Sequence record: OK272470.1
Source of the DNA: Escherichia phage JLBYU50
Reading direction: 5' to 3' (one strand)
Length of the DNA: 64,000 nt
In this document: piece by piece, positions 1-64,000 of the stretch
How positions within the stretch are numbered: the first letter of the stretch is position 1
How the letters are laid out: every line of letters begins with the position of its first letter
Position numbers and translations under genes: made by a program
The notes under the pieces: model-generated
The model's database searches: none
The model's input: only the letters and a program-made list of their open reading frames with translations
What the model was told of the DNA's origin: nothing

Positions 1-106
1 CCACAACAAAATCCAGCGGTTTGTCTGTTACTGTGTTCAGTGCGGAAATAGACAGACCATCACCAGAAATCAGGGTTACGCAAGATTTGAAATTTTTAGC
101 AAACAT
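1..106 (-). CDS. hypothetical protein, N-terminal fragment (gene continues beyond left edge)
   Basis: ATG at 106..104 on minus strand preceded by GAGGAG (rc of 113..118, 6-nt spacer); frame open to position 1; absent from ORF track because truncated. Confidence 0.4.
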   Translation of the reverse strand, partial: MFAKNFKSCVTLISGDGLSISALNTVTDKPLDFVV

Positions 107-116
107 AGTTTTCTCC

Positions 117-395
117 TCAAATAATAACTACAAAATATTTTACACCATCATATTCGACAATATGATCAGGATATTTAAATCCTTTATAAGATTTACCAAA
201 CAGACTAACAGCCTCATTAGCTTTGTTTTGCGGATTACTCAGCCACTGTTCTTCTGTGTAAAACTTAAACTCTGTTCTCTTACCTTCTTTTTCTAAACCA
301 ACAATTTCCTGTGTGATATCTTCAATACCTGCATTCTTCAAGGATTTGATTACCTGACGCAAACCGTGTTTAAAGATATCTTCTGCTGTTAACAT
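117..395 (-). CDS. hypothetical protein (92 aa)
   Basis: ORF track; GGAGG RBS 8 nt upstream of ATG on minus strand. Confidence 0.55.
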   Translation of the reverse strand: MLTAEDIFKHGLRQVIKSLKNAGIEDITQEIVGLEKEGKRTEFKFYTEEQWLSNPQNKANEAVSLFGKSYKGFKYPDHIVEYDGVKYFVVII

Positions 396-407
396 AATAC
401 CTCCAAC

Positions 408-431
408 AAGCCCCCGAAGGGGCTTTATTTC
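408..431. terminator. GC-rich stem-loop AAGCCCC-CGAA-GGGGCTT followed by TATTTCTT
   Basis: perfect 7-bp stem with tetraloop; U-tract lies on the + strand although flanking genes are on minus. Confidence 0.4.
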
Positions 432-1154
432 TTAAGCAATGATTGCTGCGATATTAGGTTTAACAAAGGTAGATGGTTTCATAATTTTACCTTTGTCATC
501 AAAGAATACGTACACCTTTTGAACTTCGTTATATACAGCATGTACCCCAGTATAAGAACCTTCTGCACGATCTTTGCTTCGCATCTCGATAGCATCGCAC
601 TCTTTTTCAAGAGCTTCAATAATATCCTTAGTTTCCCAAATAGCCAGGAGTTGCTTCTTGGTAGGATACTTGGACTCATTGCTATTCAACACTTCACGCA
701 TAACCTTCTTCTCGTTATAAACAGAACGCACCAAAGTATCTCGTGCCATACGTGTAAGTGTAAGAGACATTAAGGCAAATTGCAAGTCATTTTCTACCAT
801 TTTATCAAATTCAATGATAACATCGTAAATGTTTTCTGCCAGAACATCGCCTGTCGGCATTTCCAGAGCTTTATCAACACCTTCTTTACCAAAGAACATA
901 AATGCCAGATAGGATGCTACCACAAAAATATCTGCTGCTGCATCAAGTAATTCAACGTGATCATTTTCCTGTGCTGCTGCTTGAAACTCTTTAAGTTCTT
1001 CTCGTACAAAAGAAAGTTGAGCTTCAAACATCTCTTGAGTAAATTCTGGGGTTACTCCACCGCGTGCCTTAGCATTCCAAGCAACAATTTGATCGGCAGC
1101 TTTGATAAAGAAGCTATTGTCCACTTTTACTTGTTTGAAAAAATTCTCGATCAT
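432..1154 (-). CDS. hypothetical protein; possible all-alpha NTP pyrophosphohydrolase (MazG/HisE-like)
   Basis: ORF track; AAGGAG RBS; acidic motif REELKEFQAAAQENDHVELLDAAADIF resembles the EExxE...E..D metal-binding signature; product weakly supported. Confidence 0.45.
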   Translation of the reverse strand: MIENFFKQVKVDNSFFIKAADQIVAWNAKARGGVTPEFTQEMFEAQLSFVREELKEFQAAAQENDHVELLDAAADIFVVASYLAFMFFGKEGVDKALEMPTGDVLAENIYDVIIEFDKMVENDLQFALMSLTLTRMARDTLVRSVYNEKKVMREVLNSNESKYPTKKQLLAIWETKDIIEALEKECDAIEMRSKDRAEGSYTGVHAVYNEVQKVYVFFDDKGKIMKPSTFVKPNIAAIIA

Positions 1155-1351
1155 TGTTTCTCCTTATTTAAAGTATTGTTCTAACAAAACACTAATGCGA
1201 ACTACCGATTCGCCCATATACGCCCCAGCACAGAGGAAAACAACAAATCTACAAAAATTGCAGTACCATTTGTCCACTGGAAACGAGGTTAACATTATAA
1301 TTGCAATAGCAATTAACATCATAAAAACTGTTACTAATACCATATTACCTC

Positions 1352-2467
1352 TTACTCTGCTGGTTCCCAAGTACCTGGAATCATCTTACGTACACGTACC
1401 CCAACAGGCTTGGTAGGAATACCTTCGTCTGAAAATTCTTCGTACTCTATTTCAACAAATTGACCAATAAGTATCAAAGCATTTTCTTCTTTACGATAGT
1501 TAATGGTTTCATCTGAATCCTTACGCATCAGGAATTCGACTACTTTACCATTTTCCATCTCACCTGTCAATACCCCGTCACCATTTTTATCACGTTTTGC
1601 ACTTACCACCTTAACTTCCAGCGTCTGCCGTGGTTTACGTTTAATAACATCATAAGAACGTTTATCAAACTCGTAAACACCTTGTGCATTACGATACACA
1701 ACACCTTCCGCTTTCTCACGCAGAGCTTTTGCATAGAATTCATCAAACTGCTCTTGGTTTTCAATGTACTCTGTATGTACTACACAAATAAGTTCATCTA
1801 AACCTTTATCTTCAACAACGTCTTTTAGAGCAGCCAAAACTTCAACCCTCTTCTCAAATGGTACAGATGGCACAGGAACATCATATACATAGTATTTAAG
1901 AAGCGGAGTGTTAGCATTATGCTTTTTCCACGCACTATTAATTTGTTGAAGGCTAAGGACACCCAAACCAGCAAAAACTTCACCGTCAAGAGGATGACCA
2001 ACTACTTCTTTAATGAAGGTTGGAATTTCTTTCCAGTGAGGTGGAAGTTTATATACTTCCCCAGCTTTAGATAAACATTCACCTTGCATGTTAATCATTG
2101 AACGTAGACCATTCAATTTATATTGTGCATAACCTGGGAACAAAACACGATCAGCATAATCTTTATAATCCTGACATTTCATGGGTGTGGAAGGAACATG
2201 GTTTTCAGCTTCCTCTTTTGTTTTATAATACCCATTCTTAAGTTGTTTTGTCCATTTGGCAAGAGCTTCTATTTCAGCTTGTTCTTCTGCTGTTGTTTCA
2301 TTTGAGCGACCAATATTTTTAGGTTCTGCTGTATAAGATTTGCTAGTAATCTTTCCACCTAATTGACCATGAGCAACAGTTACAACACTACCTTCGGTAT
2401 AGACTGACCACTGTTTAATTTTACCTGTAGAAGTTTTACCATACAATGTAGGATTAGTTTGTTTCAT
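1352..2467 (-). CDS. ATP-dependent polynucleotide ligase (DNA ligase-like; covalent nucleotidyltransferase superfamily)
   Basis: motif I variant KLNGLR, motif III LDGEVF, motif IV EGVVYR, motif V KRK plus C-terminal OB-like region; start moved to ATG at 2467 (MKQTNPTLYGK) with GGAGG RBS rather than the ORF-track ATG at 2515. Confidence 0.6.
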   Translation of the reverse strand: MKQTNPTLYGKTSTGKIKQWSVYTEGSVVTVAHGQLGGKITSKSYTAEPKNIGRSNETTAEEQAEIEALAKWTKQLKNGYYKTKEEAENHVPSTPMKCQDYKDYADRVLFPGYAQYKLNGLRSMINMQGECLSKAGEVYKLPPHWKEIPTFIKEVVGHPLDGEVFAGLGVLSLQQINSAWKKHNANTPLLKYYVYDVPVPSVPFEKRVEVLAALKDVVEDKGLDELICVVHTEYIENQEQFDEFYAKALREKAEGVVYRNAQGVYEFDKRSYDVIKRKPRQTLEVKVVSAKRDKNGDGVLTGEMENGKVVEFLMRKDSDETINYRKEENALILIGQFVEIEYEEFSDEGIPTKPVGVRVRKMIPGTWEPAE

Positions 2468-2657
2468 CTTTAACCTCCAGTTGCGAAAGAACCCATTTAG
2501 CCATTTCAATTTCACCGTGTAGTCTGCCTAGTTCATAGGCATCATCAATATTACCACCAGTGTAATCATCCACCATAAAGTAAGGATCTTCACTACTGTT
2601 AGGTGCGTTTGCAATTCTCGTTAGTTCTTCAATAAATGTCATAGTTAACCTTACCAA
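2454..2657 (-). CDS. hypothetical protein (67 aa)
   Basis: ORF track; part of tightly packed minus-strand operon. Confidence 0.4.
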   Translation of the reverse strand: MVRLTMTFIEELTRIANAPNSSEDPYFMVDDYTGGNIDDAYELGRLHGEIEMAKWVLSQLEVKDETN

Positions 2658-2875
2658 TTATACACAAGAGTTTGAATTTCTTCCATCAAGTCTTCAAGAT
2701 CTGTATCAACATATTCAGAAGATGTTGCCATAAAGTATGTAATCATTGTGAACCCTTCCGAAGAAAGGGCATCAAGGATATCATTAAACATATCTTCCAT
2801 TTCAGTATTTTCACCAAACGAGAATAACATTTGTTGATCTTCGCTTACACCTTTAACATAGATAGCTGTACTCAT
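2651..2875 (-). CDS. hypothetical protein (74 aa), acidic
   Basis: ORF track; overlaps neighbours by a few nt (operon-style coupling). Confidence 0.4.
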   Translation of the reverse strand: MSTAIYVKGVSEDQQMLFSFGENTEMEDMFNDILDALSSEGFTMITYFMATSSEYVDTDLEDLMEEIQTLVYNW

Positions 2876-2878
2876 ATA

Positions 2879-3199
2879 TTAATCCTTAAGACGTTCATTT
2901 AAATCTGCAATAACATCACCTAAATCTTCACATTCCAGTGTTAACTCTGAAACTTGTTCATTCAAACAAGAAACTTCTTCATTTAGATCTGAAATAATGT
3001 TTTCTAATGAATCTACTTGGTCATCATATGAACGTTTTGTTTCTTCAAGTTCTTCCGTAAGATCATTAATCAAACGGAGCAAAGATAAGATATAGCCGTC
3101 TCCTGTCTCGTTCCTCCACTCACTTCCGTAGCGATAAATAATAATTTCACCATTATCGACTACTGTAAAATACTTACCTTCACCAGAATAAATTTCCAT
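2879..3199 (-). CDS. hypothetical coiled-coil protein (106 aa)
   Basis: ORF track; heptad-rich C-terminal half (LNEEVSCLNEQVSELTLECEDL). Confidence 0.45.
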   Translation of the reverse strand: MEIYSGEGKYFTVVDNGEIIIYRYGSEWRNETGDGYILSLLRLINDLTEELEETKRSYDDQVDSLENIISDLNEEVSCLNEQVSELTLECEDLGDVIADLNERLKD

Positions 3200-3208
3200 A
3201 TACTCTCC

Positions 3209-3613
3209 TTATTGTAGTTTAAGTGAACTGCGAAGACGTTTCTCTTGCTGATCACGAATATGTTGTGGAACCTCATGAATTGAATCGTTACCGTGCCTAT
3301 TTTCAACTACTAAAGAGATAACTTGATAACCAAACTCTTCAGCAAGAGTTAAATAAGGTTTAAGTTCTTTCTCTGTGGTTGAAGTGTTAGAGACAATAAT
3401 CTTTTTAATATTAGATGCCATAGCATCACGAACAATACTCTGACACCATGCGTGTGCTTTACCTACATTCTCTGGCTTCCAATCGTAAACACCACTTTCT
3501 GTGTAATGATATTGATCTGCCTCACAGATAGGCCAATAACCTTCAGAAATAATTTCTGCTACTGTAGATTTACCTGCACCTGAAACACCACGTAAGATGA
3601 TAAGTTGTTTCAT
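3209..3613 (-). CDS. P-loop polynucleotide 5'-kinase-like protein
   Basis: Walker A GVSGAGKST near N-terminus; small single-domain kinase; abuts RNA ligase gene (stop/start adjacent at 3613/3614). Confidence 0.6.
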   Translation of the reverse strand: MKQLIILRGVSGAGKSTVAEIISEGYWPICEADQYHYTESGVYDWKPENVGKAHAWCQSIVRDAMASNIKKIIVSNTSTTEKELKPYLTLAEEFGYQVISLVVENRHGNDSIHEVPQHIRDQQEKRLRSSLKLQ

Positions 3614-4546
3614 TTAGCCTCCAAAGAAGTTTTCTATTTCTTTACGTCGCTCTTGTGGATCTAAAGCAGCCCATTGAGTCTTAGTAAAGTTGTTTCGAAG
3701 CCATTCTAGCAAAGTATAATATTCTTCGTCAACAATTTGTTTAGCATTGTTTGGGTTGTCCCAAATCATATCCCACTTCTTATTGCCACCACGCATAAGG
3801 AATTTTTTAGCAAGATAGTATGGTGACTTAATCTTTAACAGTAAGTTAAACGGGTAGTTTGTTTCACGAACAACAAACCCTTCGTGTTTACAATGTTTAG
3901 ACATTTCAACAACATCTGAAAATTTAATCATCGGATAAACTTCAGGACGTTTAAATTTTGTAATAGATGCAATCCCATCAAGAACACCTTCAGGTAGCAT
4001 GAAACTTGTCCCATCAGGATTTTGAATCCTTGCTCCGATTAAGTATGCGCCTGGTTCTTCTTCAACAATATGTGGATCAGAAGGATCACAGATTTCAAAA
4101 AGAAAAGTTGCTTTTGCACTTTCTGTCCACTTAATGAAATACTCTATGTCGTCACACTCGGAAACAATACGGTTCTTTGCCATAATTGCGAAATCTGATT
4201 CTAGGCTCCCTGTTGTTGATACAACAAGTTTCCCTTTGTACACACCTACAGATGCCATAAAACCGTTTACTTTACGGACAGCATCTACAATTTCGTCTGC
4301 TGGAAGATTTGTACCATTTTCAAAACGATTAAAGATTTTAGTAAAAGGCCAAATAACAACATTGTCTTCTGAGTCAACAACCAACCCACGACAATCTAAA
4401 AGTCGTTTGTCAACGTTCCACAAGTTATCCCAGAATACATTGTTTTTGTATTTAAGTACAGCAAGACCAGCATACTCTCCAGATTTAACTTCTTTTTTAT
4501 GCACTAAACCTTTTGCAATCAGGTCATCACAATTGAACTTAGCCAC
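3614..4546 (-). CDS. RNA ligase, T4 Rnl1-like
   Basis: LLDCRGLVV...KIFNRFENG matches T4 Rnl1 N-terminal block (ALECRGIMF...KFFNLNE); adenylation motif KVNGFM; FLFEICDP and LLKIKSPYY blocks. Confidence 0.75.
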   Translation of the reverse strand: MAKFNCDDLIAKGLVHKKEVKSGEYAGLAVLKYKNNVFWDNLWNVDKRLLDCRGLVVDSEDNVVIWPFTKIFNRFENGTNLPADEIVDAVRKVNGFMASVGVYKGKLVVSTTGSLESDFAIMAKNRIVSECDDIEYFIKWTESAKATFLFEICDPSDPHIVEEEPGAYLIGARIQNPDGTSFMLPEGVLDGIASITKFKRPEVYPMIKFSDVVEMSKHCKHEGFVVRETNYPFNLLLKIKSPYYLAKKFLMRGGNKKWDMIWDNPNNAKQIVDEEYYTLLEWLRNNFTKTQWAALDPQERRKEIENFFGG

Positions 4547-4547
4547 C

Positions 4548-5099
4548 TTAATCTCCTTTGATTATCTTATGATGATCTACAACAATAATATCACGCTTAT
4601 CCATAATAGAGATGATTTCGTCAAAATGCAAGATTTTCCCGTGTGCATCCCAACCAACATCCAACATTTTCCCATACAAATGATCAGGGAATGATCCGTG
4701 AGAGTGTCCGTGTAGCATGATTGATCCATGCCCTTGTTTATTCCAGGCAGCCATAGGGTAATGGCTTAAGACGAAAAACAGCTTCTGATATTTCACTTCG
4801 TCATAATAAACCACTTCTCCATACTCTGCAAGCACTTTTCTGTGTTTACTGTAATCATGGTTCCCAACACAGTAAGTAATATCCCCTTGGAGACGGGAAG
4901 CAATCTTACGGGTATCTTCTTCAGTCCCGAAACAGAAGTCCCCAAGATGGTACATCTTTACTCCTGGTGTTGTGGCACATTTATTCCATGCTTCGATCAG
5001 TGCTTCTGTCATATGCTCCATATCTTCCCACGGACGATATTCAGGAGCAAACTCTCGGATACGTTTGTGCATAAAATGCAAATCACTTGTAATAAACAT
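4548..5099 (-). CDS. calcineurin-like metallophosphoesterase
   Basis: complete metallophosphatase signature: SDLHF, HLGDF, VGNHDY, LHGHSHG. Confidence 0.75.
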   Translation of the reverse strand: MFITSDLHFMHKRIREFAPEYRPWEDMEHMTEALIEAWNKCATTPGVKMYHLGDFCFGTEEDTRKIASRLQGDITYCVGNHDYSKHRKVLAEYGEVVYYDEVKYQKLFFVLSHYPMAAWNKQGHGSIMLHGHSHGSFPDHLYGKMLDVGWDAHGKILHFDEIISIMDKRDIIVVDHHKIIKGD

Positions 5100-5458
5100 T
5101 AGTATAATCCCTCGCTGAATAGTTCACTGTTGTGACCATTTCTTTCGTAATTAATTTGTTTGGCGTTATCTGCAATGATATAAGCATCTTTGCGACTCCA
5201 CCAGTTATAATACTGGTCAATAAACCCTTGATTATCAGGTAAGCAAAACAGTTTATCAATCAATCCTGCATCTTTTAAAACATTAAGTTGTGCAGATAGT
5301 ACAGGATTTGCATGCCTAACACAAGGAATAATTAACTCTTTGCCATTGTTGAGAATATACTTATTCGCAGCGCAGACTATAACACGTTGAGCATAGTGAT
5401 CCTCACCAATCCAAGTAAGAGGTTGGTAACAAATATCATGTTGATTAGTAGCGCACAT
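5099..5458 (-). CDS. hypothetical protein (119 aa)
   Basis: ORF track frame; start placed at ATG 5458 (ORF track used TTG at 5461). Confidence 0.45.
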   Translation of the reverse strand: MCATNQHDICYQPLTWIGEDHYAQRVIVCAANKYILNNGKELIIPCVRHANPVLSAQLNVLKDAGLIDKLFCLPDNQGFIDQYYNWWSRKDAYIIADNAKQINYERNGHNSELFSEGLY

Positions 5459-5607
5459 CAATTTTCTCCATACTCTTTTAATTTATCAGCGAAAAAACTG
5501 TAATCAGGAAGTAAAAGATCATTACTCGTATCGCTACAGTTTTCTTCCTCTTTATAGATAAAATGCCCTTCATCCTCTTCTTGCTCTGACCAAACTGAGT
5601 AATGCAT
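5458..5607 (-). CDS. small acidic hypothetical protein (49 aa)
   Basis: below ORF-track size cut-off; ATG at 5607..5605, stop TGA overlaps ATG of downstream gene (ATGA-type coupling); weak RBS. Confidence 0.3.
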   Translation of the reverse strand: MHYSVWSEQEEDEGHFIYKEEENCSDTSNDLLLPDYSFFADKLKEYGEN

Positions 5608-5616
5608 AATACCTAC

Positions 5617-5991
5617 TTAATAGTTAACACGTTTAATTTCAACACCATAGGATGAAATAAAATTTTCCTTAGCTAACATATATTTACCAGCAGCAGAAGG
5701 ATTTGATGTATGAACATAGATAGTTTTAAGAGCATCCCATTCACCCGCGTACAACATACATTCTACGTCTAAGAACGCATGATATCCTTCTTGATCTTCT
5801 CCAAGATCATTATCGAAGTGTATCTCTGAGATATTATTGAAATTATCTTCATCTGAAACAAAAGATAACCAATCCTCAAAAGATTTTAACCAAATGGCAT
5901 CCTCATAACCATAATCTTTAGGATCTCTTAAATCGTCTAACCAAAGAATTTTAGCCACTATCAACCCCCTTCCTGTTTCTCTTCTTTCCAA
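5617..5991 (-). CDS. hypothetical protein (124 aa)
   Basis: ORF track. Confidence 0.45.
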   Translation of the reverse strand: MERRETGRGLIVAKILWLDDLRDPKDYGYEDAIWLKSFEDWLSFVSDEDNFNNISEIHFDNDLGEDQEGYHAFLDVECMLYAGEWDALKTIYVHTSNPSAAGKYMLAKENFISSYGVEIKRVNY

Positions 5992-6152
5992 GTTTTACCA
6001 TTATCTACCAACTTCTTAGAAACAGCAAATCTTTCTCCATTGATATAAAACAAATAAAGAATAAAGGATTTTCCTATAGTTACAGTATCTGCTACTTCTA
6101 CACGCTTTACACCTTGCATGTATTTGGCTTTACCTGAATAAATAAGAAACAT
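5961..6152 (-). CDS. hypothetical protein (63 aa)
   Basis: ORF track; overlaps neighbours. Confidence 0.3.
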   Translation of the reverse strand: MFLIYSGKAKYMQGVKRVEVADTVTIGKSFILYLFYINGERFAVSKKLVDNGKTWKEEKQEGG

Positions 6153-6430
6153 TACTTATTCCTTTTGTTGTTGATCACATCTAAAGCTGTGTAAGGTTTG
6201 TTTGTACCGCTGTATTCAAGAATAATTGGTGCATGTTCATAGACCAACTCAAAAGTACCATACACAGAATCTGCAACTGAAATAAGCATTTCAGTGCCTT
6301 CATCGTTCTTAATTAATGAAAACCTTGCCCCTGGTTTATTTAGCACTTCATATTTCTTACCTGCTGTCAGCAAACCTGAATACCATTCATTTTGCACAAC
6401 AGACAAACACTTCAGATAGGTTTTTCTCAT
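6152..6430 (-). CDS. hypothetical protein (92 aa)
   Basis: ORF track. Confidence 0.4.
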   Translation of the reverse strand: MRKTYLKCLSVVQNEWYSGLLTAGKKYEVLNKPGARFSLIKNDEGTEMLISVADSVYGTFELVYEHAPIILEYSGTNKPYTALDVINNKRNK

Positions 6431-6768
6431 TTCTTTTTGCTCCTTCTTTTAGGCTTCTCGTATAAACCTAACACAGCAGACTCTTTTGCACAGATAGGAA
6501 CTGACTTCATTCCTCGTTTTTTAGCTTCTGGTAGATTCAAAACCCACCAGCCAAACCAGTACAATTCATCTTCTGTGAAAGGATCTGCCATAGGATCTGC
6601 ATCACGTGCTTCAAATTTAGCAAGAGCTTCTTCTATCTTTTCTATTGGAGTATCAAAGACAAAAGCCTCTGTGTCAAATTTTTGTTTCTTAGGAGCGGCT
6701 TTTGCCGCCCCATCTTTAGATGCGCGCTTTGTTACGGATCGCTTCTTCGGTGTTTTCGCCATCAACAA
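6427..6768 (-). CDS. hypothetical protein with highly basic N-terminus (possible nucleic-acid binding)
   Basis: ORF track; KKRSVTKRASKDGAAKAAPKKQK lysine-rich tail and KRRSKKK C-terminus. Confidence 0.45.
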   Translation of the reverse strand: MLMAKTPKKRSVTKRASKDGAAKAAPKKQKFDTEAFVFDTPIEKIEEALAKFEARDADPMADPFTEDELYWFGWWVLNLPEAKKRGMKSVPICAKESAVLGLYEKPKRRSKKK

Positions 6769-6955
6769 CCTCCATGCGGTGTAAGAAATCTTGCTGGAAT
6801 CGCCAATACTGTTGACCAGTCCTTACATCTTCGTAGATCACAACAGGATCAAATACTTTAGATACACCCGCTGGTTTAGGAAAGCCAACTACACGATATA
6901 AACCGCCTTTGCTAATACAAGAATATGTTACATCAGTTAAAATTTCTTTTTTCAT
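6716..6955 (-). CDS. hypothetical protein (79 aa)
   Basis: ORF track. Confidence 0.4.
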   Translation of the reverse strand: MKKEILTDVTYSCISKGGLYRVVGFPKPAGVSKVFDPVVIYEDVRTGQQYWRFQQDFLHRMEVVDGENTEEAIRNKARI

Positions 6956-7149
6956 TTCTTAATAAACTCCAATACAGGTACGTGATCAGCAGTTAAAGTT
7001 ACACAATTGTAACTTACCTTTTCAACTTCAGAGAATGCTTCAACCCATAGCAAGAAATTCTCTTTAGCTTCTTCATAATTCAATGTTGACTTAACAACAT
7101 GGAACTCACCAAGGATGACTCTATAGATTGTTTGCATAGTTTGATTCAT
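6952..7149 (-). CDS. hypothetical protein (65 aa)
   Basis: ORF track. Confidence 0.4.
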   Translation of the reverse strand: MNQTMQTIYRVILGEFHVVKSTLNYEEAKENFLLWVEAFSEVEKVSYNCVTLTADHVPVLEFIKK

Positions 7150-7215
7150 TTATTTTTCCTTTGTTTAAAATGTGTTAAACAATCGCAAATGCTTGTGACG
7201 CACTTTGTGATCCCA

Positions 7216-7584
7216 CTAATTAATGTCAGCACTATGATTGTTGAGAGTATAGGATACTCCATCGCCCAAGTCAACATGAATCTCAACTCCTAACTGTCTT
7301 TCTAATGGTAAACGTTTTGAGAATTGATAATTACAAAGTTTACAGTCTAAGTCAAGCAACTCATGTTTGCTTAAACCTGGGATGATAACTTTGCTTCCCA
7401 CTGTCCACTCAATACCTTCAAAGTTATCTCTTCTTTTCAAAATGTCAAGTAAGAAGATGATTTGTTGCCATTCCGTAGACAAGTCTTCTTCATAGAACGC
7501 AGAACAAAAAGTTTTATCATCGTAGAAAGCATACATTATGCCTCCATCTATTGTTTCACTTCTAACGTAACGTGTGACCCTCAT
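7216..7584 (-). CDS. hypothetical protein (122 aa), first gene of minus-strand operon
   Basis: ORF track; AGGAGG RBS directly upstream on minus strand. Confidence 0.45.
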   Translation of the reverse strand: MRVTRYVRSETIDGGIMYAFYDDKTFCSAFYEEDLSTEWQQIIFLLDILKRRDNFEGIEWTVGSKVIIPGLSKHELLDLDCKLCNYQFSKRLPLERQLGVEIHVDLGDGVSYTLNNHSADIN

Positions 7585-7715
7585 TATTTCCTCCTGTACG
7601 GCTCTGTAACGAGCTAATAGCCTCTAAGATATGCAACCACCTTACCTCACAGTAAAACTCGTTACAATCGTTTTTAGGAGGTTTAGGTTGTACTTAAAAA
7701 TAATCTAAAAAGGTG

Positions 7716-7744
7716 TTGACAAACGCAAAAAAGTATGCTACCCT
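7716..7744 (+). promoter_or_regulatory. sigma70-like promoter (TTGACA-N17-TGcTACCCT)
   Basis: perfect -35 hexamer at 7716-7721, extended -10 at 7736-7744. Confidence 0.4.
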
Positions 7745-7925
7745 AACCCCCGAAAAACGCCGAGCGCAGCGAGGGGGTGTTATCTAATCTTGTGATACAT
7801 GATCTAACAGACAACTTAGTAGTCTACATATAGCACTATGTTATGTCTATAATACTAACATACATGCTCTATACTAACAATAGATTCTTTATTAATTTTA
7901 TTATTAATTAAATAATAAATATCTA

Positions 7926-7954
7926 TTGACTTTAGATCTATCTGTATGTAGAGT
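7926..7954 (+). promoter_or_regulatory. sigma70-like promoter upstream of Prs-like gene
   Basis: TTGACT at 7926-7931, 17-nt spacer, TAGAGT at 7949-7954; followed by AAGGAG RBS. Confidence 0.5.
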
Positions 7955-7993
7955 AGAGAACATAAAGTCCTAACTCAACTAAGGAGATAAACA

Positions 7994-8887
7994 ATGAAAG
8001 TTAGTATTCTGCATGGTGTTGACTGTTATGTTACTGATGTAGACGTTAAAGTCTTTACATTCTCTGGTGGAGAACAGCATGTTCAACTAGATACGAATCT
8101 ATCAGGTTTCAATCATGCTACAGACAGAATCTTACTCACTTTAGAAGTAAGATCTGCTAAAGACTTGATGACTTTGGTTATGACTAAGAATGCATTGGAC
8201 AATATGCTATATCATAAACCATATTGTGTTGATTTGCTCATGTTGTATGTGCCGTATGCACGACAAGACAGAGTGTGTGAGCCTGGGGAAGCATTCGGAG
8301 TTAAAGCCTTTGCTTCTATAATTAATTCATTAAATTTCTCACGTGTTATCGTTGCTGATCCACATAGTGATGTTACGCCAGCAGTGTTTGACAGACTCTG
8401 TGTAATACCTCAAGAAGAGATTGCTTACGAAACTTTAAAGTGGAAGTTACGTATGGAGAATTTTGCTCTTGTTAGTCCTGATGGTGGTGCTCTTAAGAAA
8501 ATATTTAAATTATCTAAGAAAATGTCTTTAGATGTGTTCTGTGCAGAGAAGGTTAGAGATACTGCAACAGGTGCTATTGTTCGTACAGACATTTCTGTAC
8601 AGGATTTCAATAAGCGTAACCTGATGATCGTAGATGATATCTGTGATGGTGGTAGAACTTTTATCGAATTGGCTAAAGTGCTACGTGCTCGTAACGCAGG
8701 TAAGATTGAGTTATATGTTACACACGGTATCTTTTCTAAAGGTCTTAAAGAGTTAAGTGAGCACTTTGACTGCATTCATTCTCTTAATGTGTGGGAAGAT
8801 AACATCCAAGAAGATTCCGGTGTTCTTGTTAAGAATCAGCCAGATTTGCAACAACAAATTGTATCTCCATACGTGTGGAATTTTTAA
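7994..8887 (+). CDS. ribose-phosphate pyrophosphokinase (Prs)-like protein; candidate PRPP or ADP-ribose pyrophosphokinase
   Basis: YVPYARQDR, VIVADPHS, VSPDGGAL and PRTase-type nucleotide loop LMIVDDICDGGRTF; strong RBS. Confidence 0.8.
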   Translation: MKVSILHGVDCYVTDVDVKVFTFSGGEQHVQLDTNLSGFNHATDRILLTLEVRSAKDLMTLVMTKNALDNMLYHKPYCVDLLMLYVPYARQDRVCEPGEAFGVKAFASIINSLNFSRVIVADPHSDVTPAVFDRLCVIPQEEIAYETLKWKLRMENFALVSPDGGALKKIFKLSKKMSLDVFCAEKVRDTATGAIVRTDISVQDFNKRNLMIVDDICDGGRTFIELAKVLRARNAGKIELYVTHGIFSKGLKELSEHFDCIHSLNVWEDNIQEDSGVLVKNQPDLQQQIVSPYVWNF

Positions 8888-8897
8888 ATAATAAGTG

Positions 8898-8926
8898 TTG
8901 ACAATAGGGAGTATGCTTAGTAAGAT
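8898..8926 (+). promoter_or_regulatory. sigma70-like promoter upstream of Nampt-family gene
   Basis: TTGACA 8898-8903, 17-nt spacer, TAAGAT 8921-8926. Confidence 0.5.
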
Positions 8927-8958
8927 ACTCCCACACTAACAAACAAGGAGACATAACT

Positions 8959-10692
8959 ATGAATATTTTTGCACCTTTTGCTACTGATTGGTATAAACCT
9001 GGTCACAAGCAGATGTACAACCAAAATACAAAACTCATTTTCTCTAATTTAACTCCTCGTAATGATAAAAACTTTGCACACTATGCAGATCGTGAAGCAC
9101 GTGGTGTGATTGTTTTAGGTATTCGTCGAGCAGTTACTGATGCTCTTGTAACTATGTGGGATGGCTTCTTTAAAATGTCTCGTAGTGCAGCAGTAAATAA
9201 ATTTTATCGTATGTCTAAGAATGCATTAGGTGCTTCTGCTCCTTCTGCTGAATGTTGGGGAGAATTGCACGATTTAGGTTATCTTCCGCTAGAAGTTCGA
9301 TCTCTGCCAGAAGGTGTTTTGTGTCCTATTGGTGTTCCTGTGTTTACTGTGCATAACACTTTAGAAAAATTCTTTTGGTTAACTAACTATGTGGAAACAC
9401 TCTTGTCAGATGAAACTTGGAAGACAATGACTAATGCCACAGCAGCTTTTCAGTATAAGCGTATCGCTATGGCGTATGCGATGGCAACGTGTGATAACAT
9501 TGATCACGTTAATTTCCAGTGTCATGATTTTAGTCTACGTGGCTTAAGCAATATCGAAGATGGTTATAAGAGTGGTATCGCTCATTTGGCATCTTTCACA
9601 GGAACAGATAATATTCTGGCTATTGAAACTGTGCATGATTACTATGGTATTGATTATGATCAATTTGTTGCAGGTTCTATTCCGGCAACAGAACATTCAG
9701 TAGCAACGACTAATATTGGAGCTATTGTTGAAGATCTGAAGAAACATTTCCCACATCTTAAAGATGATGTTGATGGGCTTCGTTATGTAGCAGAGAAAGA
9801 GTTTCTTCGCCGCTATATTGAAGAAATTGTTCCAGAAGGTTTTTGTTCATATGTAGCAGATTCTTATGATTACTGGGCTGTCTTGACTCGCATTCTGGTA
9901 GAATTGAAAGAGTCCATTATGTCACGAAATGGTCGTCTTGTTATTCGTCCAGATTCAGGAGATCCGGTTAAAGTTGTTGCAGGATACAATGTTGAATCTT
10001 TTGATAACTATGAAGACCTTTTAAATAATGGTATTGCGACAGCTACTGAAGTAGTTCATTTGGCTGATGTTAATAAGTATTACAATGTTCTTCAGGATTG
10101 TAGCGTTGCTGATTGTATTGATGAAACTTATGAGATTCCTTATTGTGAAGCAGTAGGTTCTATTCAAATCCTTTGGGAAGTGTTTGGCGGTACTATCAAT
10201 CGAAAAGGCTACAAGGTTCTTGATCAGCACATCGGTATGATTTATGGTGATTCTATTACTGTTGAACGAGAACACGAAATCTTACTCCGACTGAAGAAGA
10301 AAGGCTTTGCTGCTTCCAATATTGTATTTGGTGTTGGTAGTTATACTTATCAGTTCAATACACGAGATACTTTTGGTTTTGCTGTTAAAGCAACAGGTAG
10401 TATCATCGGTGAACACGAAATTTTGGTAAGTAAGGAGCCTAAAACTGATCCTGGTAAACGCTCTGCAAAAGGTTTTATTAAGGTTGTTAAGGATACAAAT
10501 GGTAAACTTTCTCTTGTGGATAATCTTTCTTTTAAAGATATTCAAGATGAAGACAATGAGTTAAAAGTTATCTTCAGGGATGGTACGGTTATTACACCAC
10601 AAGTAGAAGGACGTGATGAAACATTTACTGATATCCGCAACCGTGTTGATGTAGAGGTTCTTCGTACTATGGGAACCATCCAGGTTGACTAA
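8959..10692 (+). CDS. nicotinamide phosphoribosyltransferase (Nampt)-family protein
   Basis: block-by-block match to Nampt: ATDWYKPGHKQ, LPEGV..FTVHNT..FWLTNYVETLL, HDFSLRGLS, FTGTDN, PATEHSV, ADSYDYW, VIRPDSGDP, IVFGVGS..NTRD, DPGKRSAKG. Confidence 0.85.
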   Translation: MNIFAPFATDWYKPGHKQMYNQNTKLIFSNLTPRNDKNFAHYADREARGVIVLGIRRAVTDALVTMWDGFFKMSRSAAVNKFYRMSKNALGASAPSAECWGELHDLGYLPLEVRSLPEGVLCPIGVPVFTVHNTLEKFFWLTNYVETLLSDETWKTMTNATAAFQYKRIAMAYAMATCDNIDHVNFQCHDFSLRGLSNIEDGYKSGIAHLASFTGTDNILAIETVHDYYGIDYDQFVAGSIPATEHSVATTNIGAIVEDLKKHFPHLKDDVDGLRYVAEKEFLRRYIEEIVPEGFCSYVADSYDYWAVLTRILVELKESIMSRNGRLVIRPDSGDPVKVVAGYNVESFDNYEDLLNNGIATATEVVHLADVNKYYNVLQDCSVADCIDETYEIPYCEAVGSIQILWEVFGGTINRKGYKVLDQHIGMIYGDSITVEREHEILLRLKKKGFAASNIVFGVGSYTYQFNTRDTFGFAVKATGSIIGEHEILVSKEPKTDPGKRSAKGFIKVVKDTNGKLSLVDNLSFKDIQDEDNELKVIFRDGTVITPQVEGRDETFTDIRNRVDVEVLRTMGTIQVD

Positions 10693-10763
10693 ATAAAAAC
10701 TTCGTGATAAGATTAAGGTAAGGAGAGCCTGCAACTGCCCTGGATGGGCTTCACGAAGGATTT

Positions 10764-10985
10764 ATGAAACAACATAATTTTTATTTTCGTTGCCGAGCCT
10801 GTAACAGACACTTGACTAATCACTCCCGTAGAGACAGGAATGGTAATATTCAAGAGTCGGATCTATGCTCGATTTGTACAAGTTTGGCATTCGACGACAG
10901 TCCCGAAAGGGTTTATCAACATCAAAGTGTAACTGATCTTCTTCTAAATTACACAGCACCAGAGGAGGAATTAGATTTCACATAA
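10764..10985 (+). CDS. small Cys-rich (zinc-ribbon-like) protein
   Basis: ORF track; CRACNRH...CSIC four-Cys arrangement; GAAGGA RBS. Confidence 0.45.
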   Translation: MKQHNFYFRCRACNRHLTNHSRRDRNGNIQESDLCSICTSLAFDDSPERVYQHQSVTDLLLNYTAPEEELDFT

Positions 10986-10998
10986 TTAAGGAAACAGT

Positions 10999-11109
10999 AT
11001 GTCTACAGAAATTATTTTTGGCTTATCTGTTTTTATTGCTATTGTATCTTTTGTATGCGGTTATACACTAGGTTACAGATCAAGAAAAAATATTGTAAAA
11101 ACTAGTTGA
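10999..11109 (+). CDS. possible 36-aa single-pass membrane peptide
   Basis: below ORF-track cut-off; AAGGAAACAGT-ATG; hydrophobic core IIFGLSVFIAIVSFVCGYTLGY then basic tail. Confidence 0.25.
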   Translation: MSTEIIFGLSVFIAIVSFVCGYTLGYRSRKNIVKTS

Positions 11110-11135
11110 CAACATAGCTAGTTATTTGCTAAGAT
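11106..11135 (+). promoter_or_regulatory. sigma70-like promoter
   Basis: TTGACA 11106-11111, 18-nt spacer, TAAGAT 11130-11135; upstream of 11165 CDS. Confidence 0.45.
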
Positions 11136-11164
11136 AAGCACAAGTTAAACAAAAGGAGAAAACT

Positions 11165-11431
11165 ATGACAGAAAATACTTATGGTAAAGAATTGATTGAG
11201 AAGCACGTATTGATTGATAATAAAGGTGGAGCAATCTTTCTTTTTGATCCTGAATCAGTTCTTACTGAAAACGAAAATGGTAGCGTTAGCCTTAAAACAG
11301 AAAGTTTGGTAATTGACTTCCTTGCTCTTCTGGATGAAATGGGGCTTCCTCACGAAGAAGAAGCAGCTATTGCTTTGATTACAGTTCTTCTGGAGAAACG
11401 CGAAGCTGGTGAAATGACCCAGTATGCTTAA
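11165..11431 (+). CDS. hypothetical protein (88 aa)
   Basis: ORF track; AAAAGGAG RBS. Confidence 0.5.
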   Translation: MTENTYGKELIEKHVLIDNKGGAIFLFDPESVLTENENGSVSLKTESLVIDFLALLDEMGLPHEEEAAIALITVLLEKREAGEMTQYA

Positions 11432-11438
11432 TATTCAA

Positions 11439-11514
11439 GGTTCCATAGCTCACTGACGAGAGCGCACACCTCATAAGTGTCGAGGGCAGGGATTGTAACC
11501 CTGGGGAACCACCA
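11439..11514 (+). tRNA. tRNA with CAT anticodon (Met/Ile-type), non-canonical D- and T-loops
   Basis: complete cloverleaf: acceptor GGTTCCA/GGGAACC, D-stem GCTC/GAGC, anticodon loop CTCATAA, T-stem CAGGG/CCCTG, encoded ACCA; T-loop is ATTGTAA rather than TTCRANY. Confidence 0.45.
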
Positions 11515-11545
11515 TTTAAAAGGAGGTGCTATGCATCTCCTATAT

Positions 11546-11631
11546 GCAAGTGTGGTGGAATTGGTGATACACATTGTGCTTAAAACGCAACGCTTAAATG
11601 CTTGAGGGTTCGAATCCCTCCACTTGCACCA
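11546..11631 (+). tRNA. tRNA-Leu (anticodon TAA)
   Basis: acceptor GCAAGTG/CACTTGC, anticodon loop CTTAAAA, long variable arm, T-loop GGTTCGAATCC, ACCA encoded. Confidence 0.8.
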
Positions 11632-11647
11632 ACACCTAAAAAAATAT

Positions 11648-11677
11648 CTTGACATTTACTTAGTTTTTTGTTATAGT
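11648..11677 (+). promoter_or_regulatory. sigma70-like promoter inside tRNA array
   Basis: TTGACA 11648-11653, 18-nt spacer, TATAGT 11672-11677. Confidence 0.45.
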
Positions 11678-11687
11678 TACTATGAAA

Positions 11688-11769
11688 ACGGGGTGTATCT
11701 CACCTGACTTCTAATCAGGCGTTAACCGAGTAATTGGAGTATGCAGGTTCGAATCCTGTCACCCCGGCC
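11688..11769 (+). tRNA. atypical tRNA-like gene, anticodon hairpin reads TCT (Arg-type)
   Basis: perfect acceptor CGGGGTG/CACCCCG, canonical T-arm GCAGG-TTCGAAT-CCTGT, GCCA 3' end, perfect hairpin CCTGA-CTTCTAA-TCAGG; no conventional D-arm fits between acceptor and this hairpin. Confidence 0.4.
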
Positions 11770-11787
11770 AAAAAGTTTTAAAAACTA

Positions 11788-11817
11788 CTTGACAAGCAAG
11801 ATAGTTTTATGTTAGAT
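11788..11817 (+). promoter_or_regulatory. sigma70-like promoter inside tRNA array
   Basis: TTGACA 11788-11793, 18-nt spacer, TAGATT 11812-11817. Confidence 0.4.
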
Positions 11818-11833
11818 TTAAAGTATAATAACT

Positions 11834-11923
11834 GGAAGGTAGGGCGCAGCGGTGCGCAACCAGGTTTGAACCCTGGCCCATTGTAGCGATACGGTGATGG
11901 TTCGACTCCATTATCTTCCTCCA
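11834..11923 (+). tRNA. tRNA-Ser (anticodon TGA)
   Basis: acceptor GGAAGGT/ATCTTCC, anticodon stem CCAGG/CCTGG with loop TTTGAAC, long variable arm, T-loop TTCGACT, TCCA 3' end. Confidence 0.7.
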
Positions 11924-11929
11924 AATTCA

Positions 11930-12094
11930 ATGAGTGATTTTATGAATTATAAAACTATTGGACAGGTTGTTACCGGAGTTAAGATTGTAAATAATAAAGT
12001 TGTTTATGAGTATTCTAATCTTCAACAATCTGAAGATGGTAAGAATATTCGTATGGTAAAAGAAGAACAAAAAGATTCCGGTTGTTTTGAATAA
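11930..12094 (+). CDS. possible small protein (54 aa) between tRNA genes
   Basis: ORF-track ORF 11894..12094 starts inside the tRNA-Ser; first ATG after the tRNA is at 11930; no clear RBS. Confidence 0.25.
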   Translation: MSDFMNYKTIGQVVTGVKIVNNKVVYEYSNLQQSEDGKNIRMVKEEQKDSGCFE

Positions 12095-12102
12095 TTAAAA
12101 AC

Positions 12103-12188
12103 GGTAGATTGGTGAAATGGTAGCCACAACAGTTTGCTAAACTGTCGTCGGAAACGGCGTGTAGGTTCAAGTCCTACATCTACCGCCA
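12103..12188 (+). tRNA. tRNA-Ser (anticodon GCT)
   Basis: acceptor GGTAGAT/ATCTACC, anticodon stem ACAGT/ACTGT loop TTGCTAA, long variable arm, T-arm TAGG-TTCAAGT-CCTA, GCCA. Confidence 0.8.
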
Positions 12189-12315
12189 AGTTATCTTTAA
12201 TGTAGCTTGTCATCTTACTTTAATAGAGTAAACTTTCGGCAGATGGCCCCCCACCATCTTACCGATATCCCATAGTCAAGTGCCGCAAACACTGGCTATT
12301 TTAAAGATAATTTAT

Positions 12316-12391
12316 ACATCGTTAGCTTAGTTGGTAGAGCAAGGGGCTTTTAACTCCAAGGTCGAAGGTTCGAATCCTTCACGATGTACCA
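12316..12391 (+). tRNA. tRNA-Lys (anticodon TTT)
   Basis: acceptor ACATCGT/ACGATGT, D-arm TAGCTTAGTTGGTAGAGC, anticodon loop CTTTTAA, T-loop GGTTCGAATCC, ACCA. Confidence 0.75.
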
Positions 12392-12396
12392 AACAC

Positions 12397-12483
12397 GTAG
12401 GTATCGCATAGCGGCAATTGCTGGAGACTGTAAATCTCTTGCCCTTCGGGGCTTCGTTGGTTCGAGTCCAACTACCTGCACCA
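12397..12483 (+). tRNA. tRNA-Tyr (anticodon GTA)
   Basis: acceptor GTAGGTA/TACCTGC, anticodon loop CTGTAAA, long variable arm, T-arm GTTGG-TTCGAGT-CCAAC, ACCA. Confidence 0.75.
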
Positions 12484-12490
12484 AATTAAA

Positions 12491-12575
12491 GATGGATTGG
12501 CCTAGTGGTTGGGCGACGGACTGTTAATCCGTGAACGAAAGTTCTAGCAAGGTTCAAATCCTTGATCCATCGCCA
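12491..12575 (+). tRNA. tRNA with GTT anticodon (Asn-type) carrying a long variable arm
   Basis: acceptor GATGGAT/ATCCATC, anticodon stem ACGGA/TCCGT loop CTGTTAA, 15-nt variable hairpin GAAC-GAAA-GTTC, T-loop GGTTCAAATCC, GCCA. Confidence 0.55.
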
Positions 12576-12580
12576 AATAG

Positions 12581-12646
12581 TGCTTGTAGAGTTAATAGAA
12601 ACCTCTAGAATTTTCTAGAATTGTAGGTATCAAATCCTACCAAGCA
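12581..12646 (+). other. degenerate tRNA-like remnant
   Basis: acceptor-like TGCTTG/CAAGCA and T-arm-like GTAGG-TATCAAAT-CCTAC, but no foldable anticodon arm and no CCA. Confidence 0.25.
12604..12620. repeat. tandem direct repeat TCTAGAA-TTT-TCTAGAA
   Basis: two copies of TCTAGAA (each containing palindromic TCTAGA) separated by TTT, read directly at 12604-12620. Confidence 0.7.
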
Positions 12647-12654
12647 AATATTTT

Positions 12655-12729
12655 GCTCCTATCGTATAACGGCTATTACGGTTGCCTTGTAAGCAACTTA
12701 TCAGGGTTCGAGTCCTTGTGGGAGCACCA
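12655..12729 (+). tRNA. tRNA-Thr (anticodon TGT)
   Basis: acceptor GCTCCTA/TGGGAGC, anticodon stem GTTGC/GCAAC loop CTTGTAA, T-loop GGGTTCGAGTCC, ACCA. Confidence 0.8.
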
Positions 12730-12751
12730 ATTTAACTCTAAAGGAGTGTAT

Positions 12752-13075
12752 GTGACAGAAAAAGAGTTAGAGGAATATTTTAATATCAATGTTTTCGATG
12801 GTTTTGATGATATTGAAGATGTTGAAAGATATTATGAAGTAGAGTTAGATAAGGATAACATTGTAATTCTTTCTGCAACTTATGATTGTGCATATTATGA
12901 AGGCGAATCTCACGTTTATTTTTATGATATGAAAACATCTTTGTTTTATGAAGTACACGCATATCATTGTTCTTGTTATGGCTTAGAAGGTCAGTGGGAA
13001 CCTGAAGAAATAGGTGATTTGGACTTTACTATTGCATATCTAAACAGACGTGGTGCATCTACTATTTTAAAATAA
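12752..13075 (+). CDS. hypothetical protein (107 aa)
   Basis: ORF-track ORF 12653..13075 starts inside tRNA-Thr; start re-set to in-frame GTG at 12752, 5 nt after AAGGAG. Confidence 0.4.
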   Translation: MTEKELEEYFNINVFDGFDDIEDVERYYEVELDKDNIVILSATYDCAYYEGESHVYFYDMKTSLFYEVHAYHCSCYGLEGQWEPEEIGDLDFTIAYLNRRGASTILK

Positions 13076-13089
13076 ATATCAAAAGCCTC

Positions 13090-13119
13090 TTGACAAAGGG
13101 GCTAATAATATGTTAGAGT
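13090..13119 (+). promoter_or_regulatory. sigma70-like promoter inside tRNA array
   Basis: TTGACA 13090-13095, 18-nt spacer, TAGAGT 13114-13119. Confidence 0.4.
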
Positions 13120-13130
13120 AATATTGTTAA

Positions 13131-13205
13131 GCGGGTATAGTGTTAATGGTAGCATATGAGGTTTCCACCCTCCAGGTGCAGGTTCAAGTCCTGTTACTCG
13201 CTCCA
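13131..13205 (+). tRNA. tRNA-Gly (anticodon TCC)
   Basis: acceptor GCGGGTA/TACTCGC, anticodon loop TTTCCAC, T-arm GCAGG-TTCAAGT-CCTGT, TCCA. Confidence 0.75.
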
Positions 13206-13304
13206 AGATTATTTAAATGGAATCGCTAGAGAAAATTTCTCTTTTCGCTCATGGTTTTCTCCTTCAAACTCTAGCGGTTCTTTTTAAGTGATTTTTAGTT
13301 TTAT

Positions 13305-13379
13305 TGGAGATTAGCCTAGTGGGAAGGCAACGGCCTTTGAAGTCGTGATGACTAGGTTCGATTCCTAGATCTCCAGCCA
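13305..13379 (+). tRNA. tRNA-Gln (anticodon TTG)
   Basis: acceptor TGGAGAT/ATCTCCA, D-arm GCCTAGTGGGAAGGC, anticodon loop CTTTGAA, T-arm CTAGG-TTCGATT-CCTAG, GCCA. Confidence 0.8.
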
Positions 13380-13386
13380 ATATTTA

Positions 13387-13462
13387 CAGTGCGTAGCGCA
13401 GTTGGTAGCGTGGGAGCCTTGGACGCTTCAGGTCGCAGGTTCGAGTCCTGCCGCACTGACCA
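13387..13462 (+). tRNA. tRNA-Pro (anticodon TGG)
   Basis: acceptor CAGTGCG/CGCACTG, D-arm GCGCAGTTGGTAGCGT, anticodon loop CTTGGAC, T-arm GCAGG-TTCGAGT-CCTGC, ACCA. Confidence 0.8.
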
Positions 13463-13467
13463 AATTT

Positions 13468-13542
13468 GCAGAGATAGCTGAGACGGATTAGTGCTACCCT
13501 GAAAAGGTAGAAAGGATGGATCGTTACCATCTCTCTGCACCA
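13468..13542 (+). tRNA. tRNA-Phe (anticodon GAA)
   Basis: acceptor GCAGAGA/TCTCTGC, anticodon stem CTACC/GGTAG loop CTGAAAA, T-stem GATGG/CCATC (loop ATCGTTA), ACCA. Confidence 0.7.
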
Positions 13543-13617
13543 AATATCACCATCCAAGGAGTAGACTTGGTTAACTGTCAATAGCACATTGAGGCTTCTT
13601 ACAGTGGTGTATTTTAT

Positions 13618-13702
13618 GGCTAAGTGGTGGAATGGTATACACGATACGCTTAGAACGTATTGCCCCAAGGGATTGTGAGTTCGAGTCTCACCTTAGCTAC
13701 CA
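13618..13702 (+). tRNA. tRNA-Leu (anticodon TAG)
   Basis: acceptor GGCTAAG/CTTAGCT, anticodon stem ATACG/CGTAT loop CTTAGAA, long variable arm, T-arm GTGAG-TTCGAGT-CTCAC, ACCA. Confidence 0.8.
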
Positions 13703-13780
13703 TATCTAAGAGATATCATAGGGTTTGCAACGGATATCTACCGTCCTGTTAAGGATACCACGCCAAGACGGGTTATAAAG

Positions 13781-13856
13781 GGTTAGCCATTGATAGTGTG
13801 AAGCTGGCGTTTCGAGTGCTTTCATAAGGCATTGCGAGAAGAGTTCGATCCTCTTA
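13781..13856 (+). tRNA. tRNA with CAT anticodon (Met or Ile-lysidine type)
   Basis: perfect acceptor TGATAGT/ACTATCA, anticodon loop TTCATAA, T-arm AAGAG-TTCGATC-CTCTT, ACCA. Confidence 0.65.
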
Positions 13857-13871
13857 CTATCAACCAAATTA

Positions 13872-13950
13872 TTACAGATTGTGCGGGATAGAGGAGTCTG
13901 GTCGTCCTCGCCAGTTTCATATGCTGGAGATCATCGGTTCGAATCCGATT
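13872..13950 (+). tRNA. tRNA with CAT anticodon (Met or Ile-lysidine type), 1:72 mismatch
   Basis: acceptor TGCGGGA/TCCCGCC with unpaired first position, anticodon loop TTCATAT, T-arm ATCGG-TTCGAAT-CCGAT, TCCA. Confidence 0.6.
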
Positions 13951-13994
13951 CCCGCCTCCAATAAATACCTCCCTTCTGGTGTAATGATTAAGTT

Positions 13995-14091
13995 ACATTG
14001 ACACTTCAAGGAACTCATAGCCGGGTAGATTTAAAAGAGTATGGTACTCAATATGGCTCCAAACCATAGATCAGGGGGTTCGATTCCTCAC
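13995..14091 (+). tRNA. tRNA-like element with Trp-type anticodon arm (CCA); 5' half non-canonical
   Basis: perfect anticodon arm TATGG-CTCCAAA-CCATA, T-loop GGTTCGATTCC, GCCA 3' end; no 7-bp acceptor partner at the expected distance, only a 5-bp CAAGG/CCTTG pairing about 40 nt upstream. Confidence 0.35.
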
Positions 14092-14106
14092 CTTGCTGCC
14101 AATTAT

Positions 14107-14182
14107 TGTGGTATCGTACAGATGGTTAGTACACTCGACCGATAATCGAGAAACAACGGTTCGACTCCGTTTACCACGACCA
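14107..14182 (+). tRNA. tRNA-Ile (anticodon GAT)
   Basis: acceptor TGTGGTA/TACCACG, D-arm GTAC-AGATGGTTA-GTAC, anticodon stem CTCGA/TCGAG loop CCGATAA, T-arm AACGG-TTCGACT-CCGTT, ACCA. Confidence 0.75.
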
Positions 14183-14293
14183 AACTCCGTGCCAGCGGTG
14201 TCTTCGAAGAACAAGCCTAGTTCCTTCTGAGATGGAGGGGTGCGACTCCTTAACGCACAATATACTACTACTAAATACTTATCAGGAGATATC

Positions 14294-14563
14294 ATGTATA
14301 CTTTAAAAGTAATTCGCAAGTTTCCTCAAGAAGAGGAAGTAAGAATTTATAACACTGTACCATTCGTAGTAAATGAAGAAGAATTCTTTTATTGCTTAGA
14401 AGATGAAGTAATTATTCAATATCATTGGGAAGGTTACGACAGACAAGATGGTGTTGTAGCTTCTGTGCTTGCTGGTGATAGAGTGTTATTCATTCACAAG
14501 ACTGAATCAGCATATCTAATGAATGATAAAGGACAAACTGTTAAAGTAATTAACAGACCATAA
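14294..14563 (+). CDS. hypothetical protein (89 aa)
   Basis: ORF-track frame; start re-set to ATG 14294 preceded by AGGAGA RBS. Confidence 0.5.
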   Translation: MYTLKVIRKFPQEEEVRIYNTVPFVVNEEEFFYCLEDEVIIQYHWEGYDRQDGVVASVLAGDRVLFIHKTESAYLMNDKGQTVKVINRP

Positions 14564-14574
14564 AGAATTTTATA

Positions 14575-14607
14575 AAAGCCTCCTTTTTGGAGGTTTTTTA
14601 TTATCTA
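14575..14607 (+). terminator. rho-independent terminator
   Basis: GCCTCC-TTTTT-GGAGG stem-loop followed by TTTTTTATTAT. Confidence 0.6.
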
Positions 14608-14669
14608 TAAAATAAAGATCTTTACAAAACGTATAAAATATGTTATCCTTAAGTAAGGAGGTGCATATT

Positions 14670-14960
14670 ATGCCTAAATTGAAAAGAGGTCGAGGTAGAC
14701 CTACAGCCGAAATGCAACAGATTTATGCTATGGATGCTGCACAGGCGCAAGTAAAAGAAATTTTTGCTGGTCGTTATTTAGATGCTATGCGTTACATTGC
14801 AGATCTTGTTGTAGATGAAAAGGCTTCTGCTAATATTAAGTTGACTGCTTCTAAGATCATCAAAGAACAAGTAGAAGAATGGCTGGAAGAACATTATGAA
14901 TCTATGGAAGAAGAAGATATTCTTCCAGAAAATTCTCCCCCTCAAAAAATCGTTATCTAA
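14670..14960 (+). CDS. small protein with AT-hook-like KRGRGRP motif (possible DNA-binding protein)
   Basis: ORF-track frame; start re-set to ATG 14670 after AAGGAGG RBS; PKLKRGRGRPTAE near N-terminus, acidic C-terminus. Confidence 0.5.
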   Translation: MPKLKRGRGRPTAEMQQIYAMDAAQAQVKEIFAGRYLDAMRYIADLVVDEKASANIKLTASKIIKEQVEEWLEEHYESMEEEDILPENSPPQKIVI

Positions 14961-14972
14961 TTCTCCTCTCTT

Positions 14973-15040
14973 GGGAACTTTGTTCCCCCTCTCCTTGTTA
15001 ATTAACACCCCTTTCCGAAAGGTTAGGGGGTTTTTTATTT
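14973..15040 (+). terminator. tandem stem-loops ending in a U-tract
   Basis: GGGAAC-TTT-GTTCCC (14973-14987) then CACCCC...GGGGG hairpin followed by TTTTTTATTTT (15008-15040). Confidence 0.55.
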
Positions 15041-15098
15041 TATACCTATTGCTTTTATATATGTTTTTATGATATGATTAATACAGGAGGACTATAAA

Positions 15099-15272
15099 AT
15101 GAGAAACTATGTAGCTAAACACGATTTTAATAGGGCTTCTTATCACAGAGATAAGAAGAACAGTTATTCGCGTAAATGGGATCTGGAGGAAGAGTTAGAC
15201 TATGATTACAGAAGAACAATGGAAGGAGATTTTGGAGAATGCACAACCGATGGTAGTGAAGAAGATAGTTAA
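15099..15272 (+). CDS. small hydrophilic protein (57 aa)
   Basis: below ORF-track cut-off; ACAGGAGG RBS 8 nt upstream of ATG. Confidence 0.35.
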   Translation: MRNYVAKHDFNRASYHRDKKNSYSRKWDLEEELDYDYRRTMEGDFGECTTDGSEEDS

Positions 15273-15307
15273 TAATTCACCAAATCTGCCTAAAGTAAAA
15301 TTTAAAG

Positions 15308-15739
15308 ATGATGATACTGACTATGTTAATAAACCTACTGAAGAATAAATGGGTTAGGTATTTTGTTCTTATTATAGCACTATTTGGTGGTTTGTATGTT
15401 GGTTTAAACAAATTACACGATGACGTGTATGCACAAGGCTACAACGCAGGTGTTGCTAAACAAGAACAAATATTACAACAAAACCAAATTAAAGCAAAAC
15501 AGCAATTCGATATCTTACAAGCAAAAGCAGATTCAGAAAGATCTAAATTGAATGAAAAAATTCATTCATTAACGAAAGAAAGAAATGATCTTCTTACACA
15601 ACTGGATAAGAAGAGTAATAACATAACACAAGAGAGAATAGATTATGCGAAAACATCTTCTGGCGCTATGTCTTGTTTTAGCCCTAATGATGACGGGTTG
15701 CGCATCATCAACAACAGCTTCCCAGCCTCTACTGATTGA
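15308..15739 (+). CDS. i-spanin (Rz-like): N-terminal TM helix plus periplasmic coiled coil
   Basis: TM segment YFVLIIALFGGLYVGL followed by Q/K-rich heptad region; 3' end overlaps the lipoprotein ORF in another frame; exact start uncertain. Confidence 0.5.
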   Translation: MMILTMLINLLKNKWVRYFVLIIALFGGLYVGLNKLHDDVYAQGYNAGVAKQEQILQQNQIKAKQQFDILQAKADSERSKLNEKIHSLTKERNDLLTQLDKKSNNITQERIDYAKTSSGAMSCFSPNDDGLRIINNSFPASTD

Positions 15740-15974
15740 GCAGTGTAAAGCTGTAGCAACACAACAAATAAAAGCCCCTGATTCTGTCAGTATGGAAAAA
15801 CCATCTACCCCTGTTTTATATACCCCTAATCAAATAAAGAAAGGAGTTACAAGATCAGAGGTAGTTGAGAATCAAACTTTAAACAACGCTTTGTGGGAAA
15901 AAGATAGGATAAAACTTATCAGTTTACAAAACTATATTAAAACATTACAAAGTGAAGGAATAATTTCTAATTAG
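15645..15974 (+). CDS. o-spanin (Rz1-like) outer-membrane lipoprotein
   Basis: signal peptide MRKHLLALCLVLALMMTGC with lipobox Cys; gene starts inside the preceding ORF (15645-15739 overlap). Confidence 0.55.
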   Translation: MRKHLLALCLVLALMMTGCASSTTASQPLLIEQCKAVATQQIKAPDSVSMEKPSTPVLYTPNQIKKGVTRSEVVENQTLNNALWEKDRIKLISLQNYIKTLQSEGIISN

Positions 15975-15982
15975 GAGGAGAT

Positions 15983-18067
15983 GTGGCAAGGAAACCTGTC
16001 AAACAATCTTTTGAAAATGTAGATATTGAAGTTAAAGCCCAACCTGGCAAACAAACACTAGCTATGGATCTTATGCCTGAAGTAATGATTTATGGTGGTG
16101 CGGCAGGTTGTGTTTCAGCAGAAACAGAATACCTAACAAGAGACGGTTGGAAACAAATAAGTGAATATGATGGTGAGGATATTTATCAATACAATCCAAG
16201 AAATAAACGTCTTGAATTAGTTACACCATCTTTTGTAGAATATGATGCTAAAGATAATCTGTATTGTATCACAAACGGAGTAGGTGTCTTCCAAGAATTA
16301 AGTATGGAACATCGCTTTGTTTTCTACAAGAAGAAAAAATCCAAAAAACATTTTGAAATTCTTGTTGGGGATCTTATTGCACTACAGCAAGCAGGACACC
16401 CATTACGAGGATATATTGAAAATCCTTTTGGTAAGCGTGTTCCGTTTAACATTCAAGGTAAACCTAGCACATACCTAAAAATTCATGAGGTAATGACAAG
16501 TGATGATAAGAAATATTGCTTTGAAACTCCAAGCAGTTATGTCGTGTTTAGACGTGGCGATCACATCTTCGTTACTGGGAATAGCGGCAAAAGCCGTCTG
16601 CTACTTCTAAAGGCACTTAAATACGCATATAAAGATCCACTGTTTGGTGGTATTCTTTTCCGTAAAAATACAACAGCTTTACGTAAATCTGGTGGTTTGT
16701 TTACTGAAGCTAAAAAACTTTATCTACCATTAAAGCCTCACGTAAGAGAACAGGCTATGGAGATGGAGTTCAGAGCCACAAAAGGTGGTACACTTAAATT
16801 TGACCATCTTGAAAATGATAACGTAACTGCTGAAACTAACCATCAAGGTACACAGTATTCGATGGTGGGGTTTGACGAACTTACACATTTTACACAATAT
16901 GAAATGCTATATCTGTTAGGGCGTATGCGTTCTGAATCAGAAACGTCTTTTATGCTGTGTACTTGTAACCCTGATGCGGATAGTTGGGTGTTAAAGTGGG
17001 TACTTCCTTATTTGGATGAAGCTGGTTATCCACGAGAAGATATGTGTGGCAAACAGCTATACTTTCTTATTGTACAAGATGAACCAGTATTTGCTGAAAC
17101 AGCAGAAGAGTTGAAAGAAAAGTATCCTGAAAACTGTTTTATGCAAAACCCGAACACAGGTGAAACAGTGGTTATTGAACCACAAACATTTGTGTTCATT
17201 GGTGGTACTATCTTTGATAACCCTGAACTAATAAGACTTAACCCTAAATACTTAGCTTCTTTGAAGGCTCAAACCGCCGTTAAGAGAGCACAGCTTTTAG
17301 ATGGTTGTTGGTTTGCTCGTGCACAAGAAGAGAGTTTCTTTAACAGAGAATGGTTACACGTTATCAAGTTTAAAGATTTACCAAACAATCTTAAATATAT
17401 GCGAGCGTGGGATAAAGCAGTATCTGTTCCAACAGAATCTTATCGTTATCCTGACTACACAACATCTGTTAAAATGGCTAAAGACTCGGATGGAAATTAT
17501 TACATTTTTGGTGATTATGATTATGATGCTCACGATGAAGGTAGTAAGATTTTTGGTAGATTCAGAAGACTACCAGGTGACAGAGATAATTTAATTCTAA
17601 ACCAATGTAAGATTGATGGAGATGAAGTTACAGTTGTATTGCCAAAAGATCCTTCTGGTGCTGGTTTGATTGAATATACAGAATCAGCTAAAAAACTAAT
17701 TGCTGAAGGGTTTGTTGTTAAACCAGATGCTATGCCTGGTAACAAGAAAAAATTACAACGCTTTATGCCATTTAGTAGTGCTTGTCAAAATGGTTTTGTT
17801 TATATTGTAGAAGAATCTTTCCCTAACAAAGAAACTCTTGATCATTTCTATAAAGAGATGGAGTCATTTAATGGAGAAAGATCTACGGCAACATTAAAAG
17901 ATGATATTCCAGATGCTGCTGCATCTTGCTTTAATACTTTGTCAAAAGAACAGATGTTTAAAGCAGTAGCAATACCTTCTGCAACAAATGCATTAACAGG
18001 GTACGGTAAGATGGGTGGAAGATCAAGAAACTCTTTATCTTCTCCATACAGTATCAGAGGAAGATAA
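15983..18067 (+). CDS. terL: terminase large subunit (intein-containing precursor)
   Basis: 694-aa ORF first in the packaging/head block, GTG start after AGGAGG; Walker A GGAAG/SGKS is split by an intein-like insert. Confidence 0.75.
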   Translation: MARKPVKQSFENVDIEVKAQPGKQTLAMDLMPEVMIYGGAAGCVSAETEYLTRDGWKQISEYDGEDIYQYNPRNKRLELVTPSFVEYDAKDNLYCITNGVGVFQELSMEHRFVFYKKKKSKKHFEILVGDLIALQQAGHPLRGYIENPFGKRVPFNIQGKPSTYLKIHEVMTSDDKKYCFETPSSYVVFRRGDHIFVTGNSGKSRLLLLKALKYAYKDPLFGGILFRKNTTALRKSGGLFTEAKKLYLPLKPHVREQAMEMEFRATKGGTLKFDHLENDNVTAETNHQGTQYSMVGFDELTHFTQYEMLYLLGRMRSESETSFMLCTCNPDADSWVLKWVLPYLDEAGYPREDMCGKQLYFLIVQDEPVFAETAEELKEKYPENCFMQNPNTGETVVIEPQTFVFIGGTIFDNPELIRLNPKYLASLKAQTAVKRAQLLDGCWFARAQEESFFNREWLHVIKFKDLPNNLKYMRAWDKAVSVPTESYRYPDYTTSVKMAKDSDGNYYIFGDYDYDAHDEGSKIFGRFRRLPGDRDNLILNQCKIDGDEVTVVLPKDPSGAGLIEYTESAKKLIAEGFVVKPDAMPGNKKKLQRFMPFSSACQNGFVYIVEESFPNKETLDHFYKEMESFNGERSTATLKDDIPDAAASCFNTLSKEQMFKAVAIPSATNALTGYGKMGGRSRNSLSSPYSIRGR
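16109..16582 (+). other. mini-intein (158 aa, no endonuclease domain) in TerL P-loop
   Basis: begins CVSAETEYLT (Cys1), block-B-like SMEHRF, ends HIFVTGN with +1 Ser; excision would give GGAAGSGKSRLL. Confidence 0.7.
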
Positions 18068-18070
18068 ATC

Positions 18071-18100
18071 TTGACAAAACTATTTAAAATATGTTAAAGT
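18071..18100 (+). promoter_or_regulatory. sigma70-like promoter upstream of portal gene
   Basis: TTGACA 18071-18076, 18-nt spacer, TAAAGT 18095-18100. Confidence 0.4.
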
Positions 18101-18164
18101 AGCATTATATGTCTACCCCTTCAATTGGGTAGAGTCATTTGTCCAGCATTAGCGGAGGTTCTGA

Positions 18165-19733
18165 GTGTCTACAGGTAAGCGTAAGTACACTAAAAGATCG
18201 GATTACTGGAACAAAGGCTCAACTGAAAAAGCTGCACTGTCTCCAACACAAAGTGCAACTAAAGAGAAGAACTTGGTACTTTCACCAGAAATAGGTACTA
18301 TTGGTCTTAATTCGATTAAAGCCTTTACGAACTTCATGCAACCGTATGAAACTCGCTTCCCAGAAAACATCCGAACATACAAAGAAATGGGTGAAGACCC
18401 TGACGTAGCTACTGCTCTTGATGCTACGTACATCTTTGTAGATAGAGCATTCTTTGATTTTAAAATAAAATACAATGTTAGTTCAGCTAAGTCAAGACGT
18501 GCTGCAAAGTTTGTAGACTACACACTTCGCAACATGAATGCACCACTAAGACAGTATGTACGCTCCTTGCTAACATATAAGCAATTTGGGTTTGCATTTG
18601 CAGAGAAGGTGTATGAACTTGATGAAGATCCAAAAAGCCCGTATTTTGGTTATTACCGTCTTGTTAAATTGGCGTTTAGACCCCAGGATACAATTGATTT
18701 GGCACAACCTTTCACTTATTCTGATGACGGTCGCACTATTCTTACGGTAAACCAAAACATTACTAATGGAATGGTAAGCCCTGGTACTAACGCTACTCTA
18801 ATAGGAAGAAAAGAAATTCCTATGGAGAAAGTTATTTACGTAGGGAGCAACATTACAGAGAATAATCCATTAGGTGTAAGTCCACTTCTTGCAGTATATA
18901 GAAGTTGGCGTGAAAAATCTCTGATTCAAGAATACGAAGTTGTTGGTGTTTCGAAAGACTTAGGCGGTATGCCAGTGTTGATGGTTCCAAGTGATATTCT
19001 CAACAGGGCATCACTAAACCCAAGCGGAGATGAAGCACAATCTTTACGTGTTCTACAAGCAAATATCGCTAACTTACACGCAGGTGAACAATCTTATATG
19101 GTGTTACCTTCTGATGTTTACGAAGGTACTGTTATGCGCCAATATGATCTTGTATTCCAAGGTGTTGAGGGTAGTGGTAAGCAATTCGATACACAGGCTC
19201 TAATAAAACAACGTAAATTAGATATCTACAACAGATTTGGTGCAGGTGTTCTGATTATGGGTGATGGAGAAGGTGGTAGTTATTCTTTGTCAGATAACAA
19301 ACAAACTCTTCTTTCACATTTTATTGAGCGTGATGTAGATATTATTACAGAAGCACTAAATACTCAAGTAATTCCCCAACTTCTACGTTTGAATGGTATT
19401 TTCTTATCTCAAGAAGATATGCCTAAATTTGTTAGTGATGATATCGGTGATCCTGATATTGAAGTTAATGCTAAGGCAATCCAACAAATCGTAGCTGCTG
19501 GTGCAATACCATTAACGCCAGAAGTGATTAATGAATTCTTCGAACGTTTAGGTTTCAATTATAGAATACCTGATGATATTGTTGCTGATCCAGATAAGTT
19601 CCAAGAATACCTTGAGACTTTTATGCCAGACAAGACTTCAAGATCTGGTGATGGTTTAGCGGCTGGTGCTGGTAATGGAACGTCAACATCTCCTGCTGCA
19701 TTAGATACATCGGCAGCAAATTTGGCAAATTAA
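18165..19733 (+). CDS. portal protein (by position and size)
   Basis: 522-aa ORF immediately after TerL; GTG start after GCGGAGG RBS. Confidence 0.55.
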   Translation: MSTGKRKYTKRSDYWNKGSTEKAALSPTQSATKEKNLVLSPEIGTIGLNSIKAFTNFMQPYETRFPENIRTYKEMGEDPDVATALDATYIFVDRAFFDFKIKYNVSSAKSRRAAKFVDYTLRNMNAPLRQYVRSLLTYKQFGFAFAEKVYELDEDPKSPYFGYYRLVKLAFRPQDTIDLAQPFTYSDDGRTILTVNQNITNGMVSPGTNATLIGRKEIPMEKVIYVGSNITENNPLGVSPLLAVYRSWREKSLIQEYEVVGVSKDLGGMPVLMVPSDILNRASLNPSGDEAQSLRVLQANIANLHAGEQSYMVLPSDVYEGTVMRQYDLVFQGVEGSGKQFDTQALIKQRKLDIYNRFGAGVLIMGDGEGGSYSLSDNKQTLLSHFIERDVDIITEALNTQVIPQLLRLNGIFLSQEDMPKFVSDDIGDPDIEVNAKAIQQIVAAGAIPLTPEVINEFFERLGFNYRIPDDIVADPDKFQEYLETFMPDKTSRSGDGLAAGAGNGTSTSPAALDTSAANLAN

Positions 19734-19764
19734 AAATATTTTTAAAAATTTTTTAATTTAGGTA

Positions 19765-19793
19765 TTGACAAATAAGCAAATATCCTGTAGACT
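19765..19793 (+). promoter_or_regulatory. sigma70-like promoter
   Basis: TTGACA 19765-19770, 17-nt spacer, TAGACT 19788-19793. Confidence 0.4.
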
Positions 19794-19829
19794 AAGATTT
19801 ATGGGATATTTGTTTTTATGAGGAACCGT

Positions 19830-20309
19830 ATGGAACTTAATAAAGACACGCTTTGGGAACTCTATAAAACGTTCAGTGGAACGAAAGAGAAAAAGCAAAC
19901 CCAACAAAATTCCACTCCAGAAGAAACACCTGCTACTATCGTCAAACAAAATAAATTTGACGAAGAAAAAATGCAAGTGATTGAAGTGATGTATTGTCCA
20001 CCAGAACACGATGACCTCCACGGTGAACGTATGTCTGAAATTGAAATCAGAAAGATGGTTGACAACTTCAACGCAAATATTACTAACGTAAGTGGTAATC
20101 TTGGTCATATCAAAAACACCGATAAATTTAAACCAGTTAAGGCTTGGGTTAATGAAGTCGATTGTTATATTGGTGACGAGTTTGTTGTTGAAGGAACACC
20201 ACTCGTTAAAATTCAATTCTATGATCCTGAACTGTATGAAGCAAGAAAGAACGGCGTTCTTAAAGGTTTAAGTATTGGTGCAGTAGGATGTAAAGTGAAG
20301 AAGGATTAA
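19830..20309 (+). CDS. head morphogenesis protein (possible prohead protease)
   Basis: ORF-track frame; start re-set to ATG 19830 with GAGGA RBS; sits between portal and scaffold-like gene. Confidence 0.35.
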   Translation: MELNKDTLWELYKTFSGTKEKKQTQQNSTPEETPATIVKQNKFDEEKMQVIEVMYCPPEHDDLHGERMSEIEIRKMVDNFNANITNVSGNLGHIKNTDKFKPVKAWVNEVDCYIGDEFVVEGTPLVKIQFYDPELYEARKNGVLKGLSIGAVGCKVKKD

Positions 20310-20311
20310 TT

Positions 20312-21427
20312 GTGGCACATACATATCTAGCTGACGTAGACTTTTCGGGTAAAGCTACGGAAGATTCTTGCGGAGCACACATTGCTTACACCTTCGATTT
20401 TCAAGGTGGTGCTGCTTCTGGCTTTAATACCCCTCTACTTTTTAAATCTGGCGACAACCCAGACATTAGCTTCACTAAATTAGAAGCTCTAGAAAAAATG
20501 GGTGAAGACGTTACTGAATTACGTAAATCATATATGAACCAACTTATGGGATCATTATCTGATGCCGTTCGTGAAAAATACGAGTCTGGTTGGGATTGGG
20601 TTTATGTAGTCGATGCCGATTTTGATAATGGCATTGTTATTTTCTGTTCTGACTATGGAATGTTCTCTACCGATTTTACCATTAACGGACTTCTTGTTGA
20701 AGTTGGTGATGTTGCAAAACCAGTGGTACAAACAACGGACTATGAAGTAGTAGACGGTGATGTTTTAGTTTCCCTGGATTTCTTTGATAACTTGATTGAT
20801 GATGCTCTAGGTGATTTAGTTAAGAGCGCAATTAAGTTTGATCACGTAAAAGATTATTTAGTAAAAGCTCACGAAGCTCGTACTAATAAAGACTCTGTGA
20901 TTGCAGAGGATAATCCAGCAGATCTTGAATCTGCAAACACAACCGATATAAATAAAGGAGATACCCCTTTGGAAAATATTAACAAAGAAGAATTCCTGAA
21001 ATCTGCTGAGGTGCAAGACCTTATTAAAGCACAGATTGCAGAAGCGGTAGAAAAAGCTGCTGCTGAAGCTCGTGCAGAGGCAGAAGCTAAAGCACAGGAA
21101 GAAATCAACAAAGCTAAGGCAGAAGCCGAAGAACTTCGTAAAGCAGAAATTGCTCGTATCGAAGAAGACTATACCAATGTAATTAAGTCTTATGGCTATG
21201 TTGAAGAAGACAAAGTTGAAGCACTTGTTAAATACCTAGTAGATAACAAAGAAATTGCTGAAACTGTTGTTACCGCATTTGAAAAAGCTCGCGAAGAAGT
21301 TGAAACAGTTAAGAAAGAATTTGGCAAAGAAGTAGGTGTTGATGTTGAAAACAAAGAACCTGTTGCTAAATCTGCTTCTGAACTGATTCGTCAAAAAGCT
21401 GCTGAACTTAAAAAAGCCCAGAAATAA
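20312..21427 (+). CDS. scaffolding-like protein
   Basis: acidic protein with long Ala/Glu/Lys coiled coil (AEAVEKAAAEARAEAEAKAQEEINKAKAEAEELRKAEIARIEE); GTG start. Confidence 0.55.
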   Translation: MAHTYLADVDFSGKATEDSCGAHIAYTFDFQGGAASGFNTPLLFKSGDNPDISFTKLEALEKMGEDVTELRKSYMNQLMGSLSDAVREKYESGWDWVYVVDADFDNGIVIFCSDYGMFSTDFTINGLLVEVGDVAKPVVQTTDYEVVDGDVLVSLDFFDNLIDDALGDLVKSAIKFDHVKDYLVKAHEARTNKDSVIAEDNPADLESANTTDINKGDTPLENINKEEFLKSAEVQDLIKAQIAEAVEKAAAEARAEAEAKAQEEINKAKAEAEELRKAEIARIEEDYTNVIKSYGYVEEDKVEALVKYLVDNKEIAETVVTAFEKAREEVETVKKEFGKEVGVDVENKEPVAKSASELIRQKAAELKKAQK

Positions 21428-21445
21428 TCTAAGGAGATTTAATTA

Positions 21446-21838
21446 ATGGCAACTGGAATTTCTTTATCAAACTACCGCCAGGAATTTGGACACCTTGTTC
21501 TGGGTGGAGTATTTAGTTCTGACCTAGGTCACTGTGTTCGTGAAGTGAACCTGGTTAAAACTGCAACCATGAAAATTGGTTCTGTACTGAAAGCTGACAA
21601 CACAGAAGCTACTGCTGCTGGTGAAGCTGTTAAAGTTCTGCTGTGGACTGACGCACTGTTCGGGATCGATGATGTTGCAGTAGGTGACACTTTCACCGCA
21701 GTTGTTGGTGTACGTGACCTGACTCTCAACCGCTATGCAGTTTACTACAAGAGTGGTGATCTGATTGATGACGCTGGCGTTGCAGCACTGGAAACTCACG
21801 ATCTGAAACTGACTGAAAAAGTTGTTTTCACTTCTTAA
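21446..21838 (+). CDS. small head protein (possible decoration protein)
   Basis: 130-aa ORF directly upstream of major capsid gene; AAGGAG RBS. Confidence 0.35.
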   Translation: MATGISLSNYRQEFGHLVLGGVFSSDLGHCVREVNLVKTATMKIGSVLKADNTEATAAGEAVKVLLWTDALFGIDDVAVGDTFTAVVGVRDLTLNRYAVYYKSGDLIDDAGVAALETHDLKLTEKVVFTS

Positions 21839-21859
21839 TTTTTAATAGGAGATTTATAC

Positions 21860-22861
21860 ATGCCAGCTATTATCTTAGATCAGGTTGTTGACTTTAGCCC
21901 AATGATTGAGCTACAAGAAACTCCTGATACACTTATCGCAAGTCTGAACCTGTTCGATGTTCAGTACCATGCTACCACTGCTATCGAAATTGGCAGACAG
22001 AAAAATGCAGATGGTCTGATCCCAGCACGTGAACGTGGTGGTGAGCGTAACTTCCTGACTATGGACGCTCCTAGCGTTAAAGTCTTCCGTATTCCGTTCT
22101 TCCCTCTGGATAAGAACATTAAGGCACAGGATATTCAATCCTTCCGTAGCTTCGCTATGGGTGGCATCAATGATAACCTGCGTACCGAAGCGGAAGTTGT
22201 TAACCGCTATATGACTCAAATCCTGCGTGATGTTGCAAAAACTAAAGAAAAAATCTTTGCAGAAGCAGTAATGGGTCGTGCATACAATGGTGTTGGTGGT
22301 GCAGCTAACTCTGCATACAACTGGTACACAGAATGGGGTGCTACCCAGAAATCAGTATCTGTAGATTTCGCTTCTACTACTGTTTCTCCGGCTGCTACCA
22401 TTGAGAAAGAAGCTCGTGCATACATCATCGATCAGAAACAAGACGGTTCTACCGCTACTCGTATCGTTGCTCTGTGCTCTCGTGAGTTCTTTGCTTCTCT
22501 GGTTAACTCTCCGTTTGTTCGCCAGGCTTATCAATACTTCCAAGGTACTCCGAACCTTCTGCGTGACCGCCTAAGCGGTAATATGGACGTTCAGGTATTC
22601 GAATGGAATGGTGTAACCTACATCGAAGATATCCACGGTAACATCCCTGCTGGTGAAGCGTTTGTTCTGCCAATGGGTATTCCAGATATGTTCCAGGCGC
22701 ACTATGCTCCAGCGGATACTCCAGAACTGGCTAACACTGTTGCTCGTGATCTGTATACCTTTATGGTATCTGAACACCGCACTGTACAGCTACAGTCTGA
22801 ATTCTCCCTGCTGGCGGTTAATACCCGTCCAGAACTGGTAGTTAAACTGACTACTGCTTAA
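21860..22861 (+). CDS. major capsid protein (by position, size, codon usage)
   Basis: 333-aa ORF after scaffold/decoration genes, strong RBS AGGAGA, followed by strong terminator. Confidence 0.6.
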   Translation: MPAIILDQVVDFSPMIELQETPDTLIASLNLFDVQYHATTAIEIGRQKNADGLIPARERGGERNFLTMDAPSVKVFRIPFFPLDKNIKAQDIQSFRSFAMGGINDNLRTEAEVVNRYMTQILRDVAKTKEKIFAEAVMGRAYNGVGGAANSAYNWYTEWGATQKSVSVDFASTTVSPAATIEKEARAYIIDQKQDGSTATRIVALCSREFFASLVNSPFVRQAYQYFQGTPNLLRDRLSGNMDVQVFEWNGVTYIEDIHGNIPAGEAFVLPMGIPDMFQAHYAPADTPELANTVARDLYTFMVSEHRTVQLQSEFSLLAVNTRPELVVKLTTA

Positions 22862-22880
22862 TCCTTAACGGGATTCTAAA

Positions 22881-22912
22881 AAGCCTGCCCCTTGCGGGTG
22901 GGCTTTTTTATT
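22881..22912 (+). terminator. rho-independent terminator after capsid gene
   Basis: GC-rich hairpin GCCTGCCCC...GGGTGGGC followed by TTTTTTATT. Confidence 0.6.
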
Positions 22913-22946
22913 ATGTGTCCCACTAACAATGAGAGGAAACACGATT

Positions 22947-23297
22947 ATGGGTAACGCTGTACTGAAAACATATTTTAGCTACCATGAAATGATTATGGAT
23001 TTTGCTTCACTATCTCCTGCCTTAGATGCAGGTAAGACACTTAGTGTTGCTCCACCTATGTCATTCTATACTACAGATGGTAGAGTAGCTCTTGGCGGTA
23101 ACTTTATTCACTTCTTAGTTCGTCTACGTGAAGAGACAGGGATTCAGGTTCATCCTTTCGGAAGTGAAGAACATCCTGGCTACTATCTCGTTAGCTATGA
23201 AGATTATGCCCCTGTAGAATTAAAAACGCAAGATAAAATTGAAGTTAAAGCAGTAGACACACCAGCAAAGAAACGTGCACAGCGCACTAAAAAGTAA
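22947..23297 (+). CDS. hypothetical structural protein (116 aa)
   Basis: ORF-track frame; second ATG chosen (GAGGA 11 nt upstream). Confidence 0.4.
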   Translation: MGNAVLKTYFSYHEMIMDFASLSPALDAGKTLSVAPPMSFYTTDGRVALGGNFIHFLVRLREETGIQVHPFGSEEHPGYYLVSYEDYAPVELKTQDKIEVKAVDTPAKKRAQRTKK

Positions 23298-23309
23298 CAG
23301 GAGGTTTAC

Positions 23310-23858
23310 ATGCTTGTAGCTAGTGACCTTGTACCTATGATCCGCATATTGGTGTTTAATCCTTCACAAGAAACGCTTCCTGATGCAATGATTGAACAGA
23401 TCATTCAAACGTGGATAGATGTGCTAGGAAATGATGATGCCAATAAATGTGCCGTATTGTGGAACAGTCTGATCTCTGTACTTGAATATTTGTGGAATAC
23501 AGACGTACTAAATCATAATACACAGACAGGTGGTGCTCTTTCTAGAAAAGAGAAAGTTGGCGAAGTACAGGTTGAAGTAACCTTTGGTACTGGACAGACA
23601 GAATACATCTCACCTTGGGAAAATATCTATAAAGGATATCTTGATGGTGATATGATGATACCTGGTTGTACTTCTGGTAGAGGTGTAACGAGTAAAGTAT
23701 TAGTTGGTGGTGTTGATGCTCGTGAAATTGATCGTGTCAACAGTGATCCTAATTCAGTAAATGGTTTAGGTGGTGTTGGCAGTGTAGATCGACACACGAG
23801 AAATATCAAGTATGCCAGAAACTATGGCCCCATTGGTTACTACAGAAGGGATAAATAA
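23310..23858 (+). CDS. hypothetical head/neck protein (182 aa)
   Basis: ORF track; AGGAGG RBS. Confidence 0.4.
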   Translation: MLVASDLVPMIRILVFNPSQETLPDAMIEQIIQTWIDVLGNDDANKCAVLWNSLISVLEYLWNTDVLNHNTQTGGALSRKEKVGEVQVEVTFGTGQTEYISPWENIYKGYLDGDMMIPGCTSGRGVTSKVLVGGVDAREIDRVNSDPNSVNGLGGVGSVDRHTRNIKYARNYGPIGYYRRDK

Positions 23859-24346
23859 TGAAATGTGAGATCAAACGTGGCGATGATATGTCGTTAGATG
23901 AATATTTTAGTAAAATGCTGGCTCTGGATAATATAGAAATAGATGCTGGTTTTCTTACTGCTGTTCGCCATCCAGAATCAGATCTCACTATCCCTGCAAT
24001 TGCTGCCATACAACAGTTTGGTAATGAAACAAACAATACTCCTGCACGTCCGTTTTTAACGGACGGTGCAGTCCACGCCAGTAAAGAAATACCTAAGCAT
24101 TTTGATGAAGTGTTTAGAAATTATTTACTTCGTGGAAGGGGTTTAGCTGCCTTTGAACCTATTGCAAAAGTTTCACGAGAATCTATTGCTAAAGCGATTG
24201 CTCTGCAACGTTATAGACCGCTATCTCCTGTGACTATTAAAATCCGTAGAGATAAAGGTAACTACTCTTCTCATATTCTTATTGATACTGGACACTTAAT
24301 TAACAGTATTGAATCAGAAATCAAGAAGGGTCGTTCTAAAAAATAA
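23858..24346 (+). CDS. hypothetical head/neck protein (162 aa)
   Basis: ORF track; start overlaps upstream stop. Confidence 0.4.
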   Translation: MKCEIKRGDDMSLDEYFSKMLALDNIEIDAGFLTAVRHPESDLTIPAIAAIQQFGNETNNTPARPFLTDGAVHASKEIPKHFDEVFRNYLLRGRGLAAFEPIAKVSRESIAKAIALQRYRPLSPVTIKIRRDKGNYSSHILIDTGHLINSIESEIKKGRSKK

Positions 24347-24390
24347 CTTGCAATAAGTCTGTTTTTGATGTATACTAAAAAGGAGATACA

Positions 24391-24807
24391 ATGCTATTAG
24401 ACCAATTTACTCTCCTTGATCTAACAACGTATCAGGGTCGTAAAAGAACCTATGTTCAAGATCCTGATTCGCCAATTTCCAATATGGGTAATACAGTAGC
24501 ATACGAAGACTTTACAATAGAGGCTGCAAGTTTGCAACCAATATCAGGTAGAACACTTCAAGCACTGCCAGAAGGATACAGATCTAAGGCACAATATAGC
24601 TTCTGGACAAAAACAGAAATCAGAGGCATCCAGCAAGGATCAGATCAATTATCTGACCAAATACTAATAGATGGACAATGGTTTTCCATTTATTCTTTGA
24701 AAGACTGGACAAGAACATCTTTCTTAAGACACACACATTGTGTTGCTATTCTAGATGACCAGAATAACACCTACTCATATTCTGAGGAGGGTGGTAATTT
24801 TGGCTAA
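24391..24807 (+). CDS. hypothetical neck/tail protein (138 aa)
   Basis: ORF track; AAAAGGAG RBS. Confidence 0.4.
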   Translation: MLLDQFTLLDLTTYQGRKRTYVQDPDSPISNMGNTVAYEDFTIEAASLQPISGRTLQALPEGYRSKAQYSFWTKTEIRGIQQGSDQLSDQILIDGQWFSIYSLKDWTRTSFLRHTHCVAILDDQNNTYSYSEEGGNFG

Positions 24808-25456
24808 TATCTATGAACAAATTGAATTGTATGAAAATACGATATTATTAAATATCGCTAAGTTCTTACAAAGACTAGTGGGGCTTCCGGTTTATGTTAT
24901 GGATAAACCATTTGTTAAACCAACAACCCCATATCTGACATTACGTATTGTATCATCTGATGATTCAGGTGGTTGGTCACAAAAATATTCTTTTAGTGAA
25001 GATGCGTTTTCCTATCTAATGGACAATAAGTATGAAATAGAACTTATGGCTTTTAGAGGAAGACCCATGACACTTTTAAGTTATGTTCTTGCGGCACTTC
25101 GTGGTGCAGATGAATTAAAATACCAGTATCTTTATTCCAAAGGTATTAGCTTCTTATCTGCAACAAATGTTGCACAGGCTAACACTGTTCTGGATGGAGA
25201 TAAAACTGAACAAAGAGCGAGAATATTTCTTACATTCAATACTACGATGGTTATTGAGGATTTAGTAACTACCGAAATTGAAGCAATTAATATGAACATT
25301 CATTCGTTCAGAGATGATTACGATGATCCTACTCCAATAGATCTTCCTTTGGATAAGATTTACATTGTTGCTCACAGAAGTAAAACTTATTACTTTACGA
25401 CGACTGATGATGGATCATTAATTAAGTATATCCCAACGGATAATTCATTGGAATAA
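24800..25456 (+). CDS. hypothetical neck/tail protein
   Basis: ORF-track frame; probable TTG start at 24800, 9 nt after GAGGAGGG, overlapping upstream stop. Confidence 0.4.
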   Translation: MANIYEQIELYENTILLNIAKFLQRLVGLPVYVMDKPFVKPTTPYLTLRIVSSDDSGGWSQKYSFSEDAFSYLMDNKYEIELMAFRGRPMTLLSYVLAALRGADELKYQYLYSKGISFLSATNVAQANTVLDGDKTEQRARIFLTFNTTMVIEDLVTTEIEAINMNIHSFRDDYDDPTPIDLPLDKIYIVAHRSKTYYFTTTDDGSLIKYIPTDNSLE

Positions 25457-25476
25457 AGTTTCTAACAGGAGCATAA

Positions 25477-26883
25477 ATGGCAACTTTTCGTGATAAGGTA
25501 GTTTCCGTAACCCTTACCTACGGTGCTACTTCAATTAGTGAAACACAGTTTGATATCCCTCTAATTCTTACAGGGCATAACGTTACTGGCAATCTTGTAG
25601 ATTATTTCACTTCTTCAGACGCACTTCTGCAAGCAGGTTTTGGCACTGCCGATCCAGCTTATAAAATGGCAAAACTACTATTTGACGGTCTGTTCGCACC
25701 AGAACAAGTTATCGTCGGTAAGCGTGATGTTTCTAAAACAACTCTAACTCCAGTAGTTGAAGATAGTGCAACTTACGTTATCACTATTAAAGCAAATTCA
25801 AAAAGCAAGGACTTCAAGTTTGTTGCCGATGATACTGCAACTGCTCAAGAGATTGTTGTTGGTTTAACAGAAATGATCAACGCAGACGTAGTGTATAAAG
25901 AATTTTTCACTGTGTCAAACGATGGTAGTGTTATCACTGTAACCCCAGTTGCAGGTAAATACGCTACTATGGATAGTTCAGGATTCACAACTAATGTAGA
26001 ATATGCAAATGATATCTTAGAAGATATTGCTAAAATTGCAGACTATGAAAACAGTTGGTTCTGGTTACTATCTGATTCTCACGCAGAACAAGATATTATC
26101 GATCTAGCAGGTTATGTAGAAGAGCACGATAAAGTGTATTTCTTCTCTACCTCGCAACCAGGTGTTCTAACTAAAGAAGAAGATAACATTCTAGAACGCT
26201 TAGGTGATATGGGCTACAATAACACTTGTATGGCATTGTGGATGACTAACGCTGACACAGTGTTCCCAGAGGCTGCTGTAGTTGGTTCTATCTGCTCTGC
26301 AACACCAGGTACTACTACCCTGCATGGTAAAACCCTTGTTGGTATCGAGATTGAAAAACTTGGTCAGACAGCAGAAAACTTTATTGTTCAACAGAATGGT
26401 AATATTTACCGTAAAGAACACGGTGTTCTGTTCTACCGTGATGGCTTCATGGTTAGTGGTTTCTATGTTGACTATGTGGTACACGCTCTGTGGTTCAAAG
26501 CTCGCGTAGAAGAATCTCTGTTCGCTCTATTCAAACAGCAATCTATGCTTGGTAGTGGTGTTAGAGCAACTTCTGCTGGTCTTGCTTTGATTCGTCAGGC
26601 TGTTACTGCAAACCCAATCCAAGTAGGTATTAACAATGGTTCTATTGCCAATGAGGTAGTAACTTCAGAGGAAACAGGACTTCTGGTAAGCCTTAAACCT
26701 ACTATCTATATCCCATCTCGTGCAGATATGACTGATGCTCAAATCAATGCACGTTTGGTTGATGGTATGGTTATTGAATACGTATATGCTGGATTCTTCC
26801 ACTATGTTAAAGTGCAGGTAAACGTTCTGACGAACCGCACTGCAAATAGCCAGAATTCCAATAGCTCTACTGTATCTTCATAA
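25477..26883 (+). CDS. tail sheath protein (by size and position)
   Basis: 468-aa ORF immediately upstream of a 159-aa tube-sized ORF, then chaperone and tape measure: canonical contractile-tail order. Confidence 0.55.
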   Translation: MATFRDKVVSVTLTYGATSISETQFDIPLILTGHNVTGNLVDYFTSSDALLQAGFGTADPAYKMAKLLFDGLFAPEQVIVGKRDVSKTTLTPVVEDSATYVITIKANSKSKDFKFVADDTATAQEIVVGLTEMINADVVYKEFFTVSNDGSVITVTPVAGKYATMDSSGFTTNVEYANDILEDIAKIADYENSWFWLLSDSHAEQDIIDLAGYVEEHDKVYFFSTSQPGVLTKEEDNILERLGDMGYNNTCMALWMTNADTVFPEAAVVGSICSATPGTTTLHGKTLVGIEIEKLGQTAENFIVQQNGNIYRKEHGVLFYRDGFMVSGFYVDYVVHALWFKARVEESLFALFKQQSMLGSGVRATSAGLALIRQAVTANPIQVGINNGSIANEVVTSEETGLLVSLKPTIYIPSRADMTDAQINARLVDGMVIEYVYAGFFHYVKVQVNVLTNRTANSQNSNSSTVSS

Positions 26884-26891
26884 TTAAAAGC

Positions 26892-26912
26892 AGCGGGGGC
26901 AACCCCGCTTAT
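26892..26912 (+). terminator. stem-loop AGCGGGG-GCAA-CCCCGCT (weak U-tract)
   Basis: perfect 7-bp GC stem after sheath gene; downstream tract is TATATG, so more likely attenuator or stability element. Confidence 0.3.
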
Positions 26913-26941
26913 ATGAAAAGTAGTATAAAAGGAGATCCACT

Positions 26942-27421
26942 TTGGATAAAATGCTTACTGGCGTAATGGCCTATGATCCTTCTCAAGTAATCCTGTCTTT
27001 GGGTGGTTGGGAACCTTGGGGTTTCGCCGCAGATACCAAAATTGTTATTAACAAAACTAACGATATTATCAACCCATATTCAGGTACTGATGGTGACGTT
27101 TCCTTGGCGCTTAGTCGTAACCGTTTAGGTACGCTAACAATGTCACTGCAACGTACTTCCCCAGCAAACGAAGTTCTTGCTGCTTATGCACAAACGATGT
27201 ATTCTACTCGTCAAGTAGCATTTAGCGTATATCTAGAAGACCCTCGCGGATATTATATCAGCACAATTGGTTGGATTCAAAGCCAACCGGACGACACTAT
27301 TGGTGAAACTATTCAAGAAAACCAATGGGTAATTGGTCTTAAAGATGCAAGCCTACTTCGTTCTACTGTAGGTGTTGGTGTTAACGCACTTAACTCTATT
27401 AGTGCTCTAACTATTCAGTAA
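26942..27421 (+). CDS. tail tube protein (by size and position)
   Basis: 159-aa ORF after sheath gene; AAAGGAG RBS; followed by terminator. Confidence 0.5.
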   Translation: MDKMLTGVMAYDPSQVILSLGGWEPWGFAADTKIVINKTNDIINPYSGTDGDVSLALSRNRLGTLTMSLQRTSPANEVLAAYAQTMYSTRQVAFSVYLEDPRGYYISTIGWIQSQPDDTIGETIQENQWVIGLKDASLLRSTVGVGVNALNSISALTIQ

Positions 27422-27424
27422 CAA

Positions 27425-27450
27425 AAAGGGCAGAAATGCCCTTTATTTTT
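27425..27450 (+). terminator. rho-independent terminator after tube gene
   Basis: AAAGGGCA-GAAA-TGCCCTTT followed by ATTTTTA. Confidence 0.6.
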
Positions 27451-27464
27451 AAAGAGAGGAAATA

Positions 27465-27947
27465 ATGGAACAACAAAAAGATAATACTATTGCAAAATTT
27501 GCTCGTCCAGAAGTAATGGTTGAAATTGATCTGGATGAAGGACGCAGTGTAAAATTTAGAGTTCTCAAGTGGAGTCCAACTAAAGTTTTTGAAAGGATTC
27601 CAGAACTAGGTAGTGTACTAGCTGTTCCTATGACAATGTATAATACTGCTCTTATGTCAGCAGATGAAGATCTAGAAGCTCGTATTGCTATGGCGCTGAT
27701 CCAGTTATTCAGTGGTCTGGAAGAAAAAAACTTAGCCGCATTCTTACGTAAAATTTTAGATGAAGTTTACACAGAAGCAGGTCACAGTGTTTCCGATAAT
27801 TTTGATGAATTGTTTTTTGCTCACCCAGAATTAGTTGTTGACTTAGCTGCAAAAGTTCTTGAGGTGAACTATGCCCCTTTTTTCAAACGAGGTTTCGGAA
27901 AACTGTTGACCCAATTTCAAGGAATAGAGACTCTAGCGAAGAGTTAA
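27465..27947 (+). CDS. tail assembly chaperone (short, in-frame product)
   Basis: 160-aa acidic ORF between tube and tape-measure genes. Confidence 0.5.
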   Translation: MEQQKDNTIAKFARPEVMVEIDLDEGRSVKFRVLKWSPTKVFERIPELGSVLAVPMTMYNTALMSADEDLEARIAMALIQLFSGLEEKNLAAFLRKILDEVYTEAGHSVSDNFDELFFAHPELVVDLAAKVLEVNYAPFFKRGFGKLLTQFQGIETLAKS

Positions 27948-28222
27948 GTCCGGCAATTAAATCAGCAATTGAAATTGCCTCACAAACCCTTAGCTTGACA
28001 TGGTATGAAGTAATTCTTTGTAAGGTAATTAAGAATACCTCCGAAACCTTGTCCTCGTTAGATAATTACGGTGTAGATTATCTACTTAAAATTTATGAAT
28101 ATTTAACATTTGAAGACTATGTACAAGATCTTCACGTTAAAGATGCGGATATTAAACGTGGTCAACAGAGAACAATAAGAGAACTGGATACGGCTATGAA
28201 AAAATTAATTCCAGATTCATAA
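27465..28222 (+). CDS. tail assembly chaperone, predicted -1 frameshift fusion product
   Basis: joins 27465..27884 to -1 frame 27884..28222 (no stops in the shifted frame across 27878-27995). Confidence 0.4.
27878..27884 (+). other. slippery heptamer T_TTT_TTC (candidate -1 programmed frameshift site)
   Basis: X_XXY_YYZ heptamer in the zero frame of the chaperone gene; the -1 frame is open from here to 28222. Confidence 0.45.
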
Positions 28223-28241
28223 GTAATACGGAGGATTACCC

Positions 28242-30221
28242 TTGTTAGAAATTAACACTTCCAAGATTAAGAATACAGTAACGTTTACTGTAGATAAAGA
28301 CAGTTTAAAAAATACTAAAGACGCAATTAAAAACCTTAAAACTTTTACAGAATCTATTGAACCATCTTTAAATATGACTAAAATGCGTCGTCAGTTTAAA
28401 AGTATGGAAGAGTATGCTAAAAGAATAAGGCAGCAAATGTCAGGTCTTGGCGGCGGTAATCCTCCACCAATCCCACCAACCGGAGGTTCAAGTGGTGGTG
28501 GAAAAGGAGGAAGTGGCAGAGGTGGTTCTGGATCTTCTGGAGGACGTAAGACACCGGAGGAAAGAGCCGCAGAAGCCGCCGCTAAACGTGCAGCACTTGC
28601 TAATATGAAGCAAGACGATTTTAGTTTTAAAGCTATGCCTTTTACAAAAGCAGACAGCAGAATTCTAGAAAAATCTAAAAAGATTGTAGAAGAAACTCTT
28701 GAACTTTATCGTAAAGGCGTGATTACTAGCCAACAAATGAACAATACTTTGGCTAGACAGTTAGAAGAACTACGCAGATCTCATAGAGAGAAGAATGCAC
28801 AACTTCTTGATGAAGAGAGAGCTAGACGTAGAATTGCCCGTCTGCAAGAAGCAGAAGATAAAAGAAGACAGCGTGTTCGAGAAAGAGAAAGAAAGGAGTT
28901 CGAACGTCAGCAAAGGAGAGAAAAAGAAGCAAGACAGCGAGATAGACAACGTAAGCTATCTGGTGTAGGTAATGCTGCTATTGCTCTTAACCCTGCTATG
29001 TTTGGTGCTGCTCTTTTAGGTGCTGGTTTATATCAAGGCATAAGCAAAATAGCTGAAAGTATCACAACTGCGGCAGAACGTATTAATATGGTTAGTAAAG
29101 GTGGTCAGAACGTACAGGTAAACCCTAATGCAATTTTAACAATGCGTACTTGGGGTGAGATGAACGGTGTAGACTCTGCCAGCATTATTAAAGCCATTGA
29201 CAATATTAAAGACGTTCGTGAACGTTTAGGTAATACTGTACTCCACTCTGAATTTGATGAAAAATCAGGTAAATGGAAAGGTGGAGATAGTGGTATTAAT
29301 GAAATCATGAACCAATTTGGTTGGTCGAAAGAAGATGTTGCTAAATTCCAGAACAGACCTTTAGACTTTGTTCAAGCACTTGTTAATGAAGGTCAAAAAA
29401 GAGGAATGAACTCCGCGCAAATTGGTCGTTTGATGGAAAACCTTGGTGATGACTTAATGCACTACCAACGTATGTTTTTGGATAACGGTAAAGAGTACAT
29501 GAAAGTCTTGGATATGTTAAAAAATTCAGGAGCCACTCTTAACGATGAAAACATCAAAGCAGCACAAGATTTTGTTAAGCTAAGAGCACAAATTAGTGCA
29601 GCAGGAGAAGGTTTTACCAATAACTTACTTATAGGATTTATGGATGGTTTAAAATCTGCACCAGATTTTGCAGAGAATATGAAAACTTTCCAAGAAGCTG
29701 CTCGTGGTCTTGGTGAAATGTCTGGTAGTATTGTAAGTAGCCTTGCAAAAATTGCGAAATATTTCCTTGATTTTTCAAATAAGGTTGGGCCAAAAAACAA
29801 TACTAAAGAAGCTGTAAGAGATTATTATAATGGTACGCAGTATGGGTACGATGCACAGGTTGGTGGTAATCCTTGGGCTTATTGGCCTATTGGAAGAGAT
29901 CAACATCTACCTGAAAATCAACCTTTAGGTAACTTTGATAGTAGTTTCTTAACTAGTGCCTTAAACCCAAGTGCTTCTAGTATCGGTTACAATAGACCTG
30001 ATTTAACAGCATCTATGCTAACACCACGCCAAGGTGTTCCAGTACCGTTAAGTGTAGAGAATACGGTTGTTATCCCAGACAACGCATTCCAGATTAATGT
30101 TATTCCAGATGGCTATGGTTTTAGTAATTATCTAGATGCGACAATGAATACCAGTTTTAGTAACTTCTCACAAGGCTTAACTCTTCAGTTAAGCAGTGGA
30201 CAATCTTCTACTGGTGGTTAA
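28242..30221 (+). CDS. tail tape measure protein
   Basis: 659-aa ORF after chaperone pair; Gly-rich tract GGGNPPPIPPTGGSSGGGKGGSGRGGSGSSGG, Arg/Glu-rich coiled coil; TTG start after ACGGAGGA. Confidence 0.65.
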   Translation: MLEINTSKIKNTVTFTVDKDSLKNTKDAIKNLKTFTESIEPSLNMTKMRRQFKSMEEYAKRIRQQMSGLGGGNPPPIPPTGGSSGGGKGGSGRGGSGSSGGRKTPEERAAEAAAKRAALANMKQDDFSFKAMPFTKADSRILEKSKKIVEETLELYRKGVITSQQMNNTLARQLEELRRSHREKNAQLLDEERARRRIARLQEAEDKRRQRVRERERKEFERQQRREKEARQRDRQRKLSGVGNAAIALNPAMFGAALLGAGLYQGISKIAESITTAAERINMVSKGGQNVQVNPNAILTMRTWGEMNGVDSASIIKAIDNIKDVRERLGNTVLHSEFDEKSGKWKGGDSGINEIMNQFGWSKEDVAKFQNRPLDFVQALVNEGQKRGMNSAQIGRLMENLGDDLMHYQRMFLDNGKEYMKVLDMLKNSGATLNDENIKAAQDFVKLRAQISAAGEGFTNNLLIGFMDGLKSAPDFAENMKTFQEAARGLGEMSGSIVSSLAKIAKYFLDFSNKVGPKNNTKEAVRDYYNGTQYGYDAQVGGNPWAYWPIGRDQHLPENQPLGNFDSSFLTSALNPSASSIGYNRPDLTASMLTPRQGVPVPLSVENTVVIPDNAFQINVIPDGYGFSNYLDATMNTSFSNFSQGLTLQLSSGQSSTGG

Positions 30222-30226
30222 TGCAT

Positions 30227-30256
30227 AAAGCCTCGCTTCGGCGGGGCTTTTTATTT
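30227..30256 (+). terminator. rho-independent terminator after tape measure gene
   Basis: AAAGCCTCGC-TTCG-GCGGGGCTTT followed by TTATTT. Confidence 0.65.
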
Positions 30257-30259
30257 GTC

Positions 30260-30289
30260 TTGACAAAGAGTTGTTTTTCGTGATAAAAT
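30260..30289 (+). promoter_or_regulatory. sigma70-like promoter with extended -10
   Basis: TTGACA 30260-30265, 18-nt spacer, TGaTAAAAT 30281-30289. Confidence 0.5.
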
Positions 30290-30336
30290 GAGTGATAAGG
30301 GAGAATGTTTCTTATCACATTAAGAGGTAAAATTAT

Positions 30337-31047
30337 ATGGCAGCAAACACTCCAGAACAACACGTTCAAGCGGTTTATAAAGCGGAACAAGATATAAATT
30401 CTACAAAAAACACAAATAACTCTGCCTCTACTGTGAAAGGGGAGAATGGTTTTTGTATTTTAGCAAGTGTTTACAATAGTGCAAGTGATCAATATATTCA
30501 AAACTACCAAGCTATAGTTTTTGATGCTGTTCCAAATATCGGTGTAAAACGTCAAGCAGATGTAACTAGTTATCCTGTAGAAAATGGAGCTAACGTATCG
30601 GATCACGTTCAAGTTAAAAATAATACTTTCTCTTTATCAGGAATGATTACAGAGACACCTGTAAGATTAATGCGAGATATGCTATATAGTGCTGGTGTTA
30701 ACGGTACTCGTATCAGTCAAGCAATTACTTACTTAGATAAAATATTTGATGAAAGACAGCCTATCATTTTAATAACAGAACATAAGGTGTATGAGAATGT
30801 TATTTTGAAAGGCATATCATATGAATATCAAACAGAATATGCAATGCAATTTGACTTGGAATTTGAACAAGTAAGATTAGTTTCTTACGGGGAAACAAAT
30901 GCTATTGCACTTAAGACAAAACCAAATAAGAATACAGGTGTTAAAAACAAGAAAGGTACTAGTCCAGATGCTGATTTGGATGCAAGAACAGGGAAAGCAA
31001 CTGGCACAGAACATCTTAGTGATCACAGTGCAGATGGTAAAAAATAA
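30337..31047 (+). CDS. baseplate/tail structural protein (236 aa)
   Basis: ORF track; RBS AGAGG; position in baseplate block. Confidence 0.4.
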   Translation: MAANTPEQHVQAVYKAEQDINSTKNTNNSASTVKGENGFCILASVYNSASDQYIQNYQAIVFDAVPNIGVKRQADVTSYPVENGANVSDHVQVKNNTFSLSGMITETPVRLMRDMLYSAGVNGTRISQAITYLDKIFDERQPIILITEHKVYENVILKGISYEYQTEYAMQFDLEFEQVRLVSYGETNAIALKTKPNKNTGVKNKKGTSPDADLDARTGKATGTEHLSDHSADGKK

Positions 31048-31058
31048 GGAGAAAATTT

Positions 31059-31478
31059 TTGGCTATTTCATCTTATTCAAAGATCAGTAGAAGCACATCT
31101 AATAGTGGCTACAATGCAGTATTTATTGATCGAAATTTAGGTTATTATTCTTGGTACTTACCTACAGAACAGTACCCAGACCAAACATATACAGTAACTC
31201 TCGATGGAGTAGATTATGATATACGTTTGAGATGGAATACAAGAGATCAAGCGTGGCAAATGCAATTAGGGTTATCAGGAGACAACCCTAGTGTAACTTT
31301 TAAAGTAACCAATGGTTTAGATCTTCTAGAACCATATAAGTATATAGAATCTGTGCCGGATGGTCAACTTTATTTGGTAGATACTGTTAAAATAAATGGT
31401 AGACCTAATTACTATGACACAGGTGTAGATAAAAGATTTGCTTTGGTTTATATCGACGCTCTTCCATATCAAGCATGA
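31059..31478 (+). CDS. baseplate/tail structural protein (139 aa)
   Basis: ORF track; TTG start after AAGGAGA. Confidence 0.4.
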   Translation: MAISSYSKISRSTSNSGYNAVFIDRNLGYYSWYLPTEQYPDQTYTVTLDGVDYDIRLRWNTRDQAWQMQLGLSGDNPSVTFKVTNGLDLLEPYKYIESVPDGQLYLVDTVKINGRPNYYDTGVDKRFALVYIDALPYQA

Positions 31479-31494
31479 TAAAAGGAGTTTTTAA

Positions 31495-32505
31495 ATGGCA
31501 GAAGAAAGAAATTACACAAAAGCTCCTGCACCCAATCTAAACAGAGCATACAAACTGTTAATAGGTACAGCTACTAATACTAAAGAAAAAAGGACAAAAA
31601 ATTCCTCTTTCAAATCTACAGTAGACTTAGATACTAAACTAGGGGATGCTAAAAAATCAACCCCTAATTTGTATGTTATTACGGAGCACCAAATATCTTT
31701 CACAATAAGAAAAGATAATAATAAAGATCCTAATCAAGCCGAGATAACTATTTATAACCTAAGCGATGATACTGTTAATTATATTAACAAAGGTATTCGT
31801 AACAACTTGGCGGTTGCTTTAGCGGTAGGTTATGAAGGTCAAGAGTTAATTATGATCTTTAAGGGAACGGTGCAATGGGTGAGTGATACTTTTAACAATA
31901 CAGACAGACGTACAGTGTTACATTGTCTGGATGGTGGTATTAACATCTCCGAAGCAAGGACAAGCAGAAGCTATCCGAAAGGTACAAAAGTAAGTAAGGT
32001 TGTTAAAGACTTAGTTAAAGATTTAGGTACTACAGAAGGTAATATTCACGTAGACACAGAGAAAACTTTATCATCTGCAACAGCTATGTGTGGTAACACA
32101 TCACATTACTTAGAAAGTATCTGTAAAGGTATTGATCATAATGTGTCAATACAAGATGGATCTGTTTACGTAACACCAAGATCACAAATGTCTAGTGCAA
32201 GATGCGCATATATTAGTGCAGAAACAGGTTTAATTGGTAGTCCAGAACCTTTCCACAACGATATTAAACCGACACAAAAAGTAACTAAATCTTCCAAGAA
32301 AGCTAAAAAGCCTACAGATGGTGTTAAGTTCAGATGTGAAATGAACGGTGCTATCTTACCAGAAAAAACTGTTTGGCTCAAGAGTCATAACTATGATGGT
32401 GGTTTTAAGGTGGTGTCTGTTGTTCATACAGGAGATAGGGAAGGTAAAGACTGGACAACTGAAGTAGAGTCTGTATCTGTATCTGCAATTATTAAGAAGG
32501 GATAG
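31495..32505 (+). CDS. baseplate/tail structural protein (336 aa)
   Basis: ORF track; AAAAGGAG RBS. Confidence 0.4.
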   Translation: MAEERNYTKAPAPNLNRAYKLLIGTATNTKEKRTKNSSFKSTVDLDTKLGDAKKSTPNLYVITEHQISFTIRKDNNKDPNQAEITIYNLSDDTVNYINKGIRNNLAVALAVGYEGQELIMIFKGTVQWVSDTFNNTDRRTVLHCLDGGINISEARTSRSYPKGTKVSKVVKDLVKDLGTTEGNIHVDTEKTLSSATAMCGNTSHYLESICKGIDHNVSIQDGSVYVTPRSQMSSARCAYISAETGLIGSPEPFHNDIKPTQKVTKSSKKAKKPTDGVKFRCEMNGAILPEKTVWLKSHNYDGGFKVVSVVHTGDREGKDWTTEVESVSVSAIIKKG

Positions 32506-32507
32506 AA

Positions 32508-33245
32508 ATGGATGCTTTAAATTTTGTAACAGCAATCCGTGGATTAATCAACGAGCAAGTTGCGGAAGTACATACATCTTTACCTGTAAGGGTAATTGGT
32601 GTAGATTATGGATCTAAGACAGTAACTTTAGAATCTATCGTAAAAAATACCAGATCTACTGAAGATGAAATAGATTACCCAACATTCCACGATGTTCCTT
32701 TTATGGTAAATGGTGGTGGTACAGGTAGAATTTCATTTCCAATTAAAGCAGGAGATATTGGTGTTGTTGTCTTTTCAGAAAGAGATCCGTCGAATGCTTT
32801 CCAGACAGATGGAGATACAGCCAGCAGCGGAACATTAATTCAACCTTGCGGTTTGTATCCAGCCTGTTTTATTCCTAAGATAGCAACAGCTACAGATTCT
32901 TCAGAAGAAGTAGATTCTGAAAAAGTTGTTATCTCAAATAATAAGCAAACTTACGCTTCGTTTGATCCTAACGGTAATATATCTGTGTACAACACACAAG
33001 GTATGAAAATAGATATGACACCAAACAGTATCGTTCTTACTGATGCAGGAGGAGGAAAACTTACACTGCAAGGCGGGACTATGACATATAAAGGTGGCAC
33101 TGTAAATTTAAACGGTTTAACAATCACACCTGACGGTCGTATGAAAGATAGTGGTGGCATTGGTTTACACACACATACACACCCTGTACGCGGTGTTGAA
33201 ACTGGTGGTAGCACTGTTACTTCCGACAAACCAAATGGAGGTTAA
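32508..33245 (+). CDS. baseplate central spike-like protein with His-rich tip motif
   Basis: 245-aa ORF; C-terminal LHTHTHP (33163-33185), plausible metal-binding spike apex. Confidence 0.45.
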   Translation: MDALNFVTAIRGLINEQVAEVHTSLPVRVIGVDYGSKTVTLESIVKNTRSTEDEIDYPTFHDVPFMVNGGGTGRISFPIKAGDIGVVVFSERDPSNAFQTDGDTASSGTLIQPCGLYPACFIPKIATATDSSEEVDSEKVVISNNKQTYASFDPNGNISVYNTQGMKIDMTPNSIVLTDAGGGKLTLQGGTMTYKGGTVNLNGLTITPDGRMKDSGGIGLHTHTHPVRGVETGGSTVTSDKPNGG

Positions 33246-33248
33246 CAG

Positions 33249-33884
33249 ATGGGAATACCATTTGATTTAAAACTTGATGGTTCTAACGATTTAGTAATGG
33301 TAGATGGTGATTTAACACTAACCACAACTAAAAGTGAAATTGCAGCACAGACGCTTGGAATAACACTTAGAACTTTCCGTGGAGAATGGTTCCTCAATTC
33401 TAATTTTGGGGTTCCATATCTGCAAGAGATTATTGGTGTTGCCAAGAAGAAAGAGATTGTTGATCGCATTTTCTTATCAACTATCGCAAGTAATGTTTAT
33501 ATAGATAATATTAATTCCTACACATCCTCTTATGATAGAGATGATAGGTATTACTCAATGAACGTTACTGTTACAGTTGGTGAACAAGTTGTTAGTGCTC
33601 TATTCAGTACACAGCCGTCTGAAGAATATATCTATCCAGAAGCTGGTGACGATAATGCAGCAATCACTTGTGAAGCATTTGAAATTGTTGAATCTGCAAA
33701 TAGACTCTATCGCTTTATTAACATTGTTGGTCTTCCTAAAGATACTTATTCTACTTGGTGGAATGAGTGGTCTAACGAGGCATTGCTTGAAAAATACCTT
33801 GTTAACGAAGCCAATAAAGGTCTTGCAACCAATTACAACTATGCTATAACAGCAACAATGGGAGCTACAAATAATAATGGCTGA
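33249..33884 (+). CDS. baseplate protein (211 aa)
   Basis: ORF track; AATGGAGG RBS. Confidence 0.4.
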   Translation: MGIPFDLKLDGSNDLVMVDGDLTLTTTKSEIAAQTLGITLRTFRGEWFLNSNFGVPYLQEIIGVAKKKEIVDRIFLSTIASNVYIDNINSYTSSYDRDDRYYSMNVTVTVGEQVVSALFSTQPSEEYIYPEAGDDNAAITCEAFEIVESANRLYRFINIVGLPKDTYSTWWNEWSNEALLEKYLVNEANKGLATNYNYAITATMGATNNNG

Positions 33885-34350
33885 TTTAACTACAATCAAG
33901 GTGTCTGATCTACCTGTAACAACATCTGTTTCAGACACAGATTATTTTGTAACAGATCAATCAGGCATCACTAAGAAAACATCATTACGTGTTCTTCTTG
34001 CGGGTGCTGGTGTTACACGAAATCGTCTTTCTGCAAGGGGTACTGTTACAAATACCCTAGCTTTAGATATTAGCACGGCAGAGTATTTCTCTGCCACTTT
34101 ATCTAGTCCAACTTGCAGTATTTCATTTAGTAATGTTCCAGTTACAACTAACATTGTTCAAAACTTTACACTATCCCTACGTCAAGGCAGTGGAGCAAAT
34201 AAAGTAACGTGGCCTCAATCTGTTAAATGGAGTTTTGGTCGCGCTCCTGTTTTGAGTTATAAACAGGGAGCTACAGATATTTTTGAATTTGTTAGTTATG
34301 ATAATGGAGCTACCTGGATAGGTAGTTTAGTGATGGCAGGAGTGATTTAA
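33877..34350 (+). CDS. baseplate/tail protein (157 aa)
   Basis: ORF track; start overlaps upstream gene end. Confidence 0.4.
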   Translation: MADLTTIKVSDLPVTTSVSDTDYFVTDQSGITKKTSLRVLLAGAGVTRNRLSARGTVTNTLALDISTAEYFSATLSSPTCSISFSNVPVTTNIVQNFTLSLRQGSGANKVTWPQSVKWSFGRAPVLSYKQGATDIFEFVSYDNGATWIGSLVMAGVI

Positions 34351-37226
34351 TGTCAAGAATTAAGCACAGAATTGACAATGTTTTTCAACTGATCGATGGA
34401 CATATTCAGTTCTTAGATCGTAATACAGGTTTAACTGTAGATCCTACAGTGCAACACTATGTATTAAACCCACAAAACGTTCTAGCTAATAACAGACACT
34501 TTATAAACTGGACTGCTCAAGAAGGGCAACCAAACGGGGATGCTACAACAGAAGGTCAATCCGTGCTTATTCTTGGTTGCGCTTATGCATACCTGGCTTC
34601 CGGCGATACAAAGTATTTAGACTCTGCTAAAAAATATTGGCAAGCCTATATAGATTACTTCTTTGGTGGTCAACCTATCCCAGATCCGCCAGCAAAGTAT
34701 CGCCCTAACTGGATTATTAACGGTAAAGAACCACGTCTTGCACATTATCCTCTTACAGATGATGGCTACCCTACACACGGAGGTTTTAAGGGTAGCTTAA
34801 TGACGTGGACTAACGGTAGAACAGTTATTCCTCATGGTGCTCCACATTGGGGAGAATACCTTGACAAAGCATGGTTTGCTTTTAATGGTAATCTAGGATG
34901 GAACTCTGTAAACGCTACAGTATATGCTGTTAATGCAGATGGTACAACAGATTGGTCTAAGAAGGGAGATCAATGGGATGTTGATTGGATCATTGATCGT
35001 CTAGGACGTAAAGTTGATTGGGATGGAAATATCTTAGAAGAAGGTTTTCCAACATCTCAATACGGAACAGTTCAACTAAAAAATACTTCTGTAAATGGTA
35101 CATATAAATTTAACTACGCGACTTGTAACCCTGTTGAACACGGTGGTTATTTAATGGAGCGTAACACTATGTGGCATAACAGACCAGTTAACGTTCCGGT
35201 AGAAATGGGCTTTCAGGATAATGCGTCAGATGCCGAAACTTGGTGGTGTGATGCTAATTACCTGATGTACCAAATTACAGGGGAAAGAAAATATTGGCTA
35301 TGCTGGCAGTCTTCACTGTTAGTGTGTCAAGATTATTCAAACATTGATATGTTTGATAAATTCTTCCGTAAGTCTACATATGCAACTATTCCGTTTACAG
35401 ATGGCATCTCTTACGATTATTCGTATCCATCTACAGCAATACCTAAATATTCAAGAGATACTTTAGGTTATATTGTTATTAGACAAGATGTTGCTGCTCA
35501 AACAACATTAGAACAGCAAGCCATTTGGTTTAAAGTTGATCAGAACTCTAAGTTACGAGTCCAGTTTCAAGGTGTAGATGACGCAGGACAGGGTATTCTT
35601 TTCCGTCCAGAGTTGGAATTAAGTAAGACCAAAGATGAAAATAACACAGTAACTTACCGCTGTGGCTTACCACTAGGTACAGCTAATATGACAAGCATGG
35701 ATATTCCACTATCCAGCTTTATGAGAAGTACCCCTCCTAGTGGTGGAACATATATTATCGCAGATCCGCGAATTATTGTTGACTGGGGTGACAATACTGT
35801 GGTACAATATAAGTATGTAACAGGTATTGCTGGAACTAATAATGACCAGATTGTTACTGCATCAATGGATACGGATGGTGGTATCACTGTTGGTTTTTGG
35901 TTAACTCCTACATCAAAAGCTAATGTTAAGTCTATTACATATAGAACATATGAAGATGACTTTAACATGACTATCACGGATGCTCAAGGTTGGAGATGGT
36001 GGGTTATGCTTCCTAAAACACAAGGAGCATGGAGTACGAAGACTTTATCAGCTTCTGATTTTAAGTTAAGTGCTTACCAGCCTAATCATCCAGATACAGA
36101 TCCTAAACCTTCAGCAATAAATCTTACTGCGGTAGATCAGGTAAATTTAGTTCTTGATACGGCTCCTGTAAATGGTTTAACAGGAACAATAGATTTCTAT
36201 TGTATTAACGATGTACCTGAAAGATATTCGTCATCTTCTGGTGATGATTATACCATGTACTTCCGTATTACTGTACAGGCTTCAAGTCCTCATACTGCTA
36301 AATTAGGTGATTGTACTATTATTGACTATAAATTAAATAGTCTTAATTACACACCAGGAATAATTCCATTCTCTAATATCAGTGACCCAAACACTGCATT
36401 ATACGATGGATGGCGTGGTATTCCATACCCAGGATACCAGTATCCTTCCTTATACTGTTTCGCAGGTAGGGATATTGATTGGACACGTTTAAACAACAGT
36501 ATTGATTTCTTGTATGATGCTCAAATGTGGTTTTATAACACGTTTGATCCTGTGATGCCTGGGCCTATGGCACAAGCATATGTGTGGGATCGTTGGGATG
36601 CAAGAAAATACGGTGAACCTAATACGTTTACAATGAAACACTGGAATGAAAAAGCGTGGGATGGTTATGAAGCTCGTGCATTCTACTGTGCTTGTCATGC
36701 TGTATACGAACTTGTACAAAGAGGAGAAACACCTCCTGAAAAACTAGTAACTGTTTGTAAAAATTGGATCAACTACCTTAAATGGTTCCAAGACAATAAT
36801 GATGGAAGAACACCAACTATCTTTAACCCAGATGGTACAGTTCTTGCTCCTATAGATGACTTTACTAGTCATATGTCTGCACTGTTTATGGCGGGTTGTT
36901 CAATCATGGGCTTGGCAGGTTATGATTCACAAATTCCAAACATTGGTATTGTAGCAGACAGATGTTTTGATCTGATTCAGCAAAACTATATTGTGCTTTC
37001 CCCTAACCATCCGATGAATGGTTCCTGGAGTGTTGCACCACGCCCAGATTCAGATAACGGAATGTTCTTTGGTTTCCATGCTGGAGAACTATTACGTGGT
37101 TTTGGTTTATATGCCTTGTATCGTAAACTAAACCCTCAAAACGCTTTACCAATTTTGGATAATAGTAACATACCAACACTAACTGTTCTAACTATGAATG
37201 ATATTAGTGTTGATGTAACCAAATAA
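34350..37226 (+). CDS. large tail/baseplate protein (958 aa), Trp/Tyr-rich
   Basis: ORF track; AGGAG RBS; start overlaps upstream stop. Confidence 0.45.
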   Translation: MSRIKHRIDNVFQLIDGHIQFLDRNTGLTVDPTVQHYVLNPQNVLANNRHFINWTAQEGQPNGDATTEGQSVLILGCAYAYLASGDTKYLDSAKKYWQAYIDYFFGGQPIPDPPAKYRPNWIINGKEPRLAHYPLTDDGYPTHGGFKGSLMTWTNGRTVIPHGAPHWGEYLDKAWFAFNGNLGWNSVNATVYAVNADGTTDWSKKGDQWDVDWIIDRLGRKVDWDGNILEEGFPTSQYGTVQLKNTSVNGTYKFNYATCNPVEHGGYLMERNTMWHNRPVNVPVEMGFQDNASDAETWWCDANYLMYQITGERKYWLCWQSSLLVCQDYSNIDMFDKFFRKSTYATIPFTDGISYDYSYPSTAIPKYSRDTLGYIVIRQDVAAQTTLEQQAIWFKVDQNSKLRVQFQGVDDAGQGILFRPELELSKTKDENNTVTYRCGLPLGTANMTSMDIPLSSFMRSTPPSGGTYIIADPRIIVDWGDNTVVQYKYVTGIAGTNNDQIVTASMDTDGGITVGFWLTPTSKANVKSITYRTYEDDFNMTITDAQGWRWWVMLPKTQGAWSTKTLSASDFKLSAYQPNHPDTDPKPSAINLTAVDQVNLVLDTAPVNGLTGTIDFYCINDVPERYSSSSGDDYTMYFRITVQASSPHTAKLGDCTIIDYKLNSLNYTPGIIPFSNISDPNTALYDGWRGIPYPGYQYPSLYCFAGRDIDWTRLNNSIDFLYDAQMWFYNTFDPVMPGPMAQAYVWDRWDARKYGEPNTFTMKHWNEKAWDGYEARAFYCACHAVYELVQRGETPPEKLVTVCKNWINYLKWFQDNNDGRTPTIFNPDGTVLAPIDDFTSHMSALFMAGCSIMGLAGYDSQIPNIGIVADRCFDLIQQNYIVLSPNHPMNGSWSVAPRPDSDNGMFFGFHAGELLRGFGLYALYRKLNPQNALPILDNSNIPTLTVLTMNDISVDVTK

Positions 37227-37234
37227 GGAAAATA

Positions 37235-39394
37235 ATGAAACAGGCTATTTTTACTGTAACTCGAAATACGAGAGTAAATGCCAGTTCATTCAGCTATAAG
37301 ACCGTCGATGGAACGGCGGTCGCTGGTAGAGATTATGTAGCTAAACAGGGAACAGTAACGTTCCCTTCTGATGCAGATTCTGCTACTGTAGTGGTTGATG
37401 TATATGAACGTCCGGCAAACTCTTTAGATCTTTATTTTACTCTTGAGATTACTAGCATAAGTCAAAATAACATGATGATCAACGAAGAAATTCGTTGTGT
37501 TATTACGACTGATCAATCGAATACAACCCCACTAACTTGGCCTGTTGTGAAGTCTAGAATGTTTGATCCTAAGTTTTGGACAATAGATTCTCAAGCAACA
37601 GAGAGCTGTTCTATTATCTCTAATGGTGATTCTTTCACAGCAAGAATGGTTAATAGGACAGTGGCTGGTCTTGCTGGGATTATTTGGTCAACTTACGATA
37701 AATATGATCACAAAGGATTAGGCTACCAAGAACATTCTGACTTAAGTAAAGAGAAACTTTGGTTTAAAATGGAACTTAGTCAAGGTGTTCCTGGATTAAA
37801 AGAAGAAAAATTATTGCCATCCTTAACAGTGACACTGAAGGATGAAACAGTTCATTATGTATCTCTAAACTTTTATGCAGAAGAAGTTTCAGAGGACGGT
37901 AAAACAGCAACAATAAAATTAGATTTCTCAAATTTAAAATCTGGGCCAGAAAATGATATTGTTGTTGACACTACACAGATAGATAATATGTTCTTCTCCT
38001 TGATCTCCACAAGGTATCAAGAAATTGAAGATGTTATACCTGTAGACAATATGGATCTTTCCTTTAAGTTTACCATACTAGAGCCTGATACTGGTTACAG
38101 TATGATGAATATGGGTAATTTAAATGTTCCGGCGCACACCATAAGAATGTGTACATCTTATGATGATATGTATAACCTAACCCCAGAGCGAGTTATTTCT
38201 AACACCTATAGATTAGGTTATAGAGATATGATTAACCATTATAATGGTATGTCACACTATTATCAATTTAGTTGGGATGCTGGATCTAATAAATGGGCTT
38301 TGAACAGAACAGAATATTTAAACCCAGCAACAGAAGCCTGGTTTGACAATTTCCACGCTAATGCAAAAGCTATGGGCTACACAGTAATGAACTCCTTAAG
38401 TTTTGAACTTATGAGTACAGTGTGTCCTGTAGAATGGGTACAACATGCTTGGAATGATGATCTTGCTGCTACAGGTTATGAGCCACCAAGTTATGTTTTA
38501 TCTCCTTCAATTGATGAAGGGATGAATTATTTACAAGGTGTAATAAATAAGATAGCTTCTATATCCGCTGCCAATGATCTTCCTGTTATTATTCAGGTTG
38601 GTGAACCGTGGTGGTGGTATAACACAGCTACCAATCTACCGTGTATTTATGATTATACAACCAAAGTTGCATTTAATAATGAAACTGGATTATATGCACA
38701 AGATGTTGGTACAGTTAAGAATTATAAAACTGGTACACCATATGATGAATATTATGCATTCCTATCTAAAACATTAGGACTACGTGTTGCTAAGTTTGCA
38801 ACGGATACTAGATTAGCATATCCTGGAGCGAAAGTTACATTGTTACCATTTGTGCCATCCATTTTGGGTAATGGTATGATGGAGTTTGTTAACTTCCCTA
38901 AAGATTATTATATCCCAGAAAACTTTGACTTTTATTGTTCAGAATGTTATGACTGGTTGTTGGAAGGCAAGATGGAAAGATCTTTCGACGCTATCACAAT
39001 ACCTAATGAGCAACTAGGTTTTAGTTACGATAAGATACATTATCTTGCAGGGTTTGTTCCAGATGCAACTCTAGCACCATTATATGGCTTTGATCCTGAA
39101 TCAAACTATAGAACATATTTGTGGAAAATGATTATAGGCAATATTGTATTGAATGACCAGAAGTTTGTTGGTTTATATCAATACATATGGGCTTACCCAC
39201 AAATAATGCATGATTCAATAACTGTTCTTAATTCAAAATCCCAAGTGTTTTATATGGGTAATGTGCCTTTGAATTGCTACTTGCAAGATATCACTCTTAA
39301 ACAGGTAAATGTTGAGATTGCCACTATAAGTGGAATTACATTAGCCACTAAATCTGGAGAAGATTTAGTAACAACACAAAAATTTTATATATAG
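37235..39394 (+). CDS. tail/baseplate protein (719 aa)
   Basis: ORF track; AAGGAA RBS. Confidence 0.45.
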   Translation: MKQAIFTVTRNTRVNASSFSYKTVDGTAVAGRDYVAKQGTVTFPSDADSATVVVDVYERPANSLDLYFTLEITSISQNNMMINEEIRCVITTDQSNTTPLTWPVVKSRMFDPKFWTIDSQATESCSIISNGDSFTARMVNRTVAGLAGIIWSTYDKYDHKGLGYQEHSDLSKEKLWFKMELSQGVPGLKEEKLLPSLTVTLKDETVHYVSLNFYAEEVSEDGKTATIKLDFSNLKSGPENDIVVDTTQIDNMFFSLISTRYQEIEDVIPVDNMDLSFKFTILEPDTGYSMMNMGNLNVPAHTIRMCTSYDDMYNLTPERVISNTYRLGYRDMINHYNGMSHYYQFSWDAGSNKWALNRTEYLNPATEAWFDNFHANAKAMGYTVMNSLSFELMSTVCPVEWVQHAWNDDLAATGYEPPSYVLSPSIDEGMNYLQGVINKIASISAANDLPVIIQVGEPWWWYNTATNLPCIYDYTTKVAFNNETGLYAQDVGTVKNYKTGTPYDEYYAFLSKTLGLRVAKFATDTRLAYPGAKVTLLPFVPSILGNGMMEFVNFPKDYYIPENFDFYCSECYDWLLEGKMERSFDAITIPNEQLGFSYDKIHYLAGFVPDATLAPLYGFDPESNYRTYLWKMIIGNIVLNDQKFVGLYQYIWAYPQIMHDSITVLNSKSQVFYMGNVPLNCYLQDITLKQVNVEIATISGITLATKSGEDLVTTQKFYI

Positions 39395-39402
39395 GAGTAA
39401 AA

Positions 39403-41976
39403 ATGTCAACTACAATTACTAATTTACCCGAAACATCAAAAGTTAATGGTTCTGATTACCTGGTTTTAGACCAACCTGATAAGACTGTTAAAAGCACAGT
39501 TTCCAACTTTCTTGCTGACACTGGGGTGGTTTTAGCCACCCAGTTGAAAGATACAGATGGAGCAGATTTAATACAATCCTCAAATGGTAATACTGTTCAG
39601 GAAGAGTTGAATAACAATCTTCTTAATGATCGTGAACAGTGGCATCGTAGTCTTGCTGAGGCAGGGTTAACCCTTGTCAACGGTAGCTTTGAAGAAGGGG
39701 CTACAGTAAACAATAAGACGGATGCTGTTTGGCATATTGCTGGTGGGCAGTGCTATACGTGGGGTGGTGAATTTCCTAAAACAGTAGCTGCTGGTTCAAC
39801 TCCAGAAACATCTGGTGGCATTGGTCTTGGTGCATGGGTTAGTGTTGTGGATATGTCATTAAGGGATAATCTTTCAAACTCCAGTAATGATAATTACGGT
39901 GATGCGCTGGTAGCAGTTAAGCAGCCGTATACTACCGCAATAAGTAGAACGCAGCATGATAAAAATGCTGATGTACTTGATATTTCGGATTTTGGTGTAG
40001 ACATAACTGGTGCTTCTGATGAGGGTAGTAAGTTACAACAGATATTTAATGAGTTGGCCGCAGCAGGCAAGACTATTCGTATGCGCGGTTCTGTAAAGAC
40101 TACTATTAACCTAGATATAAGGTGTAACGTGCTGTTTGAGCAGGGTTTCAAACTAACTGGCGTGAAACTAGAAACTGGACCTCAGACTTACATTAATATT
40201 TTTAATCGTAATGTAGATGTAAGCCATATTATCCTAGATGGTATTGTTATGTGTTTCTACCCCGTAAGTTCCACTACTACTGTTAGAAACAAAAGATGTA
40301 TTACGTTTACATCCAACACGTTAGAAGATTCATGTGTTCAGGTGGGCGGTAATAACCTATCTGTACGTAACGTGTTAATTTCTAACAATACTTTTAAGAA
40401 CTCTGGGTCACGTATTCCAACAGCAATTCGCCTAACTAATGTCTCAAATATTGAGGTGAGTTTTAACCTTATCCATGAGTATGGTAGACCTATTTACCAA
40501 ACAGCAACCCGCTCTTTCTCCAACTACAATGTCAATATACACCACAATAATATGGTTTGTGAGTATGGTATAACTCTTGCGGGTACTACTGCTTTTAGGG
40601 TTAGTAAGTTCACAATTGCTGACAATGACATTGTTTGCGAGGTAAGAAATACAGCAACAGGTGGTCGGGATGGTATTGATGTAGTTTATGGTACTAGTGG
40701 TTTGATTACTAACAATAACATAAGGACAAACGGAAGAAGCCTTAGACTGTCTAATACTAAGGTAGATGTACTGTTTAACGATATGATATCCAGCGCAACC
40801 AGTGCATTCTCAGTATTAATGGCGAGTTGTTATGAGTCATCATTTGTTGGTAACACTGTTTTCAATAACTCAACTGCTGAAATTATTGTTGTACATGTGC
40901 AGGATGAAGCTGGTGGGCTTTACCGGAGTAATAACATTCGTGTGGAATCTAATACAATCAAGGGATTTGGTAGGCTGATTCGGGTATTAGATACAAAGGA
41001 TTATGTTGTCATCAATAACAGATTAATCAGAACATCAAACAATGGTAATGCAGTTATTATTGCGGATGGGACTAGTGACAGAGGCCAGGTGCATAGCAAT
41101 GTGGTAGTTGGTCCTGCTGGAGTGGTAGTATCTGATATAGGCGGAACCAACAATGCAACAACCCCTGCTGATACACTGCTGAGTGTTGCAGCTAACAGCA
41201 AGACCATAACAGCCGTGGCGAATGGATTAGTTGATCCAGACTTGAATAATTCGAAGGCATTCATCTTCAATGTTCAGGTGTCTGATGTTCAACTATTACG
41301 TGCGGTATCTTCTACAGGCTCAGGAAATGCTAAAACCGTATCTCAGTTCATGTCGGGTATAACTGGGGCAACTCTGGCATGGAATGGTACTGCCTTCCTA
41401 TCAGAGATGTCTGGACCACCAGATATATTTGTGAATGGTGTACTTCAAGATTCCTATGGTGCAGAAGACTATGTGTTCTACAGATCAGGGATGCTTATTG
41501 ATTCCCAGAATAAACTCAGTGTTAGAGACTTCCAGTGTATTGGGGATGGGGATACCATAAACGATGGGACTGGTAATATGACCCTTCGTAATATGGCAGC
41601 AGCACAATCGGCTGAGGGCGCTATTCACAGTGCTTTCTTCCGTGCTCCTCTTGTTATGAATGGCTCAGTGTATGACCCTACAGTAACAGGTATTGCATCT
41701 TCAGATTTGTTTAGCACAGCTCTAGATCCAAGAATGGCTATAGGACAAAAAGCTGATGGAACCTACGTTATTATTTGTGTTAATGGCAGAAACGCAGATG
41801 GGGTAAGTCCAGGCTGCACTATGCAGCAGCTAGCTTCTAAGTTTGTAGCCCTTGGTTGTATCAACGCAATGAATTTGGATGGCGGCGGTTCAGCTACTCT
41901 TTGGTATAACGGTGCTATCATTAATGACCCGGCGGATGGAAGTGAACGCCCTGTTTACCATTGTATGTATGTGTAA
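39403..41976 (+). CDS. tailspike-like protein: beta-helix body plus C-terminal NLDGGGS domain
   Basis: N/V/I-rich repetitive beta-helix-like middle region; C-terminal ...CINAMNLDGGGSATLWYNGAIINDPADGSERPVYHCM resembles the phosphodiester-glycosidase (NAGPA/DUF2233-type) signature. Confidence 0.55.
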   Translation: MSTTITNLPETSKVNGSDYLVLDQPDKTVKSTVSNFLADTGVVLATQLKDTDGADLIQSSNGNTVQEELNNNLLNDREQWHRSLAEAGLTLVNGSFEEGATVNNKTDAVWHIAGGQCYTWGGEFPKTVAAGSTPETSGGIGLGAWVSVVDMSLRDNLSNSSNDNYGDALVAVKQPYTTAISRTQHDKNADVLDISDFGVDITGASDEGSKLQQIFNELAAAGKTIRMRGSVKTTINLDIRCNVLFEQGFKLTGVKLETGPQTYINIFNRNVDVSHIILDGIVMCFYPVSSTTTVRNKRCITFTSNTLEDSCVQVGGNNLSVRNVLISNNTFKNSGSRIPTAIRLTNVSNIEVSFNLIHEYGRPIYQTATRSFSNYNVNIHHNNMVCEYGITLAGTTAFRVSKFTIADNDIVCEVRNTATGGRDGIDVVYGTSGLITNNNIRTNGRSLRLSNTKVDVLFNDMISSATSAFSVLMASCYESSFVGNTVFNNSTAEIIVVHVQDEAGGLYRSNNIRVESNTIKGFGRLIRVLDTKDYVVINNRLIRTSNNGNAVIIADGTSDRGQVHSNVVVGPAGVVVSDIGGTNNATTPADTLLSVAANSKTITAVANGLVDPDLNNSKAFIFNVQVSDVQLLRAVSSTGSGNAKTVSQFMSGITGATLAWNGTAFLSEMSGPPDIFVNGVLQDSYGAEDYVFYRSGMLIDSQNKLSVRDFQCIGDGDTINDGTGNMTLRNMAAAQSAEGAIHSAFFRAPLVMNGSVYDPTVTGIASSDLFSTALDPRMAIGQKADGTYVIICVNGRNADGVSPGCTMQQLASKFVALGCINAMNLDGGGSATLWYNGAIINDPADGSERPVYHCMYV

Positions 41977-42016
41977 TTATCTGGTGGGACTATGCTAATG
42001 GCGTAGATTTCATAGC

Positions 42017-42045
42017 AAAAAAAAACCCCGCTTCGGCGGGGTAAT
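42017..42045. terminator. GC stem-loop CCCCGC-TTCG-GCGGGG flanked by A-run upstream
   Basis: perfect 6-bp stem; A8 run on the 5' side means the U-tract is on the minus strand although flanking genes are on +. Confidence 0.4.
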
Positions 42046-42071
42046 CATTGAGAATAACAATAGGAGTACAT

Positions 42072-42170
42072 ATGGAATCTCAACTCAGTCAACCTAAGCA
42101 GGTTATCAACGTCAAAGTGAACAAGCAGAGTATCGCTCATGATTTAAAAAGTAATGAGAACGCACTATGA
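42072..42170 (+). CDS. small protein (32 aa)
   Basis: below ORF-track cut-off; AGGAG RBS 6 nt upstream; stop TGA overlaps ATG of next gene (ATGA). Confidence 0.3.
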   Translation: MESQLSQPKQVINVKVNKQSIAHDLKSNENAL

Positions 42171-42412
42171 GAAAATTTTTAATAGGTATGTTCTGTACAT
42201 ATCCTGATAATAAAGTCAGTTCTACTAAAGTTTGGAATGCTATTGGTATGATTGTTATGTCCAGTATGTTTATTTATTTGGGAATTGATAAAGAAATTCC
42301 TGAATGGATGGGCTGGGCTTTTGTTTTTATGATCACACCATCCAGACTAATGAAGAATTTAATAGATTTACGTTGGGGCAGATCACCTGCTCCTGATAAG
42401 GAGGATAACTAA
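42167..42412 (+). CDS. small membrane protein with two predicted TM helices (holin-like topology)
   Basis: 81 aa; hydrophobic segments IGMIVMSSMFIYLGI and WMGWAFVFMITP, charged C-terminus. Confidence 0.45.
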   Translation: MRKFLIGMFCTYPDNKVSSTKVWNAIGMIVMSSMFIYLGIDKEIPEWMGWAFVFMITPSRLMKNLIDLRWGRSPAPDKEDN

Positions 42413-43899
42413 TGGCAGATTATGGTTTAACAGATGCTGGTTTTGTAATTCCAACGTTTGATGATATTTTAAATAATTATATGACAGCATTGAAAAACAC
42501 TTTCGGTGCAGATACAGCTACATCTGAAGATACTGTCTTTGGTCAACTGTTTCGTATTATTGCATATACAGATTACACCCTTTGGGAAGGTATGCAAGGT
42601 GTTTACAATACCCAAACCTTAGATGGTGCAGAAGGTATTTACCTTGATGAAATCTTCTCTAAAAGAGGTTTTTATCGTAAAGCTGCTTCTGCTGGTAGTG
42701 GTTATGCTTATGTTAAATCTAACAATAAGGCAGCTTGGACTTATGAACTAAGCACAGATGTTTATTTTAATGCTGATAACGATTTAACATATTATGTCAG
42801 TGCACCGACAATGTTGAATGCTAAGATTGGAGCATATACCATTTCTAAAGCAAACGCAACAGCTTCTGGTGAAACTTCCATTACTTTCTACATTCAAAGT
42901 GCCATTGATGGTGGGCTTAACAGTAAAACACTAAGTCCTAGCAATACAAACTTTATTGTAGACCTCACGAATTTCATTAAAGCTAACGTATCAACAACAG
43001 ATCGTGCTTTAGTATGGAATGATGCTAGTAATGTTTACATGGGTTATAATCCAGAAGATAATGTTAACCCAGTAGGTCTAGTAACACCAGTGAAATTTTA
43101 CGCATCTATTGCAATAGGTACAAAATGGAGTGAAATTCCAGTTACGTGTTCAGACGTTGGTTATAATCCAGTAGGTACAGAAAGTATTACAGGTATTTCT
43201 TCAACGTTTACAGGCTTTTTAGATACAGGTAACTTCTATCCGTTCTCTCCAGGTACAGATGTTGAAACAGATGCAGAATTCCGTTCTCGTTTCAATGATA
43301 ATATGGATGAAGCTAATGCTGCTACTCGTGCTGCTATTGTTAAAGCTCTATTACTGACAGATGGTGTGACAAAGGTTAAGATTTATGATAACCCTACACT
43401 ACACGATCAGGAACATGCTCCAGCTATGACATTCCAGACTATTGTGTATGGTGGTACAGCAGAAGAAGTTGCACAGGTTATTTATAATACTAAGCCTATT
43501 AACACCTTAACTTATGGTACGACAGCAATTACTATCATAACAGAAGATGGTGGTCAAGAAGTAATTCGTTTTTCTCCTGGGGATAATGCGGAATACTCGC
43601 TTAAACTGGTGTATCAAACTGGCAATGGTAGTGTGTTAAGTACAACAGAAAGGGAAAATATTGTTTCTGCTCTTGCAAACTTACAGGCTTATTTTGAATT
43701 AGGGTCAACAGTAACTAACGACCAGATAAAAGGTGTAATTTATTCTGCACTTGCGTTCGGACGCTTGACTTCTCTCCGTGTTTATGTTAAACTTAATACT
43801 GAGGATGACAGTAAATATAATGAGGGAGATATCACTCCAGCGTACAATGTTGTACCATCCTTTGACCTTGATAATATTTCCTACGAGTACGGAGTCTAA
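42412..43899 (+). CDS. baseplate/tail structural protein (495 aa)
   Basis: ORF track; AAGGAGG RBS; start overlaps upstream stop. Confidence 0.45.
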   Translation: MADYGLTDAGFVIPTFDDILNNYMTALKNTFGADTATSEDTVFGQLFRIIAYTDYTLWEGMQGVYNTQTLDGAEGIYLDEIFSKRGFYRKAASAGSGYAYVKSNNKAAWTYELSTDVYFNADNDLTYYVSAPTMLNAKIGAYTISKANATASGETSITFYIQSAIDGGLNSKTLSPSNTNFIVDLTNFIKANVSTTDRALVWNDASNVYMGYNPEDNVNPVGLVTPVKFYASIAIGTKWSEIPVTCSDVGYNPVGTESITGISSTFTGFLDTGNFYPFSPGTDVETDAEFRSRFNDNMDEANAATRAAIVKALLLTDGVTKVKIYDNPTLHDQEHAPAMTFQTIVYGGTAEEVAQVIYNTKPINTLTYGTTAITIITEDGGQEVIRFSPGDNAEYSLKLVYQTGNGSVLSTTERENIVSALANLQAYFELGSTVTNDQIKGVIYSALAFGRLTSLRVYVKLNTEDDSKYNEGDITPAYNVVPSFDLDNISYEYGV

Positions 43900-43901
43900 A
43901 A

Positions 43902-44531
43902 ATGGCAGTGAGTGTTGACCATGTGACAACGTGGGATAGTATCAATGAAGATGTTAAAGACCTACTGATTGAAGATTTTAAATCTTCTCCGAACATTGTC
44001 AAACTACTCTATATCATTTCTAGCGAAAAACAAAAGATAGATCAGGCAATGATCTATCTTGCCAAACACCGCTTAATCTCTACTGCAACTGGTAAGTATT
44101 TAGATCTTATTGGTGAAGAAATGGGGATGGAAAGAAATGGTGCTACAGATGAAGAGTATCGTACAATATTAAAAATCAGGGCTTATCGTGTTGCGTCTTC
44201 TGGTACGCGAGATGATATCATTGATATGTTCGCTCGTTTTACAGGAACAGAAAAAGAAACGATTAATACATACGTTGGATTAAATAAAACATTCGACGTA
44301 TTCTTTTATAATTTGTGTCTACAATCCGATCAGGCAGTAGCACAGTTACTTAACGTTTTCCCGATCCTAAGTAGTTATCGCTTAGGTGCGAAAGCGGGTT
44401 CAGCCTTTGGTTTCACTTCCTATTATGCCACAAAGCCACCTCATGGTATAGGTGGTTTAGGTTCTCTTTACACAGAGGCTGAAGGAGATGATACAGGGCG
44501 AATGACTATGCTGATAGCTCAAATAGAATAA
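43902..44531 (+). CDS. tail protein (209 aa)
   Basis: ORF track. Confidence 0.4.
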   Translation: MAVSVDHVTTWDSINEDVKDLLIEDFKSSPNIVKLLYIISSEKQKIDQAMIYLAKHRLISTATGKYLDLIGEEMGMERNGATDEEYRTILKIRAYRVASSGTRDDIIDMFARFTGTEKETINTYVGLNKTFDVFFYNLCLQSDQAVAQLLNVFPILSSYRLGAKAGSAFGFTSYYATKPPHGIGGLGSLYTEAEGDDTGRMTMLIAQIE

Positions 44532-44544
44532 GGAGTTACCCTTA

Positions 44545-45528
44545 ATGGCAAAGCCACAATACTACCCTGACTGGGCGACACAAACAGTAACCCTCCCAGG
44601 AACGGGAAACACAAACAAGATTAGACCAAAAGAAACCATCCGTAATGTTGGTATGGACTTTGGTCAGATTATGACTTGTGAAGAAATGAACTGGATCTTA
44701 AACAATATTGGGTCTTGGATTCGCTATATGCAAGATGAATTCTTCCCAACATTGCCTACGACATATCTTCCTATAGTCGGTACTAAAATTACAATGGCAG
44801 GTGATGCTACAGGTGAAGTTACATGGAATGGTAATGCTGCTGTAACATTGTCTATTCAAGTAGTAGATAACAGCCATAATCACTTATCAGCTAACATTAC
44901 AGACGCAACATCAAACCAAGTTGTAGGGAATGTCCTTGTTAAGCGTGATAATGGTGGTGCTATCTATGCAGGTGATATTTACACTTGTGGTACAGGTGCT
45001 ACAGATCCTGCAACATTATTTTTTAGAAACTACAACGGACAAACAGTAGGTAATATGTCCTCTGAACCAGGTGCAGGTGGTCAACTCTATATTTATAGAA
45101 TAAATCCATCTACTGGAGGAACATCTTGTGGAGTCCGTTTGTATGATGCAGGTTATGTTTTAATAGACAATCCTCGTTCTAATTCTGGTCAAGATACTGG
45201 TAATGGTAATGCTCTTGTAAGATTAGATTATCTTAACTCAAGACTAAACTCATTGCAAAGCACACTGCAAAATAATATTAACAACGTTAATAGCAACTTG
45301 CAAGGCCAAATTAATAACATTAACAATAGAGTTTCTTCTGTTGTGTCTGGTATTCGTCTAGGAGCACGTATCCAAGCTGGTGTGTCTGAGTCTCGTTTCT
45401 ATGCTGGTCACGTGATCACAGGTTGGGGCTTTGGTGATAAGAAAGAACTTCGTGGTGCTTGGTATTGGTCAGCCCCGCTACAATATTATATTAATGGTAG
45501 CTGGATAACAGTAACCAACGTTTCATAA
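44545..45528 (+). CDS. tail fibre protein (327 aa)
   Basis: ORF track; AAGGAG RBS; Gly/Asn/Ser-rich repetitive region and N/Q-rich coiled segment. Confidence 0.5.
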   Translation: MAKPQYYPDWATQTVTLPGTGNTNKIRPKETIRNVGMDFGQIMTCEEMNWILNNIGSWIRYMQDEFFPTLPTTYLPIVGTKITMAGDATGEVTWNGNAAVTLSIQVVDNSHNHLSANITDATSNQVVGNVLVKRDNGGAIYAGDIYTCGTGATDPATLFFRNYNGQTVGNMSSEPGAGGQLYIYRINPSTGGTSCGVRLYDAGYVLIDNPRSNSGQDTGNGNALVRLDYLNSRLNSLQSTLQNNINNVNSNLQGQINNINNRVSSVVSGIRLGARIQAGVSESRFYAGHVITGWGFGDKKELRGAWYWSAPLQYYINGSWITVTNVS

Positions 45529-45537
45529 GGAGAGTCT

Positions 45538-46089
45538 ATGAAAAAAGATGTTATTTTTACAGGTTTTGAATTGTACGAACCGGAATTAACAGAGGAAAAC
45601 ATTCTTTATCTTTCTGTTGGCGGTGGTTTTTTGCAAGACAAGGATGGTAATGATTGGTATCAACTTCAAAAAACCTTGATGGCTGAATATCCCGACGCTT
45701 ATTTTATTACCTTAGATGATAATAATATTGTACGTGGTGCTACTAAAGATGTTACTACCTATTTCCCTGCCGGACAATCTATTTTAGTTACATATAATGC
45801 ACCAGATAAAATAGAAGATGAAAGTAATATTGGCTCTTGGCAATATGTTAAAGGTAAATTTGTTCCTCACAATAGTCTTGCTATTGAAGATGCTACTCTT
45901 AAGTTAGAAAAGGAGTTAACTTGGGCTACGAATCAAGTGTCTGCGATTCAAGATTTAGAGGAATTACAAGGTTTATCTGAAGAACAAAAAGATTGGTTAG
46001 GAAAAGTTAAACTCTATCGTGCAACATTAATTCAAATTAACGTTGAAGATGCACCTAATATAACTTGGCCTACAAGACCTAAGAAATAG
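45538..46089 (+). CDS. tail fibre assembly/accessory protein (183 aa)
   Basis: ORF track; immediately downstream of fibre gene; AAGGAGAG RBS. Confidence 0.4.
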   Translation: MKKDVIFTGFELYEPELTEENILYLSVGGGFLQDKDGNDWYQLQKTLMAEYPDAYFITLDDNNIVRGATKDVTTYFPAGQSILVTYNAPDKIEDESNIGSWQYVKGKFVPHNSLAIEDATLKLEKELTWATNQVSAIQDLEELQGLSEEQKDWLGKVKLYRATLIQINVEDAPNITWPTRPKK

Positions 46090-46098
46090 GGGCAATGT

Positions 46099-46440
46099 AT
46101 GGAGCTAACAGAAGTATGGGATATCGCTAAAGAGGCGATTATCCCTCTTATTGGCGTAATCTGGGTGGTCTTCAAACAGAAGATAGATGATATGGCAAGT
46201 GATTTGGATAAAATGGAAGACAAATACCGCGAACTAGAAAAGAAGTTGGTGTTTGTTGAATCCACTTATGCTACCAAAGCGGAACTTGCTCAAATGCTTA
46301 ACCAGATCAACTCTACATTAATGGCAAATAACACTGCCTTAGAACAGAAGATTGAAAAAATAATGGATTTAAAAAATGCTCCTGTTCAATTAATGTTAGA
46401 GGAGATTACGAAGCGCACACAAAGTAAGGACAAAAATTAA
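46099..46440 (+). CDS. small protein with N-terminal hydrophobic helix and coiled coil (113 aa)
   Basis: ORF track; IIPLIGVIWVVF segment then heptad-rich region. Confidence 0.4.
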   Translation: MELTEVWDIAKEAIIPLIGVIWVVFKQKIDDMASDLDKMEDKYRELEKKLVFVESTYATKAELAQMLNQINSTLMANNTALEQKIEKIMDLKNAPVQLMLEEITKRTQSKDKN

Positions 46441-48854
46441 TGGCGAATTTTCCAACATATCCTGCTACGACACTAGAACAAGGTGTTGATCTGGTTATAT
46501 TCTCGTCTAACCAGATGCATGATGTTATTAATGGGGATGCTACAGCAACTGTAGAAACCGAAACAGGTTTAATACCTACACTGCGTAAAGCACTTGTTGA
46601 TAACTTCTTCTTTAAGAGTCCTGTTGCTTGGTCAGCAGGATCAACTGAAACTGTATTTAACCAGTTACGTTATTTTGAAAACGGTATCTTGAGTGGGTAC
46701 TATTATGCCCCATCTGCCACTACTGCGAACCCTGTACCTATGCAGGGAACACCTGTAGGAGACAGTAACTGGACTCTGTACGCTCTTAAAACTGAACAGT
46801 TAGCTTCAGATGTGTATCCTTGGTATTTTAAAGGTGCTACAGGATATGAAACAGAAATCAGTCCTCCTTATATCTTTGATAATGCTATTGTCACCATTAA
46901 CGGTGTAATTCAGATTCAAGGTGAAGCATTTACTATCAAAGATAGTAAAATTATTCTGGCAGAACCATTAGGTTTAGATCCGTCTACTGGTCTACCTAAC
47001 AAATTGTTTGCTTTTATTGGTAAAACAACAGCCTCTACTTCTTACGTAGAGAAAAACCTTTTGTCATCCACCACTGGTGCAGCAATGGTTGGTCTTCCAT
47101 CTGGAGGCAACCTGTTACAAGCTCAATACTTTGTAACGCCTGAGCAGTTTGGTGCAATTGGTGATGGAGTTACCGATGATACTCAAGCAATTTTAAAAAC
47201 CATTACTTTCGCTAACACGAATAACATTCAAGTACGTGCAGATAAGAATTATAGATTCACAAGCTCAATTGCTATGTCTGGTATTCGTTGGTATGGTGGT
47301 ACATTCACTGGTAACGGTGGAACAATGATTTCTACTGTGTCCTGTTGGATGGAAAACGTTCGCTTTGAAAAATGTTATGTTAAGATGTTAGGTGGTGATT
47401 GCCGATTCTATCGTAATATCTTCTCCAATGCAACATCTACAGCAGCATTCTTAATGCAAGCAATGACAAGTGAAGGTACGTTGGACTTCAGTTACAACGA
47501 AATGTATGGTTGTAAATATGCGATCCTGCAACAAGGTACTGGAGAAGTAATGACCTACGGGCGTTACTCTAACAACTATATTCACGATATTAAAGGTGAT
47601 GCTATTGAACTTAACGTAGTTCAAAAACACTACACTGAAGGTTTGATTATCGAGAATAACCACATTGCTAACGTAGATGCTTCTGGACAAGGGGCAAACT
47701 GGGGTATTGGTATTGGTGTAGCAGGTAGTGGCCCATATGGTGTTGATGTTCCTGATTCACAATATGTACGTAATTTCAGTATCGTTGGGAATAGGGTTTA
47801 CAATTGCCGTCAATGTTTACACGTTGAAATGGGTAAAAACTTCACAATACGTGATAATGAAGTTTATCCTAACACAGCAGTTTCAACAGGTACAGGTTTA
47901 ACTACTTGTGGTGTTGCATTATACGGATGCCAAGATTTTGAAGTTGATGGTTTAACTGGTTATCTGCTTAATGATCCATCTGTTTCAACACGCATGGTCT
48001 TTATTGACTGGGGTGTTAACAGTGGAAGATATGCGGGGCCACCAATTAACTTTACAATTAAGAATTTGGATATTCCAGAATCTTCAATTGAGATTGCAAC
48101 ATCTGGATCAGATGACTGGGAAAACTCTACAATTGTTAGTAATATCAATTGTAATGTTTTTAAATGGCGTGGGCTACCATCTAGCTCTACCTTTAATAAT
48201 ATTCGTTGCCGTAGTATTGACTTTATTGGTCAACACGGAAGCGGAGAAGGAAGTGGTGGCGGTTTCTATACTCGCAGCCAATTCACGTATATGAAGTGGG
48301 TAGGATGTACAGCACTTAGCGGAGATGAAACAACAGTTTCTTTTGCTAAAATCTACACTGATCGTTGCGATCAGGTTGGAAATAACTTTGGTGTTCCAAC
48401 TGCTGTTGATGGTACAGGTCATCGTGGGCCAGTTTTAACTACTATTTCTGAACAATATTTTACAGCTTATGATGAATTCCCAGGTGGGCGTGAATTCCCT
48501 ACTGGAACAGTTATTCATTGTGCAAGCGGTAAAAAACATGTTGTTACAGTAGGTGGTGCTTTCTTTAGTGCCAACGAGAAAATAAAAGCAACTGTTACAG
48601 GTCAAACCTATCTACAGTCTAATGCTTTAAACTGGGCTAGTAATGGCTACGCTAAAGCAGCAGGTACTAAGATTGTTATTCCAGGTGCAGGTGCAAATGG
48701 CGGCGATCTTGTGACAACTATAGCACGTGCTACATATGTGACAAATAGTTTGTACACAATAGATATTGCAGATCCAATTGTAACACCTACAGCAGAGAAT
48801 ACACAAATTAAAGCTCTGAACCCTGTTACTTTTGTTACTGTCAATAATGCTTAA
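46440..48854 (+). CDS. tailspike with pectate-lyase-type beta-helix (depolymerase-like)
   Basis: FGAIGDGVTDDTQAI near 47147-47190, hallmark N-terminal cap of pectate-lyase-fold tailspikes; 804 aa. Confidence 0.65.
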   Translation: MANFPTYPATTLEQGVDLVIFSSNQMHDVINGDATATVETETGLIPTLRKALVDNFFFKSPVAWSAGSTETVFNQLRYFENGILSGYYYAPSATTANPVPMQGTPVGDSNWTLYALKTEQLASDVYPWYFKGATGYETEISPPYIFDNAIVTINGVIQIQGEAFTIKDSKIILAEPLGLDPSTGLPNKLFAFIGKTTASTSYVEKNLLSSTTGAAMVGLPSGGNLLQAQYFVTPEQFGAIGDGVTDDTQAILKTITFANTNNIQVRADKNYRFTSSIAMSGIRWYGGTFTGNGGTMISTVSCWMENVRFEKCYVKMLGGDCRFYRNIFSNATSTAAFLMQAMTSEGTLDFSYNEMYGCKYAILQQGTGEVMTYGRYSNNYIHDIKGDAIELNVVQKHYTEGLIIENNHIANVDASGQGANWGIGIGVAGSGPYGVDVPDSQYVRNFSIVGNRVYNCRQCLHVEMGKNFTIRDNEVYPNTAVSTGTGLTTCGVALYGCQDFEVDGLTGYLLNDPSVSTRMVFIDWGVNSGRYAGPPINFTIKNLDIPESSIEIATSGSDDWENSTIVSNINCNVFKWRGLPSSSTFNNIRCRSIDFIGQHGSGEGSGGGFYTRSQFTYMKWVGCTALSGDETTVSFAKIYTDRCDQVGNNFGVPTAVDGTGHRGPVLTTISEQYFTAYDEFPGGREFPTGTVIHCASGKKHVVTVGGAFFSANEKIKATVTGQTYLQSNALNWASNGYAKAAGTKIVIPGAGANGGDLVTTIARATYVTNSLYTIDIADPIVTPTAENTQIKALNPVTFVTVNNA

Positions 48855-48857
48855 TTA

Positions 48858-48882
48858 AAAAGGGGCGAAAGCCCCTTTATAA
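48858..48882 (+). terminator. rho-independent terminator-like hairpin
   Basis: AAAGGGGC-GAAA-GCCCCTTT followed by ATAAAAGG. Confidence 0.5.
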
Positions 48883-48895
48883 AAGGAGTAGTAAA

Positions 48896-50857
48896 GTGAT
48901 TTTAACACGTCCAAATAGTGCCATTGCAGACATGGTAGAGTCTCGCTATAGAAAGCGTAGAAGTTTTGCAAGTGGTTTTACCTTAAGAGATGCTCGTGAA
49001 GCATTGCTCTTTGAAGCTGACGGTAACTACTATCAGTGGAAAGGTTCTCTACCTAAAGTTGTACCTGCTAACTCTACTCCTACATCTACTGGAGGGATTT
49101 CAGATACAGCTTGGAAAAATGTGGGTAATGCAGATGACATTGCTCAAATAGAATCAGAATTAGATGCTATTGAAGCTGAAATTGAAGATCTTAGAGAATC
49201 CATTCCAGAAGCTGGTAAATCAGCTTACCAGATTGCCGTAGACAATGGTTTCCAAGGTACTGAGACAGACTGGTTGGCTTCTTTAAAAGGTGATCCAGGT
49301 GCTCCATTAAAGCTGCTAGGGACGCTATCTAATACCAACCAATTACCTACAACTGGAAACAATGCAGGAGATGCATGGATTGTAGGCGAGAATATGTATG
49401 CTTGGGATGGTACTGCTTGGAGAAAAGTAAACTCACAGGGGCCAGAAGGTAAATCAGCTTATCAAGTTTGGCTTGCAGCAGGAAACCAAGGTACAGAACT
49501 AGATTATCTTGCTTCAATTAAAGGTGATAAAGGGGAACCTGGCCCAGAGGGGCCACAAGGTGTGCCAGGTAACAATGCTAATGGTTTTGATTACCAAGGT
49601 GCAGCTAATTCCGTTTCAGATCTTCCTTCTGCATCTCCTGGAAACACATCTCAAGCATGGAGTATTGGTACATATCTATACGTGTCAAACGGTGTAGAAT
49701 GGATCAATATGGGCGCTATAGTGGGGCCAAAAGGAGATAAAGGCGACAAAGGAGATAAGGGTAACACTGGTGATTCTGCTTATCAAGTCTGGTTAAATGC
49801 TGGTAACGTTGGTACTATTGACGAATATATTGCCTCTCTGAAAGGAGAAAAAGGTGATAAGGGAGACAAGGGTGATCAAGGTGAGCAGGGTATACAAGGC
49901 TTGACGGGGCCAACTGGTGCAGGGTTGACAATTATTGATATTCTGACTGACACTTCTGAACTACCACAAACTGGAGAAGATGGTGATGGTTATCTGATCA
50001 ATAATGAACTTTGGGTTTGGTTGCAAGGAGCCACACAGTGGACAAATGTTGGTCGTTTAGCTGGTACTCCAATCACTGCAAAAGGACACGTTGCGTCTGC
50101 AAGTGCACTTCCTCCTACAGCCAATTACGGTGATGCTTATCTGACGGAAGATACAGGTCATCTTTACATTTACACCTATGATGAACAAACTCAAACTGCT
50201 GAATATGTAGATATGGGTAGTTTGAAAGGTGATAAGGGTGAAAAAGGTGACGCTGGTACTAACGGTACAGACGGTGCAACTTGGATTGTTAAAACAACAG
50301 ATCCAATCTCTAGTGATGGTAAACAAGGTGATTATGCCTTTAATATCTCCACTGGCGAGGTGTTCTTAAAAACATCTGCAACTGCCTGGACTTCTCAAGG
50401 TACACTGCCTAGCATCACAGATGCACCTAGTGACGGTAAAATTTATGCTCGTAAAGATGGAGCATGGGAAGAACTCACTAGTTCTGTAGATGGTCAAGAT
50501 ATAGTTCCAACAAAAGTAACAGCTAATTTTATAGAGGTTACAGCATACACCAACAACTCTGTTACAGGTGACTGGACACCTCCAGGAACACATAACATGA
50601 ATGTGTTGAATCTTACTGGTAACGCTACTATAAAAGCATGGCCTGGTGTCGAAGATAGCACAAAACCTAAACCATTCTCTGCAATAGTTTATCTTATCCA
50701 AGATGCCACTGGGGGTCATACTGTTACTTTAGATCCATCTTACAAAGTAATTGGTTCTAGTGATATTAATACAGATCCTAACGGAGTAACAATACTACAA
50801 CTAACATATTGTGGTATTGGCGATTACGTGGATGCTATTGTTGCTAAACGCACATAA
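48896..50857 (+). CDS. tail fibre with collagen-like G-X-Y tracts and internal triplication
   Basis: GTG start after AAAGGAG; GDKGEPGPEGPQGVPG, GPKGDKGDKGDKGNTGDS, KGEKGDKGDKGDQGEQGIQGLTGPTGAG, GDKGEKGDAGTNGTDGA; three copies of SAYQ.W..AGN.GT..DY.AS.KG. Confidence 0.6.
   Translation: MILTRPNSAIADMVESRYRKRRSFASGFTLRDAREALLFEADGNYYQWKGSLPKVVPANSTPTSTGGISDTAWKNVGNADDIAQIESELDAIEAEIEDLRESIPEAGKSAYQIAVDNGFQGTETDWLASLKGDPGAPLKLLGTLSNTNQLPTTGNNAGDAWIVGENMYAWDGTAWRKVNSQGPEGKSAYQVWLAAGNQGTELDYLASIKGDKGEPGPEGPQGVPGNNANGFDYQGAANSVSDLPSASPGNTSQAWSIGTYLYVSNGVEWINMGAIVGPKGDKGDKGDKGNTGDSAYQVWLNAGNVGTIDEYIASLKGEKGDKGDKGDQGEQGIQGLTGPTGAGLTIIDILTDTSELPQTGEDGDGYLINNELWVWLQGATQWTNVGRLAGTPITAKGHVASASALPPTANYGDAYLTEDTGHLYIYTYDEQTQTAEYVDMGSLKGDKGEKGDAGTNGTDGATWIVKTTDPISSDGKQGDYAFNISTGEVFLKTSATAWTSQGTLPSITDAPSDGKIYARKDGAWEELTSSVDGQDIVPTKVTANFIEVTAYTNNSVTGDWTPPGTHNMNVLNLTGNATIKAWPGVEDSTKPKPFSAIVYLIQDATGGHTVTLDPSYKVIGSSDINTDPNGVTILQLTYCGIGDYVDAIVAKRT
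49520..50280 (+). repeat. collagen-like triplet-repeat coding tracts (GGT/GAT/AAR-rich)
   Basis: repetitive ggtgataarggngan units at about 49522-49570, 49724-49775, 49840-49925 and 50228-50280. Confidence 0.6.
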
Positions 50858-50860
50858 TCA

Positions 50861-50886
50861 AAGCCCCTTCGGGGGCTTATTGTTTA
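50861..50886 (+). terminator. rho-independent terminator
   Basis: AAGCCCC-TTCG-GGGGCTT followed by ATTGTTT. Confidence 0.55.
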
Positions 50887-50896
50887 AGGAGATTAA

Positions 50897-53716
50897 ATGT
50901 ATCCTATTCCTTTATTTATGTCAACAACATCAGCTTCAGTAGTAACAGCTACATCTATAACCACTTCCTCTATTGGTATTGCAATAGTTGGTAGTAAAAA
51001 GCAACTGACATACACAGTTTCACCGGAAGATGGTGCGTTATTTGATATAGCTTTTTCATCTTCAGATAATACCAAAATGGTTATAGATAATAGTGGTATG
51101 ATGGAGTTTGTTGCCGAAGGTGGTTTTGATGCAATAATGACAGCTAAAAATAATTTAGGTGCTGTCTTAACTGATCAATCTGGTGGTTATGCTTCAGAAT
51201 TAAGCGTGTACACTGAAAGTCTATCAGCTATGGATGTAGGCACTACTCAACAGTTGGTTGCTACAATCAGTCCAGAAGGTGCTAAAGATCTTCCAGACAT
51301 GGTAATTACGTACACCACAACAGATCCAGAAGTAGCTACTGTAAGCCCTACAGGATTAATAACTGCTCTTAAAGATGGTAATTGCCGTATAGGTTGTACT
51401 GCAACTTATCAAGGAACAGTGGTGGCCTCTGATAGTTCTTATTTAGGTGTTAATGCTATTCCTGTTATTTCTAATGTAACAGCCGTGGCAAACAGCTATG
51501 GAGACGTTCGTGTTGCTTGGGATGTAGCTGATCCGCTAGATGGTGATACTTATACTGTAGAAGTATTAGATTTAAGTAATAATAGTGTTCAGTGGACTAC
51601 AACAACCACGAATACTTACGCTTACTTTGATATCTCTGACTCTATTCCTCTTTATGGGTTTGCTCCAACATACCTTAAAATTAGCGTTAAGAGCACCAAA
51701 GCAGCAGCCGTTATCTTTAATAACTCAATAGCTACAGATGATTCGTTCATTAAAGAAGTTATTGTTTTTGCTGGACAAGATAACGTAAATGCACACTTTA
51801 CAGAACTATCTGGTGCAAATAAAGCAGCAATGAGTAGCACAACAGCCCGTAATGCATATGCTACGCAACGTGGTTTAGCAAATGCTGAAGTTCTTCCGTT
51901 AAATACAGCTTCTGGATCATCAGCAGCAGATAAATATGCTGACGATAAAGCTGGAACAGGTACACCAGACAACTACTGGTATGATCTGGATAACACAGCA
52001 GATGGGCCATGCTTAACTAACTTTATCACTAAAGTCACACCTTATGCAAGTAAGGTTAAAGCCATTATTTGGGGACAAGGTGAAAATGATGCTGTATCAT
52101 CATCTTCAACTGTTGCAGGTAGATACAGTAACACTACACGTTACCATGATGCTACGATAGCTATCTTTGATAAGATGCGTACAATAGTTCCTGCTTCTCA
52201 AGCAAAAATTGTTTGGCAGATCCTGGGACGTTCTTATTTATATGGTGTAGAAGTTAATGGTGTGGATTGGCAGAAGTACAGAAATGTACAAAGAACCATC
52301 TCTACAGCACGTGATGATGTTATCATTGGTTCTTGGGTAGATGGTGCTGAACGTTACAGTGGTTATGTTTATGAAGAAGGTATTGATGGTCGTATCCATT
52401 ATATTTCTTCTGTATACCAAACAGCAGCTACAAAACTTGCTAAATCAGCAGCAGACGGTACAGACCTAACATCAACGTCACCTGTTTGGGTTGATATGGC
52501 TGTTCCAACTGGAGCAACAGCTACTTCCCAATCTAATCAAGATACAATTTTAGTATGGGATGCTCAAGGCTATAGTAAACACTACTTCCGTAATATTAAC
52601 GTCTTAACAGCATCTGTATTAACTGAACAAACGCTTAATACGAACAGCTATACGTTTACCTATGCAGATCAAGTAGAACAATATGGTTTTGCAGCAGGAA
52701 CTACTATATTTGATGTTGCATATTATGATGAAGCAAATGATGTGTTATCTCCTTTAGTACGTTTTAATGTTAACGTTACAGCAGGAACCGTAGAAGATAA
52801 ACCTGTAGTGATGGATTATGATTTAACACAAGAAACTCTTCCATCAGATGTTAAGGTTAATGGTGGGAACTCTTTTGCTCGTGCTTCTGGAGATACACTT
52901 GTAGCCACTAACACCTTGGTTGCTCCGTTGGAGTATGTTGGCACTACCCCTGTAGGTAGACGTGTAACAGCTAACACAGCTACACAAATTTTTGTCAACA
53001 ACGCCTTAACAAGCGCAAGCCCGTGGGTAAAGACCAACTTAACTGTTTCAACTTCATCTGATAAATCTCCGGCTGGAACTACTGCCAATGTATTCAAATT
53101 AACTCCGACTACAACATCTGGTAGTCATATCTTAACTGCAACATATACTAACGCGTACAACATATATGCCGGACGTAACTGGTCTGCCTCTGTTTTCTTG
53201 AAAGCGAACGGGATTACTAAGGCCAAACTAAGATTAAAAGCAGGAACTGAAGTTAATGAGGGTACTTTTGATTTAGCAGCAGGTACATTTACAGGAAGTG
53301 AAGCTAATATTATATCTATGGGTAACGGTTGGTATCGTGCTATTCTGCATAAAACAGGGATAGCCAAACAGTCCTCCATAAGTTTTGAAATAATTGCCTT
53401 GGATGCAACTGGTGCGGAGATTTTCGCTGGGGATGGTACTAGTAACCTTGCAGTTTGGTTGCCACAGCTTGAAGGTGCTCCTACAGGAGAAACATCAAAA
53501 GCTGGAGCGCCTTATGTCTGCACATATCCTGGAAGTTTAGGAGGAGTATCCTTCACTATACCAAGGAACGGACATACTGGTGTGGATGTTTACTATTCCA
53601 ACGGGGACGTTGTTCGTGACGTATTCTCTGGTACGGCATCTACTTGGACAATAAACTACTCCAGCTTGTACGATTGGGGATCAGTCTTTATTACAGGTTT
53701 GAAATATTACGACTAA
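50897..53716 (+). CDS. tail fibre/adhesin with Ig-like (Big_2-type) segment and SGNH/SASA-like esterase-fold domain
   Basis: 939 aa; VGTTQQLVATISPEG...ATVSPTGLITALKDGNCRIGCTATYQG resembles Big_2; VIVFAGQDN (about 51771) and IWGQGENDA (about 52071) resemble sialate-O-acetylesterase blocks I and III. Confidence 0.55.
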   Translation: MYPIPLFMSTTSASVVTATSITTSSIGIAIVGSKKQLTYTVSPEDGALFDIAFSSSDNTKMVIDNSGMMEFVAEGGFDAIMTAKNNLGAVLTDQSGGYASELSVYTESLSAMDVGTTQQLVATISPEGAKDLPDMVITYTTTDPEVATVSPTGLITALKDGNCRIGCTATYQGTVVASDSSYLGVNAIPVISNVTAVANSYGDVRVAWDVADPLDGDTYTVEVLDLSNNSVQWTTTTTNTYAYFDISDSIPLYGFAPTYLKISVKSTKAAAVIFNNSIATDDSFIKEVIVFAGQDNVNAHFTELSGANKAAMSSTTARNAYATQRGLANAEVLPLNTASGSSAADKYADDKAGTGTPDNYWYDLDNTADGPCLTNFITKVTPYASKVKAIIWGQGENDAVSSSSTVAGRYSNTTRYHDATIAIFDKMRTIVPASQAKIVWQILGRSYLYGVEVNGVDWQKYRNVQRTISTARDDVIIGSWVDGAERYSGYVYEEGIDGRIHYISSVYQTAATKLAKSAADGTDLTSTSPVWVDMAVPTGATATSQSNQDTILVWDAQGYSKHYFRNINVLTASVLTEQTLNTNSYTFTYADQVEQYGFAAGTTIFDVAYYDEANDVLSPLVRFNVNVTAGTVEDKPVVMDYDLTQETLPSDVKVNGGNSFARASGDTLVATNTLVAPLEYVGTTPVGRRVTANTATQIFVNNALTSASPWVKTNLTVSTSSDKSPAGTTANVFKLTPTTTSGSHILTATYTNAYNIYAGRNWSASVFLKANGITKAKLRLKAGTEVNEGTFDLAAGTFTGSEANIISMGNGWYRAILHKTGIAKQSSISFEIIALDATGAEIFAGDGTSNLAVWLPQLEGAPTGETSKAGAPYVCTYPGSLGGVSFTIPRNGHTGVDVYYSNGDVVRDVFSGTASTWTINYSSLYDWGSVFITGLKYYD

Positions 53717-53720
53717 TAAA

Positions 53721-53750
53721 AAAGGAGCCTAATGGCTCCTTTTCTTTTAT
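53721..53750. terminator. bidirectional terminator at convergent junction
   Basis: AAGGAGCC-TAAT-GGCTCCTT flanked by AATAAAAAA upstream and TTTCTTTTAT downstream; separates last + strand gene from first convergent minus-strand gene. Confidence 0.65.
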
Positions 53751-53751
53751 C

Positions 53752-54183
53752 TTAATCAGTGAAAATTACGCTTACATCTTCTTTAGAAAAGAGTTTATGA
53801 TCTTCACCTTTTGTCTCAAGAGTTTCATACAGGTTAAGAAGTTCTGAAACATCTTTCTCTACCAGTTTCTTCAATGTTGCAATTTTCTGTTTGCGATTCT
53901 TAATACGTTCAGCTACAACCTTACGTTGGTATCCAGCAGTACGATAACCTGAGAAAGTTACACCAGTGAGACTTGCAGTTACAGGATCGTAATGACGTTC
54001 AATCTGAAATTTATTAAAAGGTACAGCGTCATCACGAATAATCTTCCCGCCATTACTTACTTGACGAAGACCAGTAACTTGTTCTAGTCGTGCCATAGAA
54101 ATCTTTGGAGACAGACCAGAGTCTAGGTTCATACCATTGTTAATCAGTGCTTTCAGGGTGATTTTGCTGTTCAGTGTACTCAT
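53752..54183 (-). CDS. hypothetical protein (143 aa)
   Basis: ORF track; 5' end overlaps the methyltransferase gene by 44 nt, so the true start may be the internal Met (MNLDSGL). Confidence 0.4.
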   Translation of the reverse strand: MSTLNSKITLKALINNGMNLDSGLSPKISMARLEQVTGLRQVSNGGKIIRDDAVPFNKFQIERHYDPVTASLTGVTFSGYRTAGYQRKVVAERIKNRKQKIATLKKLVEKDVSELLNLYETLETKGEDHKLFSKEDVSVIFTD

Positions 54184-54871
54184 TTAGTCGTTCCTCCGCT
54201 TGCTTAAAAATATTTACATCGGCTTCACAGCCTAAGTATTCTCTACCTGTTAAAAGTGCCGCAACTTGTGTTGTTGCACTTCCAGAGAAGAAGTCTAAGA
54301 CTACATCTCCTTCGTTGGTGTGTATATTAATAAGGTCACAAAACAAAGTCAAGTGTTTTTGTGTTGGATGAAAACGATCTGCTCCTTGATAGATAGGATA
54401 CTCAAACACACCCTTATGGTAGGAAGCATTGAAGGTTGGCTTAGAACCTTTAACACAAACAATAGCCATTTCTTTAGCGTTACTAAGGTAGTTAACACCA
54501 CTGTTGATGGGTACAGGGTTTGTTTTAATCCATTCAATAGTACGGAACATACGAAAACCAAGCGGTTCAAGGATTTCACGTAGCTCCTGGATCTTCCAGA
54601 TATCATACCAAACTATGCAAGTACCACCTTTTCTAAGCACCCTGTAGGCTTCTTTGAATACTTCTTTAAAGTAAGGAATATCTACAACATCCCAATCACC
54701 AAAGTTGTAAGATACACGGAATCTATCCGTATCTTTTCCAGTAGGCTCTCCAGATTGAAAATTTGTGTCACGAGAAATAGCATATGGTGGGTCAGTAAGA
54801 ATCAAATCTACACTATTGCTTTCGAGGGTTTGCAGGTAGTTTAATGCGGTGTTGTTTACAAATTCGCTCAT
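54140..54871 (-). CDS. DNA N6-adenine (amino) methyltransferase, beta-class
   Basis: catalytic DPPY (LILTDPPYAI) near N-terminus, HPTQKHL block, SAM-binding FFSGSATT near C-terminus; motif order IV before I. Confidence 0.75.
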   Translation of the reverse strand: MSEFVNNTALNYLQTLESNSVDLILTDPPYAISRDTNFQSGEPTGKDTDRFRVSYNFGDWDVVDIPYFKEVFKEAYRVLRKGGTCIVWYDIWKIQELREILEPLGFRMFRTIEWIKTNPVPINSGVNYLSNAKEMAIVCVKGSKPTFNASYHKGVFEYPIYQGADRFHPTQKHLTLFCDLINIHTNEGDVVLDFFSGSATTQVAALLTGREYLGCEADVNIFKQAEERLNEYTEQQNHPESTD

Positions 54872-54879
54872 TATATCTC

Positions 54880-54910
54880 CTTCAAAGAAAAGGAGCCGTT
54901 AGGCTCCTTA
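54880..54910 (-). terminator. rho-independent terminator (minus strand)
   Basis: AAGGAGCC-GTTA-GGCTCCTT; on minus strand followed by TTTTCTTTGAA. Confidence 0.55.
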
Positions 54911-54931
54911 TATTCACACAATATTTAACTA

Positions 54932-55879
54932 TTAGAAACAGTGCAGGAAGTTTCGACCATACTGCAAACCAATAGGAGCAAATGGGATATCATCATCGAA
55001 ATCTTGAACAACAGGTTCTGGTTCTTTCGGTGCTGGCTCTTTCTTCTCTACTTTTTTAGTTTCTTTCTTAACTTCTTGTACTGGGGTAGACATTCCACGG
55101 ATAGCAGCAGCTACTTTATCAGACAAAGCAAGAACTTCACGAGCAGCTTCAATAATCTCTTCTGCCGTTACAGTTTTACCTGTATGATCACGACAAGCGT
55201 TAAGAATTGCGTGTCCAACTGAAGCACCAAGATCATAATCAGTCACATCAACGCCACGATCTTTAGCAATTTCTGCTTTCAGAGTAACAGTTGCAGATTG
55301 TACCACACCAGCCAAGTCGAAAGCATCACCTTTCACACCAGCACGTAGAAGCTCCAGAGCGCCGTTTACAGCGTGTCCTGTTTCAATCCCTACGGTATCA
55401 CGTTTTTTGTAGTTAGGCTTGCTACCTTCGTTATTAGATGGCTTATTTCCACCTTTTGAAGAAGATTGTGCTTGCTGAACACCTTCTGTTGAAAGAATAG
55501 TGATTTTACCTTTAGAGGAATTGTAGTATGTTTTGCCATTCCATTCAGAAGGTTTAACATCCATAGTTAGTTCTACACCTTTTTCGATAGTAACCCACTT
55601 GTCACCATCTTTAACTTGCAGGTTTTCATGTTCTGGATGCAGTTTAACTTCACCTAGGCTAACCCAAACACCTTTATCATCAGCACTAGCACCTTTCTCT
55701 TTAATAAGCAGAGATGCTTTGTGAGTTGATTCAATTTTCTTATCTGGCTGACCTGCAACCTTAATATAAGAGACTTTCATTTCATCAAACTTATCCAGTT
55801 TGACATATTCAACGATACCTTCAGCCCAGAATGCTTCTTTTTTAGTACGACGGTCGATTTCAGAATTAATTACTGGCAT
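54932..55879 (-). CDS. ssb: single-stranded DNA-binding protein with internal acidic DFDDDIPF motif
   Basis: OB-fold-like N-terminal half, Gly/Ser/Asn-rich linker, acidic DFDDDIPF identical to bacterial SSB C-terminal tip, followed by 15 extra residues. Confidence 0.65.
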   Translation of the reverse strand: MPVINSEIDRRTKKEAFWAEGIVEYVKLDKFDEMKVSYIKVAGQPDKKIESTHKASLLIKEKGASADDKGVWVSLGEVKLHPEHENLQVKDGDKWVTIEKGVELTMDVKPSEWNGKTYYNSSKGKITILSTEGVQQAQSSSKGGNKPSNNEGSKPNYKKRDTVGIETGHAVNGALELLRAGVKGDAFDLAGVVQSATVTLKAEIAKDRGVDVTDYDLGASVGHAILNACRDHTGKTVTAEEIIEAAREVLALSDKVAAAIRGMSTPVQEVKKETKKVEKKEPAPKEPEPVVQDFDDDIPFAPIGLQYGRNFLHCF

Positions 55880-55895
55880 AAATTCTCCTCTATAA

Positions 55896-56294
55896 TTACA
55901 TTACTTTAACACAAAACTCTCGTAAAAGAGTAGCGTCAGTTTCTTCCAACAGGTATTTACCAAGACCAATACCAAATCCTATTTCACCACTTTCAAAATG
56001 GAGGATTTGTATCTTTTCTCCACCAAGATTAATTACTTTTGCTTTTCCAGGATTATCCAAAACATCTCGTATTGTATCCTGTAGTAGCATAAGCTCACGT
56101 TTTGTGATAGTGGTTTCAGATATCTCTTTGTTTTCTACTCTCACTGTTAAACGATTGTATCCACCAAAGAGACATAGTATTTGAATAAAAAAGGTATTAT
56201 CTTGAGGTTCAACATCTTTTTTGGTTAGCTCAAGACGATTAGTTTCTCTACTGTAGAACGTCTCGACTAAGATTTTAGAACGATTATCTGTCAT
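55896..56294 (-). CDS. hypothetical protein (132 aa)
   Basis: ORF track. Confidence 0.45.
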   Translation of the reverse strand: MTDNRSKILVETFYSRETNRLELTKKDVEPQDNTFFIQILCLFGGYNRLTVRVENKEISETTITKRELMLLQDTIRDVLDNPGKAKVINLGGEKIQILHFESGEIGFGIGLGKYLLEETDATLLREFCVKVM

Positions 56295-56304
56295 TCAAGT
56301 CCTC

Positions 56305-56334
56305 ATAATAACACATAATTATAATGTTTGTCAA
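56305..56334 (-). promoter_or_regulatory. sigma70-like promoter (minus strand)
   Basis: rc reads TTGACA (56334..56329), 18-nt spacer, TATTAT; upstream of 55896..56294 gene. Confidence 0.4.
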
Positions 56335-56337
56335 CAC

Positions 56338-56931
56338 TTAAATCTTAAATTCTTCGTTGTTAAATGAATCTAGTGTACGTACTTCTGGCTCTTTGGGAAT
56401 GAAAACGTCTTTTACAAAGCGGAACATAGGGAAACGTTCTGCCATTTTACGGACGTGTGCTTCTTTACCTGTGTATCGGTGATTAATAGTACAAATATTA
56501 GTTTTCAGTGCAAATTCAAAATCTGGATGATATACATAATTTTGACCATCCCAGTAACACAAGCAAATAGCTACATCAAAGTTCCATACGATTTCACTGC
56601 GTACACCTTCTTCCATGATCATAAAGTTAAACTTAAGATCTTTATAGTATGCTTCAAATACCCATTTCAAATGTGGTAGTTCGGCATAAGTGTGTTCTGT
56701 TTGCTTAGTAAGTTGTTTAACATTACGTGCACCAACACCCAACATCAAAAATTTCTCTACTAGTACGATTGTATTGTGGTTAGGCATACGCAAGTAAATA
56801 TCAATATCTTGCGCAGGTTTCTCTAATCGCCAATCACGTACAGCGCCGCCAGCTACAATTGCAAACGGATCTACCAGTTGGCACATACGTAACACTTCTA
56901 AAGCTCGTACTTTTTGATCTTCAATATTCAT
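56338..56931 (-). CDS. Pol-beta-superfamily nucleotidyltransferase (CCA-adding/poly(A) polymerase head-domain-like)
   Basis: IVAGGAVRDWRL followed by DIDIY: GGxVRD glycine loop plus DxD carboxylates typical of class II tRNA nucleotidyltransferase/PcnB heads; only 197 aa. Confidence 0.55.
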   Translation of the reverse strand: MNIEDQKVRALEVLRMCQLVDPFAIVAGGAVRDWRLEKPAQDIDIYLRMPNHNTIVLVEKFLMLGVGARNVKQLTKQTEHTYAELPHLKWVFEAYYKDLKFNFMIMEEGVRSEIVWNFDVAICLCYWDGQNYVYHPDFEFALKTNICTINHRYTGKEAHVRKMAERFPMFRFVKDVFIPKEPEVRTLDSFNNEEFKI

Positions 56932-56959
56932 ATTTTCTCCTATCTCTTATGGTCTTTGC

Positions 56960-57045
56960 GTTATTCTAGATGTTCAAACATCTAATTATGAAATGGTTTA
57001 AAAGTGTGGAACAACCTTGGCAATAATAGGTTGTCCCACATAAAA
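56960..57045. other. pair of stem-loops downstream of DNA polymerase gene
   Basis: TAGATGTT-CA-AACATCTA (about 56968-56985) and GGAACAACCT...AGGTTGTCC (about 57013-57040). Confidence 0.35.
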
Positions 57046-57068
57046 ACTCCTTTAAAATCAAAGAGATG

Positions 57069-59648
57069 TCAGTGACAACTAGCCCATGAGTTACCAACAT
57101 CGTAACCAGCAGTGAGAGGTACATTAAGATTGTAATACTCACCAGCTTTATTAACAGCAATAGATGCTAATTCTCCAGCACGACTGTAGGCTGTAAACCA
57201 ACCACCTTTCGGAGATTCATGTACGTTAGCCCAAATCTTGCCAGTACGTTTCTCTTCCTCTTCTTTCCAGGTATTAACTTTATCCAAACATTCTTTATCA
57301 ATTTTCTTTTGTTCTTCTGGATCATCAACTTGAGTCCAACCTAAAGATTCTTTAGAGAACCATTTAAAATGCACCAGATCACGAGTTACTTCAAGCTGTG
57401 CTTCATCGTGGTATGCAATCATTTGTTGAACGAATGACTTATTTTTCCAGTCATCAACAAAAAAGTCAACAGCTAATCCTTCTTCTTCGATAAGATCATC
57501 GTAGATAACCATTGCTCTTTTTGCACAAATAACACCACCACTCTGGAACAGAGAGTTAAGTATTGCGTGTGCAGATCGTGTAGGTACTTTCCTTCCATCA
57601 ATACCAAGAATGTATTTCTTACCTGTTTTAACCCAAAAATCATGCAGACGTTCTTTAAGAAGAGCAAGAGGTTTTGCAGCTTCCCAGAAAGCATCGTATA
57701 CAAGCTGTCCTGTATACATATCACTACCAATGGTTTTTGCTACTTTTGCAGCTTGAGCACCATAAGTAATACCATACTTAACAGATTTAGCAGGGCTTCG
57801 TTCAAACTTACGACCAATAGTATCAGAAATACGTCGAGCCATCATTGTATGAACATCATTAGGTTTTTCCAACAATAGAGCATTACAATATTCGTGTGGT
57901 TCCTGCTCGTACCGCCAACAGTAGTGTGATTCTATTTTTGCCTCAAGAGAATCAAAGTCATAACCAATTTGGAAGTATTTTGGAACTTCTACACCAAATA
58001 AGTTACGCATTTCATATCCGTACAGAGATGTTACACGTGGGATATTTGCTACTAACCTATGTTTCATACGAGATGTAGCTGCATCACACGTTGCAGCAGG
58101 AGTTGGTATACGACCATCAGCCCTTACTGCTGCCAGATAACCTTTATCGTAATCCTCTTCATCTTCTTCCCAATCAGCACCACCCCCTAAAATAGAGTTC
58201 CTACGGTGTTTATACGTAAGATACTGCACAATCTGCGTAGCATAAGGAAACTTTTCACCTAGTGCTTCCAAGTTAGGACAAATATCTTTCTCTTGCCCTT
58301 TTGTAAAGGAAGGGTTAGTAAGCACTTTAACACCACGACCTTTAGCTTTAGCAATACGATCTCTTAGTTTCCATTCCAAAGTTTCTGGTGTGCACTCCAG
58401 ATGATCACATCTGTCCTGGCAGAAGTTAGATGCTAATGTTTGATCAACGTAGTCACGAATAGCTTTCTCCATTTGTGCTTCATCTTTCTTAATCTTAGTG
58501 CCAGATTTAAGAGTGATATCTTTATCTTTATATTCAGATGGACTCCAACCTAAACCAACTAACCAGTTTTTAATATGTGTAGTGTCATCTAAAGTAGCAG
58601 GTACTGTAGGATCACAAATAGGTTCTTCTGCTGGAATAGGGAGTTTAAACTCTTTACCTAATGCAAATAACCACCAACCATCTTCTTTTTGTACAAGTTC
58701 ACCAGAATGTTTCTCTGCAAACTTTATCATGTTACTTGAAGGTTCACCATTCTTTTTAAACTGTAGTTTAGGTGGAATGAATGATTTCAAATAACCTTTA
58801 GTAGCAGGTTTGGGAGGTAGTACAGGTTCTGCCTCTAAACGACATGCTTCCATTCGAGCATCCAGATCACGAATATTATCTTCTGCTTGTTTCATATTGA
58901 AAGCAAAGCCACGGTGCTCTTGACGTGTAATAATATCAGCTACACGTTGTTCTAAGTTAAATGGTTCAGACCACTTATTATAATCACCCCACTCTTCCAT
59001 CAAATAACGGAACACTGCGGTGTTAGCTTTGTTATCGTAAATACAGTAATACAGCATATCTGCTGCAAATGTTTTAAATCTTTCAGTTTCAGGAATGTTT
59101 TTTCTAAAATCAATTTTAACATCCCCTCCAGCTTTCTTAGATAACTCTGCCAGACTATGACCACCGAAGCGATCAGGGTTTAGTGTCTTACTTAAGATCA
59201 TAGTATCACAAATTTCAATGTTACTATTACCCCAAGTATTGTACTTAATACTATAGTTGAGTTTAAAAAATAATTTAATTGCCAGTAAGTCGAAGTTAAT
59301 GATGTTGTGTCCAACTACTTTGGTAATTTTATAGTTTGAATTACCTTTAAATTTACCTGTTCCATTTACAAAATCAGGAAAATCTTTAAGAGGGAAATGG
59401 GTATATTCTAAATGCTCATATTCCTCCAGTCGGTATTCATACTTTCCGTCAGTCTCAATATACGGACGACCATCGAAAAGATATTTATCACCATCATGGA
59501 AAGCAATAATCTCTCCAGTATCATGACTTTCGCACACAATACAGTGCATTGCAAAACTATCTTTTAAACGATATGGACTTGCCAAGTAATCTACACTTTC
59601 GTCATTAAGCAAGTTGTTACTTTCAATGTCGAAAGTAAAAGCTCCCAT
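57069..59648 (-). CDS. DNA polymerase, family A, with 3'-5' exonuclease
   Basis: Exo I FDIES near N-terminus; motif A DFDSLEAKI, motif B KSVKYGITYG, motif C YHDEAQ in canonical order. Confidence 0.8.
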   Translation of the reverse strand: MGAFTFDIESNNLLNDESVDYLASPYRLKDSFAMHCIVCESHDTGEIIAFHDGDKYLFDGRPYIETDGKYEYRLEEYEHLEYTHFPLKDFPDFVNGTGKFKGNSNYKITKVVGHNIINFDLLAIKLFFKLNYSIKYNTWGNSNIEICDTMILSKTLNPDRFGGHSLAELSKKAGGDVKIDFRKNIPETERFKTFAADMLYYCIYDNKANTAVFRYLMEEWGDYNKWSEPFNLEQRVADIITRQEHRGFAFNMKQAEDNIRDLDARMEACRLEAEPVLPPKPATKGYLKSFIPPKLQFKKNGEPSSNMIKFAEKHSGELVQKEDGWWLFALGKEFKLPIPAEEPICDPTVPATLDDTTHIKNWLVGLGWSPSEYKDKDITLKSGTKIKKDEAQMEKAIRDYVDQTLASNFCQDRCDHLECTPETLEWKLRDRIAKAKGRGVKVLTNPSFTKGQEKDICPNLEALGEKFPYATQIVQYLTYKHRRNSILGGGADWEEDEEDYDKGYLAAVRADGRIPTPAATCDAATSRMKHRLVANIPRVTSLYGYEMRNLFGVEVPKYFQIGYDFDSLEAKIESHYCWRYEQEPHEYCNALLLEKPNDVHTMMARRISDTIGRKFERSPAKSVKYGITYGAQAAKVAKTIGSDMYTGQLVYDAFWEAAKPLALLKERLHDFWVKTGKKYILGIDGRKVPTRSAHAILNSLFQSGGVICAKRAMVIYDDLIEEEGLAVDFFVDDWKNKSFVQQMIAYHDEAQLEVTRDLVHFKWFSKESLGWTQVDDPEEQKKIDKECLDKVNTWKEEEEKRTGKIWANVHESPKGGWFTAYSRAGELASIAVNKAGEYYNLNVPLTAGYDVGNSWASCH

Positions 59649-59716
59649 TCTCCCTCCTTAAAATATTTCTAAAGTCTTAATTTGTTAATACTGTACCATA
59701 AATTAATTGTTTTGTA

Positions 59717-59745
59717 AAGGGGCTTTCGCCCCTTCTTGTTATTTA
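59717..59745. terminator. GC stem-loop AAGGGGC-TTTC-GCCCCTT with T-rich tract on + strand
   Basis: perfect 7-bp stem between two minus-strand genes; U-tract orientation is + strand. Confidence 0.35.
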
Positions 59746-60134
59746 TTGTCAGCACTTAATTGTACTTTAATAAGGCAATTAGGGACACCATTGGTATTTC
59801 TCAAGCCTACACGTTCAATTTTAACTGTCCCTGTTAAGCCACTAAAAGTGGAAACAATGTTATTAATGTTTTCATCCTTACTAGCGATATCAAGAACAAC
59901 TTTATCACTAACATTTTTCAACATACGATCTACAAGCTCTCCCACAAAACCACTGGTAGTTTGAATGAGAAGGTATAGACAACCATCCTCAAACCACAAA
60001 TGTTCACCATAAGCATAACCGTATGGTTCTAACTCCGATCCATCTTGAAATTTAAACTTAGCAATAGTTTTCGTATAATCATACCCTAACGCAGAAGGGG
60101 ATACCCCATAGAGGATATTTTCGTTGTCTTTCAT
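59739..60134 (-). CDS. hypothetical protein (131 aa)
   Basis: ORF-track frame; start re-set to ATG 60134 (MKDNENILYG) with AAGGAGAG RBS, just downstream of primase-helicase stop at 60145. Confidence 0.45.
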   Translation of the reverse strand: MKDNENILYGVSPSALGYDYTKTIAKFKFQDGSELEPYGYAYGEHLWFEDGCLYLLIQTTSGFVGELVDRMLKNVSDKVVLDIASKDENINNIVSTFSGLTGTVKIERVGLRNTNGVPNCLIKVQLSADNK

Positions 60135-60144
60135 ATTTCTCTCC

Positions 60145-61917
60145 TTAATAAGAACCATCAGGAATATTCTCTGGGTTACTTGTGTATTGATCGTAATCGT
60201 GAAGTGTAGCTGTTTTAATCTCATAGAAGAAACTACCTGCTGCACCAGTCTCTGAGAACTCACGGTTCTTTAGAATGTAGCAATATGTGCGGTTACGTTC
60301 CATAGGATCTTCAGCTTGTTTATCACGCTCCAGCGCAATTGTGATACCAGCACCTTTAGCAAGGAAGCTACTACCCATTGCATCATCTTCTACAATATGT
60401 TCATTACTATTGTTAGAAGACTTTTTAACGTGTGAAATTACAACAATGGTAATTGCGTACTCTTTCATAATGCGTTTGAGCCACGTCGCAAGTTCCTCTT
60501 GTTGTGACACGTCCATACCAGAAAGCAAGTCAGAATAAGGGTCGATAACAAGAATGGTTACTCCGAAATAAATAATCATTTCCAGAACCTTCTCTTTAAT
60601 CACATCTACGTTAGCTCCACGATCATCACAAACATAGAAACGTGGTGTTCCATCTTCTCGTTCGTAAAAATCACGAATCTTTTCTTCATTATCTTTTAAA
60701 ATCTTTTCCTTCTCTTCTTTCGTTTTACGGTGAAGAGGGATATGCAAGAATGAAGACAGTAAGTTACGAGAATACTTCTTATACGTTGCCTCCAAAGATA
60801 AAATACCAAGAGTATGTTCTGGGTGTGCAAGAATAATGTGCTTCGTAATCTCGTTAACCAACAGTGTTTTACCGATACTTGTTTTTGCAAGTATAACAGT
60901 AATTTCTTCTTCTACCAAGCCTCCACCTAACATATTAGAAGCAACACGCATGAATGGAGGAAGGGTGATCATTTTAGCTTCCAGGCATTCCAAGGCTGCT
61001 TCATACAGTACGTTAGAAGCGTAAACACCAGCAGGTGTGTACAGTTTAGCTTTGAAAAAGCGATCAATAAAATGATCAATTTTTCCTTCTACTAGTGCCT
61101 GGTTAGGATCTTTAACATCAGTTAGTTCCATCACGTAAACTTTATTACGTGGTAAGATTTTAACACATTTCTCAACTGCTGCACGTCCAGCGTCATCATT
61201 GTCCATACATAGAACAATCTTTTTAAATTGGTCTAAGAATTTATAACGATGTTGAAGCTGCTTATGCAGAGATGTTTCGCCACAAGTACCAGATACTACA
61301 GCAGGAACAGGATATTTACCACCCTTGTTATAATCTTTTAGCATCTGTGTTGCAGCCAGCATATCGTGTTCACCACCAACGATTAGAATAGTACCGCTGT
61401 GGTTACGATATTTAAACTCCCCAAAAAGATCACAATCCTTTCCTGTTTCACCGATAGGATGTGAGAAATCTTTTGGATCGATACGTTGTTTATACCCCGC
61501 AATATTGTAATCTTTAGTTGTAGGGTATAGTGTTGAAATTACTTCGCCAGTAGCTTCATCGTACATATAACGTACACCGAAAGGCTTAGAGATATCTTCA
61601 CGAATACCGCGATAACCTTTTGGATTAGTTCCAGTGCTGGCTTTTAGTTTATCATGTACTTCTGGATTAAACTCACTACCCAAGATATCCTCCTCTTCAA
61701 TTTCTTCGCCGTGTGCATTTAACCATTTTTGATCAGGGATAGTAAAGCCACAAGAAAAACAATGTGCGCCTCGATGGTCTTCATCGGCATCTAAGCCATA
61801 TACCATCAAATTGTTTTGTGATCGATCACGCCCTCCTTTCATACAACGAGGACACCCAGTATGTCCTTCTTGACTTAGATCAATGTTATACCCATATTTA
61901 TTTACAACATAAGACAC
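60145..61917 (-). CDS. primase-helicase (zinc-ribbon primase fused to DnaB-like helicase)
   Basis: N-terminal Cys4 CPRC...CFSC, central region, C-terminal Walker A AKTSIGKTLL; 590 aa. Confidence 0.75.
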   Translation of the reverse strand: MSYVVNKYGYNIDLSQEGHTGCPRCMKGGRDRSQNNLMVYGLDADEDHRGAHCFSCGFTIPDQKWLNAHGEEIEEEDILGSEFNPEVHDKLKASTGTNPKGYRGIREDISKPFGVRYMYDEATGEVISTLYPTTKDYNIAGYKQRIDPKDFSHPIGETGKDCDLFGEFKYRNHSGTILIVGGEHDMLAATQMLKDYNKGGKYPVPAVVSGTCGETSLHKQLQHRYKFLDQFKKIVLCMDNDDAGRAAVEKCVKILPRNKVYVMELTDVKDPNQALVEGKIDHFIDRFFKAKLYTPAGVYASNVLYEAALECLEAKMITLPPFMRVASNMLGGGLVEEEITVILAKTSIGKTLLVNEITKHIILAHPEHTLGILSLEATYKKYSRNLLSSFLHIPLHRKTKEEKEKILKDNEEKIRDFYEREDGTPRFYVCDDRGANVDVIKEKVLEMIIYFGVTILVIDPYSDLLSGMDVSQQEELATWLKRIMKEYAITIVVISHVKKSSNNSNEHIVEDDAMGSSFLAKGAGITIALERDKQAEDPMERNRTYCYILKNREFSETGAAGSFFYEIKTATLHDYDQYTSNPENIPDGSY

Positions 61918-61929
61918 ATGATTCTCCTA

Positions 61930-62199
61930 CTAAAATGATTCGTTTGTCTCCATAATATATTGCATTTCCAAATCTTCCATATGTTTCTTAAATTGGTAAA
62001 CAATTTCCGATGGGGAAATATCTATATCAAAAAGTTCTTTTGTACCAGAATAAAATCTAATACCATCAACAATAAGACCACCATAATAATCCCAATCACT
62101 TTCTCGTGAGAAAGGGTTAGGTTCTTCATAATAGTAATCTACTTCAACAATAATAGGTTCTTTATTATCTTGTTTATACTCAAAATCAAAAGTGTTCAT
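61930..62199 (-). CDS. hypothetical protein (89 aa), acidic
   Basis: ORF track. Confidence 0.4.
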   Translation of the reverse strand: MNTFDFEYKQDNKEPIIVEVDYYYEEPNPFSRESDWDYYGGLIVDGIRFYSGTKELFDIDISPSEIVYQFKKHMEDLEMQYIMETNESF

Positions 62200-63143
62200 T
62201 ATAAATCCTCGATAAGCAGTCTGCGGGTTTCATTTAAATCATCAATATTGTAGTTATCTCTTACATACTTAGCAAGAGCCAATCCTTTCTCAATACAAAC
62301 ATCAGGGGATTCGATTAAGTATTCTACAATATCTTTCCACTCTTTAACTGAATCAGCAAAGAAGATTAGATCTTTAAATTCTTCAGTATAGTAGTTCTCT
62401 CGTGGTGAACAAACGAGTGGCAAACCTTTAGCACCAGCTTCAAGAATTTTTAAATTACTTTTGGCATTATTAAAATGATTATTTACTAACGGAGCTATGG
62501 AGATTTGATGACCATCGTATGCTTCCATATAGCACTCATAAGGACGAATACCTTCATAAACACAATTTGGTTGAATATCTTCTTTAATTTGCAACCATTG
62601 AGCACTACTTAACTCTTCGTGATCTCTACGAAATCCACATAAAGTTAAATCTTTACCAAAACTAGGAAGAATAGCTAAATCATGTTTATGTGTTTCACTT
62701 CCCGCCCAAACCAGTGGACTTTTAGAATAACGATCTTTAGTAAGAACAAACTGTCCTTCATCAAAAGGTAGTCCGTTAGGCACAATATGTACATTATCAT
62801 TGTATTGGCTTAATTCAACCTTTAATGCTGGAGTTGTTGTAGTTACAAGATCGCTTCTTTCAAGGAACCATTTTAGGTCATCTCGGATTTGATTTTCAAA
62901 TAATCCTTCCAGCATATGCCCTTCAGGAATAATTAAAGAATCATCCAGATCCATTACCAATTTAAACCCAAGTTGTTTAAGAGCCAGGAAACCTGGCTTT
63001 CCACGGGTTGGTACTCCATTGAACACAAAAATATTATGCTTAGGATTAATGGTCAGTTTGCGTTTATATGGCAAAATGATTCTGTGAAAATCACATACAC
63101 TATACTTTTCATTTCCGCGTGTGTCAAGAATAATATTAGGCAT
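62199..63143 (-). CDS. GT-B fold glycosyltransferase-like protein (paralog 1)
   Basis: C-terminal SNLKILEAGAKGLPLVCSP resembles GT-B E-x7-E/Gly-loop donor-binding block; paralogous to adjacent gene. Confidence 0.55.
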   Translation of the reverse strand: MPNIILDTRGNEKYSVCDFHRIILPYKRKLTINPKHNIFVFNGVPTRGKPGFLALKQLGFKLVMDLDDSLIIPEGHMLEGLFENQIRDDLKWFLERSDLVTTTTPALKVELSQYNDNVHIVPNGLPFDEGQFVLTKDRYSKSPLVWAGSETHKHDLAILPSFGKDLTLCGFRRDHEELSSAQWLQIKEDIQPNCVYEGIRPYECYMEAYDGHQISIAPLVNNHFNNAKSNLKILEAGAKGLPLVCSPRENYYTEEFKDLIFFADSVKEWKDIVEYLIESPDVCIEKGLALAKYVRDNYNIDDLNETRRLLIEDL

Positions 63144-63154
63144 ATCGCTCCTTA

Positions 63155-64000
63155 TTAAAGACTTTCAATAACTTGACGACGCAGTTCATTGGCATCTGCA
63201 AGATTATAATTAAGACGAACGTGTTCTGCAAGCATCATACCACGATCTTCTGTGTATCTAGGGTTCCTCATTAGCTTGACAACTTCATAATGCCAAGATG
63301 CTTTAGAGTCTGCATAGATAACAGCCTTTGCATCTACCGGATTGAAGTACGGCAGCACAGGAGAACAGATAATAGGAAGACCCTTTGCACCTGCTTCCAA
63401 AATCTTCAAATTGCTTTTACAGTTGTTGAAGTCATTATCTACCAGAGGAGCAATTGCAATACTGTGACCGTCATACACAGACATATACTCACCTAAATTT
63501 TTAATAGCTGGTTTATACTGTGCATTTGGAATTTTACGTTTTACTTTAACCCACTCCGCAGTAGTTAGATACTGACTATTATTTCCAACAGGTGCAGAAG
63601 GATACACTTCATACCCTGCAATTGTCAATAGTGTATCATCAAATGTATTAGCTACAAGAGATAAATCAGGCTCATGGCTTGCTCCTCCAGCCCAAACAAT
63701 AGGCGTGTCAGAATAACGGTCTTTTGTTAAAGTAAATTGACCTTCGTCGTAAGGCAGTGCGTTTCTAATAACGACAACATTACGATTTAAATGACGAATT
63801 TTGTAAGCTAGGTATTCTGTTGTTACTGTAACAACATCTGCTAACTTAACCATCTCTACAATAGTCTTTGAGTGATTAGTAAATACGCCAGCCATATAAT
63901 GTTCAGGATTAAGCGAATAAAAATCATCTAAATCAACAATAATCTTAACACCTTGTGCCTTCAGGCGTTTAACTTCGTCTGATCCACGAGAATACACTCT
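63155..64000 (-). CDS. GT-B fold glycosyltransferase-like protein (paralog 2; N-terminus beyond window edge)
   Basis: shares LPYDEGQFTLTKDRYS..WAG, YDGH.I.IAPLV.N.FNN.KSNLKILEAGAKGLP with paralog 1; alignment implies about 35 residues lie beyond position 64000. Confidence 0.5.
   Translation of the reverse strand, partial: RVYSRGSDEVKRLKAQGVKIIVDLDDFYSLNPEHYMAGVFTNHSKTIVEMVKLADVVTVTTEYLAYKIRHLNRNVVVIRNALPYDEGQFTLTKDRYSDTPIVWAGGASHEPDLSLVANTFDDTLLTIAGYEVYPSAPVGNNSQYLTTAEWVKVKRKIPNAQYKPAIKNLGEYMSVYDGHSIAIAPLVDNDFNNCKSNLKILEAGAKGLPIICSPVLPYFNPVDAKAVIYADSKASWHYEVVKLMRNPRYTEDRGMMLAEHVRLNYNLADANELRRQVIESL

What the first reader, a model, noticed from the sequence alone, without database searches (positions are those of the whole stretch)
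1352..2467. Ligase with KxNG (KLNGLR) adenylation motif next to the RNA repair operon
Seen: nucleotidyltransferase motifs I, III, IV and V are present but motif I reads KLNG rather than the KxDG typical of DNA ligases; the gene lies 700 bp from the Rnl1-like ligase and kinase. Inference: could be a DNA ligase for replication or a second RNA ligase (nick-sealing, Rnl2-like role) within the RNA repair system.
Basis: partly seen in the sequence, partly recalled or inferred. Interest (0 to 1): 0.4.

Follow-up and report, generated by a model that had tools for sequence, protein, structure and literature searches.

The report
Phage DNA ligase with Asn-variant active site
This gene is the ordinary, already annotated ATP-dependent DNA ligase of a phi92-like E. 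coli phage, and its KLNG active-site motif is a common variant in this ligase family, not a sign of a second RNA ligase.

Summary
Window 1352-2467 (minus strand) encodes a 371-aa protein with motif I K117-L-N-G-L-R, plus motifs III, IIIa, IV, V and VI.

The window is a phi92-like E. coli phage (97-99% identical to deposited genomes). The gene is phi92 gp091, annotated "ATP-dependent DNA ligase".

KxNG is a normal variant here. It occurs in 56 of 145 family representatives clustered at 50% identity, and in most close homologues.

The closest solved structure is the African swine fever virus (ASFV) DNA ligase, a characterised DNA nick-sealing enzyme that reads KRNG. It matches over all three domains (profile E 7e-58, TM 0.79).

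Asn never co-occurs with the motif VI Arg/Lys that pairs with the motif I Asp in human ligases (0/56 versus 29/87). The variant therefore looks like a coupled loss of an inter-domain salt bridge.

This is the only DNA-ligase-like gene in a genome that carries its own polymerase and primase-helicase. Family members sit near an Rnl1-like gene in only 4 of 80 diverse viral loci.

Verdict: replicative/repair DNA ligase, already known, low interest. Side result: the N-terminal domain is WGR-like and is shared with the ASFV ligase.

The parts
1352..2467 (-). ATP-dependent DNA ligase gene (371 aa plus stop), orthologue of phi92 gp091
   Evidence: ORF. RBS GGAGG 6 nt before the ATG. Pfam PF01068 at 42.8 bits, above the 26.2 cutoff. 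PHROG 114 'ATP-dependent DNA ligase' E 2e-74. 97.7-99% DNA identity to phi92-like phages annotated as DNA ligase.
2183..2467 (-). N-terminal DNA-binding domain (residues 1-95): beta-sheet plus long helix, WGR-like, homologous to the ASFV ligase NTD
2291..2320 (-). KNIGRSNETT loop (residues 50-59), the most conserved stretch of the NTD; equivalent to ASFV residues 85-94, which include the DNA-groove tip residues K89/K90/N91
   Evidence: K50, N51, G53, N56 and T58 are 93-99% conserved in 145 representatives. Alignment to ASFV KNLGKKNATT. The ASFV paper describes these residues at the DNA major groove.
2279..2281 (-). Gln63, invariant in the family; equivalent to ASFV Gln98, which hydrogen-bonds a phosphate of the broken DNA strand
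   Evidence: Q in 144 of 145 representatives, the remaining one being a gap. Alignment. ASFV contact described in PMC6344480.
1628..2182 (-). Nucleotidyltransferase (adenylation) domain, residues 96-280
   Evidence: PF01068 covers residues 96-278 and model positions 2-204 of 204. Aligned to PDB DNA ligases.
2102..2119 (-). Motif I K117-L-N-G-L-R; K117 is the predicted AMP-attachment lysine; N119 replaces the usual Asp
   Evidence: Aligned to ASFV K151-R-N-G and PBCV-1 K-I-D-G. Position 119 is D in 87, N in 56 and E in 1 of the representatives.
1973..1990 (-). Motif III LDGEVF (E163 invariant)
1949..1951 (-). Leu173, equivalent to ASFV Leu211 and human LIG1 Phe635 (nick-site residue)
   Evidence: Alignment. 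L in 113 and F in 30 of 145 representatives. ASFV paper.
1877..1894 (-). Motif IIIa YYVYDV (D196 conserved)
1691..1708 (-). Motif IV EGVVYR (E254 and G255 invariant)
1634..1648 (-). Motif V VIKRK (K276 and K278 invariant)
1355..1627 (-). OB-fold domain, residues 281-371
   Evidence: AF2 model shows five strands plus a helix, pLDDT above 95. PF14743 DNA_ligase_OB_2 gives a weak hit in this protein (E 0.0012) and hits above the cutoff in relatives. Aligned to the OB domains of the ASFV and PBCV-1 ligases.
1385..1423 (-). Motif VI GIPTKPVGVRVRK (R360 conserved). T352-K353 occupy the positions of human LIG1 R871-F872 and ASFV L402-Q403
   Evidence: Alignments. Position 352 has the highest mutual information with position 119 of any column, and R/K at 352 is found only with D at 119.

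Best explanation
The gene encodes the phage's own ATP-dependent DNA ligase.

It has three domains: a WGR-like N-terminal DNA-binding domain, a nucleotidyltransferase domain and an OB domain. By homology with the ASFV ligase-DNA complexes, these close as a ring around a nicked duplex. The expected chemistry is the standard three steps. Lys117 attacks ATP to form ligase-AMP. The AMP is passed to the 5'-phosphate at the nick. The 3'-OH then attacks to seal the strand.

In the phage this most likely joins Okazaki fragments and seals nicks made by recombination and repair during replication of its roughly 147-kb genome.

The Asn in motif I (KLNG) is a tolerated, frequently recurring family variant. 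It is found only in members that have also lost the motif VI Arg/Lys, the residue that forms an inter-domain salt bridge with the motif I Asp in human LIG1 and LIG4. The position has therefore been released from the need to be acidic. It does not mark a change of substrate.

Shown by computation: homology, domain architecture, motif conservation, the D/N to R/K coupling, single copy in the genome, and synteny. Inferred: ATP use, DNA nick sealing in vivo, the replicative role, and the salt-bridge explanation.
For: 1. Identity. The window is 97.7-99% identical to phi92-like phages. The gene corresponds to phi92 gp091 and J-01 CDS0125, both annotated 'ATP-dependent DNA ligase'.

2. Family. Pfam PF01068 scores above its cutoff and PHROG 114 gives E 2e-74. 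The profile-versus-PDB list of 54 hits is DNA ligases, apart from a weak tail hit to PAB1020 (E 3e-4). The top hit is the ASFV DNA ligase at E 6.9e-58 across NTD, AD and OB.

3. Structure. The AF2 model has pLDDT 96.7. Foldseek's best matches are the closed AsfvLIG-DNA complexes, TM 0.77-0.79 over about 405-411 columns, and all top-50 matches are DNA ligases.

4. The ASFV ligase has KRNG, binds ATP and seals DNA nicks. Its Asn153 adopts the same conformation as human LIG1 Asp570.

5. KxNG is common: most of the 120 close homologues and 56 of 145 representatives at 50% clustering. D/N flips at least 23 times on a neighbour-joining tree.

6. Coupling. Position 352 (human LIG1 Arg871) is the column with the highest mutual information with position 119. 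R/K at 352 occurs in 29 of 87 Asp members and 0 of 56 Asn members, Fisher p 6.7e-8. Asp-Arg salt bridges are described for LIG1 and LIG4.

7. Only one ORF in the 146.6-kb genome of the 99%-identical phage matches the ligase profile. That genome carries DNA polymerase I, primase/helicase, a helicase and exonucleases, and has no other annotated DNA ligase.

8. Context elsewhere. In Felixounavirus the family ligase sits about 1.8 kb (five small genes) downstream of the DNA polymerase gene. In Cronobacter phage CR9 the syntenic slot holds a T4-type DNA ligase and no RNA-repair cassette.

9. LAGLIDADG inteins are inserted exactly in motif I of several family members. Homing elements typically target conserved sites of important replication genes.
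Against: - No biochemical data exist for this protein or, as far as I could find in the held library, for any phage member of the family.
- In Chlorella virus ligase the motif I Asp is reported as essential for step 2, so Asn is not trivially neutral in every ligase background.
- KxNG is the motif I form of two RNA ligase families, fungal Trl1 and MthRnl.
- The gene lies in the same strand block as a complete RNA healing-and-sealing cassette, with no convincing terminator between them. A loose linkage to a phosphoesterase and an Rnl1-like gene recurs in the distant Pseudomonas phage PAK_P1.
- The D/N to R/K association is not corrected for phylogeny beyond a rough parsimony count.
Confidence: 0.85

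Rival explanations
1. It is a second, nick-sealing RNA ligase (an Rnl2-like role), or a DNA/RNA-hybrid ligase, that works with the adjacent phosphoesterase, Rnl1-like ligase and kinase in RNA repair.
For: It lies on the same strand, 741 nt downstream of the kinase gene, with no clear terminator between them. KxNG is the motif I form of the Trl1 and MthRnl RNA ligases. Cassette components lie within 10 kb of family ligases in a minority of loci, and PAK_P1 has a phosphoesterase and an Rnl1-like gene 3-5 kb from its ligase. Many DNA ligases can act on RNA-containing nicks in vitro.
Against: No RNA-ligase Pfam, PHROG or NCBIfam hit for this protein. The C-terminal domain is an OB fold with motif VI, typical of DNA ligases and capping enzymes. 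All top-50 structural matches are DNA ligases, and the profile-versus-PDB hits are DNA ligases apart from one weak tail hit to PAB1020. The neighbouring cassette already has a healing phosphoesterase, a kinase and a sealing Rnl1-like ligase, so no function is missing. An Rnl1-like gene is within 10 kb in only 4 of 80 diverse loci. The syntenic phage CR9 has a DNA ligase in the same slot without the cassette. If this were not the DNA ligase, the phage would have none.
Confidence: 0.05
2. It is a DNA ligase, but a specialised low-fidelity repair enzyme like the ASFV ligase, not the replicative ligase. Okazaki joining would be left to host LigA.
For: The closest characterised homologue is the error-prone ASFV base-excision-repair ligase. 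The phage protein shares its Asn (N119) and Leu (L173) nick-site residues and also lacks the Arg-Phe pair of motif VI, reading T352-K353. Downstream neighbours include recombination and exonuclease genes.
Against: [quoted passage not shown] No PolX or AP-endonuclease repair set is annotated in the phage. In relatives the gene lies close to the replicative polymerase gene. Large virulent phages that encode a replisome usually also encode their own ligase (general statement in PMC9503650).
Confidence: 0.09
3. It is a catalytically impaired or non-enzymatic ligase homologue, because the motif I Asp is lost.
For: The Chlorella virus ligase motif I Asp is reported to be essential for DNA adenylylation.
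Against: Every other catalytic residue is invariant: K117, G120, E163, E254, G255, K276 and K278. The ASFV ligase is active with Asn. Asn is present in 39% of a large, conserved family.
Confidence: 0.01

Closest known systems
African swine fever virus DNA ligase (AsfvLIG, NP419L; PDB 6IMJ/6IMK/6IML/6IMN)
   Same: Same three-domain order, NTD-adenylation-OB. The family profile matches at E 6.9e-58 over ASFV residues 60-412, and the model superposes on the closed DNA complexes at TM 0.77-0.79. Motif I has Asn in both (KRNG versus KLNG). Leu occupies the Phe635-equivalent position in both, and neither has the Arg-Phe pair in motif VI. The NTD loop KNxG(K/R)xNxTT and the DNA-contacting Gln are conserved.
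   Different: Only about 22% identity. The ASFV protein is about 48 residues longer (419 aa). The motif VI pair is T-K here and L-Q in ASFV. The host is a bacterium, not a pig macrophage. The ASFV enzyme acts in base-excision repair with PolX, whereas here the likely role is replication. Nothing is known about the fidelity of the phage enzyme.
Chlorella virus (PBCV-1) DNA ligase and bacterial Lig E (minimal NT plus OB_2 ligases)
   Same: The adenylation and OB domains and all six motifs align: PBCV-1 E 7.6e-41, Lig E 5e-37. The NCBIfam Lig E model is the best NCBIfam hit.
   Different: Those enzymes lack the N-terminal domain, have Asp in motif I, and PBCV-1 has Arg-Phe in motif VI. The Lig E model score of 67.6 is far below its cutoff of 200.
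Bacterial WGR-NT-OB_2 ATP-dependent ligases (described in Williamson & Leiros 2020)
   Different: Pfam's WGR model does not detect the phage NTD. The phage and ASFV NTD carries an extra conserved KNxGxxNxTT loop. I did not compare sequences with those bacterial ligases directly.
T4 DNA ligase type, including the Cronobacter phage CR9 ligase
   Same: Same enzymatic class. The CR9 ligase occupies the same genomic slot between the NAD-salvage genes and the MazG-like gene.
   Different: No BLASTP similarity to the window protein. The CR9 enzyme has the T4-type helical DNA-binding domain (6DT1, E 4e-36).
T4 Rnl2, fungal Trl1 and MthRnl RNA ligases
   Same: Same covalent nucleotidyltransferase superfamily. 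The third motif I position is also not Asp in these enzymes: His in Rnl2, Asn in Trl1 and MthRnl.
   Different: Their C-terminal modules are not OB folds carrying motif VI (established knowledge of these families, not tested here). No significant sequence or structural match was found apart from a weak Rnl3 hit, PAB1020, at E 3e-4 at the tail of the profile search.

Membership tests
ATP-dependent DNA ligase (Pfam DNA_ligase_A_M, PF01068) | Score above the Pfam gathering threshold over the whole adenylation domain | tested here: met
   42.8 bits against a cutoff of 26.2. Residues 96-278 cover model positions 2-204 of 204.
ATP-dependent DNA ligase | Motif I lysine in a Kx(D)G context, aligned with the adenylated lysine of solved ligases | tested here: met
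   K117 aligns with ASFV K151 and the PBCV-1 KIDG lysine. K117 and G120 are invariant. The third position is Asn here, as in 39% of the family and in the ASFV ligase.
ATP-dependent DNA ligase | Motifs III, IIIa, IV and V with their catalytic Glu, Asp and Lys residues | tested here: met
   E163, D196, E254/G255 and K276/K278 are invariant or nearly so in the family, and they align to PBCV-1 and ASFV.
ATP-dependent DNA ligase | C-terminal OB-fold domain carrying motif VI | tested here: met
   AF2 gives an OB fold at residues 281-371. Motif VI GIPTKPVGVRVRK aligns to PBCV-1 DCPRFPVFIGIRHEED. PF14743 is weak here (E 0.0012, below its cutoff) but above the cutoff in relatives.
ATP-dependent DNA ligase | ATP-dependent self-adenylation and sealing of 3'-OH/5'-PO4 nicks in duplex DNA | not testable with these tools
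   Requires purified protein. Shown only for the ASFV homologue.
ASFV-type (NTD-AD-OB) DNA ligases | N-terminal mixed alpha/beta DNA-binding domain homologous to the AsfvLIG NTD | tested here: met
   [not shown]
ASFV-type DNA ligases | The four 'unique' nick-site residues Asn153, Leu211, Leu402 and Gln403 | tested here: inconclusive
   N119 and L173 are identical to the ASFV residues. Positions 352 and 353 are T and K where ASFV has L and Q, though like ASFV they are not Arg-Phe.
Lig E (NCBIfam NF006592, equivalog) | Score above the curated cutoff | tested here: not met
   67.6 bits against a cutoff of 200. The protein also has an extra N-terminal domain that Lig E lacks.
WGR domain (Pfam PF05406), for the N-terminal domain | Detection by the Pfam WGR model | tested here: not met
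   No WGR hit for the whole protein or for residues 1-95, even at E up to 1.
WGR domain, for the N-terminal domain | WGR fold | tested here: met
   [not shown]
Rnl2-type or other ATP-dependent RNA ligases (Pfam RNA_ligase PF09414, RNA_lig_T4_1 PF09511) | Match to an RNA-ligase family model, or an RNA-ligase-specific C-terminal domain | tested here: not met
   No hit in Pfam, PHROGs or NCBIfam. No RNA ligase among the top-50 structural matches. Only a tail hit to PAB1020 at E 3e-4 with the family profile.

The most novel reading that the evidence does not exclude
The phage family and the ASFV ligase form one clade of 'WGR-like sensor plus NT plus OB' ligases. Within it, the KxNG members that also lack Arg/Lys in motif VI (such as this one) have lost the Asp-Arg latch between the adenylation and OB domains. 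That would give a looser nick site, making the enzyme mismatch-tolerant like the ASFV ligase, or able to seal RNA-containing nicks. It could then act as a back-up sealing enzyme for the neighbouring RNA repair cassette.
Probability: 0.1. Interest if true: 0.5.

Novelty: already known. Interest (0 to 1): 0.2.

Why it matters
For the question asked, it matters little. The gene is the phage's DNA ligase, already annotated as such in dozens of near-identical genomes, and the 'odd' motif is a routine family variant.

Three by-products may interest ligase specialists:
- The ASFV ligase features published as unique (the N-terminal fold, Asn153, Leu211) are shared by a very large phage ligase family. 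It has about 950 phage records and over 3000 representative clusters at E<=1e-10.
- That N-terminal domain has the fold of the WGR DNA-break-sensing domain of PARPs.
- Asp/Asn at motif I is coupled to the presence or absence of the motif VI Arg/Lys. This is a testable explanation for when the 'invariant' Asp can be replaced.

These points could guide enzyme engineering and the interpretation of ASFV ligase inhibitors. They do not make this locus unusual.

Tried and rejected
1. R2D ligase lead. A recently described Cronobacter-phage DNA ligase joins RNA to DNA. From memory, it comes from phage CR9. I fetched CR9. Its ligase gp264 shows no BLASTP similarity to the window protein and is T4-type, so it is not a close homologue. 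The original paper is not in the held library.

2. Direct Pfam detection of a WGR domain, or any other domain, in residues 1-95 found nothing. The WGR link rests on structure.

Ten individual members were scanned in its place.

4. A first MAFFT L-INS-i run timed out and was repeated with --auto.

5. The promoter and terminator scan of 1-8200 gave counts no higher than shuffled sequence, so nothing can be said about transcription units beyond shared strand and tight packing.

6. A literature search for phi92 together with DNA ligase and RNA ligase returned nothing.

7. I considered whether the GTG at 2515 is the real start. I rejected it because of the RBS before the ATG at 2467 and the N-termini of the homologues.

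8. I could not measure the N119-T352 distance in the AF2 model because the coordinates are not exposed to the script environment.

Full report
**What is there.** Window 1352-2467 on the minus strand is a 371-codon ORF. A GGAGG lies 6 nt before the ATG at 2467, and the ORF ends in TAA at 1352-1354. The first 6 kb of the window is 97.7-99% identical to about 55 deposited phi92-like E. coli phages (genus Justusliebigvirus). The ORF corresponds to phi92 gp091 and vB_Eco_J-01 CDS0125, both annotated 'ATP-dependent DNA ligase'. The protein passes the Pfam threshold for the ATP-dependent DNA ligase adenylation domain (PF01068, 42.8 bits against 26.2). It also matches PHROG 114 'ATP-dependent DNA ligase' at E 2e-74.

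**The observation.** Motif I reads K117-L-N-G-L-R, and it is the only K-x-[D/N/H]-G in the protein. Profile alignments place K117 on the adenylated Lys151 of the African swine fever virus (ASFV) ligase and on the KIDG lysine of Chlorella virus ligase.

The other motifs are present at these residues:
- III: LDGEVF, 160-165
- IIIa: YYVYDV, 192-197
- IV: EGVVYR, 254-259
- V: VIKRK, 274-278
- VI: GIPTKPVGVRVRK, 349-361

Their key residues (E163, E254, G255, K276, K278) are invariant across 143-145 homologues. It is incomplete in two ways: it omits motif VI and the N-terminal domain.

**Is KxNG unusual here?** No. Among the 120 closest clusters, nearly all read K-L-N-G. Among 145 representatives of clusters at 50% identity (E<=1e-35), 87 have KxDG, 56 have KxNG and 1 has KxEG. 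On a rough neighbour-joining tree the D/N state changes at least 23 times. The family is large. It is found in 950 phage records, including Felixounavirus, Vequintavirinae and Pakpunavirus, and it has 3325 representative clusters at E<=1e-10. The other, DNA-specific nick sealing with no RNA activity, needs an assay and was not testable here.

**Closest characterised relative.** The family profile hits the ASFV DNA ligase at E 6.9e-58 over ASFV residues 60-412. That is 17 orders of magnitude better than the next hit, Chlorella virus ligase, which aligns only over the adenylation and OB domains.

An AlphaFold2 model (pLDDT 96.7) superposes on the closed AsfvLIG-DNA complexes with TM 0.77-0.79 over about 405-411 columns. 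All 50 best Foldseek matches are DNA ligases.

The ASFV enzyme is KRNG in motif I. It binds ATP and seals DNA nicks, and its Asn153 has the same conformation as Asp570 of human LIG1. A DNA ligase with Asn in motif I is therefore experimentally established.

**Why Asn is tolerated.** In human LIG1 the motif I Asp570 forms a salt bridge with Arg871 of the OB domain. The same Asp275-Arg577 bridge is seen in LIG4. Sequence alignment puts T352-K353 of the phage protein at the LIG1 R871-F872, ASFV L402-Q403 and PBCV-1 R-F positions.

Of all 371 columns, position 352 has the highest mutual information with the D/N position 119. Arg or Lys at 352 occurs in 29 of 87 Asp members and in none of 56 Asn members (Fisher p 6.7e-8). 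This count is not corrected for phylogeny, but both characters change many times.

My reading, which is an inference, is that Asn appears only where the Asp-Arg latch has already been lost. The phage protein also shares Leu173 with ASFV Leu211, where LIG1 has Phe635. Leu is the family majority at that position (113 of 145). Two of the four ASFV residues published as 'unique' are thus family traits.

The matched 2ra8 segment is a bona fide Pfam WGR domain (E 6e-19). An NTD-only profile finds the ASFV ligase at E 3.2e-5 and 2ra8 at E 0.08.

The most conserved NTD residues are K50, N51, G53, N56, T58 and Q63. They align with the ASFV loop 85-94 and with Gln98, which lie in the major groove and hydrogen-bond the broken strand in the ASFV-DNA complexes. 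The NTD is therefore a WGR-like DNA-binding domain shared with ASFV.

The ASFV paper called this fold 'completely novel'. A 2020 review treats it separately from bacterial WGR-NT-OB_2 ligases. I found no paper in the held library that links the two, which does not prove that the link is unpublished.

**DNA or RNA?** Evidence for DNA:
- the OB domain with motif VI;
- the DNA-contacting NTD;
- the hits in sequence, profile and fold searches are DNA ligases, apart from one tail hit to the RNA ligase PAB1020 (E 3e-4);
- the gene is the only ORF in the 146.6-kb genome of the 99%-identical phage that matches the ligase profile. That genome encodes DNA polymerase I, primase/helicase, a second helicase and exonucleases, and has no other annotated DNA ligase.

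Evidence for the RNA idea:
- KxNG is the motif I form of fungal Trl1 and archaeal MthRnl RNA ligases;
- the gene lies 741 nt downstream of a P-loop kinase and 1146 nt downstream of an Rnl1-like ligase. A metallophosphoesterase and a cREC_REC protein lie further upstream. All are on the same strand.

That cassette already contains healing and sealing activities, so nothing is missing from it.

Across 80 diverse viral contigs carrying a family ligase, with 10 kb on each side:
- an Rnl1-like ORF was found in 4;
- the kinase in 8;
- the phosphoesterase in 10;
- others have the polymerase or primase-helicase nearby.

In Felixounavirus the ligase sits about 1.8 kb (five small genes) downstream of the DNA polymerase gene. 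In Pseudomonas phage PAK_P1 a phosphoesterase and an Rnl1-like gene lie 3-5 kb away, in a different order.

In Cronobacter phage CR9 the gene order is NAD-salvage genes, divergent region, small ORFs, DNA ligase, small membrane protein, MazG-like gene. This matches the window, but the ligase is an unrelated T4-type enzyme and the RNA cassette is absent. The conserved feature of the slot is 'a DNA ligase'. The RNA repair genes are a variable insertion next to it.

**Verdict.** This is the phage's own ATP-dependent DNA ligase (confidence about 0.85). It most likely serves lagging-strand joining and nick repair. KLNG is a recurrent variant coupled to the absence of the motif VI basic residue. The RNA-ligase reading is unlikely (about 0.05). 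An ASFV-like, repair-specialised, low-fidelity role remains possible (about 0.09). No biochemistry exists for any phage member that I could find, so substrate preference and fidelity remain inferences. The finding is already known and of low interest. The family-level observations are modest by-products: the shared WGR-like NTD with ASFV, the D/N to R/K coupling, and the inteins in motif I.

Noticed in passing
[not shown]
   Followed up: yes
homologues P0128, P0159, P0179, P0184, P0186, P0190 (about 700-785 aa): Inteins carrying LAGLIDADG homing endonucleases are inserted exactly inside motif I (KL[D/N]G | C...HN | CR) in several family members from metagenomes.
   Followed up: yes
window 3614-4546 (-), Rnl1-like ligase, residue K92: The neighbouring Rnl1-like RNA ligase also has Asn in motif I (RKVNGF). 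Its close relatives read KVNG and more distant ones KVDG, so the same D/N interchange occurs in that family too.
   Followed up: partly
window 5617-5991 (-): A protein with the cREC_REC domain (PF20274, 'cyclic-phosphate processing receiver', E 3e-14) lies just upstream of the phosphoesterase, Rnl1-like ligase and kinase genes. It travels with them in related loci L009, L011 and L017.
   Followed up: partly
L089 39177-40553 (Cronobacter phage CR9 gp264) compared with window 1352-2467: In the syntenic slot between the NAD-salvage genes and the MazG-like gene, CR9 has an unrelated T4-type DNA ligase. This looks like a non-orthologous replacement of the ligase, and no RNA-repair cassette is annotated there.
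   Followed up: yes
window 7994-10689 (+): Ribose-phosphate pyrophosphokinase and nicotinamide phosphoribosyltransferase genes (NAD+ salvage) are transcribed divergently from the ligase block. The same pair lies within 10 kb of family ligases in about 5-7 of 80 loci.
   Followed up: partly
family alignment, position 122 (motif I Arg): The motif I Arg (KxxGxR), which contacts the AMP ribose in other ligases, is replaced by Asn in 18 of 145 representatives (for example KLNGVN). This is unexplained.
   Followed up: no
search hits H37-H49 and loci L009, L011 (rV5/PVP-SE1-like phages): Ligase homologues in Vequintavirinae-like phages match in two pieces spanning about 1280-1300 nt, which implies an insertion of about 55-60 residues within the protein. 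Its nature was not examined.
   Followed up: no
records MG065645, MG065656, MG065689: Records labelled 'Campylobacter phage' with host C. jejuni are 98% identical to E. coli phi92-like phages. The host labels look doubtful.
   Followed up: no
loci L044, L048, L070, L085: Contigs binned as giant-virus MAGs (GVMAG) carry family ligases at about 30-33% identity. This fits the ASFV link, but they could also be mis-binned phage contigs.
   Followed up: no

What the first reader, a model, noticed from the sequence alone, without database searches (positions are those of the whole stretch)
3209..5099. Three-gene RNA healing-and-sealing module (kinase, Rnl1-like ligase, metallophosphoesterase)
Seen: three abutting minus-strand genes with 0-1 nt gaps. 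They encode a calcineurin-type metallophosphoesterase (DxH, GDF, GNHD, GHSHG), an Rnl1-family RNA ligase (CRGLVV, KVNGFM, KIKS) and a single-domain P-loop kinase (GVSGAGKST). Established: T4 Pnkp plus Rnl1 repair tRNAs cut by host anticodon nucleases, and bacterial Pnkp/Hen1 systems combine kinase, metallophosphoesterase and ligase. Inference: a split RNA-repair operon in which a lambda-phosphatase-fold enzyme replaces the HAD phosphatase of T4 Pnkp, probably protecting host or phage tRNAs from tRNA-cleaving defence nucleases. The same phage also carries a large tRNA array and a tRNA-nucleotidyltransferase-like gene.
Basis: partly seen in the sequence, partly recalled or inferred. Interest (0 to 1): 0.7.

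Follow-up and report, generated by a model that had tools for sequence, protein, structure and literature searches.

The report
Phage three-gene RNA break-repair module
A phi92-like E. coli phage carries three tightly packed genes (a phosphoesterase, a T4-type RNA ligase and a small polynucleotide kinase) that almost certainly work together to mend cut RNAs such as tRNAs; the set is real and widespread in phages, but it has already been annotated and described computationally and has never been tested at the bench.

Summary
Three abutting minus-strand genes (3209-3613, 3614-4546, 4548-5099) encode a P-loop kinase, an Rnl1/Trl1-clade RNA ligase and a metallophosphoesterase (MPE). Each has a complete, conserved catalytic motif set.

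The window is a phi92-like Escherichia phage (Justusliebigvirus).

Functional coupling is well supported:
- Among 80 ligase-anchored viral loci (39-96% identity), 75 carry the kinase and 65 carry the MPE. Gene order is shuffled, and 12 loci have kinase-ligase fusions.
- Cardiobacteriaceae have a kinase-ligase fusion followed by the MPE.
- Leptolyngbyaceae cyanobacteria fuse kinase, MPE and this ligase family into one ~712-aa protein.

- The MPE belongs to the uncharacterised Aquifex aq_1665 subfamily. It resembles lambda-phosphatase and CthPnkp only at superfamily level.
- Many relatives of the MPE are not linked to a ligase.
- The operon also includes an unknown 120-aa gene and a cREC "cyclic-phosphate processing" gene upstream.
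- The "tRNA nucleotidyltransferase" is only a weak, sub-threshold match.

Novelty is low. GenBank records already name these genes, and Iyer et al. 2022 described this neighbourhood type in rV5/Mydo-like phages. No biochemical or genetic test was found. I rate it a new member of a known kind, interest about 0.35.

The parts
3209..3613 (-). Single-domain P-loop kinase (134 aa), predicted RNA 5'-OH polynucleotide kinase
   Evidence: Pfam AAA_33 6.9e-10; PHROG 2071 8.9e-58 and PHROG 505 'polynucleotide kinase' 5.8e-9. Best PDB profile hits are RNA-repair kinases: Pnkp1 4XRP 1.6e-5, T4 Pnk 1LY1 1.5e-4, CthPnkp kinase domain 4GP7 4e-4. Invariant G12-x-G14-K15-S/T, D33 (aligned to T4 Pnk D35), H36 and R106. 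Fused to the ligase in 12 viral loci and in Cardiobacteriaceae.
3614..4546 (-). Rnl1/Trl1-clade ATP-dependent RNA ligase (310 aa, GTG start)
   Evidence: Pfam RNA_lig_T4_1 6.3e-15 (56 bits against a cut-off of 28); PHROG 562 5.3e-69. Profile hit to T4 Rnl1 2C5U at 4.6e-9. AlphaFold model pLDDT 89.2; Foldseek top hits are the Candida glabrata Trl1 ligase domain (2.8e-13) and T4 Rnl1 (4.5e-13, TM 0.64), well ahead of Rnl3, Rnl2, Rnl5 and DNA ligases. Invariant K92-x-N94-G95, E151, E222-G223, K238-x-K240.
4548..5099 (-). Small binuclear metallophosphoesterase (183 aa) of the Aquifex aq_1665 type; predicted 2',3'-cyclic phosphodiesterase / 3'-phosphatase for RNA 3'-end healing (inferred)
5099..5458 (-). 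Accessory, lineage-specific: conserved 120-aa protein of unknown function (PHROG 839), translationally coupled to the MPE
   Evidence: Its stop overlaps the MPE ATG (TAATG). PHROG 839 2.7e-47. No Pfam or PDB match. 310 relatives in the representative library. Invariant A31-A32, R49-H50, Q78-G79-F80, S116-E117. Found beside the module in only 3 of 80 ligase loci.
5617..5958 (-). Accessory, lineage-specific: cREC (cyclic-phosphate-processing receiver-like) protein
   Evidence: Pfam cREC_REC PF20274 3e-14 (53.9 bits against a cut-off of 27). Predicted, but not tested, to open cyclic phosphates (PMC7824862 and PMC9503650). Present in 10 of 80 ligase loci. In Mydo-like phages it lies between the ligase and the kinase.

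Best explanation
The three genes form a co-translated RNA end-healing and sealing module of a phi92-like phage.

Proposed mechanism:
1. An RNA, most plausibly a tRNA anticodon loop, is cut by a metal-independent ribonuclease. This leaves a 2',3'-cyclic phosphate end and a 5'-OH end.
2. The small metallophosphoesterase opens the cyclic phosphate and removes the resulting phosphate, giving a 3'-OH. In this lineage the upstream cREC protein may help.
3. The 134-aa P-loop kinase phosphorylates the 5'-OH using ATP.
4. The Rnl1/Trl1-type ligase adenylylates itself on Lys92, transfers AMP to the 5'-phosphate and seals the break.

What is shown: the domain identities, intact catalytic residues, tight operon structure, conserved linkage across divergent phages, and fusion proteins that join the same families.

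What is inferred: the substrate of each enzyme (above all the MPE), the identity of the RNA, and the biological role of countering tRNA-cleaving defence or toxin nucleases, alongside the phage's 16 tRNA genes.
For: ORFs, motifs and 0-1 nt junctions with internal Shine-Dalgarno sites.

Ligase: Pfam 6.3e-15. Sequence profile and predicted fold are closest to T4 Rnl1 and fungal Trl1 ligase domains. All nucleotidyltransferase motif residues are invariant.

Kinase: best solved relatives are polynucleotide 5'-kinases of RNA-repair systems (Pnkp1, T4 Pnk, CthPnkp, fungal Trl1 kinase). K15, S16 and D33 align to T4 Pnk K15, S16 and D35.

MPE: full six-motif metal site and a confident MPE fold.

Linkage: of 80 ligase-anchored IMG/VR loci, 75 have the kinase domain and 65 have the MPE, with 58 having both within 3 kb. 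Orders are mpe-lig-kin (27) and kin-lig-mpe (23), mostly on the same strand.

Fusions: 12 kinase-ligase fusions, for example L126 9581-10846. Cardiobacteriaceae have a kin+lig fusion followed by the MPE. About 28 Leptolyngbyaceae genomes encode one protein made of a CthPnkp-like kinase, a CthPnkp-like MPE and this ligase family.

Ligase-linked MPEs form coherent sequence clusters.

Precedent: the MPE domains of CthPnkp and lambda-Pase hydrolyse 2',3'-cyclic phosphates (PMC2190708). T4 Pnkp plus Rnl1 counter the PrrC anticodon nuclease (established knowledge).

An independent computational prediction covers the rV5/Mydo neighbourhood (PMC9503650).
Against: No enzyme of this phage family has been assayed, and no experimental paper was found.

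37 of the 80 closest MPE loci have no ligase within 10 kb; their neighbours include peptide deformylase and Nudix genes.

A phi92-like contig (L003) retains cREC, the 120-aa gene and the MPE but lacks the ligase and kinase. The 12 kinase-ligase fusion loci lack an MPE. So the MPE is not obligatory.

In the kinase, the position of T4 Pnk R38 holds an invariant His, and R106 aligns to R122 rather than to the essential R126.

An ATP-dependent DNA ligase lies 0.7 kb downstream and co-occurs in 28 of 80 loci.

Shared synteny among related phages is not independent evidence of function.
Confidence: 0.7

Rival explanations
1. Only the kinase and ligase form the repair pair. The MPE has a different, ligase-independent job, such as hydrolysing nucleotide or cyclic-nucleotide/ADP-ribose-derived signals or another phosphoester. 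3'-end healing is then done by cREC, by a host enzyme, or is not needed because the relevant nucleases leave 3'-OH ends.
For: 37 of the 80 closest MPE loci lack the ligase, and their neighbours include Nudix, peptide deformylase and HAD-like genes. L003 keeps the MPE without the ligase and kinase. The 12 kinase-ligase fusion loci have no MPE. The nearest structural relatives (aq_1665, YfcE, MJ0936, LpxH) are generic phosphodiesterases or pyrophosphatases, not RNA-end enzymes. The MPE sits next to cREC and near NAD-salvage genes.
Against: 65 of 80 ligase loci carry the MPE, usually abutting the ligase on the same strand and in two different orders. The MPE is translationally coupled to the ligase here. 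Cardiobacteriaceae place the same MPE type directly after a kinase-ligase fusion. Cyanobacteria fuse an MPE between the kinase and this ligase family. Ligase-linked MPEs cluster separately from unlinked ones.
Confidence: 0.17
2. The kinase and MPE heal DNA ends (5'-OH, 3'-phosphate) for the ATP-dependent DNA ligase encoded just downstream. The module would then be a DNA-break repair unit rather than an RNA one.
For: An ATP-dependent DNA ligase lies at 1352-2515 (Pfam 6.7e-11; PHROG 114 8.5e-75). It co-occurs in 28 of 80 ligase loci. T4 Pnkp also acts on DNA (established knowledge). Some MPE relatives, such as Mre11/SbcD and the P. putida MPE nuclease, act on DNA.
Against: The kinase is fused to the RNA ligase, never to the DNA ligase, in the loci examined. 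The trifunctional cyanobacterial protein carries the Rnl1-type domain. The DNA ligase is absent from most loci that carry the triad. Three small ORFs separate it from the kinase here.
Confidence: 0.07
3. The adjacency reflects shared early-gene expression in one phage lineage rather than a joint pathway. For example, the 'ligase' would act mainly as a tail-fibre attachment factor like T4 gp63, and the kinase would be a nucleotide kinase.
For: PHROG and GenBank labels include 'tail fiber protein attachment catalyst' and 'nucleoside/nucleotide kinase'. The whole minus-strand block is a tightly packed run of small genes with no clear internal promoters or terminators.
Against: These labels are transferred annotation. 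Linkage persists at 39-50% identity across Escherichia, Pseudomonas and Vibrio phages and in bacteria, in different gene orders. Fusion proteins exist. Catalytic ligase and kinase residues are strictly conserved. The best kinase relatives are polynucleotide kinases.
Confidence: 0.04

Closest known systems
Phage T4 Pnkp + Rnl1 tRNA repair pathway (countermeasure to the PrrC anticodon nuclease)
   Same: A phage-encoded 5'-kinase, a 3'-end phosphoesterase and an Rnl1-family ligase. The ligase fold and motifs match T4 Rnl1. Kinase residues K15, S16 and D33 match T4 Pnk K15, S16 and D35. The phage also carries its own tRNAs.
   Different: The kinase is a free-standing 134-aa protein rather than fused to a HAD (DxDxT) phosphatase. 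The phosphoesterase is a binuclear MPE, an unrelated fold and mechanism. The ligase is 310 aa against 374, with a C-terminal helical region about half as long, and motif I is KxNG rather than KEDG. Here the three genes are contiguous and translationally coupled. No target nuclease is known.
Clostridium thermocellum Pnkp (kinase-MPE-ligase) / Hen1 and Capnocytophaga Pnkp1-Rnl-Hen1 bacterial RNA repair systems
   Same: They combine a P-loop polynucleotide kinase, a metallophosphoesterase 3'-healing enzyme and an ATP-dependent ligase. Pnkp1 and the CthPnkp kinase domain are among the best PDB hits for the phage kinase. Cyanobacterial homologues of the phage ligase are fused to a CthPnkp-like kinase and MPE.
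rV5/Mydo-type 'sirtuin-centred' phage RNA-repair neighbourhood of Iyer, Burroughs, Anantharaman and Aravind 2022 (PMC9503650, section 3.7.3)
   Same: It has the same gene families: a T4-like tRNA ligase, cREC, a nucleotide kinase, a MazG pyrophosphatase and a calcineurin-like phosphoesterase. It shows the same synteny with DNA ligase and NAMPT/PRPP-synthetase genes.
   Different: The phi92-like version has no Sir2-like gene. In Mydo one sits between the kinase and the DNA ligase, while here three small ORFs fill that space. cREC lies upstream rather than between the ligase and kinase. In my survey the MPE is a core partner (65 of 80 loci), not 'occasional', and cREC is the rarer one (10 of 80).
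Fungal/plant tRNA ligase Trl1 (ligase-kinase-CPD)
   Same: The Trl1 ligase domain is the top structural match to the phage ligase. It follows the same heal-and-seal logic with a P-loop kinase.
   Different: Trl1 uses a 2H cyclic phosphodiesterase, needs a 2'-phosphate for sealing and then Tpt1. None of these partners was found here. Whether the phage ligase needs a 2'-phosphate is unknown.

Membership tests
Rnl1-family ATP-dependent RNA ligase (Pfam PF09511; T4 Rnl1 / Trl1 ligase clade) | Match to the family model above the curated threshold | tested here: met
   RNA_lig_T4_1 E 6.3e-15, 56.1 bits against a cut-off of 28.3, covering model positions 2-227 of 227.
Rnl1-family ATP-dependent RNA ligase (Pfam PF09511; T4 Rnl1 / Trl1 ligase clade) | Covalent nucleotidyltransferase motifs: motif I lysine (KxxG), motif III Glu, motif IV EG, motif V KxK | tested here: met
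   K92-V-N94-G95, E151, E222-G223 and K238-I-K240 are invariant in 18 homologues down to 49% identity. They align to the T4 Rnl1 KEDG, EG and KIK segments.
Rnl1-family ATP-dependent RNA ligase (Pfam PF09511; T4 Rnl1 / Trl1 ligase clade) | Fold closer to Rnl1/Trl1 than to the Rnl2, Rnl3, Rnl5 or DNA ligase clades | tested here: met
   Foldseek: Trl1 ligase domain 2.8e-13 and T4 Rnl1 4.5e-13 (TM 0.64); Rnl3 about 1e-10; Rnl2 about 2e-7; Rnl5 about 1e-5; DNA ligases 1e-3 or weaker.
Rnl1-family ATP-dependent RNA ligase (Pfam PF09511; T4 Rnl1 / Trl1 ligase clade) | ATP-dependent sealing of 3'-OH/5'-PO4 RNA ends (tRNA anticodon-loop breaks) | not testable with these tools
   Needs enzyme assays.
Polynucleotide 5'-hydroxyl kinase (T4 Pnk / CthPnkp kinase-domain type) | P-loop GxxGxGK[ST] and the catalytic Asp that activates the 5'-OH (T4 Pnk D35) | tested here: met
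   G9-V-S-G12-A-G14-K15-S16 and D33 are invariant. K15, S16 and D33 align to T4 Pnk K15, S16 and D35.
Polynucleotide 5'-hydroxyl kinase (T4 Pnk / CthPnkp kinase-domain type) | The essential arginines of T4 Pnk (R38, R126) that bind the phosphoacceptor and ATP | tested here: inconclusive
   The R38 position holds an invariant His36. The invariant R106 aligns to R122, four residues from R126, in a loosely aligned lid segment.
Polynucleotide 5'-hydroxyl kinase (T4 Pnk / CthPnkp kinase-domain type) | Closest characterised relatives are polynucleotide kinases rather than nucleoside/nucleotide kinases | tested here: met
   Profile against PDB: Pnkp1 1.6e-5, fungal Trl1-type kinase 1e-4, T4 Pnk 1.5e-4, CthPnkp kinase 4e-4. 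Gluconate and adenylate kinases match only over the P-loop. The E-values are modest.
Polynucleotide 5'-hydroxyl kinase (T4 Pnk / CthPnkp kinase-domain type) | Phosphorylation of 5'-OH RNA ends | not testable with these tools
   Needs enzyme assays. Fusion to the RNA ligase in 12 viral and 4 bacterial loci is indirect support.
Calcineurin-like binuclear metallophosphoesterase superfamily | Six metal-binding/catalytic motifs: DxH, GD, GNH[DE], H, GH, GxH | tested here: met
   D6-x-H8, G53-D54, G79-N80-H81, H113 and G131-H132-x-H134 are invariant in 25 homologues down to 38% identity.
Calcineurin-like binuclear metallophosphoesterase superfamily | MPE fold | tested here: met
Lambda-phosphatase / CthPnkp-phosphatase subfamily of MPEs (those shown to heal RNA 2',3'-cyclic phosphate ends) | Specific sequence or structural similarity to lambda-Pase or the CthPnkp phosphatase domain | tested here: not met
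Pnkp/Hen1 bacterial RNA repair system | Presence of a Hen1 2'-O-methyltransferase partner | tested here: not met
   No methyltransferase domain among the ORFs scanned between 117 and 7584. The only methylase found in the window is a DNA N6/N4 methylase at 54140-54871.
Sirtuin-centred phage RNA-repair neighbourhood (Iyer et al. 2022, type 2) | A Sir2-like gene linked to ligase, cREC, kinase and MazG | tested here: not met
   Ligase, cREC, kinase, MazG and MPE are all present, but no Sir2 match in any neighbouring ORF at E up to 5. In Mydo the Sir2-like gene sits between the kinase and the DNA ligase.

The most novel reading that the evidence does not exclude
The aq_1665-type metallophosphoesterase would be a previously unrecognised, dedicated RNA 3'-end-healing enzyme family. 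That would give a function to an orphan structural-genomics protein family. Together with cREC and the uncharacterised 120-aa PHROG-839 protein, it would form a multi-step 3'-end clean-up pathway. This pathway would let rV5-, phi92-, PaP1- and Vibrio-type phages repair tRNAs cut by several classes of defence nucleases (PrrC/RloC, HEPN and others), acting as a broad anti-defence module alongside their tRNA arrays.
Probability: 0.2. Interest if true: 0.6.

Novelty: new member of a known kind. Interest (0 to 1): 0.35.

Why it matters
tRNA-cleaving nucleases are now recognised as common anti-phage effectors. Phage counter-measures beyond the T4 Pnkp/Rnl1 pair and decoy tRNAs are poorly charted.

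This module is present in more than 600 cultured phage genomes, including therapy-relevant E. coli, Klebsiella, Pseudomonas, Acinetobacter and Vibrio phages. It sits in phages of the BASEL collection that grow on E. coli K-12.

Showing that the triad heals and seals tRNA would achieve three things:
- extend the T4 paradigm to a large group of phages;
- assign a function to the orphan aq_1665 MPE family;
- help predict which phages escape RNA-targeting defences.

As it stands, this is a well-supported but unsurprising prediction that others have already made in outline.

Tried and rejected
1. Single-sequence PDB searches were uninformative for the ligase and weak for the kinase. Profiles were needed.

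2. I looked for the Sir2-like partner described for rV5/Mydo phages among ten neighbouring small ORFs. None was found. The Mydo annotation shows where it would be.

3. I tried to identify the 120-aa PHROG-839 protein with Pfam (E up to 5), with Pfam on ten longer relatives, and with a PDB profile search. Nothing emerged.

4. I looked for a tRNA nucleotidyltransferase. The distal minus-strand genes are a DNA methylase, PolA, a primase-helicase and glycosyltransferases. The phi92 annotation of the tRNA region lists none. Only ORF 56338-56931 gives a sub-threshold PolyA_pol head match.

5. Promoter and terminator scans over 1-8200 showed no excess over shuffles, so operon boundaries could not be set.

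6. I could not read Burroughs & Aravind 2016 (NAR); it is not held.

7. Literature searches for experimental work on this module in phi92, rV5 or PVP-SE1-like phages, or on phage RNA-repair modules as anti-defence, returned nothing relevant.

8. I considered and rejected the idea that the MPE family is exclusively RNA-repair linked. Nearly half of its closest relatives are not.
Full report
**What is there**

The window comes from a phi92-like Escherichia phage (Justusliebigvirus, Stephanstirmvirinae). Its first 8 kb is 99% identical to phage vB_Eco_J-01 and 98% identical to phi92 itself. The finding's coordinates correspond to phi92 gp095-gp097.

- 3209-3613, 134 aa
- 3614-4546, 310 aa, GTG start
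- 4548-5099, 183 aa

The junctions are as tight as described. The ligase stop is followed directly by the kinase ATG. The phosphoesterase stop is 1 nt from the ligase GTG. Each start has a Shine-Dalgarno sequence inside the preceding gene. The upstream 120-aa ORF overlaps the phosphoesterase start (TAATG), so at least four genes are translationally coupled. Simple promoter and terminator scans show no excess over shuffled sequence. The genes sit in a long, tightly packed minus-strand block that ends at the divergent intergenic region near 7.6-8.0 kb.

**The ligase**

Pfam RNA_lig_T4_1 matches at 6.3e-15, well above its cut-off. A profile built from 18 homologues finds T4 Rnl1 as the only solved relative by sequence (4.6e-9). 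The family's KVNG, EG and KIKS segments align to the T4 KEDG, EG and KIKS segments. K92, N94, G95, E151, E222, G223, K238 and K240 are invariant.

An AlphaFold model (pLDDT 89.2) is closest to fungal Trl1 ligase domains and T4 Rnl1 (E about 1e-13, TM about 0.63). Rnl3, Rnl2, Rnl5 and DNA ligases score progressively worse. It is therefore a member of the Rnl1/Trl1 tRNA-ligase clade. At 310 aa it is shorter than T4 Rnl1, and its C-terminal helical region (residues 242-307) is shorter too.

**The kinase**

It matches Pfam AAA_33 (6.9e-10) and, among PHROGs, a 'polynucleotide kinase' family. A profile search of PDB ranks polynucleotide kinases from RNA-repair systems first: Capnocytophaga Pnkp1, a fungal Trl1-type kinase, T4 Pnk and the CthPnkp kinase domain, at E 1.6e-5 to 4e-4.

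K15, S16 and D33 align with T4 Pnk K15, S16 and the catalytic D35. The R38 position holds an invariant His. The invariant R106 aligns near, but not on, R126. The assignment is good but not airtight on sequence alone.

**The phosphoesterase**

Membership of the MPE subfamily known to heal RNA ends is not met.

**Evidence that the three work together**

I anchored searches on the ligase and on the MPE in IMG/VR and scored every ORF in the 158 retrieved loci with HMMs of each component.

Among 80 ligase loci (39-96% identity):
- 75 contain the kinase domain and 65 contain the MPE.
- 58 have both within 3 kb.
- Two orders dominate: mpe-lig-kin (27) and kin-lig-mpe (23).
- 12 loci encode a single kinase-ligase fusion protein, for example L126 9581-10846.

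In cellular genomes the ligase family appears in two settings. Cardiobacteriaceae carry a kinase-ligase fusion followed by the same MPE type. About 28 Leptolyngbyaceae cyanobacteria carry a ~712-aa trifunctional protein. In Leptolyngbya PCC 7375 this protein consists of a CthPnkp-like kinase (4GP6, 3.5e-11), a CthPnkp-like MPE (4J6O, 2.5e-24) and the Rnl1-type ligase domain.

These fusions are the strongest computational evidence that this ligase family operates with a polynucleotide kinase and a metallophosphoesterase.

**Evidence that tempers the MPE assignment**

- Of the 80 viral loci with the closest MPE relatives, only 43 have the ligase and 36 the kinase.
- In the others the MPE neighbours are unrelated genes such as peptide deformylase or Nudix.
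- A 153-kb phi92-like contig (L003) keeps cREC, the 120-aa gene and an ~88%-identical MPE, but about 340 nt of unrelated DNA replaces the ligase and kinase.
- The kinase-ligase fusion loci lack the MPE.
- Ligase-linked and unlinked MPEs do fall into separate sequence clusters (nearest-neighbour concordance 103 of 122). This fits a specialised subgroup, but shared ancestry of the phages could produce the same pattern.

The MPE's role as the 3'-end healing enzyme is therefore a well-motivated inference, not a demonstrated fact. It rests on the precedent that CthPnkp and lambda phosphatase hydrolyse 2',3'-cyclic phosphates (PMC2190708).

**Wider context in the window**

- Upstream of the MPE lie the 120-aa PHROG-839 protein and a cREC protein. 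PHROG-839 has 310 relatives and strictly conserved RH, QGF and SE motifs, but no Pfam or PDB match. The cREC protein matches PF20274 at 3e-14. The Aravind group predicts that cREC opens cyclic phosphates (PMC7824862, PMC9503650). Both are lineage-specific: 3 and 10 of 80 ligase loci respectively.
- Downstream lie an ATP-dependent DNA ligase and a MazG-like pyrophosphatase.
- Across the divergent promoter region lie PRPP synthetase and nicotinamide phosphoribosyltransferase, then 16 tRNA genes.
- The same synteny holds in Proteus phage Mydo, where a Sir2-like gene sits between the kinase and the DNA ligase. That gene is absent here.

**Prior knowledge and novelty**

GenBank records already label these genes 'polynucleotide kinase / RNA ligase / putative phosphoesterase' (BASEL phage Bas62) or 'RNA ligase/RNA repair'. 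Iyer et al. [quoted passage not shown]

The ligase family occurs in 606 cultured phage records. I found no biochemical or genetic study of the module.

My survey adds three points:
- The MPE-ligase-kinase triad is the conserved core, while cREC and the sirtuin are lineage-specific.
- The MPE belongs to the orphan aq_1665 subfamily.
- Kinase-ligase and kinase-MPE-ligase fusions exist.

These refine an existing picture rather than open a new one.

**Verdict**

The most likely function is RNA (probably tRNA) end healing and sealing (confidence about 0.7). The main rival is that the MPE has a separate role (about 0.17). The finding is a new member of a known, computationally described but experimentally untested kind. 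Interest is 0.35.

Noticed in passing
window 5099-5458 (-): A 120-aa protein (PHROG 839) whose stop overlaps the MPE start. It defines a ~95-aa domain with 310 relatives, found free-standing or at the C-terminus of 200-430-aa proteins. It has invariant A-A, R-H, Q-G-F and S-E motifs and no Pfam or PDB match. It looks like an uncharacterised enzyme family.
   Followed up: partly
L003 9950-11300 (IMGVR_UViG_3300014004_000001): A natural phi92-like variant keeps cREC, the 120-aa gene and an ~88%-identical MPE. About 340 nt of unrelated sequence replaces the ligase and kinase, so the ligase-kinase pair can be lost as a unit.
   Followed up: yes
L182 6768-8906 (Leptolyngbya sp. PCC 7375) and about 28 other Leptolyngbyaceae loci, L164-L195: A ~712-aa trifunctional protein: a CthPnkp-like kinase, a CthPnkp-like metallophosphoesterase and an Rnl1-type ligase domain homologous to the phage ligase. 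This is a Pnkp-like architecture with an Rnl1-type sealing domain. I did not check whether Hen1 lies next to it.
   Followed up: partly
L126 9581-10846 and 12530-13609: A 421-aa kinase-ligase fusion protein on a viral contig. A second, different ligase-like ORF (K-L-D-G motif) lies 1.7 kb downstream, and a GIY-YIG-like homing-endonuclease-type ORF sits between them on the opposite strand. This suggests some phages carry two RNA ligases.
   Followed up: no
window 7994-10692 (+) and L196 (Proteus phage Mydo): PRPP synthetase and nicotinamide phosphoribosyltransferase (NAD salvage) are divergently adjacent to the repair block, in synteny with Mydo. Mydo has a Sir2-like gene between the kinase and the DNA ligase. 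Here three small ORFs (2454-3199, including a 106-aa coiled-coil protein) take its place.
   Followed up: partly
window 56338-56931 (-): A 197-aa PHROG-1614 'nucleotidyltransferase' with only a sub-threshold match to the CCA-adding/poly(A) polymerase head domain (19.2 bits against a cut-off of 23). It lies 51 kb from the module, next to the DNA polymerase.
   Followed up: partly
window 11439-14182 (+): ARAGORN finds 16 tRNAs, including three tRNA-Met(CAT), tRNA-Lys(UUU), Tyr and Asn. By position, phi92's 15-entry annotation lists one of them only as a 'hypothetical tRNA'. Several of these isoacceptors are classic targets of anticodon nucleases.
   Followed up: no
search results (records MG065645, MG065656, MG065689, MG065635, MG065666 and others): Several GenBank records named 'Campylobacter phage' (host C. 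jejuni) are 98% identical over 8 kb to these E. coli phi92-like phages, and others carry a ligase gene that matches at the same ~47% protein identity as rV5-like E. coli phages. An 'Acinetobacter phage' carries a ligase 87% identical at protein level to this one, and a 'Serratia phage' carries a kinase 98% identical. These look like host mis-assignments or contaminant phages.
   Followed up: no

What the first reader, a model, noticed from the sequence alone, without database searches (positions are those of the whole stretch)
7585..7993. AT-rich divergent control region with a long GC-clamped hairpin and iterated short motifs
Seen: 400-bp non-coding gap between the leftward operon (start 7584) and the rightward NAD+ genes. 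It contains a hairpin ACCCCC-(20 nt)-GGGGGT (7745-7782), three copies of (A/T)CTAACA (about 7801, 7852, 7873), an ATTAATTTTATTATTAATTAAAT repeat (about 7890-7915) and two TTGACA-type promoters. Inference: bidirectional early promoter hub and possibly a replication origin or host-factor (IHF/Fis-like) binding region.
Basis: seen in the sequence. Interest (0 to 1): 0.4.

Follow-up and report, generated by a model that had tools for sequence, protein, structure and literature searches.

The report
Repeated phage promoter with leader hairpin
The gap is the divergent early-promoter region of a phi92-like E. coli phage, and its GC hairpin belongs to a conserved promoter-plus-hairpin cassette found three times per genome across this phage subfamily, whose function is still unknown.

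Summary
The described features are all present. The window is a phi92-like myovirus (Justusliebigvirus). The 409-bp gap lies between a leftward early operon and rightward prs-nadV-tRNA genes.

The conserved unit is a cassette: TTGACA, 17-bp spacer with TG, invariant TACCCT -10, then a small hairpin, CC-GA-GC-GNA-GC-GA-GG (7758-7776), with tandem G.A mismatches. Its outer pairs covary.

The cassette occurs three times per genome in all Stephanstirmvirinae lineages sampled: Escherichia, Klebsiella and Citrobacter phages. One copy sits with no ORF downstream between opposite-strand genes.

The same hairpin core is the 3' hairpin of Rfam GA-cis (window scores below threshold). It also lies about 125 nt past the ColE1 origin and is widespread in metagenomes.

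The CTAACA repeats read on the other strand as TGTTAGTAT, an extended -10 for a leftward promoter. The AT tract, the most AT-rich stretch in 64 kb, abuts the -35 of a second conserved rightward promoter.

Best reading: a host-RNA-polymerase early promoter hub whose P1 transcript starts with a conserved structured leader. A transcription-primed origin is not excluded. No DnaA boxes, iterons or IHF sites are present.

The parts
7585..7993 (.). Divergent non-coding gap between the leftward early operon (gp106A homologue, start codon 7584-7582) and rightward prs
7695..7712 (+). A-tract directly upstream of the P1 -35, resembling an UP element
   Evidence: read from the sequence; inference
7716..7744 (+). 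P1: TTGACA (7716-7721), 17-bp spacer with TG at 7736-7737, -10 TACCCT (7739-7744). Predicted start about 7751-7753.
   Evidence: The -35, the 17-18 bp spacing, TGC and TACCCT are kept in 32 distinct copies from many genomes. The start site is inferred.
7758..7776 (+). Conserved tandem-G.A hairpin: C7758-G7776, G.G mismatch, C7760-G7774, C7761-G7773, G7762.A7772, A7763.G7771, G7764-C7770, C7765-G7769, loop G7766-C7767-A7768
   Evidence: invariant core in 19 distinct copies and covarying outer pairs. It is in the predicted fold of most copies. It aligns to the 3' hairpin of Rfam GA-cis.
7746..7778 (.). It is specific to phi92-like copy 1. A C-run/G-run pair recurs in an unrelated podovirus-like group.
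   Evidence: The 5' arm lies mostly upstream of the predicted P1 start, so it could form only in DNA or in a leftward transcript (inference).
7669..7759 (.). 20-nt inverted repeat (7669-7688 / 7740-7759, 80% complementary) bracketing the P1 -35 and -10. Unexplained.
   Evidence: I2. Duplex energy z = -5.8 (+) and -3.1 (-) in this lineage only, not in the other lineages or copies.
7605..7666 (.). Perfect 9-bp inverted repeat TGTAACGAG / CTCGTTACA with 44 nt between the arms, in the putative leader of the leftward operon
   Evidence: I14. This stretch is not conserved outside phi92-like phages.
7801..7826 (+). Conserved block GATCTAACAGACAACTTAGTAGTCTA. It contains the first CTAACA and a GATC.
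   Evidence: nearly identical in Tr1; function unknown
7852..7880 (-). Leftward promoter candidate: -35 TTGTTA (7880 to 7875), 17-bp spacer, TG (7860-7859), -10 TAGTAT (7857 to 7852). The two ATACTAACA copies (7852-7860, 7871-7879) are its -10 and -35 regions read on the + strand.
   Evidence: Tr1 keeps TTGTAA-N17-TAGTAT. Not conserved in the Klebsiella lineage.
7879..7929 (.). AT tract: 95% A+T, palindromic, with length polymorphism between close relatives
   Evidence: the single most AT-rich 41-nt cluster in 64 kb. Relatives carry 12-bp and other insertions. AT-rich in all three lineages. It abuts the P2 -35.
7926..7954 (+). P2: TTGACT (7926-7931), 17-bp spacer, TAGAGT (7949-7954). It drives prs (SD AGGAG 7982-7986, ATG 7994).
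   Evidence: TTGACC-N17-TACACT or TAGTAT sits at the same place in the Klebsiella phages and in Tr1.

Best explanation
The gap is the divergent early-transcription control region of a phi92-like phage, read by the host sigma-70 RNA polymerase.

Rightward there are two tandem promoters. P2 has an AT-rich upstream tract that looks like an UP element, and it sits just before prs. P1 is one copy of a cassette kept three times per genome throughout the Stephanstirmvirinae. The cassette is a near-consensus -35, a 17-bp spacer with an extended -10 TG, an invariant TACCCT -10, and, 11-15 nt further on, a small hairpin with two tandem G.A mismatches and a G-N-A loop.

I propose that transcription from P1 starts about 7 nt after TACCCT. 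The first 25-30 nt of the RNA would then fold into this hairpin. The hairpin would act in cis as a shared leader signal of three early transcription units, either protecting the 5' end or, more specifically, binding a protein that sets the fate of the transcript or of the elongating polymerase.

It would converge on P1.

Shown: the promoter geometry and its conservation, the hairpin covariation, its strand specificity and its copy number. Inferred: the start sites, that the hairpin acts as RNA, and what it does.
For: - Identity: 99.6% to Escherichia phage Antha and 98.5% to phi92.
- P1 is an exact TTGACA-N14-TGN-TANNNT match. Three such matches occur in 64 kb against 0.07 expected.
- In Tr1 and the Klebsiella phages (prs protein only 63-64% identical), conservation begins at the P1 -35 and runs rightward. 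The left third of the gap is unrelated.
- The cassette hits three places per genome in phi92-like and Klebsiella phages, and at least two in Phapecoctavirus. 32 distinct versions keep TTGAC(A/T), 17-18 bp spacing and TACCCT.
- Hairpin pairs: pair 9-24 is CG in 9 and AU in 7 sequences. Pair 7-26 is CG 7, UA 7, UG 4, GU 1, with none unpaired. Covariation score is 0.338 against 0.19 in shuffles (0 of 500 reach it) and 0.11-0.16 for slid partners.
- The G.U pairs and the invariant G.A/A.G pairs would be A.C and C.U on the other strand. The hairpin therefore belongs to the strand that has the sense of the P1 transcript.
- In the commonest copy-1 type (GAAGUU...GAUUC) the helix starts at position +7 after the -10, which is the expected start site.
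- Copy 2 sits just upstream of a small membrane-protein gene. The stretch after the hairpin can pair with that gene's Shine-Dalgarno region.
- Copy 3 points against the flanking genes in an ORF-free gap, in four lineages.
- The same hairpin is the 3' hairpin of an Rfam RNA family, GA-cis.
- P2 and its AT tract are conserved in all lineages.
Against: - No transcript or start-site data exist for any member of this phage group.
- The invariance of TACCCT in every copy is not explained by a plain -10 role.
- In this window the outer C5/G5 stem and the 20-nt repeat I2 involve bases upstream of the predicted start. In several other copies the predicted helix also reaches to +1 to +5 after the -10. 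These would not be in a P1 transcript, which points to a structure in DNA or in another RNA.
- The hairpin's predicted energy is ordinary (z about -0.3 for 7756-7778).
- No binding partner is known.
- The core hairpin is so widespread that it may simply be a very stable generic module.
Confidence: 0.5

Rival explanations
1. Transcription-primed replication origin. RNA from P1 would form a persistent R-loop over the G-rich initially transcribed region. The displaced non-template strand would fold into the stable tandem-G.A hairpin and serve as a primosome or primase loading signal. The AT tract 110 nt downstream would be the unwinding element. The three cassettes would be three origins, as in T4.
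For: - A promoter followed by the most AT-rich stretch of the 64 kb.
- Copy 3 of Klebsiella phage KP13-26 is likewise followed by an AT-rich repetitive tract with no gene to serve.
- The hairpin lies on the non-template strand.
- The core 14-mer CCGAGCGCAGCGAG is identical to a stretch of the pMB1/pUC backbone (hits).
- ColE1 itself has ACCGAGCGTAGCGAGT on the RNA II-sense strand, by my own hand count about 125 nt past the RNA-DNA switch landmark (sequence shown; the distance was not computed). ColE1 replication exposes its primosome assembly signal (n' pas / ssiA) as DNA polymerase I extends the primer from that switch (PMC3167613). The distance of that signal from the origin (about 150 nt) and the exact site limits are from my memory only, not verified.
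- The cumulative GC-skew minimum of the window is here.
Against: - The skew switch coincides with the switch of coding strand (same conclusion for rV5).
- No DnaA boxes, iterons or IHF site.
- Copy 2 has no AT tract and sits directly before a gene.
- The AT tract in copy 1 is where an UP element of P2 would be.
- The hairpin is at +8 to +26 of the transcript, against hundreds of nt in ColE1.
- The core hairpin is common in many unrelated contexts, so the ColE1 match may be convergence on a stable hairpin.
Confidence: 0.17
2. Small non-coding or antisense RNA genes. Each cassette would make a short RNA. In copy 1 it would be antisense to the long leader of the leftward operon started at 7845. 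In copy 3 it would be antisense to the surrounding operon. These RNAs would regulate the opposite transcripts, or the convergent promoters would interfere with each other.
For: - Copy 3 has no ORF downstream and points against its neighbours in four lineages.
- P1 and the leftward candidate promoter are face to face, about 95 bp apart.
- Second hairpins follow the first in all copies.
Against: - No intrinsic terminator follows the cassette in the window or in copy 3.
- The leftward distal promoter is not conserved in the Klebsiella lineage. That lineage has a good proximal promoter instead, TTGACA-N17-TATCAT, read.
- Copy 2 is in sense orientation directly before a gene.
Confidence: 0.13
3. 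Processive antitermination signal of the nut/put kind. The nascent hairpin, alone or with a phage protein, would modify RNA polymerase so that it reads through terminators and Rho sites of long early units, including the untranslated tRNA cluster.
For: - Position just after early promoters, and a small hairpin with a G...A-closed loop, as in lambda boxB (from established knowledge).
- The rightward unit of copy 1 runs into 16 tRNA genes.
- A cassette in a Phapecoctavirus-like contig lies about 600 nt upstream of tRNA genes on the same strand.
- In the Klebsiella lineage copy 2 is followed by a long stem plus TTTTCTTTT before the gene.
Against: - No boxA: TGCTCTATACTAACAA at 7865-7880 has a 4-nt insertion relative to rrn boxA and is not kept in the Klebsiella phages.
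- No terminator lies between P1 and prs in the window.
- No N-like protein was identified (not searched).
- No Rfam match to any known antitermination RNA.
Confidence: 0.1
4. Ordinary AT-rich promoter region. The hairpin and motifs would be chance features of no function.
For: - The hairpin energy is within the range of shuffled sequence.
- The promoter-like scan count equals expectation: 7 found, 6.6 expected.
Against: - Invariant core and covarying stem in 19 or more distinct copies.
- Three copies per genome across genera.
- Conservation stands out against diverged flanks.
Confidence: 0.03

Closest known systems
E. coli sigma-70 extended -10 promoters with UP elements, as in T4-type phage early promoters
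   Same: TTGACA/TTGACT -35, 17-bp spacer, TG at -15/-14, TAnnnT -10 and A/T-rich upstream tracts. Located at the head of divergent early operons of a large virulent myovirus.
   Different: The -10 is TACCCT, invariant in all copies rather than drifting around TATAAT. The promoter is physically coupled to a conserved hairpin 11-15 nt downstream.
Rfam GA-cis RNA (RF02987)
   Same: The 3' hairpin of the family, GCC-G-CC-GA-GC-GNRA-GC-GA-GG-G-GGC, is the same hairpin. This includes the tandem G.A pairs and the G.G mismatch below them.
   Different: The window scores 21.3 bits against a gathering score of 34.7. The other phage copies give no hit at E up to 5. True members found here are in Lachnospiraceae and Eubacterium. 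They form tandem 86-88-nt units, each with a Shine-Dalgarno sequence, a 5-codon mini-ORF and a first CGAAG hairpin, located before a 488-aa ORF that I take from its first residues, by eye, to be murE-like (it was not run against any family library). None of that is present in the phage. In the phage, the model's variable loop is filled by the promoter itself.
ColE1/pMB1 origin region: displaced-strand primosome assembly signal (n' pas / ssiA)
   Same: ACCGAGCG(T/C)AGCGAGT lies on the RNA II-sense strand, by my own hand count about 125 nt past the origin landmark (sequence shown; for pMB1-type backbones). The phage hairpin is also on the non-template strand downstream of a promoter.
   Different: Whether this hairpin is inside the mapped PriA site is from memory only; the papers were not held. 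The distance from the promoter is about 10 nt in the phage and about 700 nt in ColE1. No evidence links these phages to PriA.
Transcription-primed phage origins (T4 oriF/oriG, T7 primary origin)
   Same: A promoter followed by an AT-rich, easily unwound stretch, with several copies per genome.
   Different: No functional data. Copy 2 lacks the AT tract. The AT tract of copy 1 doubles as the upstream region of P2.
Lambda nut boxB / HK022 put RNAs
   Same: A small structured RNA element immediately after early promoters.
   Different: No boxA, no sequence or model match, and no known partner.

Membership tests
sigma-70 extended -10 promoter (P1) | -35 hexamer close to TTGACA, 16-18 bp spacer | tested here: met
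   TTGACA at 7716-7721 with a 17-bp spacer; 17-18 bp in 32 distinct copies
sigma-70 extended -10 promoter (P1) | TGn directly upstream of a TAnnnT -10 | tested here: met
   TGC TACCCT at 7736-7744. The hexamer matches TATAAT at only 3 of 6 positions.
sigma-70 extended -10 promoter (P1) | Transcription initiates 5-9 nt downstream | not testable with these tools
   no transcript data found
Rfam GA-cis (RF02987) | Covariance-model score at or above the gathering score (34.7 bits) | tested here: not met
   21.3 bits, E = 0.022 in 251 nt and 0.14 in 1.6 kb. True members score 53-84 bits.
Rfam GA-cis (RF02987) | 3' hairpin with tandem G.A pairs and a G...A loop | tested here: met
   aligned column by column; covariation in the phage copies
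Rfam GA-cis (RF02987) | 5' AGGAGG plus a first hairpin with a CGAAG loop; tandem units before a gene | tested here: not met
   in the window the model's first hairpin is replaced by 61 nt holding the promoter. No tandem units.
Transcription-primed origin (T4 oriF type, T7, ColE1) | Promoter followed by an AT-rich unwinding element | tested here: met
   P1 at 7716-7744; the AT tract 7879-7929 is the most AT-rich stretch in 64 kb. The tract also fits an UP element of P2.
Transcription-primed origin (T4 oriF type, T7, ColE1) | Persistent R-loop and initiation of DNA synthesis at the site | not testable with these tools
   needs wet-lab mapping
Transcription-primed origin (T4 oriF type, T7, ColE1) | Strand-composition switch independent of gene orientation | tested here: inconclusive
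   the skew minimum is at about 8000 but coincides with the change of coding strand
DnaA- or iteron-type origin | DnaA boxes or iterated binding sites (iterons) | tested here: not met
   no TTWTNCACA in the gap; no tandem repeat
IHF-bound control region | WATCAANNNNTTR consensus | tested here: not met
   5 matches in 64 kb, none in the gap
Intrinsic terminator | GC-rich stem directly followed by a U run, conserved | tested here: not met
   only a weak minus-strand match at 7771 to 7758 followed by TTTTTC. The T run is absent in Tr1 and the Klebsiella phages.
lambda-type nut site | boxA (CGCUCUUA / UGCUCUUUAACAA) next to a boxB hairpin | tested here: not met
   the nearest match, TGCTCTATACTAACAA at 7865-7880, has a 4-nt insertion and is not conserved
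Genome terminus / packaging site | Coincides with the physical ends of virion DNA | tested here: not met
   BME3 has 342-bp direct terminal repeats by PhageTerm (PMC12210895), and this region lies at 98-99 kb of that record. This assumes the BME3 record begins at its terminal repeat, which I did not check. Only the ALITA record is broken here, inside the AT tract.

The most novel reading that the evidence does not exclude
The cassette is a new kind of phage replication or transcription signal built on a very widespread tandem-G.A mini-hairpin. The same hairpin occurs in the ColE1 origin region, in the GA-cis RNA of gut Firmicutes, in a podovirus-like group and in thousands of environmental contigs. 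Under this reading it is recognised by one common cellular partner: either a primosome/helicase loader on the displaced DNA strand, which would make the three cassettes R-loop origins, or a conserved RNA-binding or RNA-polymerase-associated factor.
Probability: 0.15. Interest if true: 0.75.

Novelty: new variant of a known kind. Interest (0 to 1): 0.45.

Why it matters
Nothing is known about how phi92/phAPEC8-type phages, which are used in therapy cocktails, organise early transcription or start replication. A cassette kept three times per genome across Escherichia, Klebsiella and Citrobacter members is a concrete, mutable handle on one of these processes. It sits at the heads of early units and once stands alone between opposite-strand genes. 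The hairpin core also links three contexts not previously connected: an Rfam family of unknown function, the ColE1 origin region, and abundant environmental palindromes. One binding or stability experiment could therefore inform all of them. If the cassette is only a strong promoter with a stabilising leader, it is still a compact, portable expression element for E. coli.

Tried and rejected
1. tRNA or tmRNA in the gap: none. The 16 tRNAs lie at 11439-14182.
2. Known RNA families: nothing reaches a gathering score. The only hit is sub-threshold GA-cis. In particular there is no NAD+, PRPP or other riboswitch before prs-nadV.
3. Small ORFs in the gap are 22-25 aa without support. Some records annotate 'hypothetical proteins' here. 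I treat these as spurious.
4. A collection scan with the GC core alone (GCCGAGCGNAGCGAGG) returned only unrelated GC-rich contigs, so it was uninformative.
5. A strict GA-cis consensus pattern found nothing in viral contigs.
6. Genome terminus or pac site. This was suggested by the ALITA record ending at about 7879. I rejected it because BME3 termini were mapped by PhageTerm and that record places this region internally, assuming the record starts at its terminal repeat. The break falls in the AT tract, where assemblies often break.
7. Minus-strand terminator at 7771 to 7758: not conserved.
8. The 20-nt repeat I2 as part of a conserved RNA: significant only in phi92-like copy 1.
9. rrn-type boxA at 7865-7880: has an insertion and is not conserved.
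10. The primary papers on the pBR322/ColE1 factor Y (PriA) sites could not be read. The overlap of the hairpin with the mapped site therefore remains unverified.
11. Literature search for the cassette sequences found only plasmid-backbone listings.
12. No transcriptome of this phage group was found.
Full report
**Identity and setting**

The window is a phi92-like myovirus (genus Justusliebigvirus, subfamily Stephanstirmvirinae). Bases 7000-8600 are 99.6% identical to Escherichia phage Antha and 98.5% identical to phi92, and 54 records cover at least 80% of the query.

The finding lies between a minus-strand ORF (7216-7584, the homologue of phi92 gp106A) and the plus-strand ribose-phosphate pyrophosphokinase gene prs (7994-8887). 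Downstream of prs come nadV and a cluster of 16 tRNA genes. The gap carries no annotation in phi92 or Antha.

**Check of the observation**

- ACCCCC at 7746-7751 and GGGGGT at 7773-7778, with 21 nt between them.
- (A/T)CTAACA at 7803, 7854 and 7873.
- TTGACA at 7716 and TTGACT at 7926.

Against chance the picture is mixed.
- The hairpin energy is ordinary for such a GC-rich patch: z = -1.6 as RNA, with 15 of 200 shuffles as stable, and z = -1.3 as DNA.
- The motif count is three against 0.115 expected.
- The 9-mer ATACTAACA occurs only twice in the 64 kb, both here.
- The AT tract (7879-7929, 95% A+T) is the single most AT-rich 41-nt stretch of the window.
- It is palindromic but is not a tandem repeat.

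**What evolution keeps**

All 50-odd close relatives are 95-100% identical across the gap, so they carry little information. Three more distant lineages were therefore used: Citrobacter phage Tr1 and the Klebsiella phages phi1_175008, KP13-26 and KP2025. Their prs proteins are 63-64% identical to the window's.

In alignments the left third of the gap (7585-7700) is unrelated between lineages. From the P1 -35 rightward there are sharp conserved blocks:
- TTGAC(A/T).
- A spacer ending in TATGC.
- An invariant TACCCTAA.
- An invariant GCCGAGCG(A/C)AGCGAGG.
- Further right, a second promoter, CTATTGAC(T/C)-N17-TA(G/C)A(G/C)T or TAGTAT, preceded by an AT-rich tract.

**A repeated cassette**

A scan of IMG/VR for TGCTACCCTAA-N9-14-GCCGAGCG found two hits in one 148.7-kb contig at different places. 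BLAST with the 74-nt unit then found three places per genome in phi92-like and Klebsiella phages. It found one in Phapecoctavirus, and a second there when copy 3 was used as the query.

In Antha the three copies are as follows.
- Copy 1 is this gap.
- Copy 2 is at 33.3 kb. It lies on the same strand as its operon, directly before a small membrane-protein gene, the phi92 gp208 homologue.
- Copy 3 is at 6.36 kb. It points against minus-strand genes on both sides and has no ORF downstream.

The odd context of copy 3 is the same in KP13-26, phAPEC8_ev052 and phiWec186. Only copy 1 lies inside the window.

A looser pattern recovered all three copies in each of three ~150-kb viral contigs. Pooling all fetched loci gives 32 distinct versions. 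All have TTGAC(A/T) or TTTTAC, 17-18 bp of spacing, TG and TACCCT. This geometry is that of a sigma-70 extended -10 promoter. The exact pattern TTGACA-N14-TGN-TANNNT occurs three times in the window against 0.07 expected.

**The hairpin**

The invariant core reads C-GA-GC-G-N(1-2)-A-GC-GA-G. That is a closing C-G pair, two tandem G.A mismatches, two G-C pairs, and a loop that always begins with G and ends with A. The loops seen are GAA, GCA, GAUA, GGGA and GGA.

Below the core the stem continues with pairs that covary. In 19 distinct copies:
- Pair 9-24 is C-G in nine and A-U in seven.
- Pair 7-26 is C-G in seven, U-A in seven and U.G or G.U in five, and is never unpaired.
- 77.6% of cells are paired, against 34-47% when the partners are slid.
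- The covariation score is 0.338, against 0.19 in shuffles (0 of 500 reach it) and 0.11-0.16 for slid partners.

Sixteen of the paired cells are G.U type. These, and the invariant G.A pairs, would be mismatches on the complementary strand. The structure therefore belongs to the strand that has the sense of the P1 transcript, either as RNA or as the displaced non-template DNA strand.

The core is a mirror repeat, not an inverted repeat. This argues against a palindromic double-stranded operator (inference).

In the window the hairpin is 7758-7776 and is part of the predicted fold of a transcript starting at 7752. In the commonest copy-1 type the helix (GAAGUU...GAUUC) begins exactly at +7 after the -10, where transcription is expected to start. 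That would make it a 5'-terminal stem-loop.

**The other features of the gap**

*The CTAACA repeats.* Read on the minus strand, the two ATACTAACA copies are TGTTAGTAT, an extended -10. With TTGTTA 17 bp upstream (7880 to 7875) this is the best leftward promoter candidate in the gap. Tr1 keeps TTGTAA-N17-TAGTAT at the same place.

The Klebsiella phages and Tr1 also have a good promoter close to the leftward gene (TTGACA-N17-TATCAT and TTGACT-N17-TACCAT, read). The phi92-like lineage lacks it. If the distal promoter is used here, the leftward and P1 transcripts converge and overlap by about 95 nt.

*The AT tract.* It abuts the -35 of P2, where an UP element would lie. It varies in length between near-identical phages: a 12-bp duplication in the inny group and another insertion in an IMG contig. 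This fits a composition-dependent role.

*Unexplained repeats.* A 20-nt inverted repeat brackets the P1 promoter (7669-7688 / 7740-7759). It is significant only in this lineage and remains unexplained. So does the 9-bp repeat at 7605-7613 / 7658-7666.

**Comparison with known things**

No Rfam family reaches its gathering score. The one sub-threshold match is informative. GA-cis (RF02987) aligns full length to 7673-7788 at 21.3 bits (threshold 34.7), and its 3' hairpin is column for column the cassette hairpin, including the G.G mismatch below the C-C/G-G pairs.

I located true GA-cis members in Lachnospiraceae, Eubacterium and Coprococcus genomes; they score 53-84 bits. They are tandem 86-88-nt units. 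Each has a Shine-Dalgarno sequence, a five-codon mini-ORF and a first hairpin, and the units lie before a 488-aa ORF that I take from its first residues, by eye, to be murE-like; it was not searched against any family library. The phage shares the hairpin and nothing else, so it is not a member.

A text search for the core sequences hit only listings of pMB1-type plasmid backbones. ColE1 itself carries ACCGAGCGTAGCGAGT on the RNA II-sense strand. By my own hand count this lies about 125 nt beyond the origin landmark (one search printed the sequence; I did not compute the distance). ColE1 replication exposes a primosome assembly signal as DNA polymerase I extends the primer from the origin (PMC3167613).

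The distance of that signal from the origin, and whether the hairpin lies inside the mapped PriA site, I recall but could not verify.

Scans of viral and metagenome collections showed two further things.
- An unrelated podovirus-like group (SU10-type portal, terminase) has two inverted copies of TACCCT-C7-hairpin in its own divergent gap.
- The bare core is very common in environmental contigs of all GC contents. It is capped by covarying outer stems such as ATTCC/GGAAT, ATCCC/GGGAT and ATTTC/GAAAT. The mean outer run is 2.35 pairs against 0.43 in a slid control.

The hairpin is therefore a widespread module. What is particular to these phages is its fixed coupling to a TACCCT promoter.

**Mechanism**

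The best-supported reading is an early promoter hub used by host RNA polymerase, in which P1 is a copy of a conserved promoter-plus-leader-hairpin cassette. I think the hairpin most likely acts in the nascent or mature RNA, as a 5'-terminal protective structure or as the binding site of a factor shared by three early units.

The reasons:
- The structure is specific to the transcript-sense strand.
- It begins at the expected start site in most copies.
- It sits before a gene whose ribosome-binding site can pair with the adjacent segment in copy 2.
- It is found in an accepted RNA family.

Three facts do not fit neatly:
- TACCCT never varies.
- In this window, and in some other copies, stem bases lie upstream of the predicted start.
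- Copy 3 has nothing to express.

P1 would form an R-loop, the stable hairpin would form on the displaced strand as in ColE1, and the AT tract would unwind. In favour: the AT tract here, and a similar AT-rich repetitive tract after copy 3 of KP13-26. Against: copy 2 has no AT tract, classical origin motifs are absent, and the GC-skew switch is confounded with gene orientation.

An sRNA/antisense role and a nut/put-type antitermination role are weaker alternatives. Chance is excluded by the conservation.

**Verdict**

The 'promoter hub' interpretation is supported at sequence level. The hairpin is real, but the functional unit is the inner tandem-G.A hairpin, not the GC clamp. The origin and host-factor ideas are untested, and IHF is not supported.

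The cassette appears not to have been described: no annotation in the records inspected and no paper found. I rate it as a new variant of a known kind, with moderate interest. Interest would rise if the origin reading, or a common partner for the widespread hairpin, were shown.

Noticed in passing
L142 2030-2165 (IMGVR_UViG_3300030060_005339); also L148 10610-10735 and about 25 other IMG/VR and metagenome contigs: A podovirus-like group (Terminase_6C, SU10-type portal) has two inverted copies of TACCCTATCCCCCCC(A/T)ACGAGCG(A/G/C)AGCGAGTGGG. They sit in a divergent gap between small leftward genes and the terminase gene. Each copy is preceded by a GGCGAAGCC mini-hairpin. The TACCCT + C-run + tandem-G.A hairpin + G-run logic matches the window, in an unrelated phage.
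   Followed up: partly
L247 1029-1202; L232 4911-5169; L184 5562-5810; L181 7000-7089: True Rfam GA-cis RNAs in Lachnospiraceae/Eubacterium are tandem 86-88-nt units. Each contains a Shine-Dalgarno sequence and a 5-codon mini-ORF (ATG ACG AAG TCA TAT TAA). In L247 they lie directly before a 488-aa ORF whose first residues look murE-like by eye (not run against any family library). This looks like repeated decoy gene starts or a leader-peptide device.
   Followed up: partly
metagenome loci L299-L418, e.g. L312, L323, L348, L311, L328: The core CGAGCG-N-AGCGAG is very common in environmental contigs of 32-71% GC. It forms the tip of palindromes such as TGTCATTCCGAGCGAAGCGAGGAATCTC, with covarying outer stems. 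Some (L307, L341) are long perfect palindromes whose bases include TACCCTA/TAGGGTA. It is a widespread repeat class that I could not name.
   Followed up: partly
L298 (ColE1 NC_001371.1) 1331: ColE1 carries ACCGAGCGTAGCGAGT followed by GAGCGAGGAAGCGGAAAAGCG on the RNA II-sense strand just past the origin. GAAAAACGCC, a 10-mer at the ColE1 RNA-DNA switch region, also occurs at window 7752-7761. It is not conserved in other cassette copies, so it is probably coincidence.
   Followed up: partly
window 7669-7688 / 7740-7759: A 20-nt inverted repeat (80% complementary) brackets the -35 and -10 of P1. It is significant against shuffles only in the phi92-like lineage. Its function is unknown: a DNA cruciform, or a stem in a leftward leader RNA.
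   Followed up: partly
window 11649-11677 (+) and 1542-1570 (-): Two more exact TTGACA-N14-TGN-TANNNT promoters. The first lies inside the tRNA cluster, between tRNA-Leu and tRNA-Ser.
   Followed up: no
L139 430-500 and L140 430-500 (copy 3 of Phapecoctavirus); L135 6300-6350: Copy 3 has a repeated ATTGATAGG motif just upstream of its -35, twice in Phapecoctavirus and inverted in Antha. The motif is absent from copies 1 and 2.
   Followed up: no
L169 303-451 and about 1111 (IMGVR_UViG_3300014004_000001): In a 153-kb Phapecoctavirus-like contig one cassette copy lies about 600 nt upstream of two tRNA genes on the same strand. This parallels copy 1 here, which heads the unit that runs into the tRNA cluster.
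   Followed up: no
L001 5552-5702 (phi92 FR775895.2 49736-49886): The phi92 record annotates a 151-nt 'hypothetical tRNA' inside the nadV coding sequence. ARAGORN finds no tRNA at the matching window position, so it is probably an annotation artefact.
   Followed up: no
window 7536-7584; phi92 gp106A/gp106B: phi92 annotates two in-frame starts for the first leftward gene. A GTTACA-N16-AATAAT promoter-like match (7610 to 7583) overlaps the first start codon and could serve only the shorter form.
   Followed up: no
records MG065639, MG065645, MG065656, MG065689: Four records named 'Campylobacter phage' with host C. jejuni are 98.6% identical to this E. coli phage over 1.6 kb. This probably reflects contamination or mislabelling in those deposits.
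   Followed up: no
window 7879-7929; L003 1823-1848; L130; PP359570 ends: The AT tract is a hot spot of small insertions among otherwise near-identical phages (a 12-bp AATTAAATAATA duplication, and TTATTTATTAA insertions). One deposited genome (ALITA) is broken inside it.
   Followed up: partly
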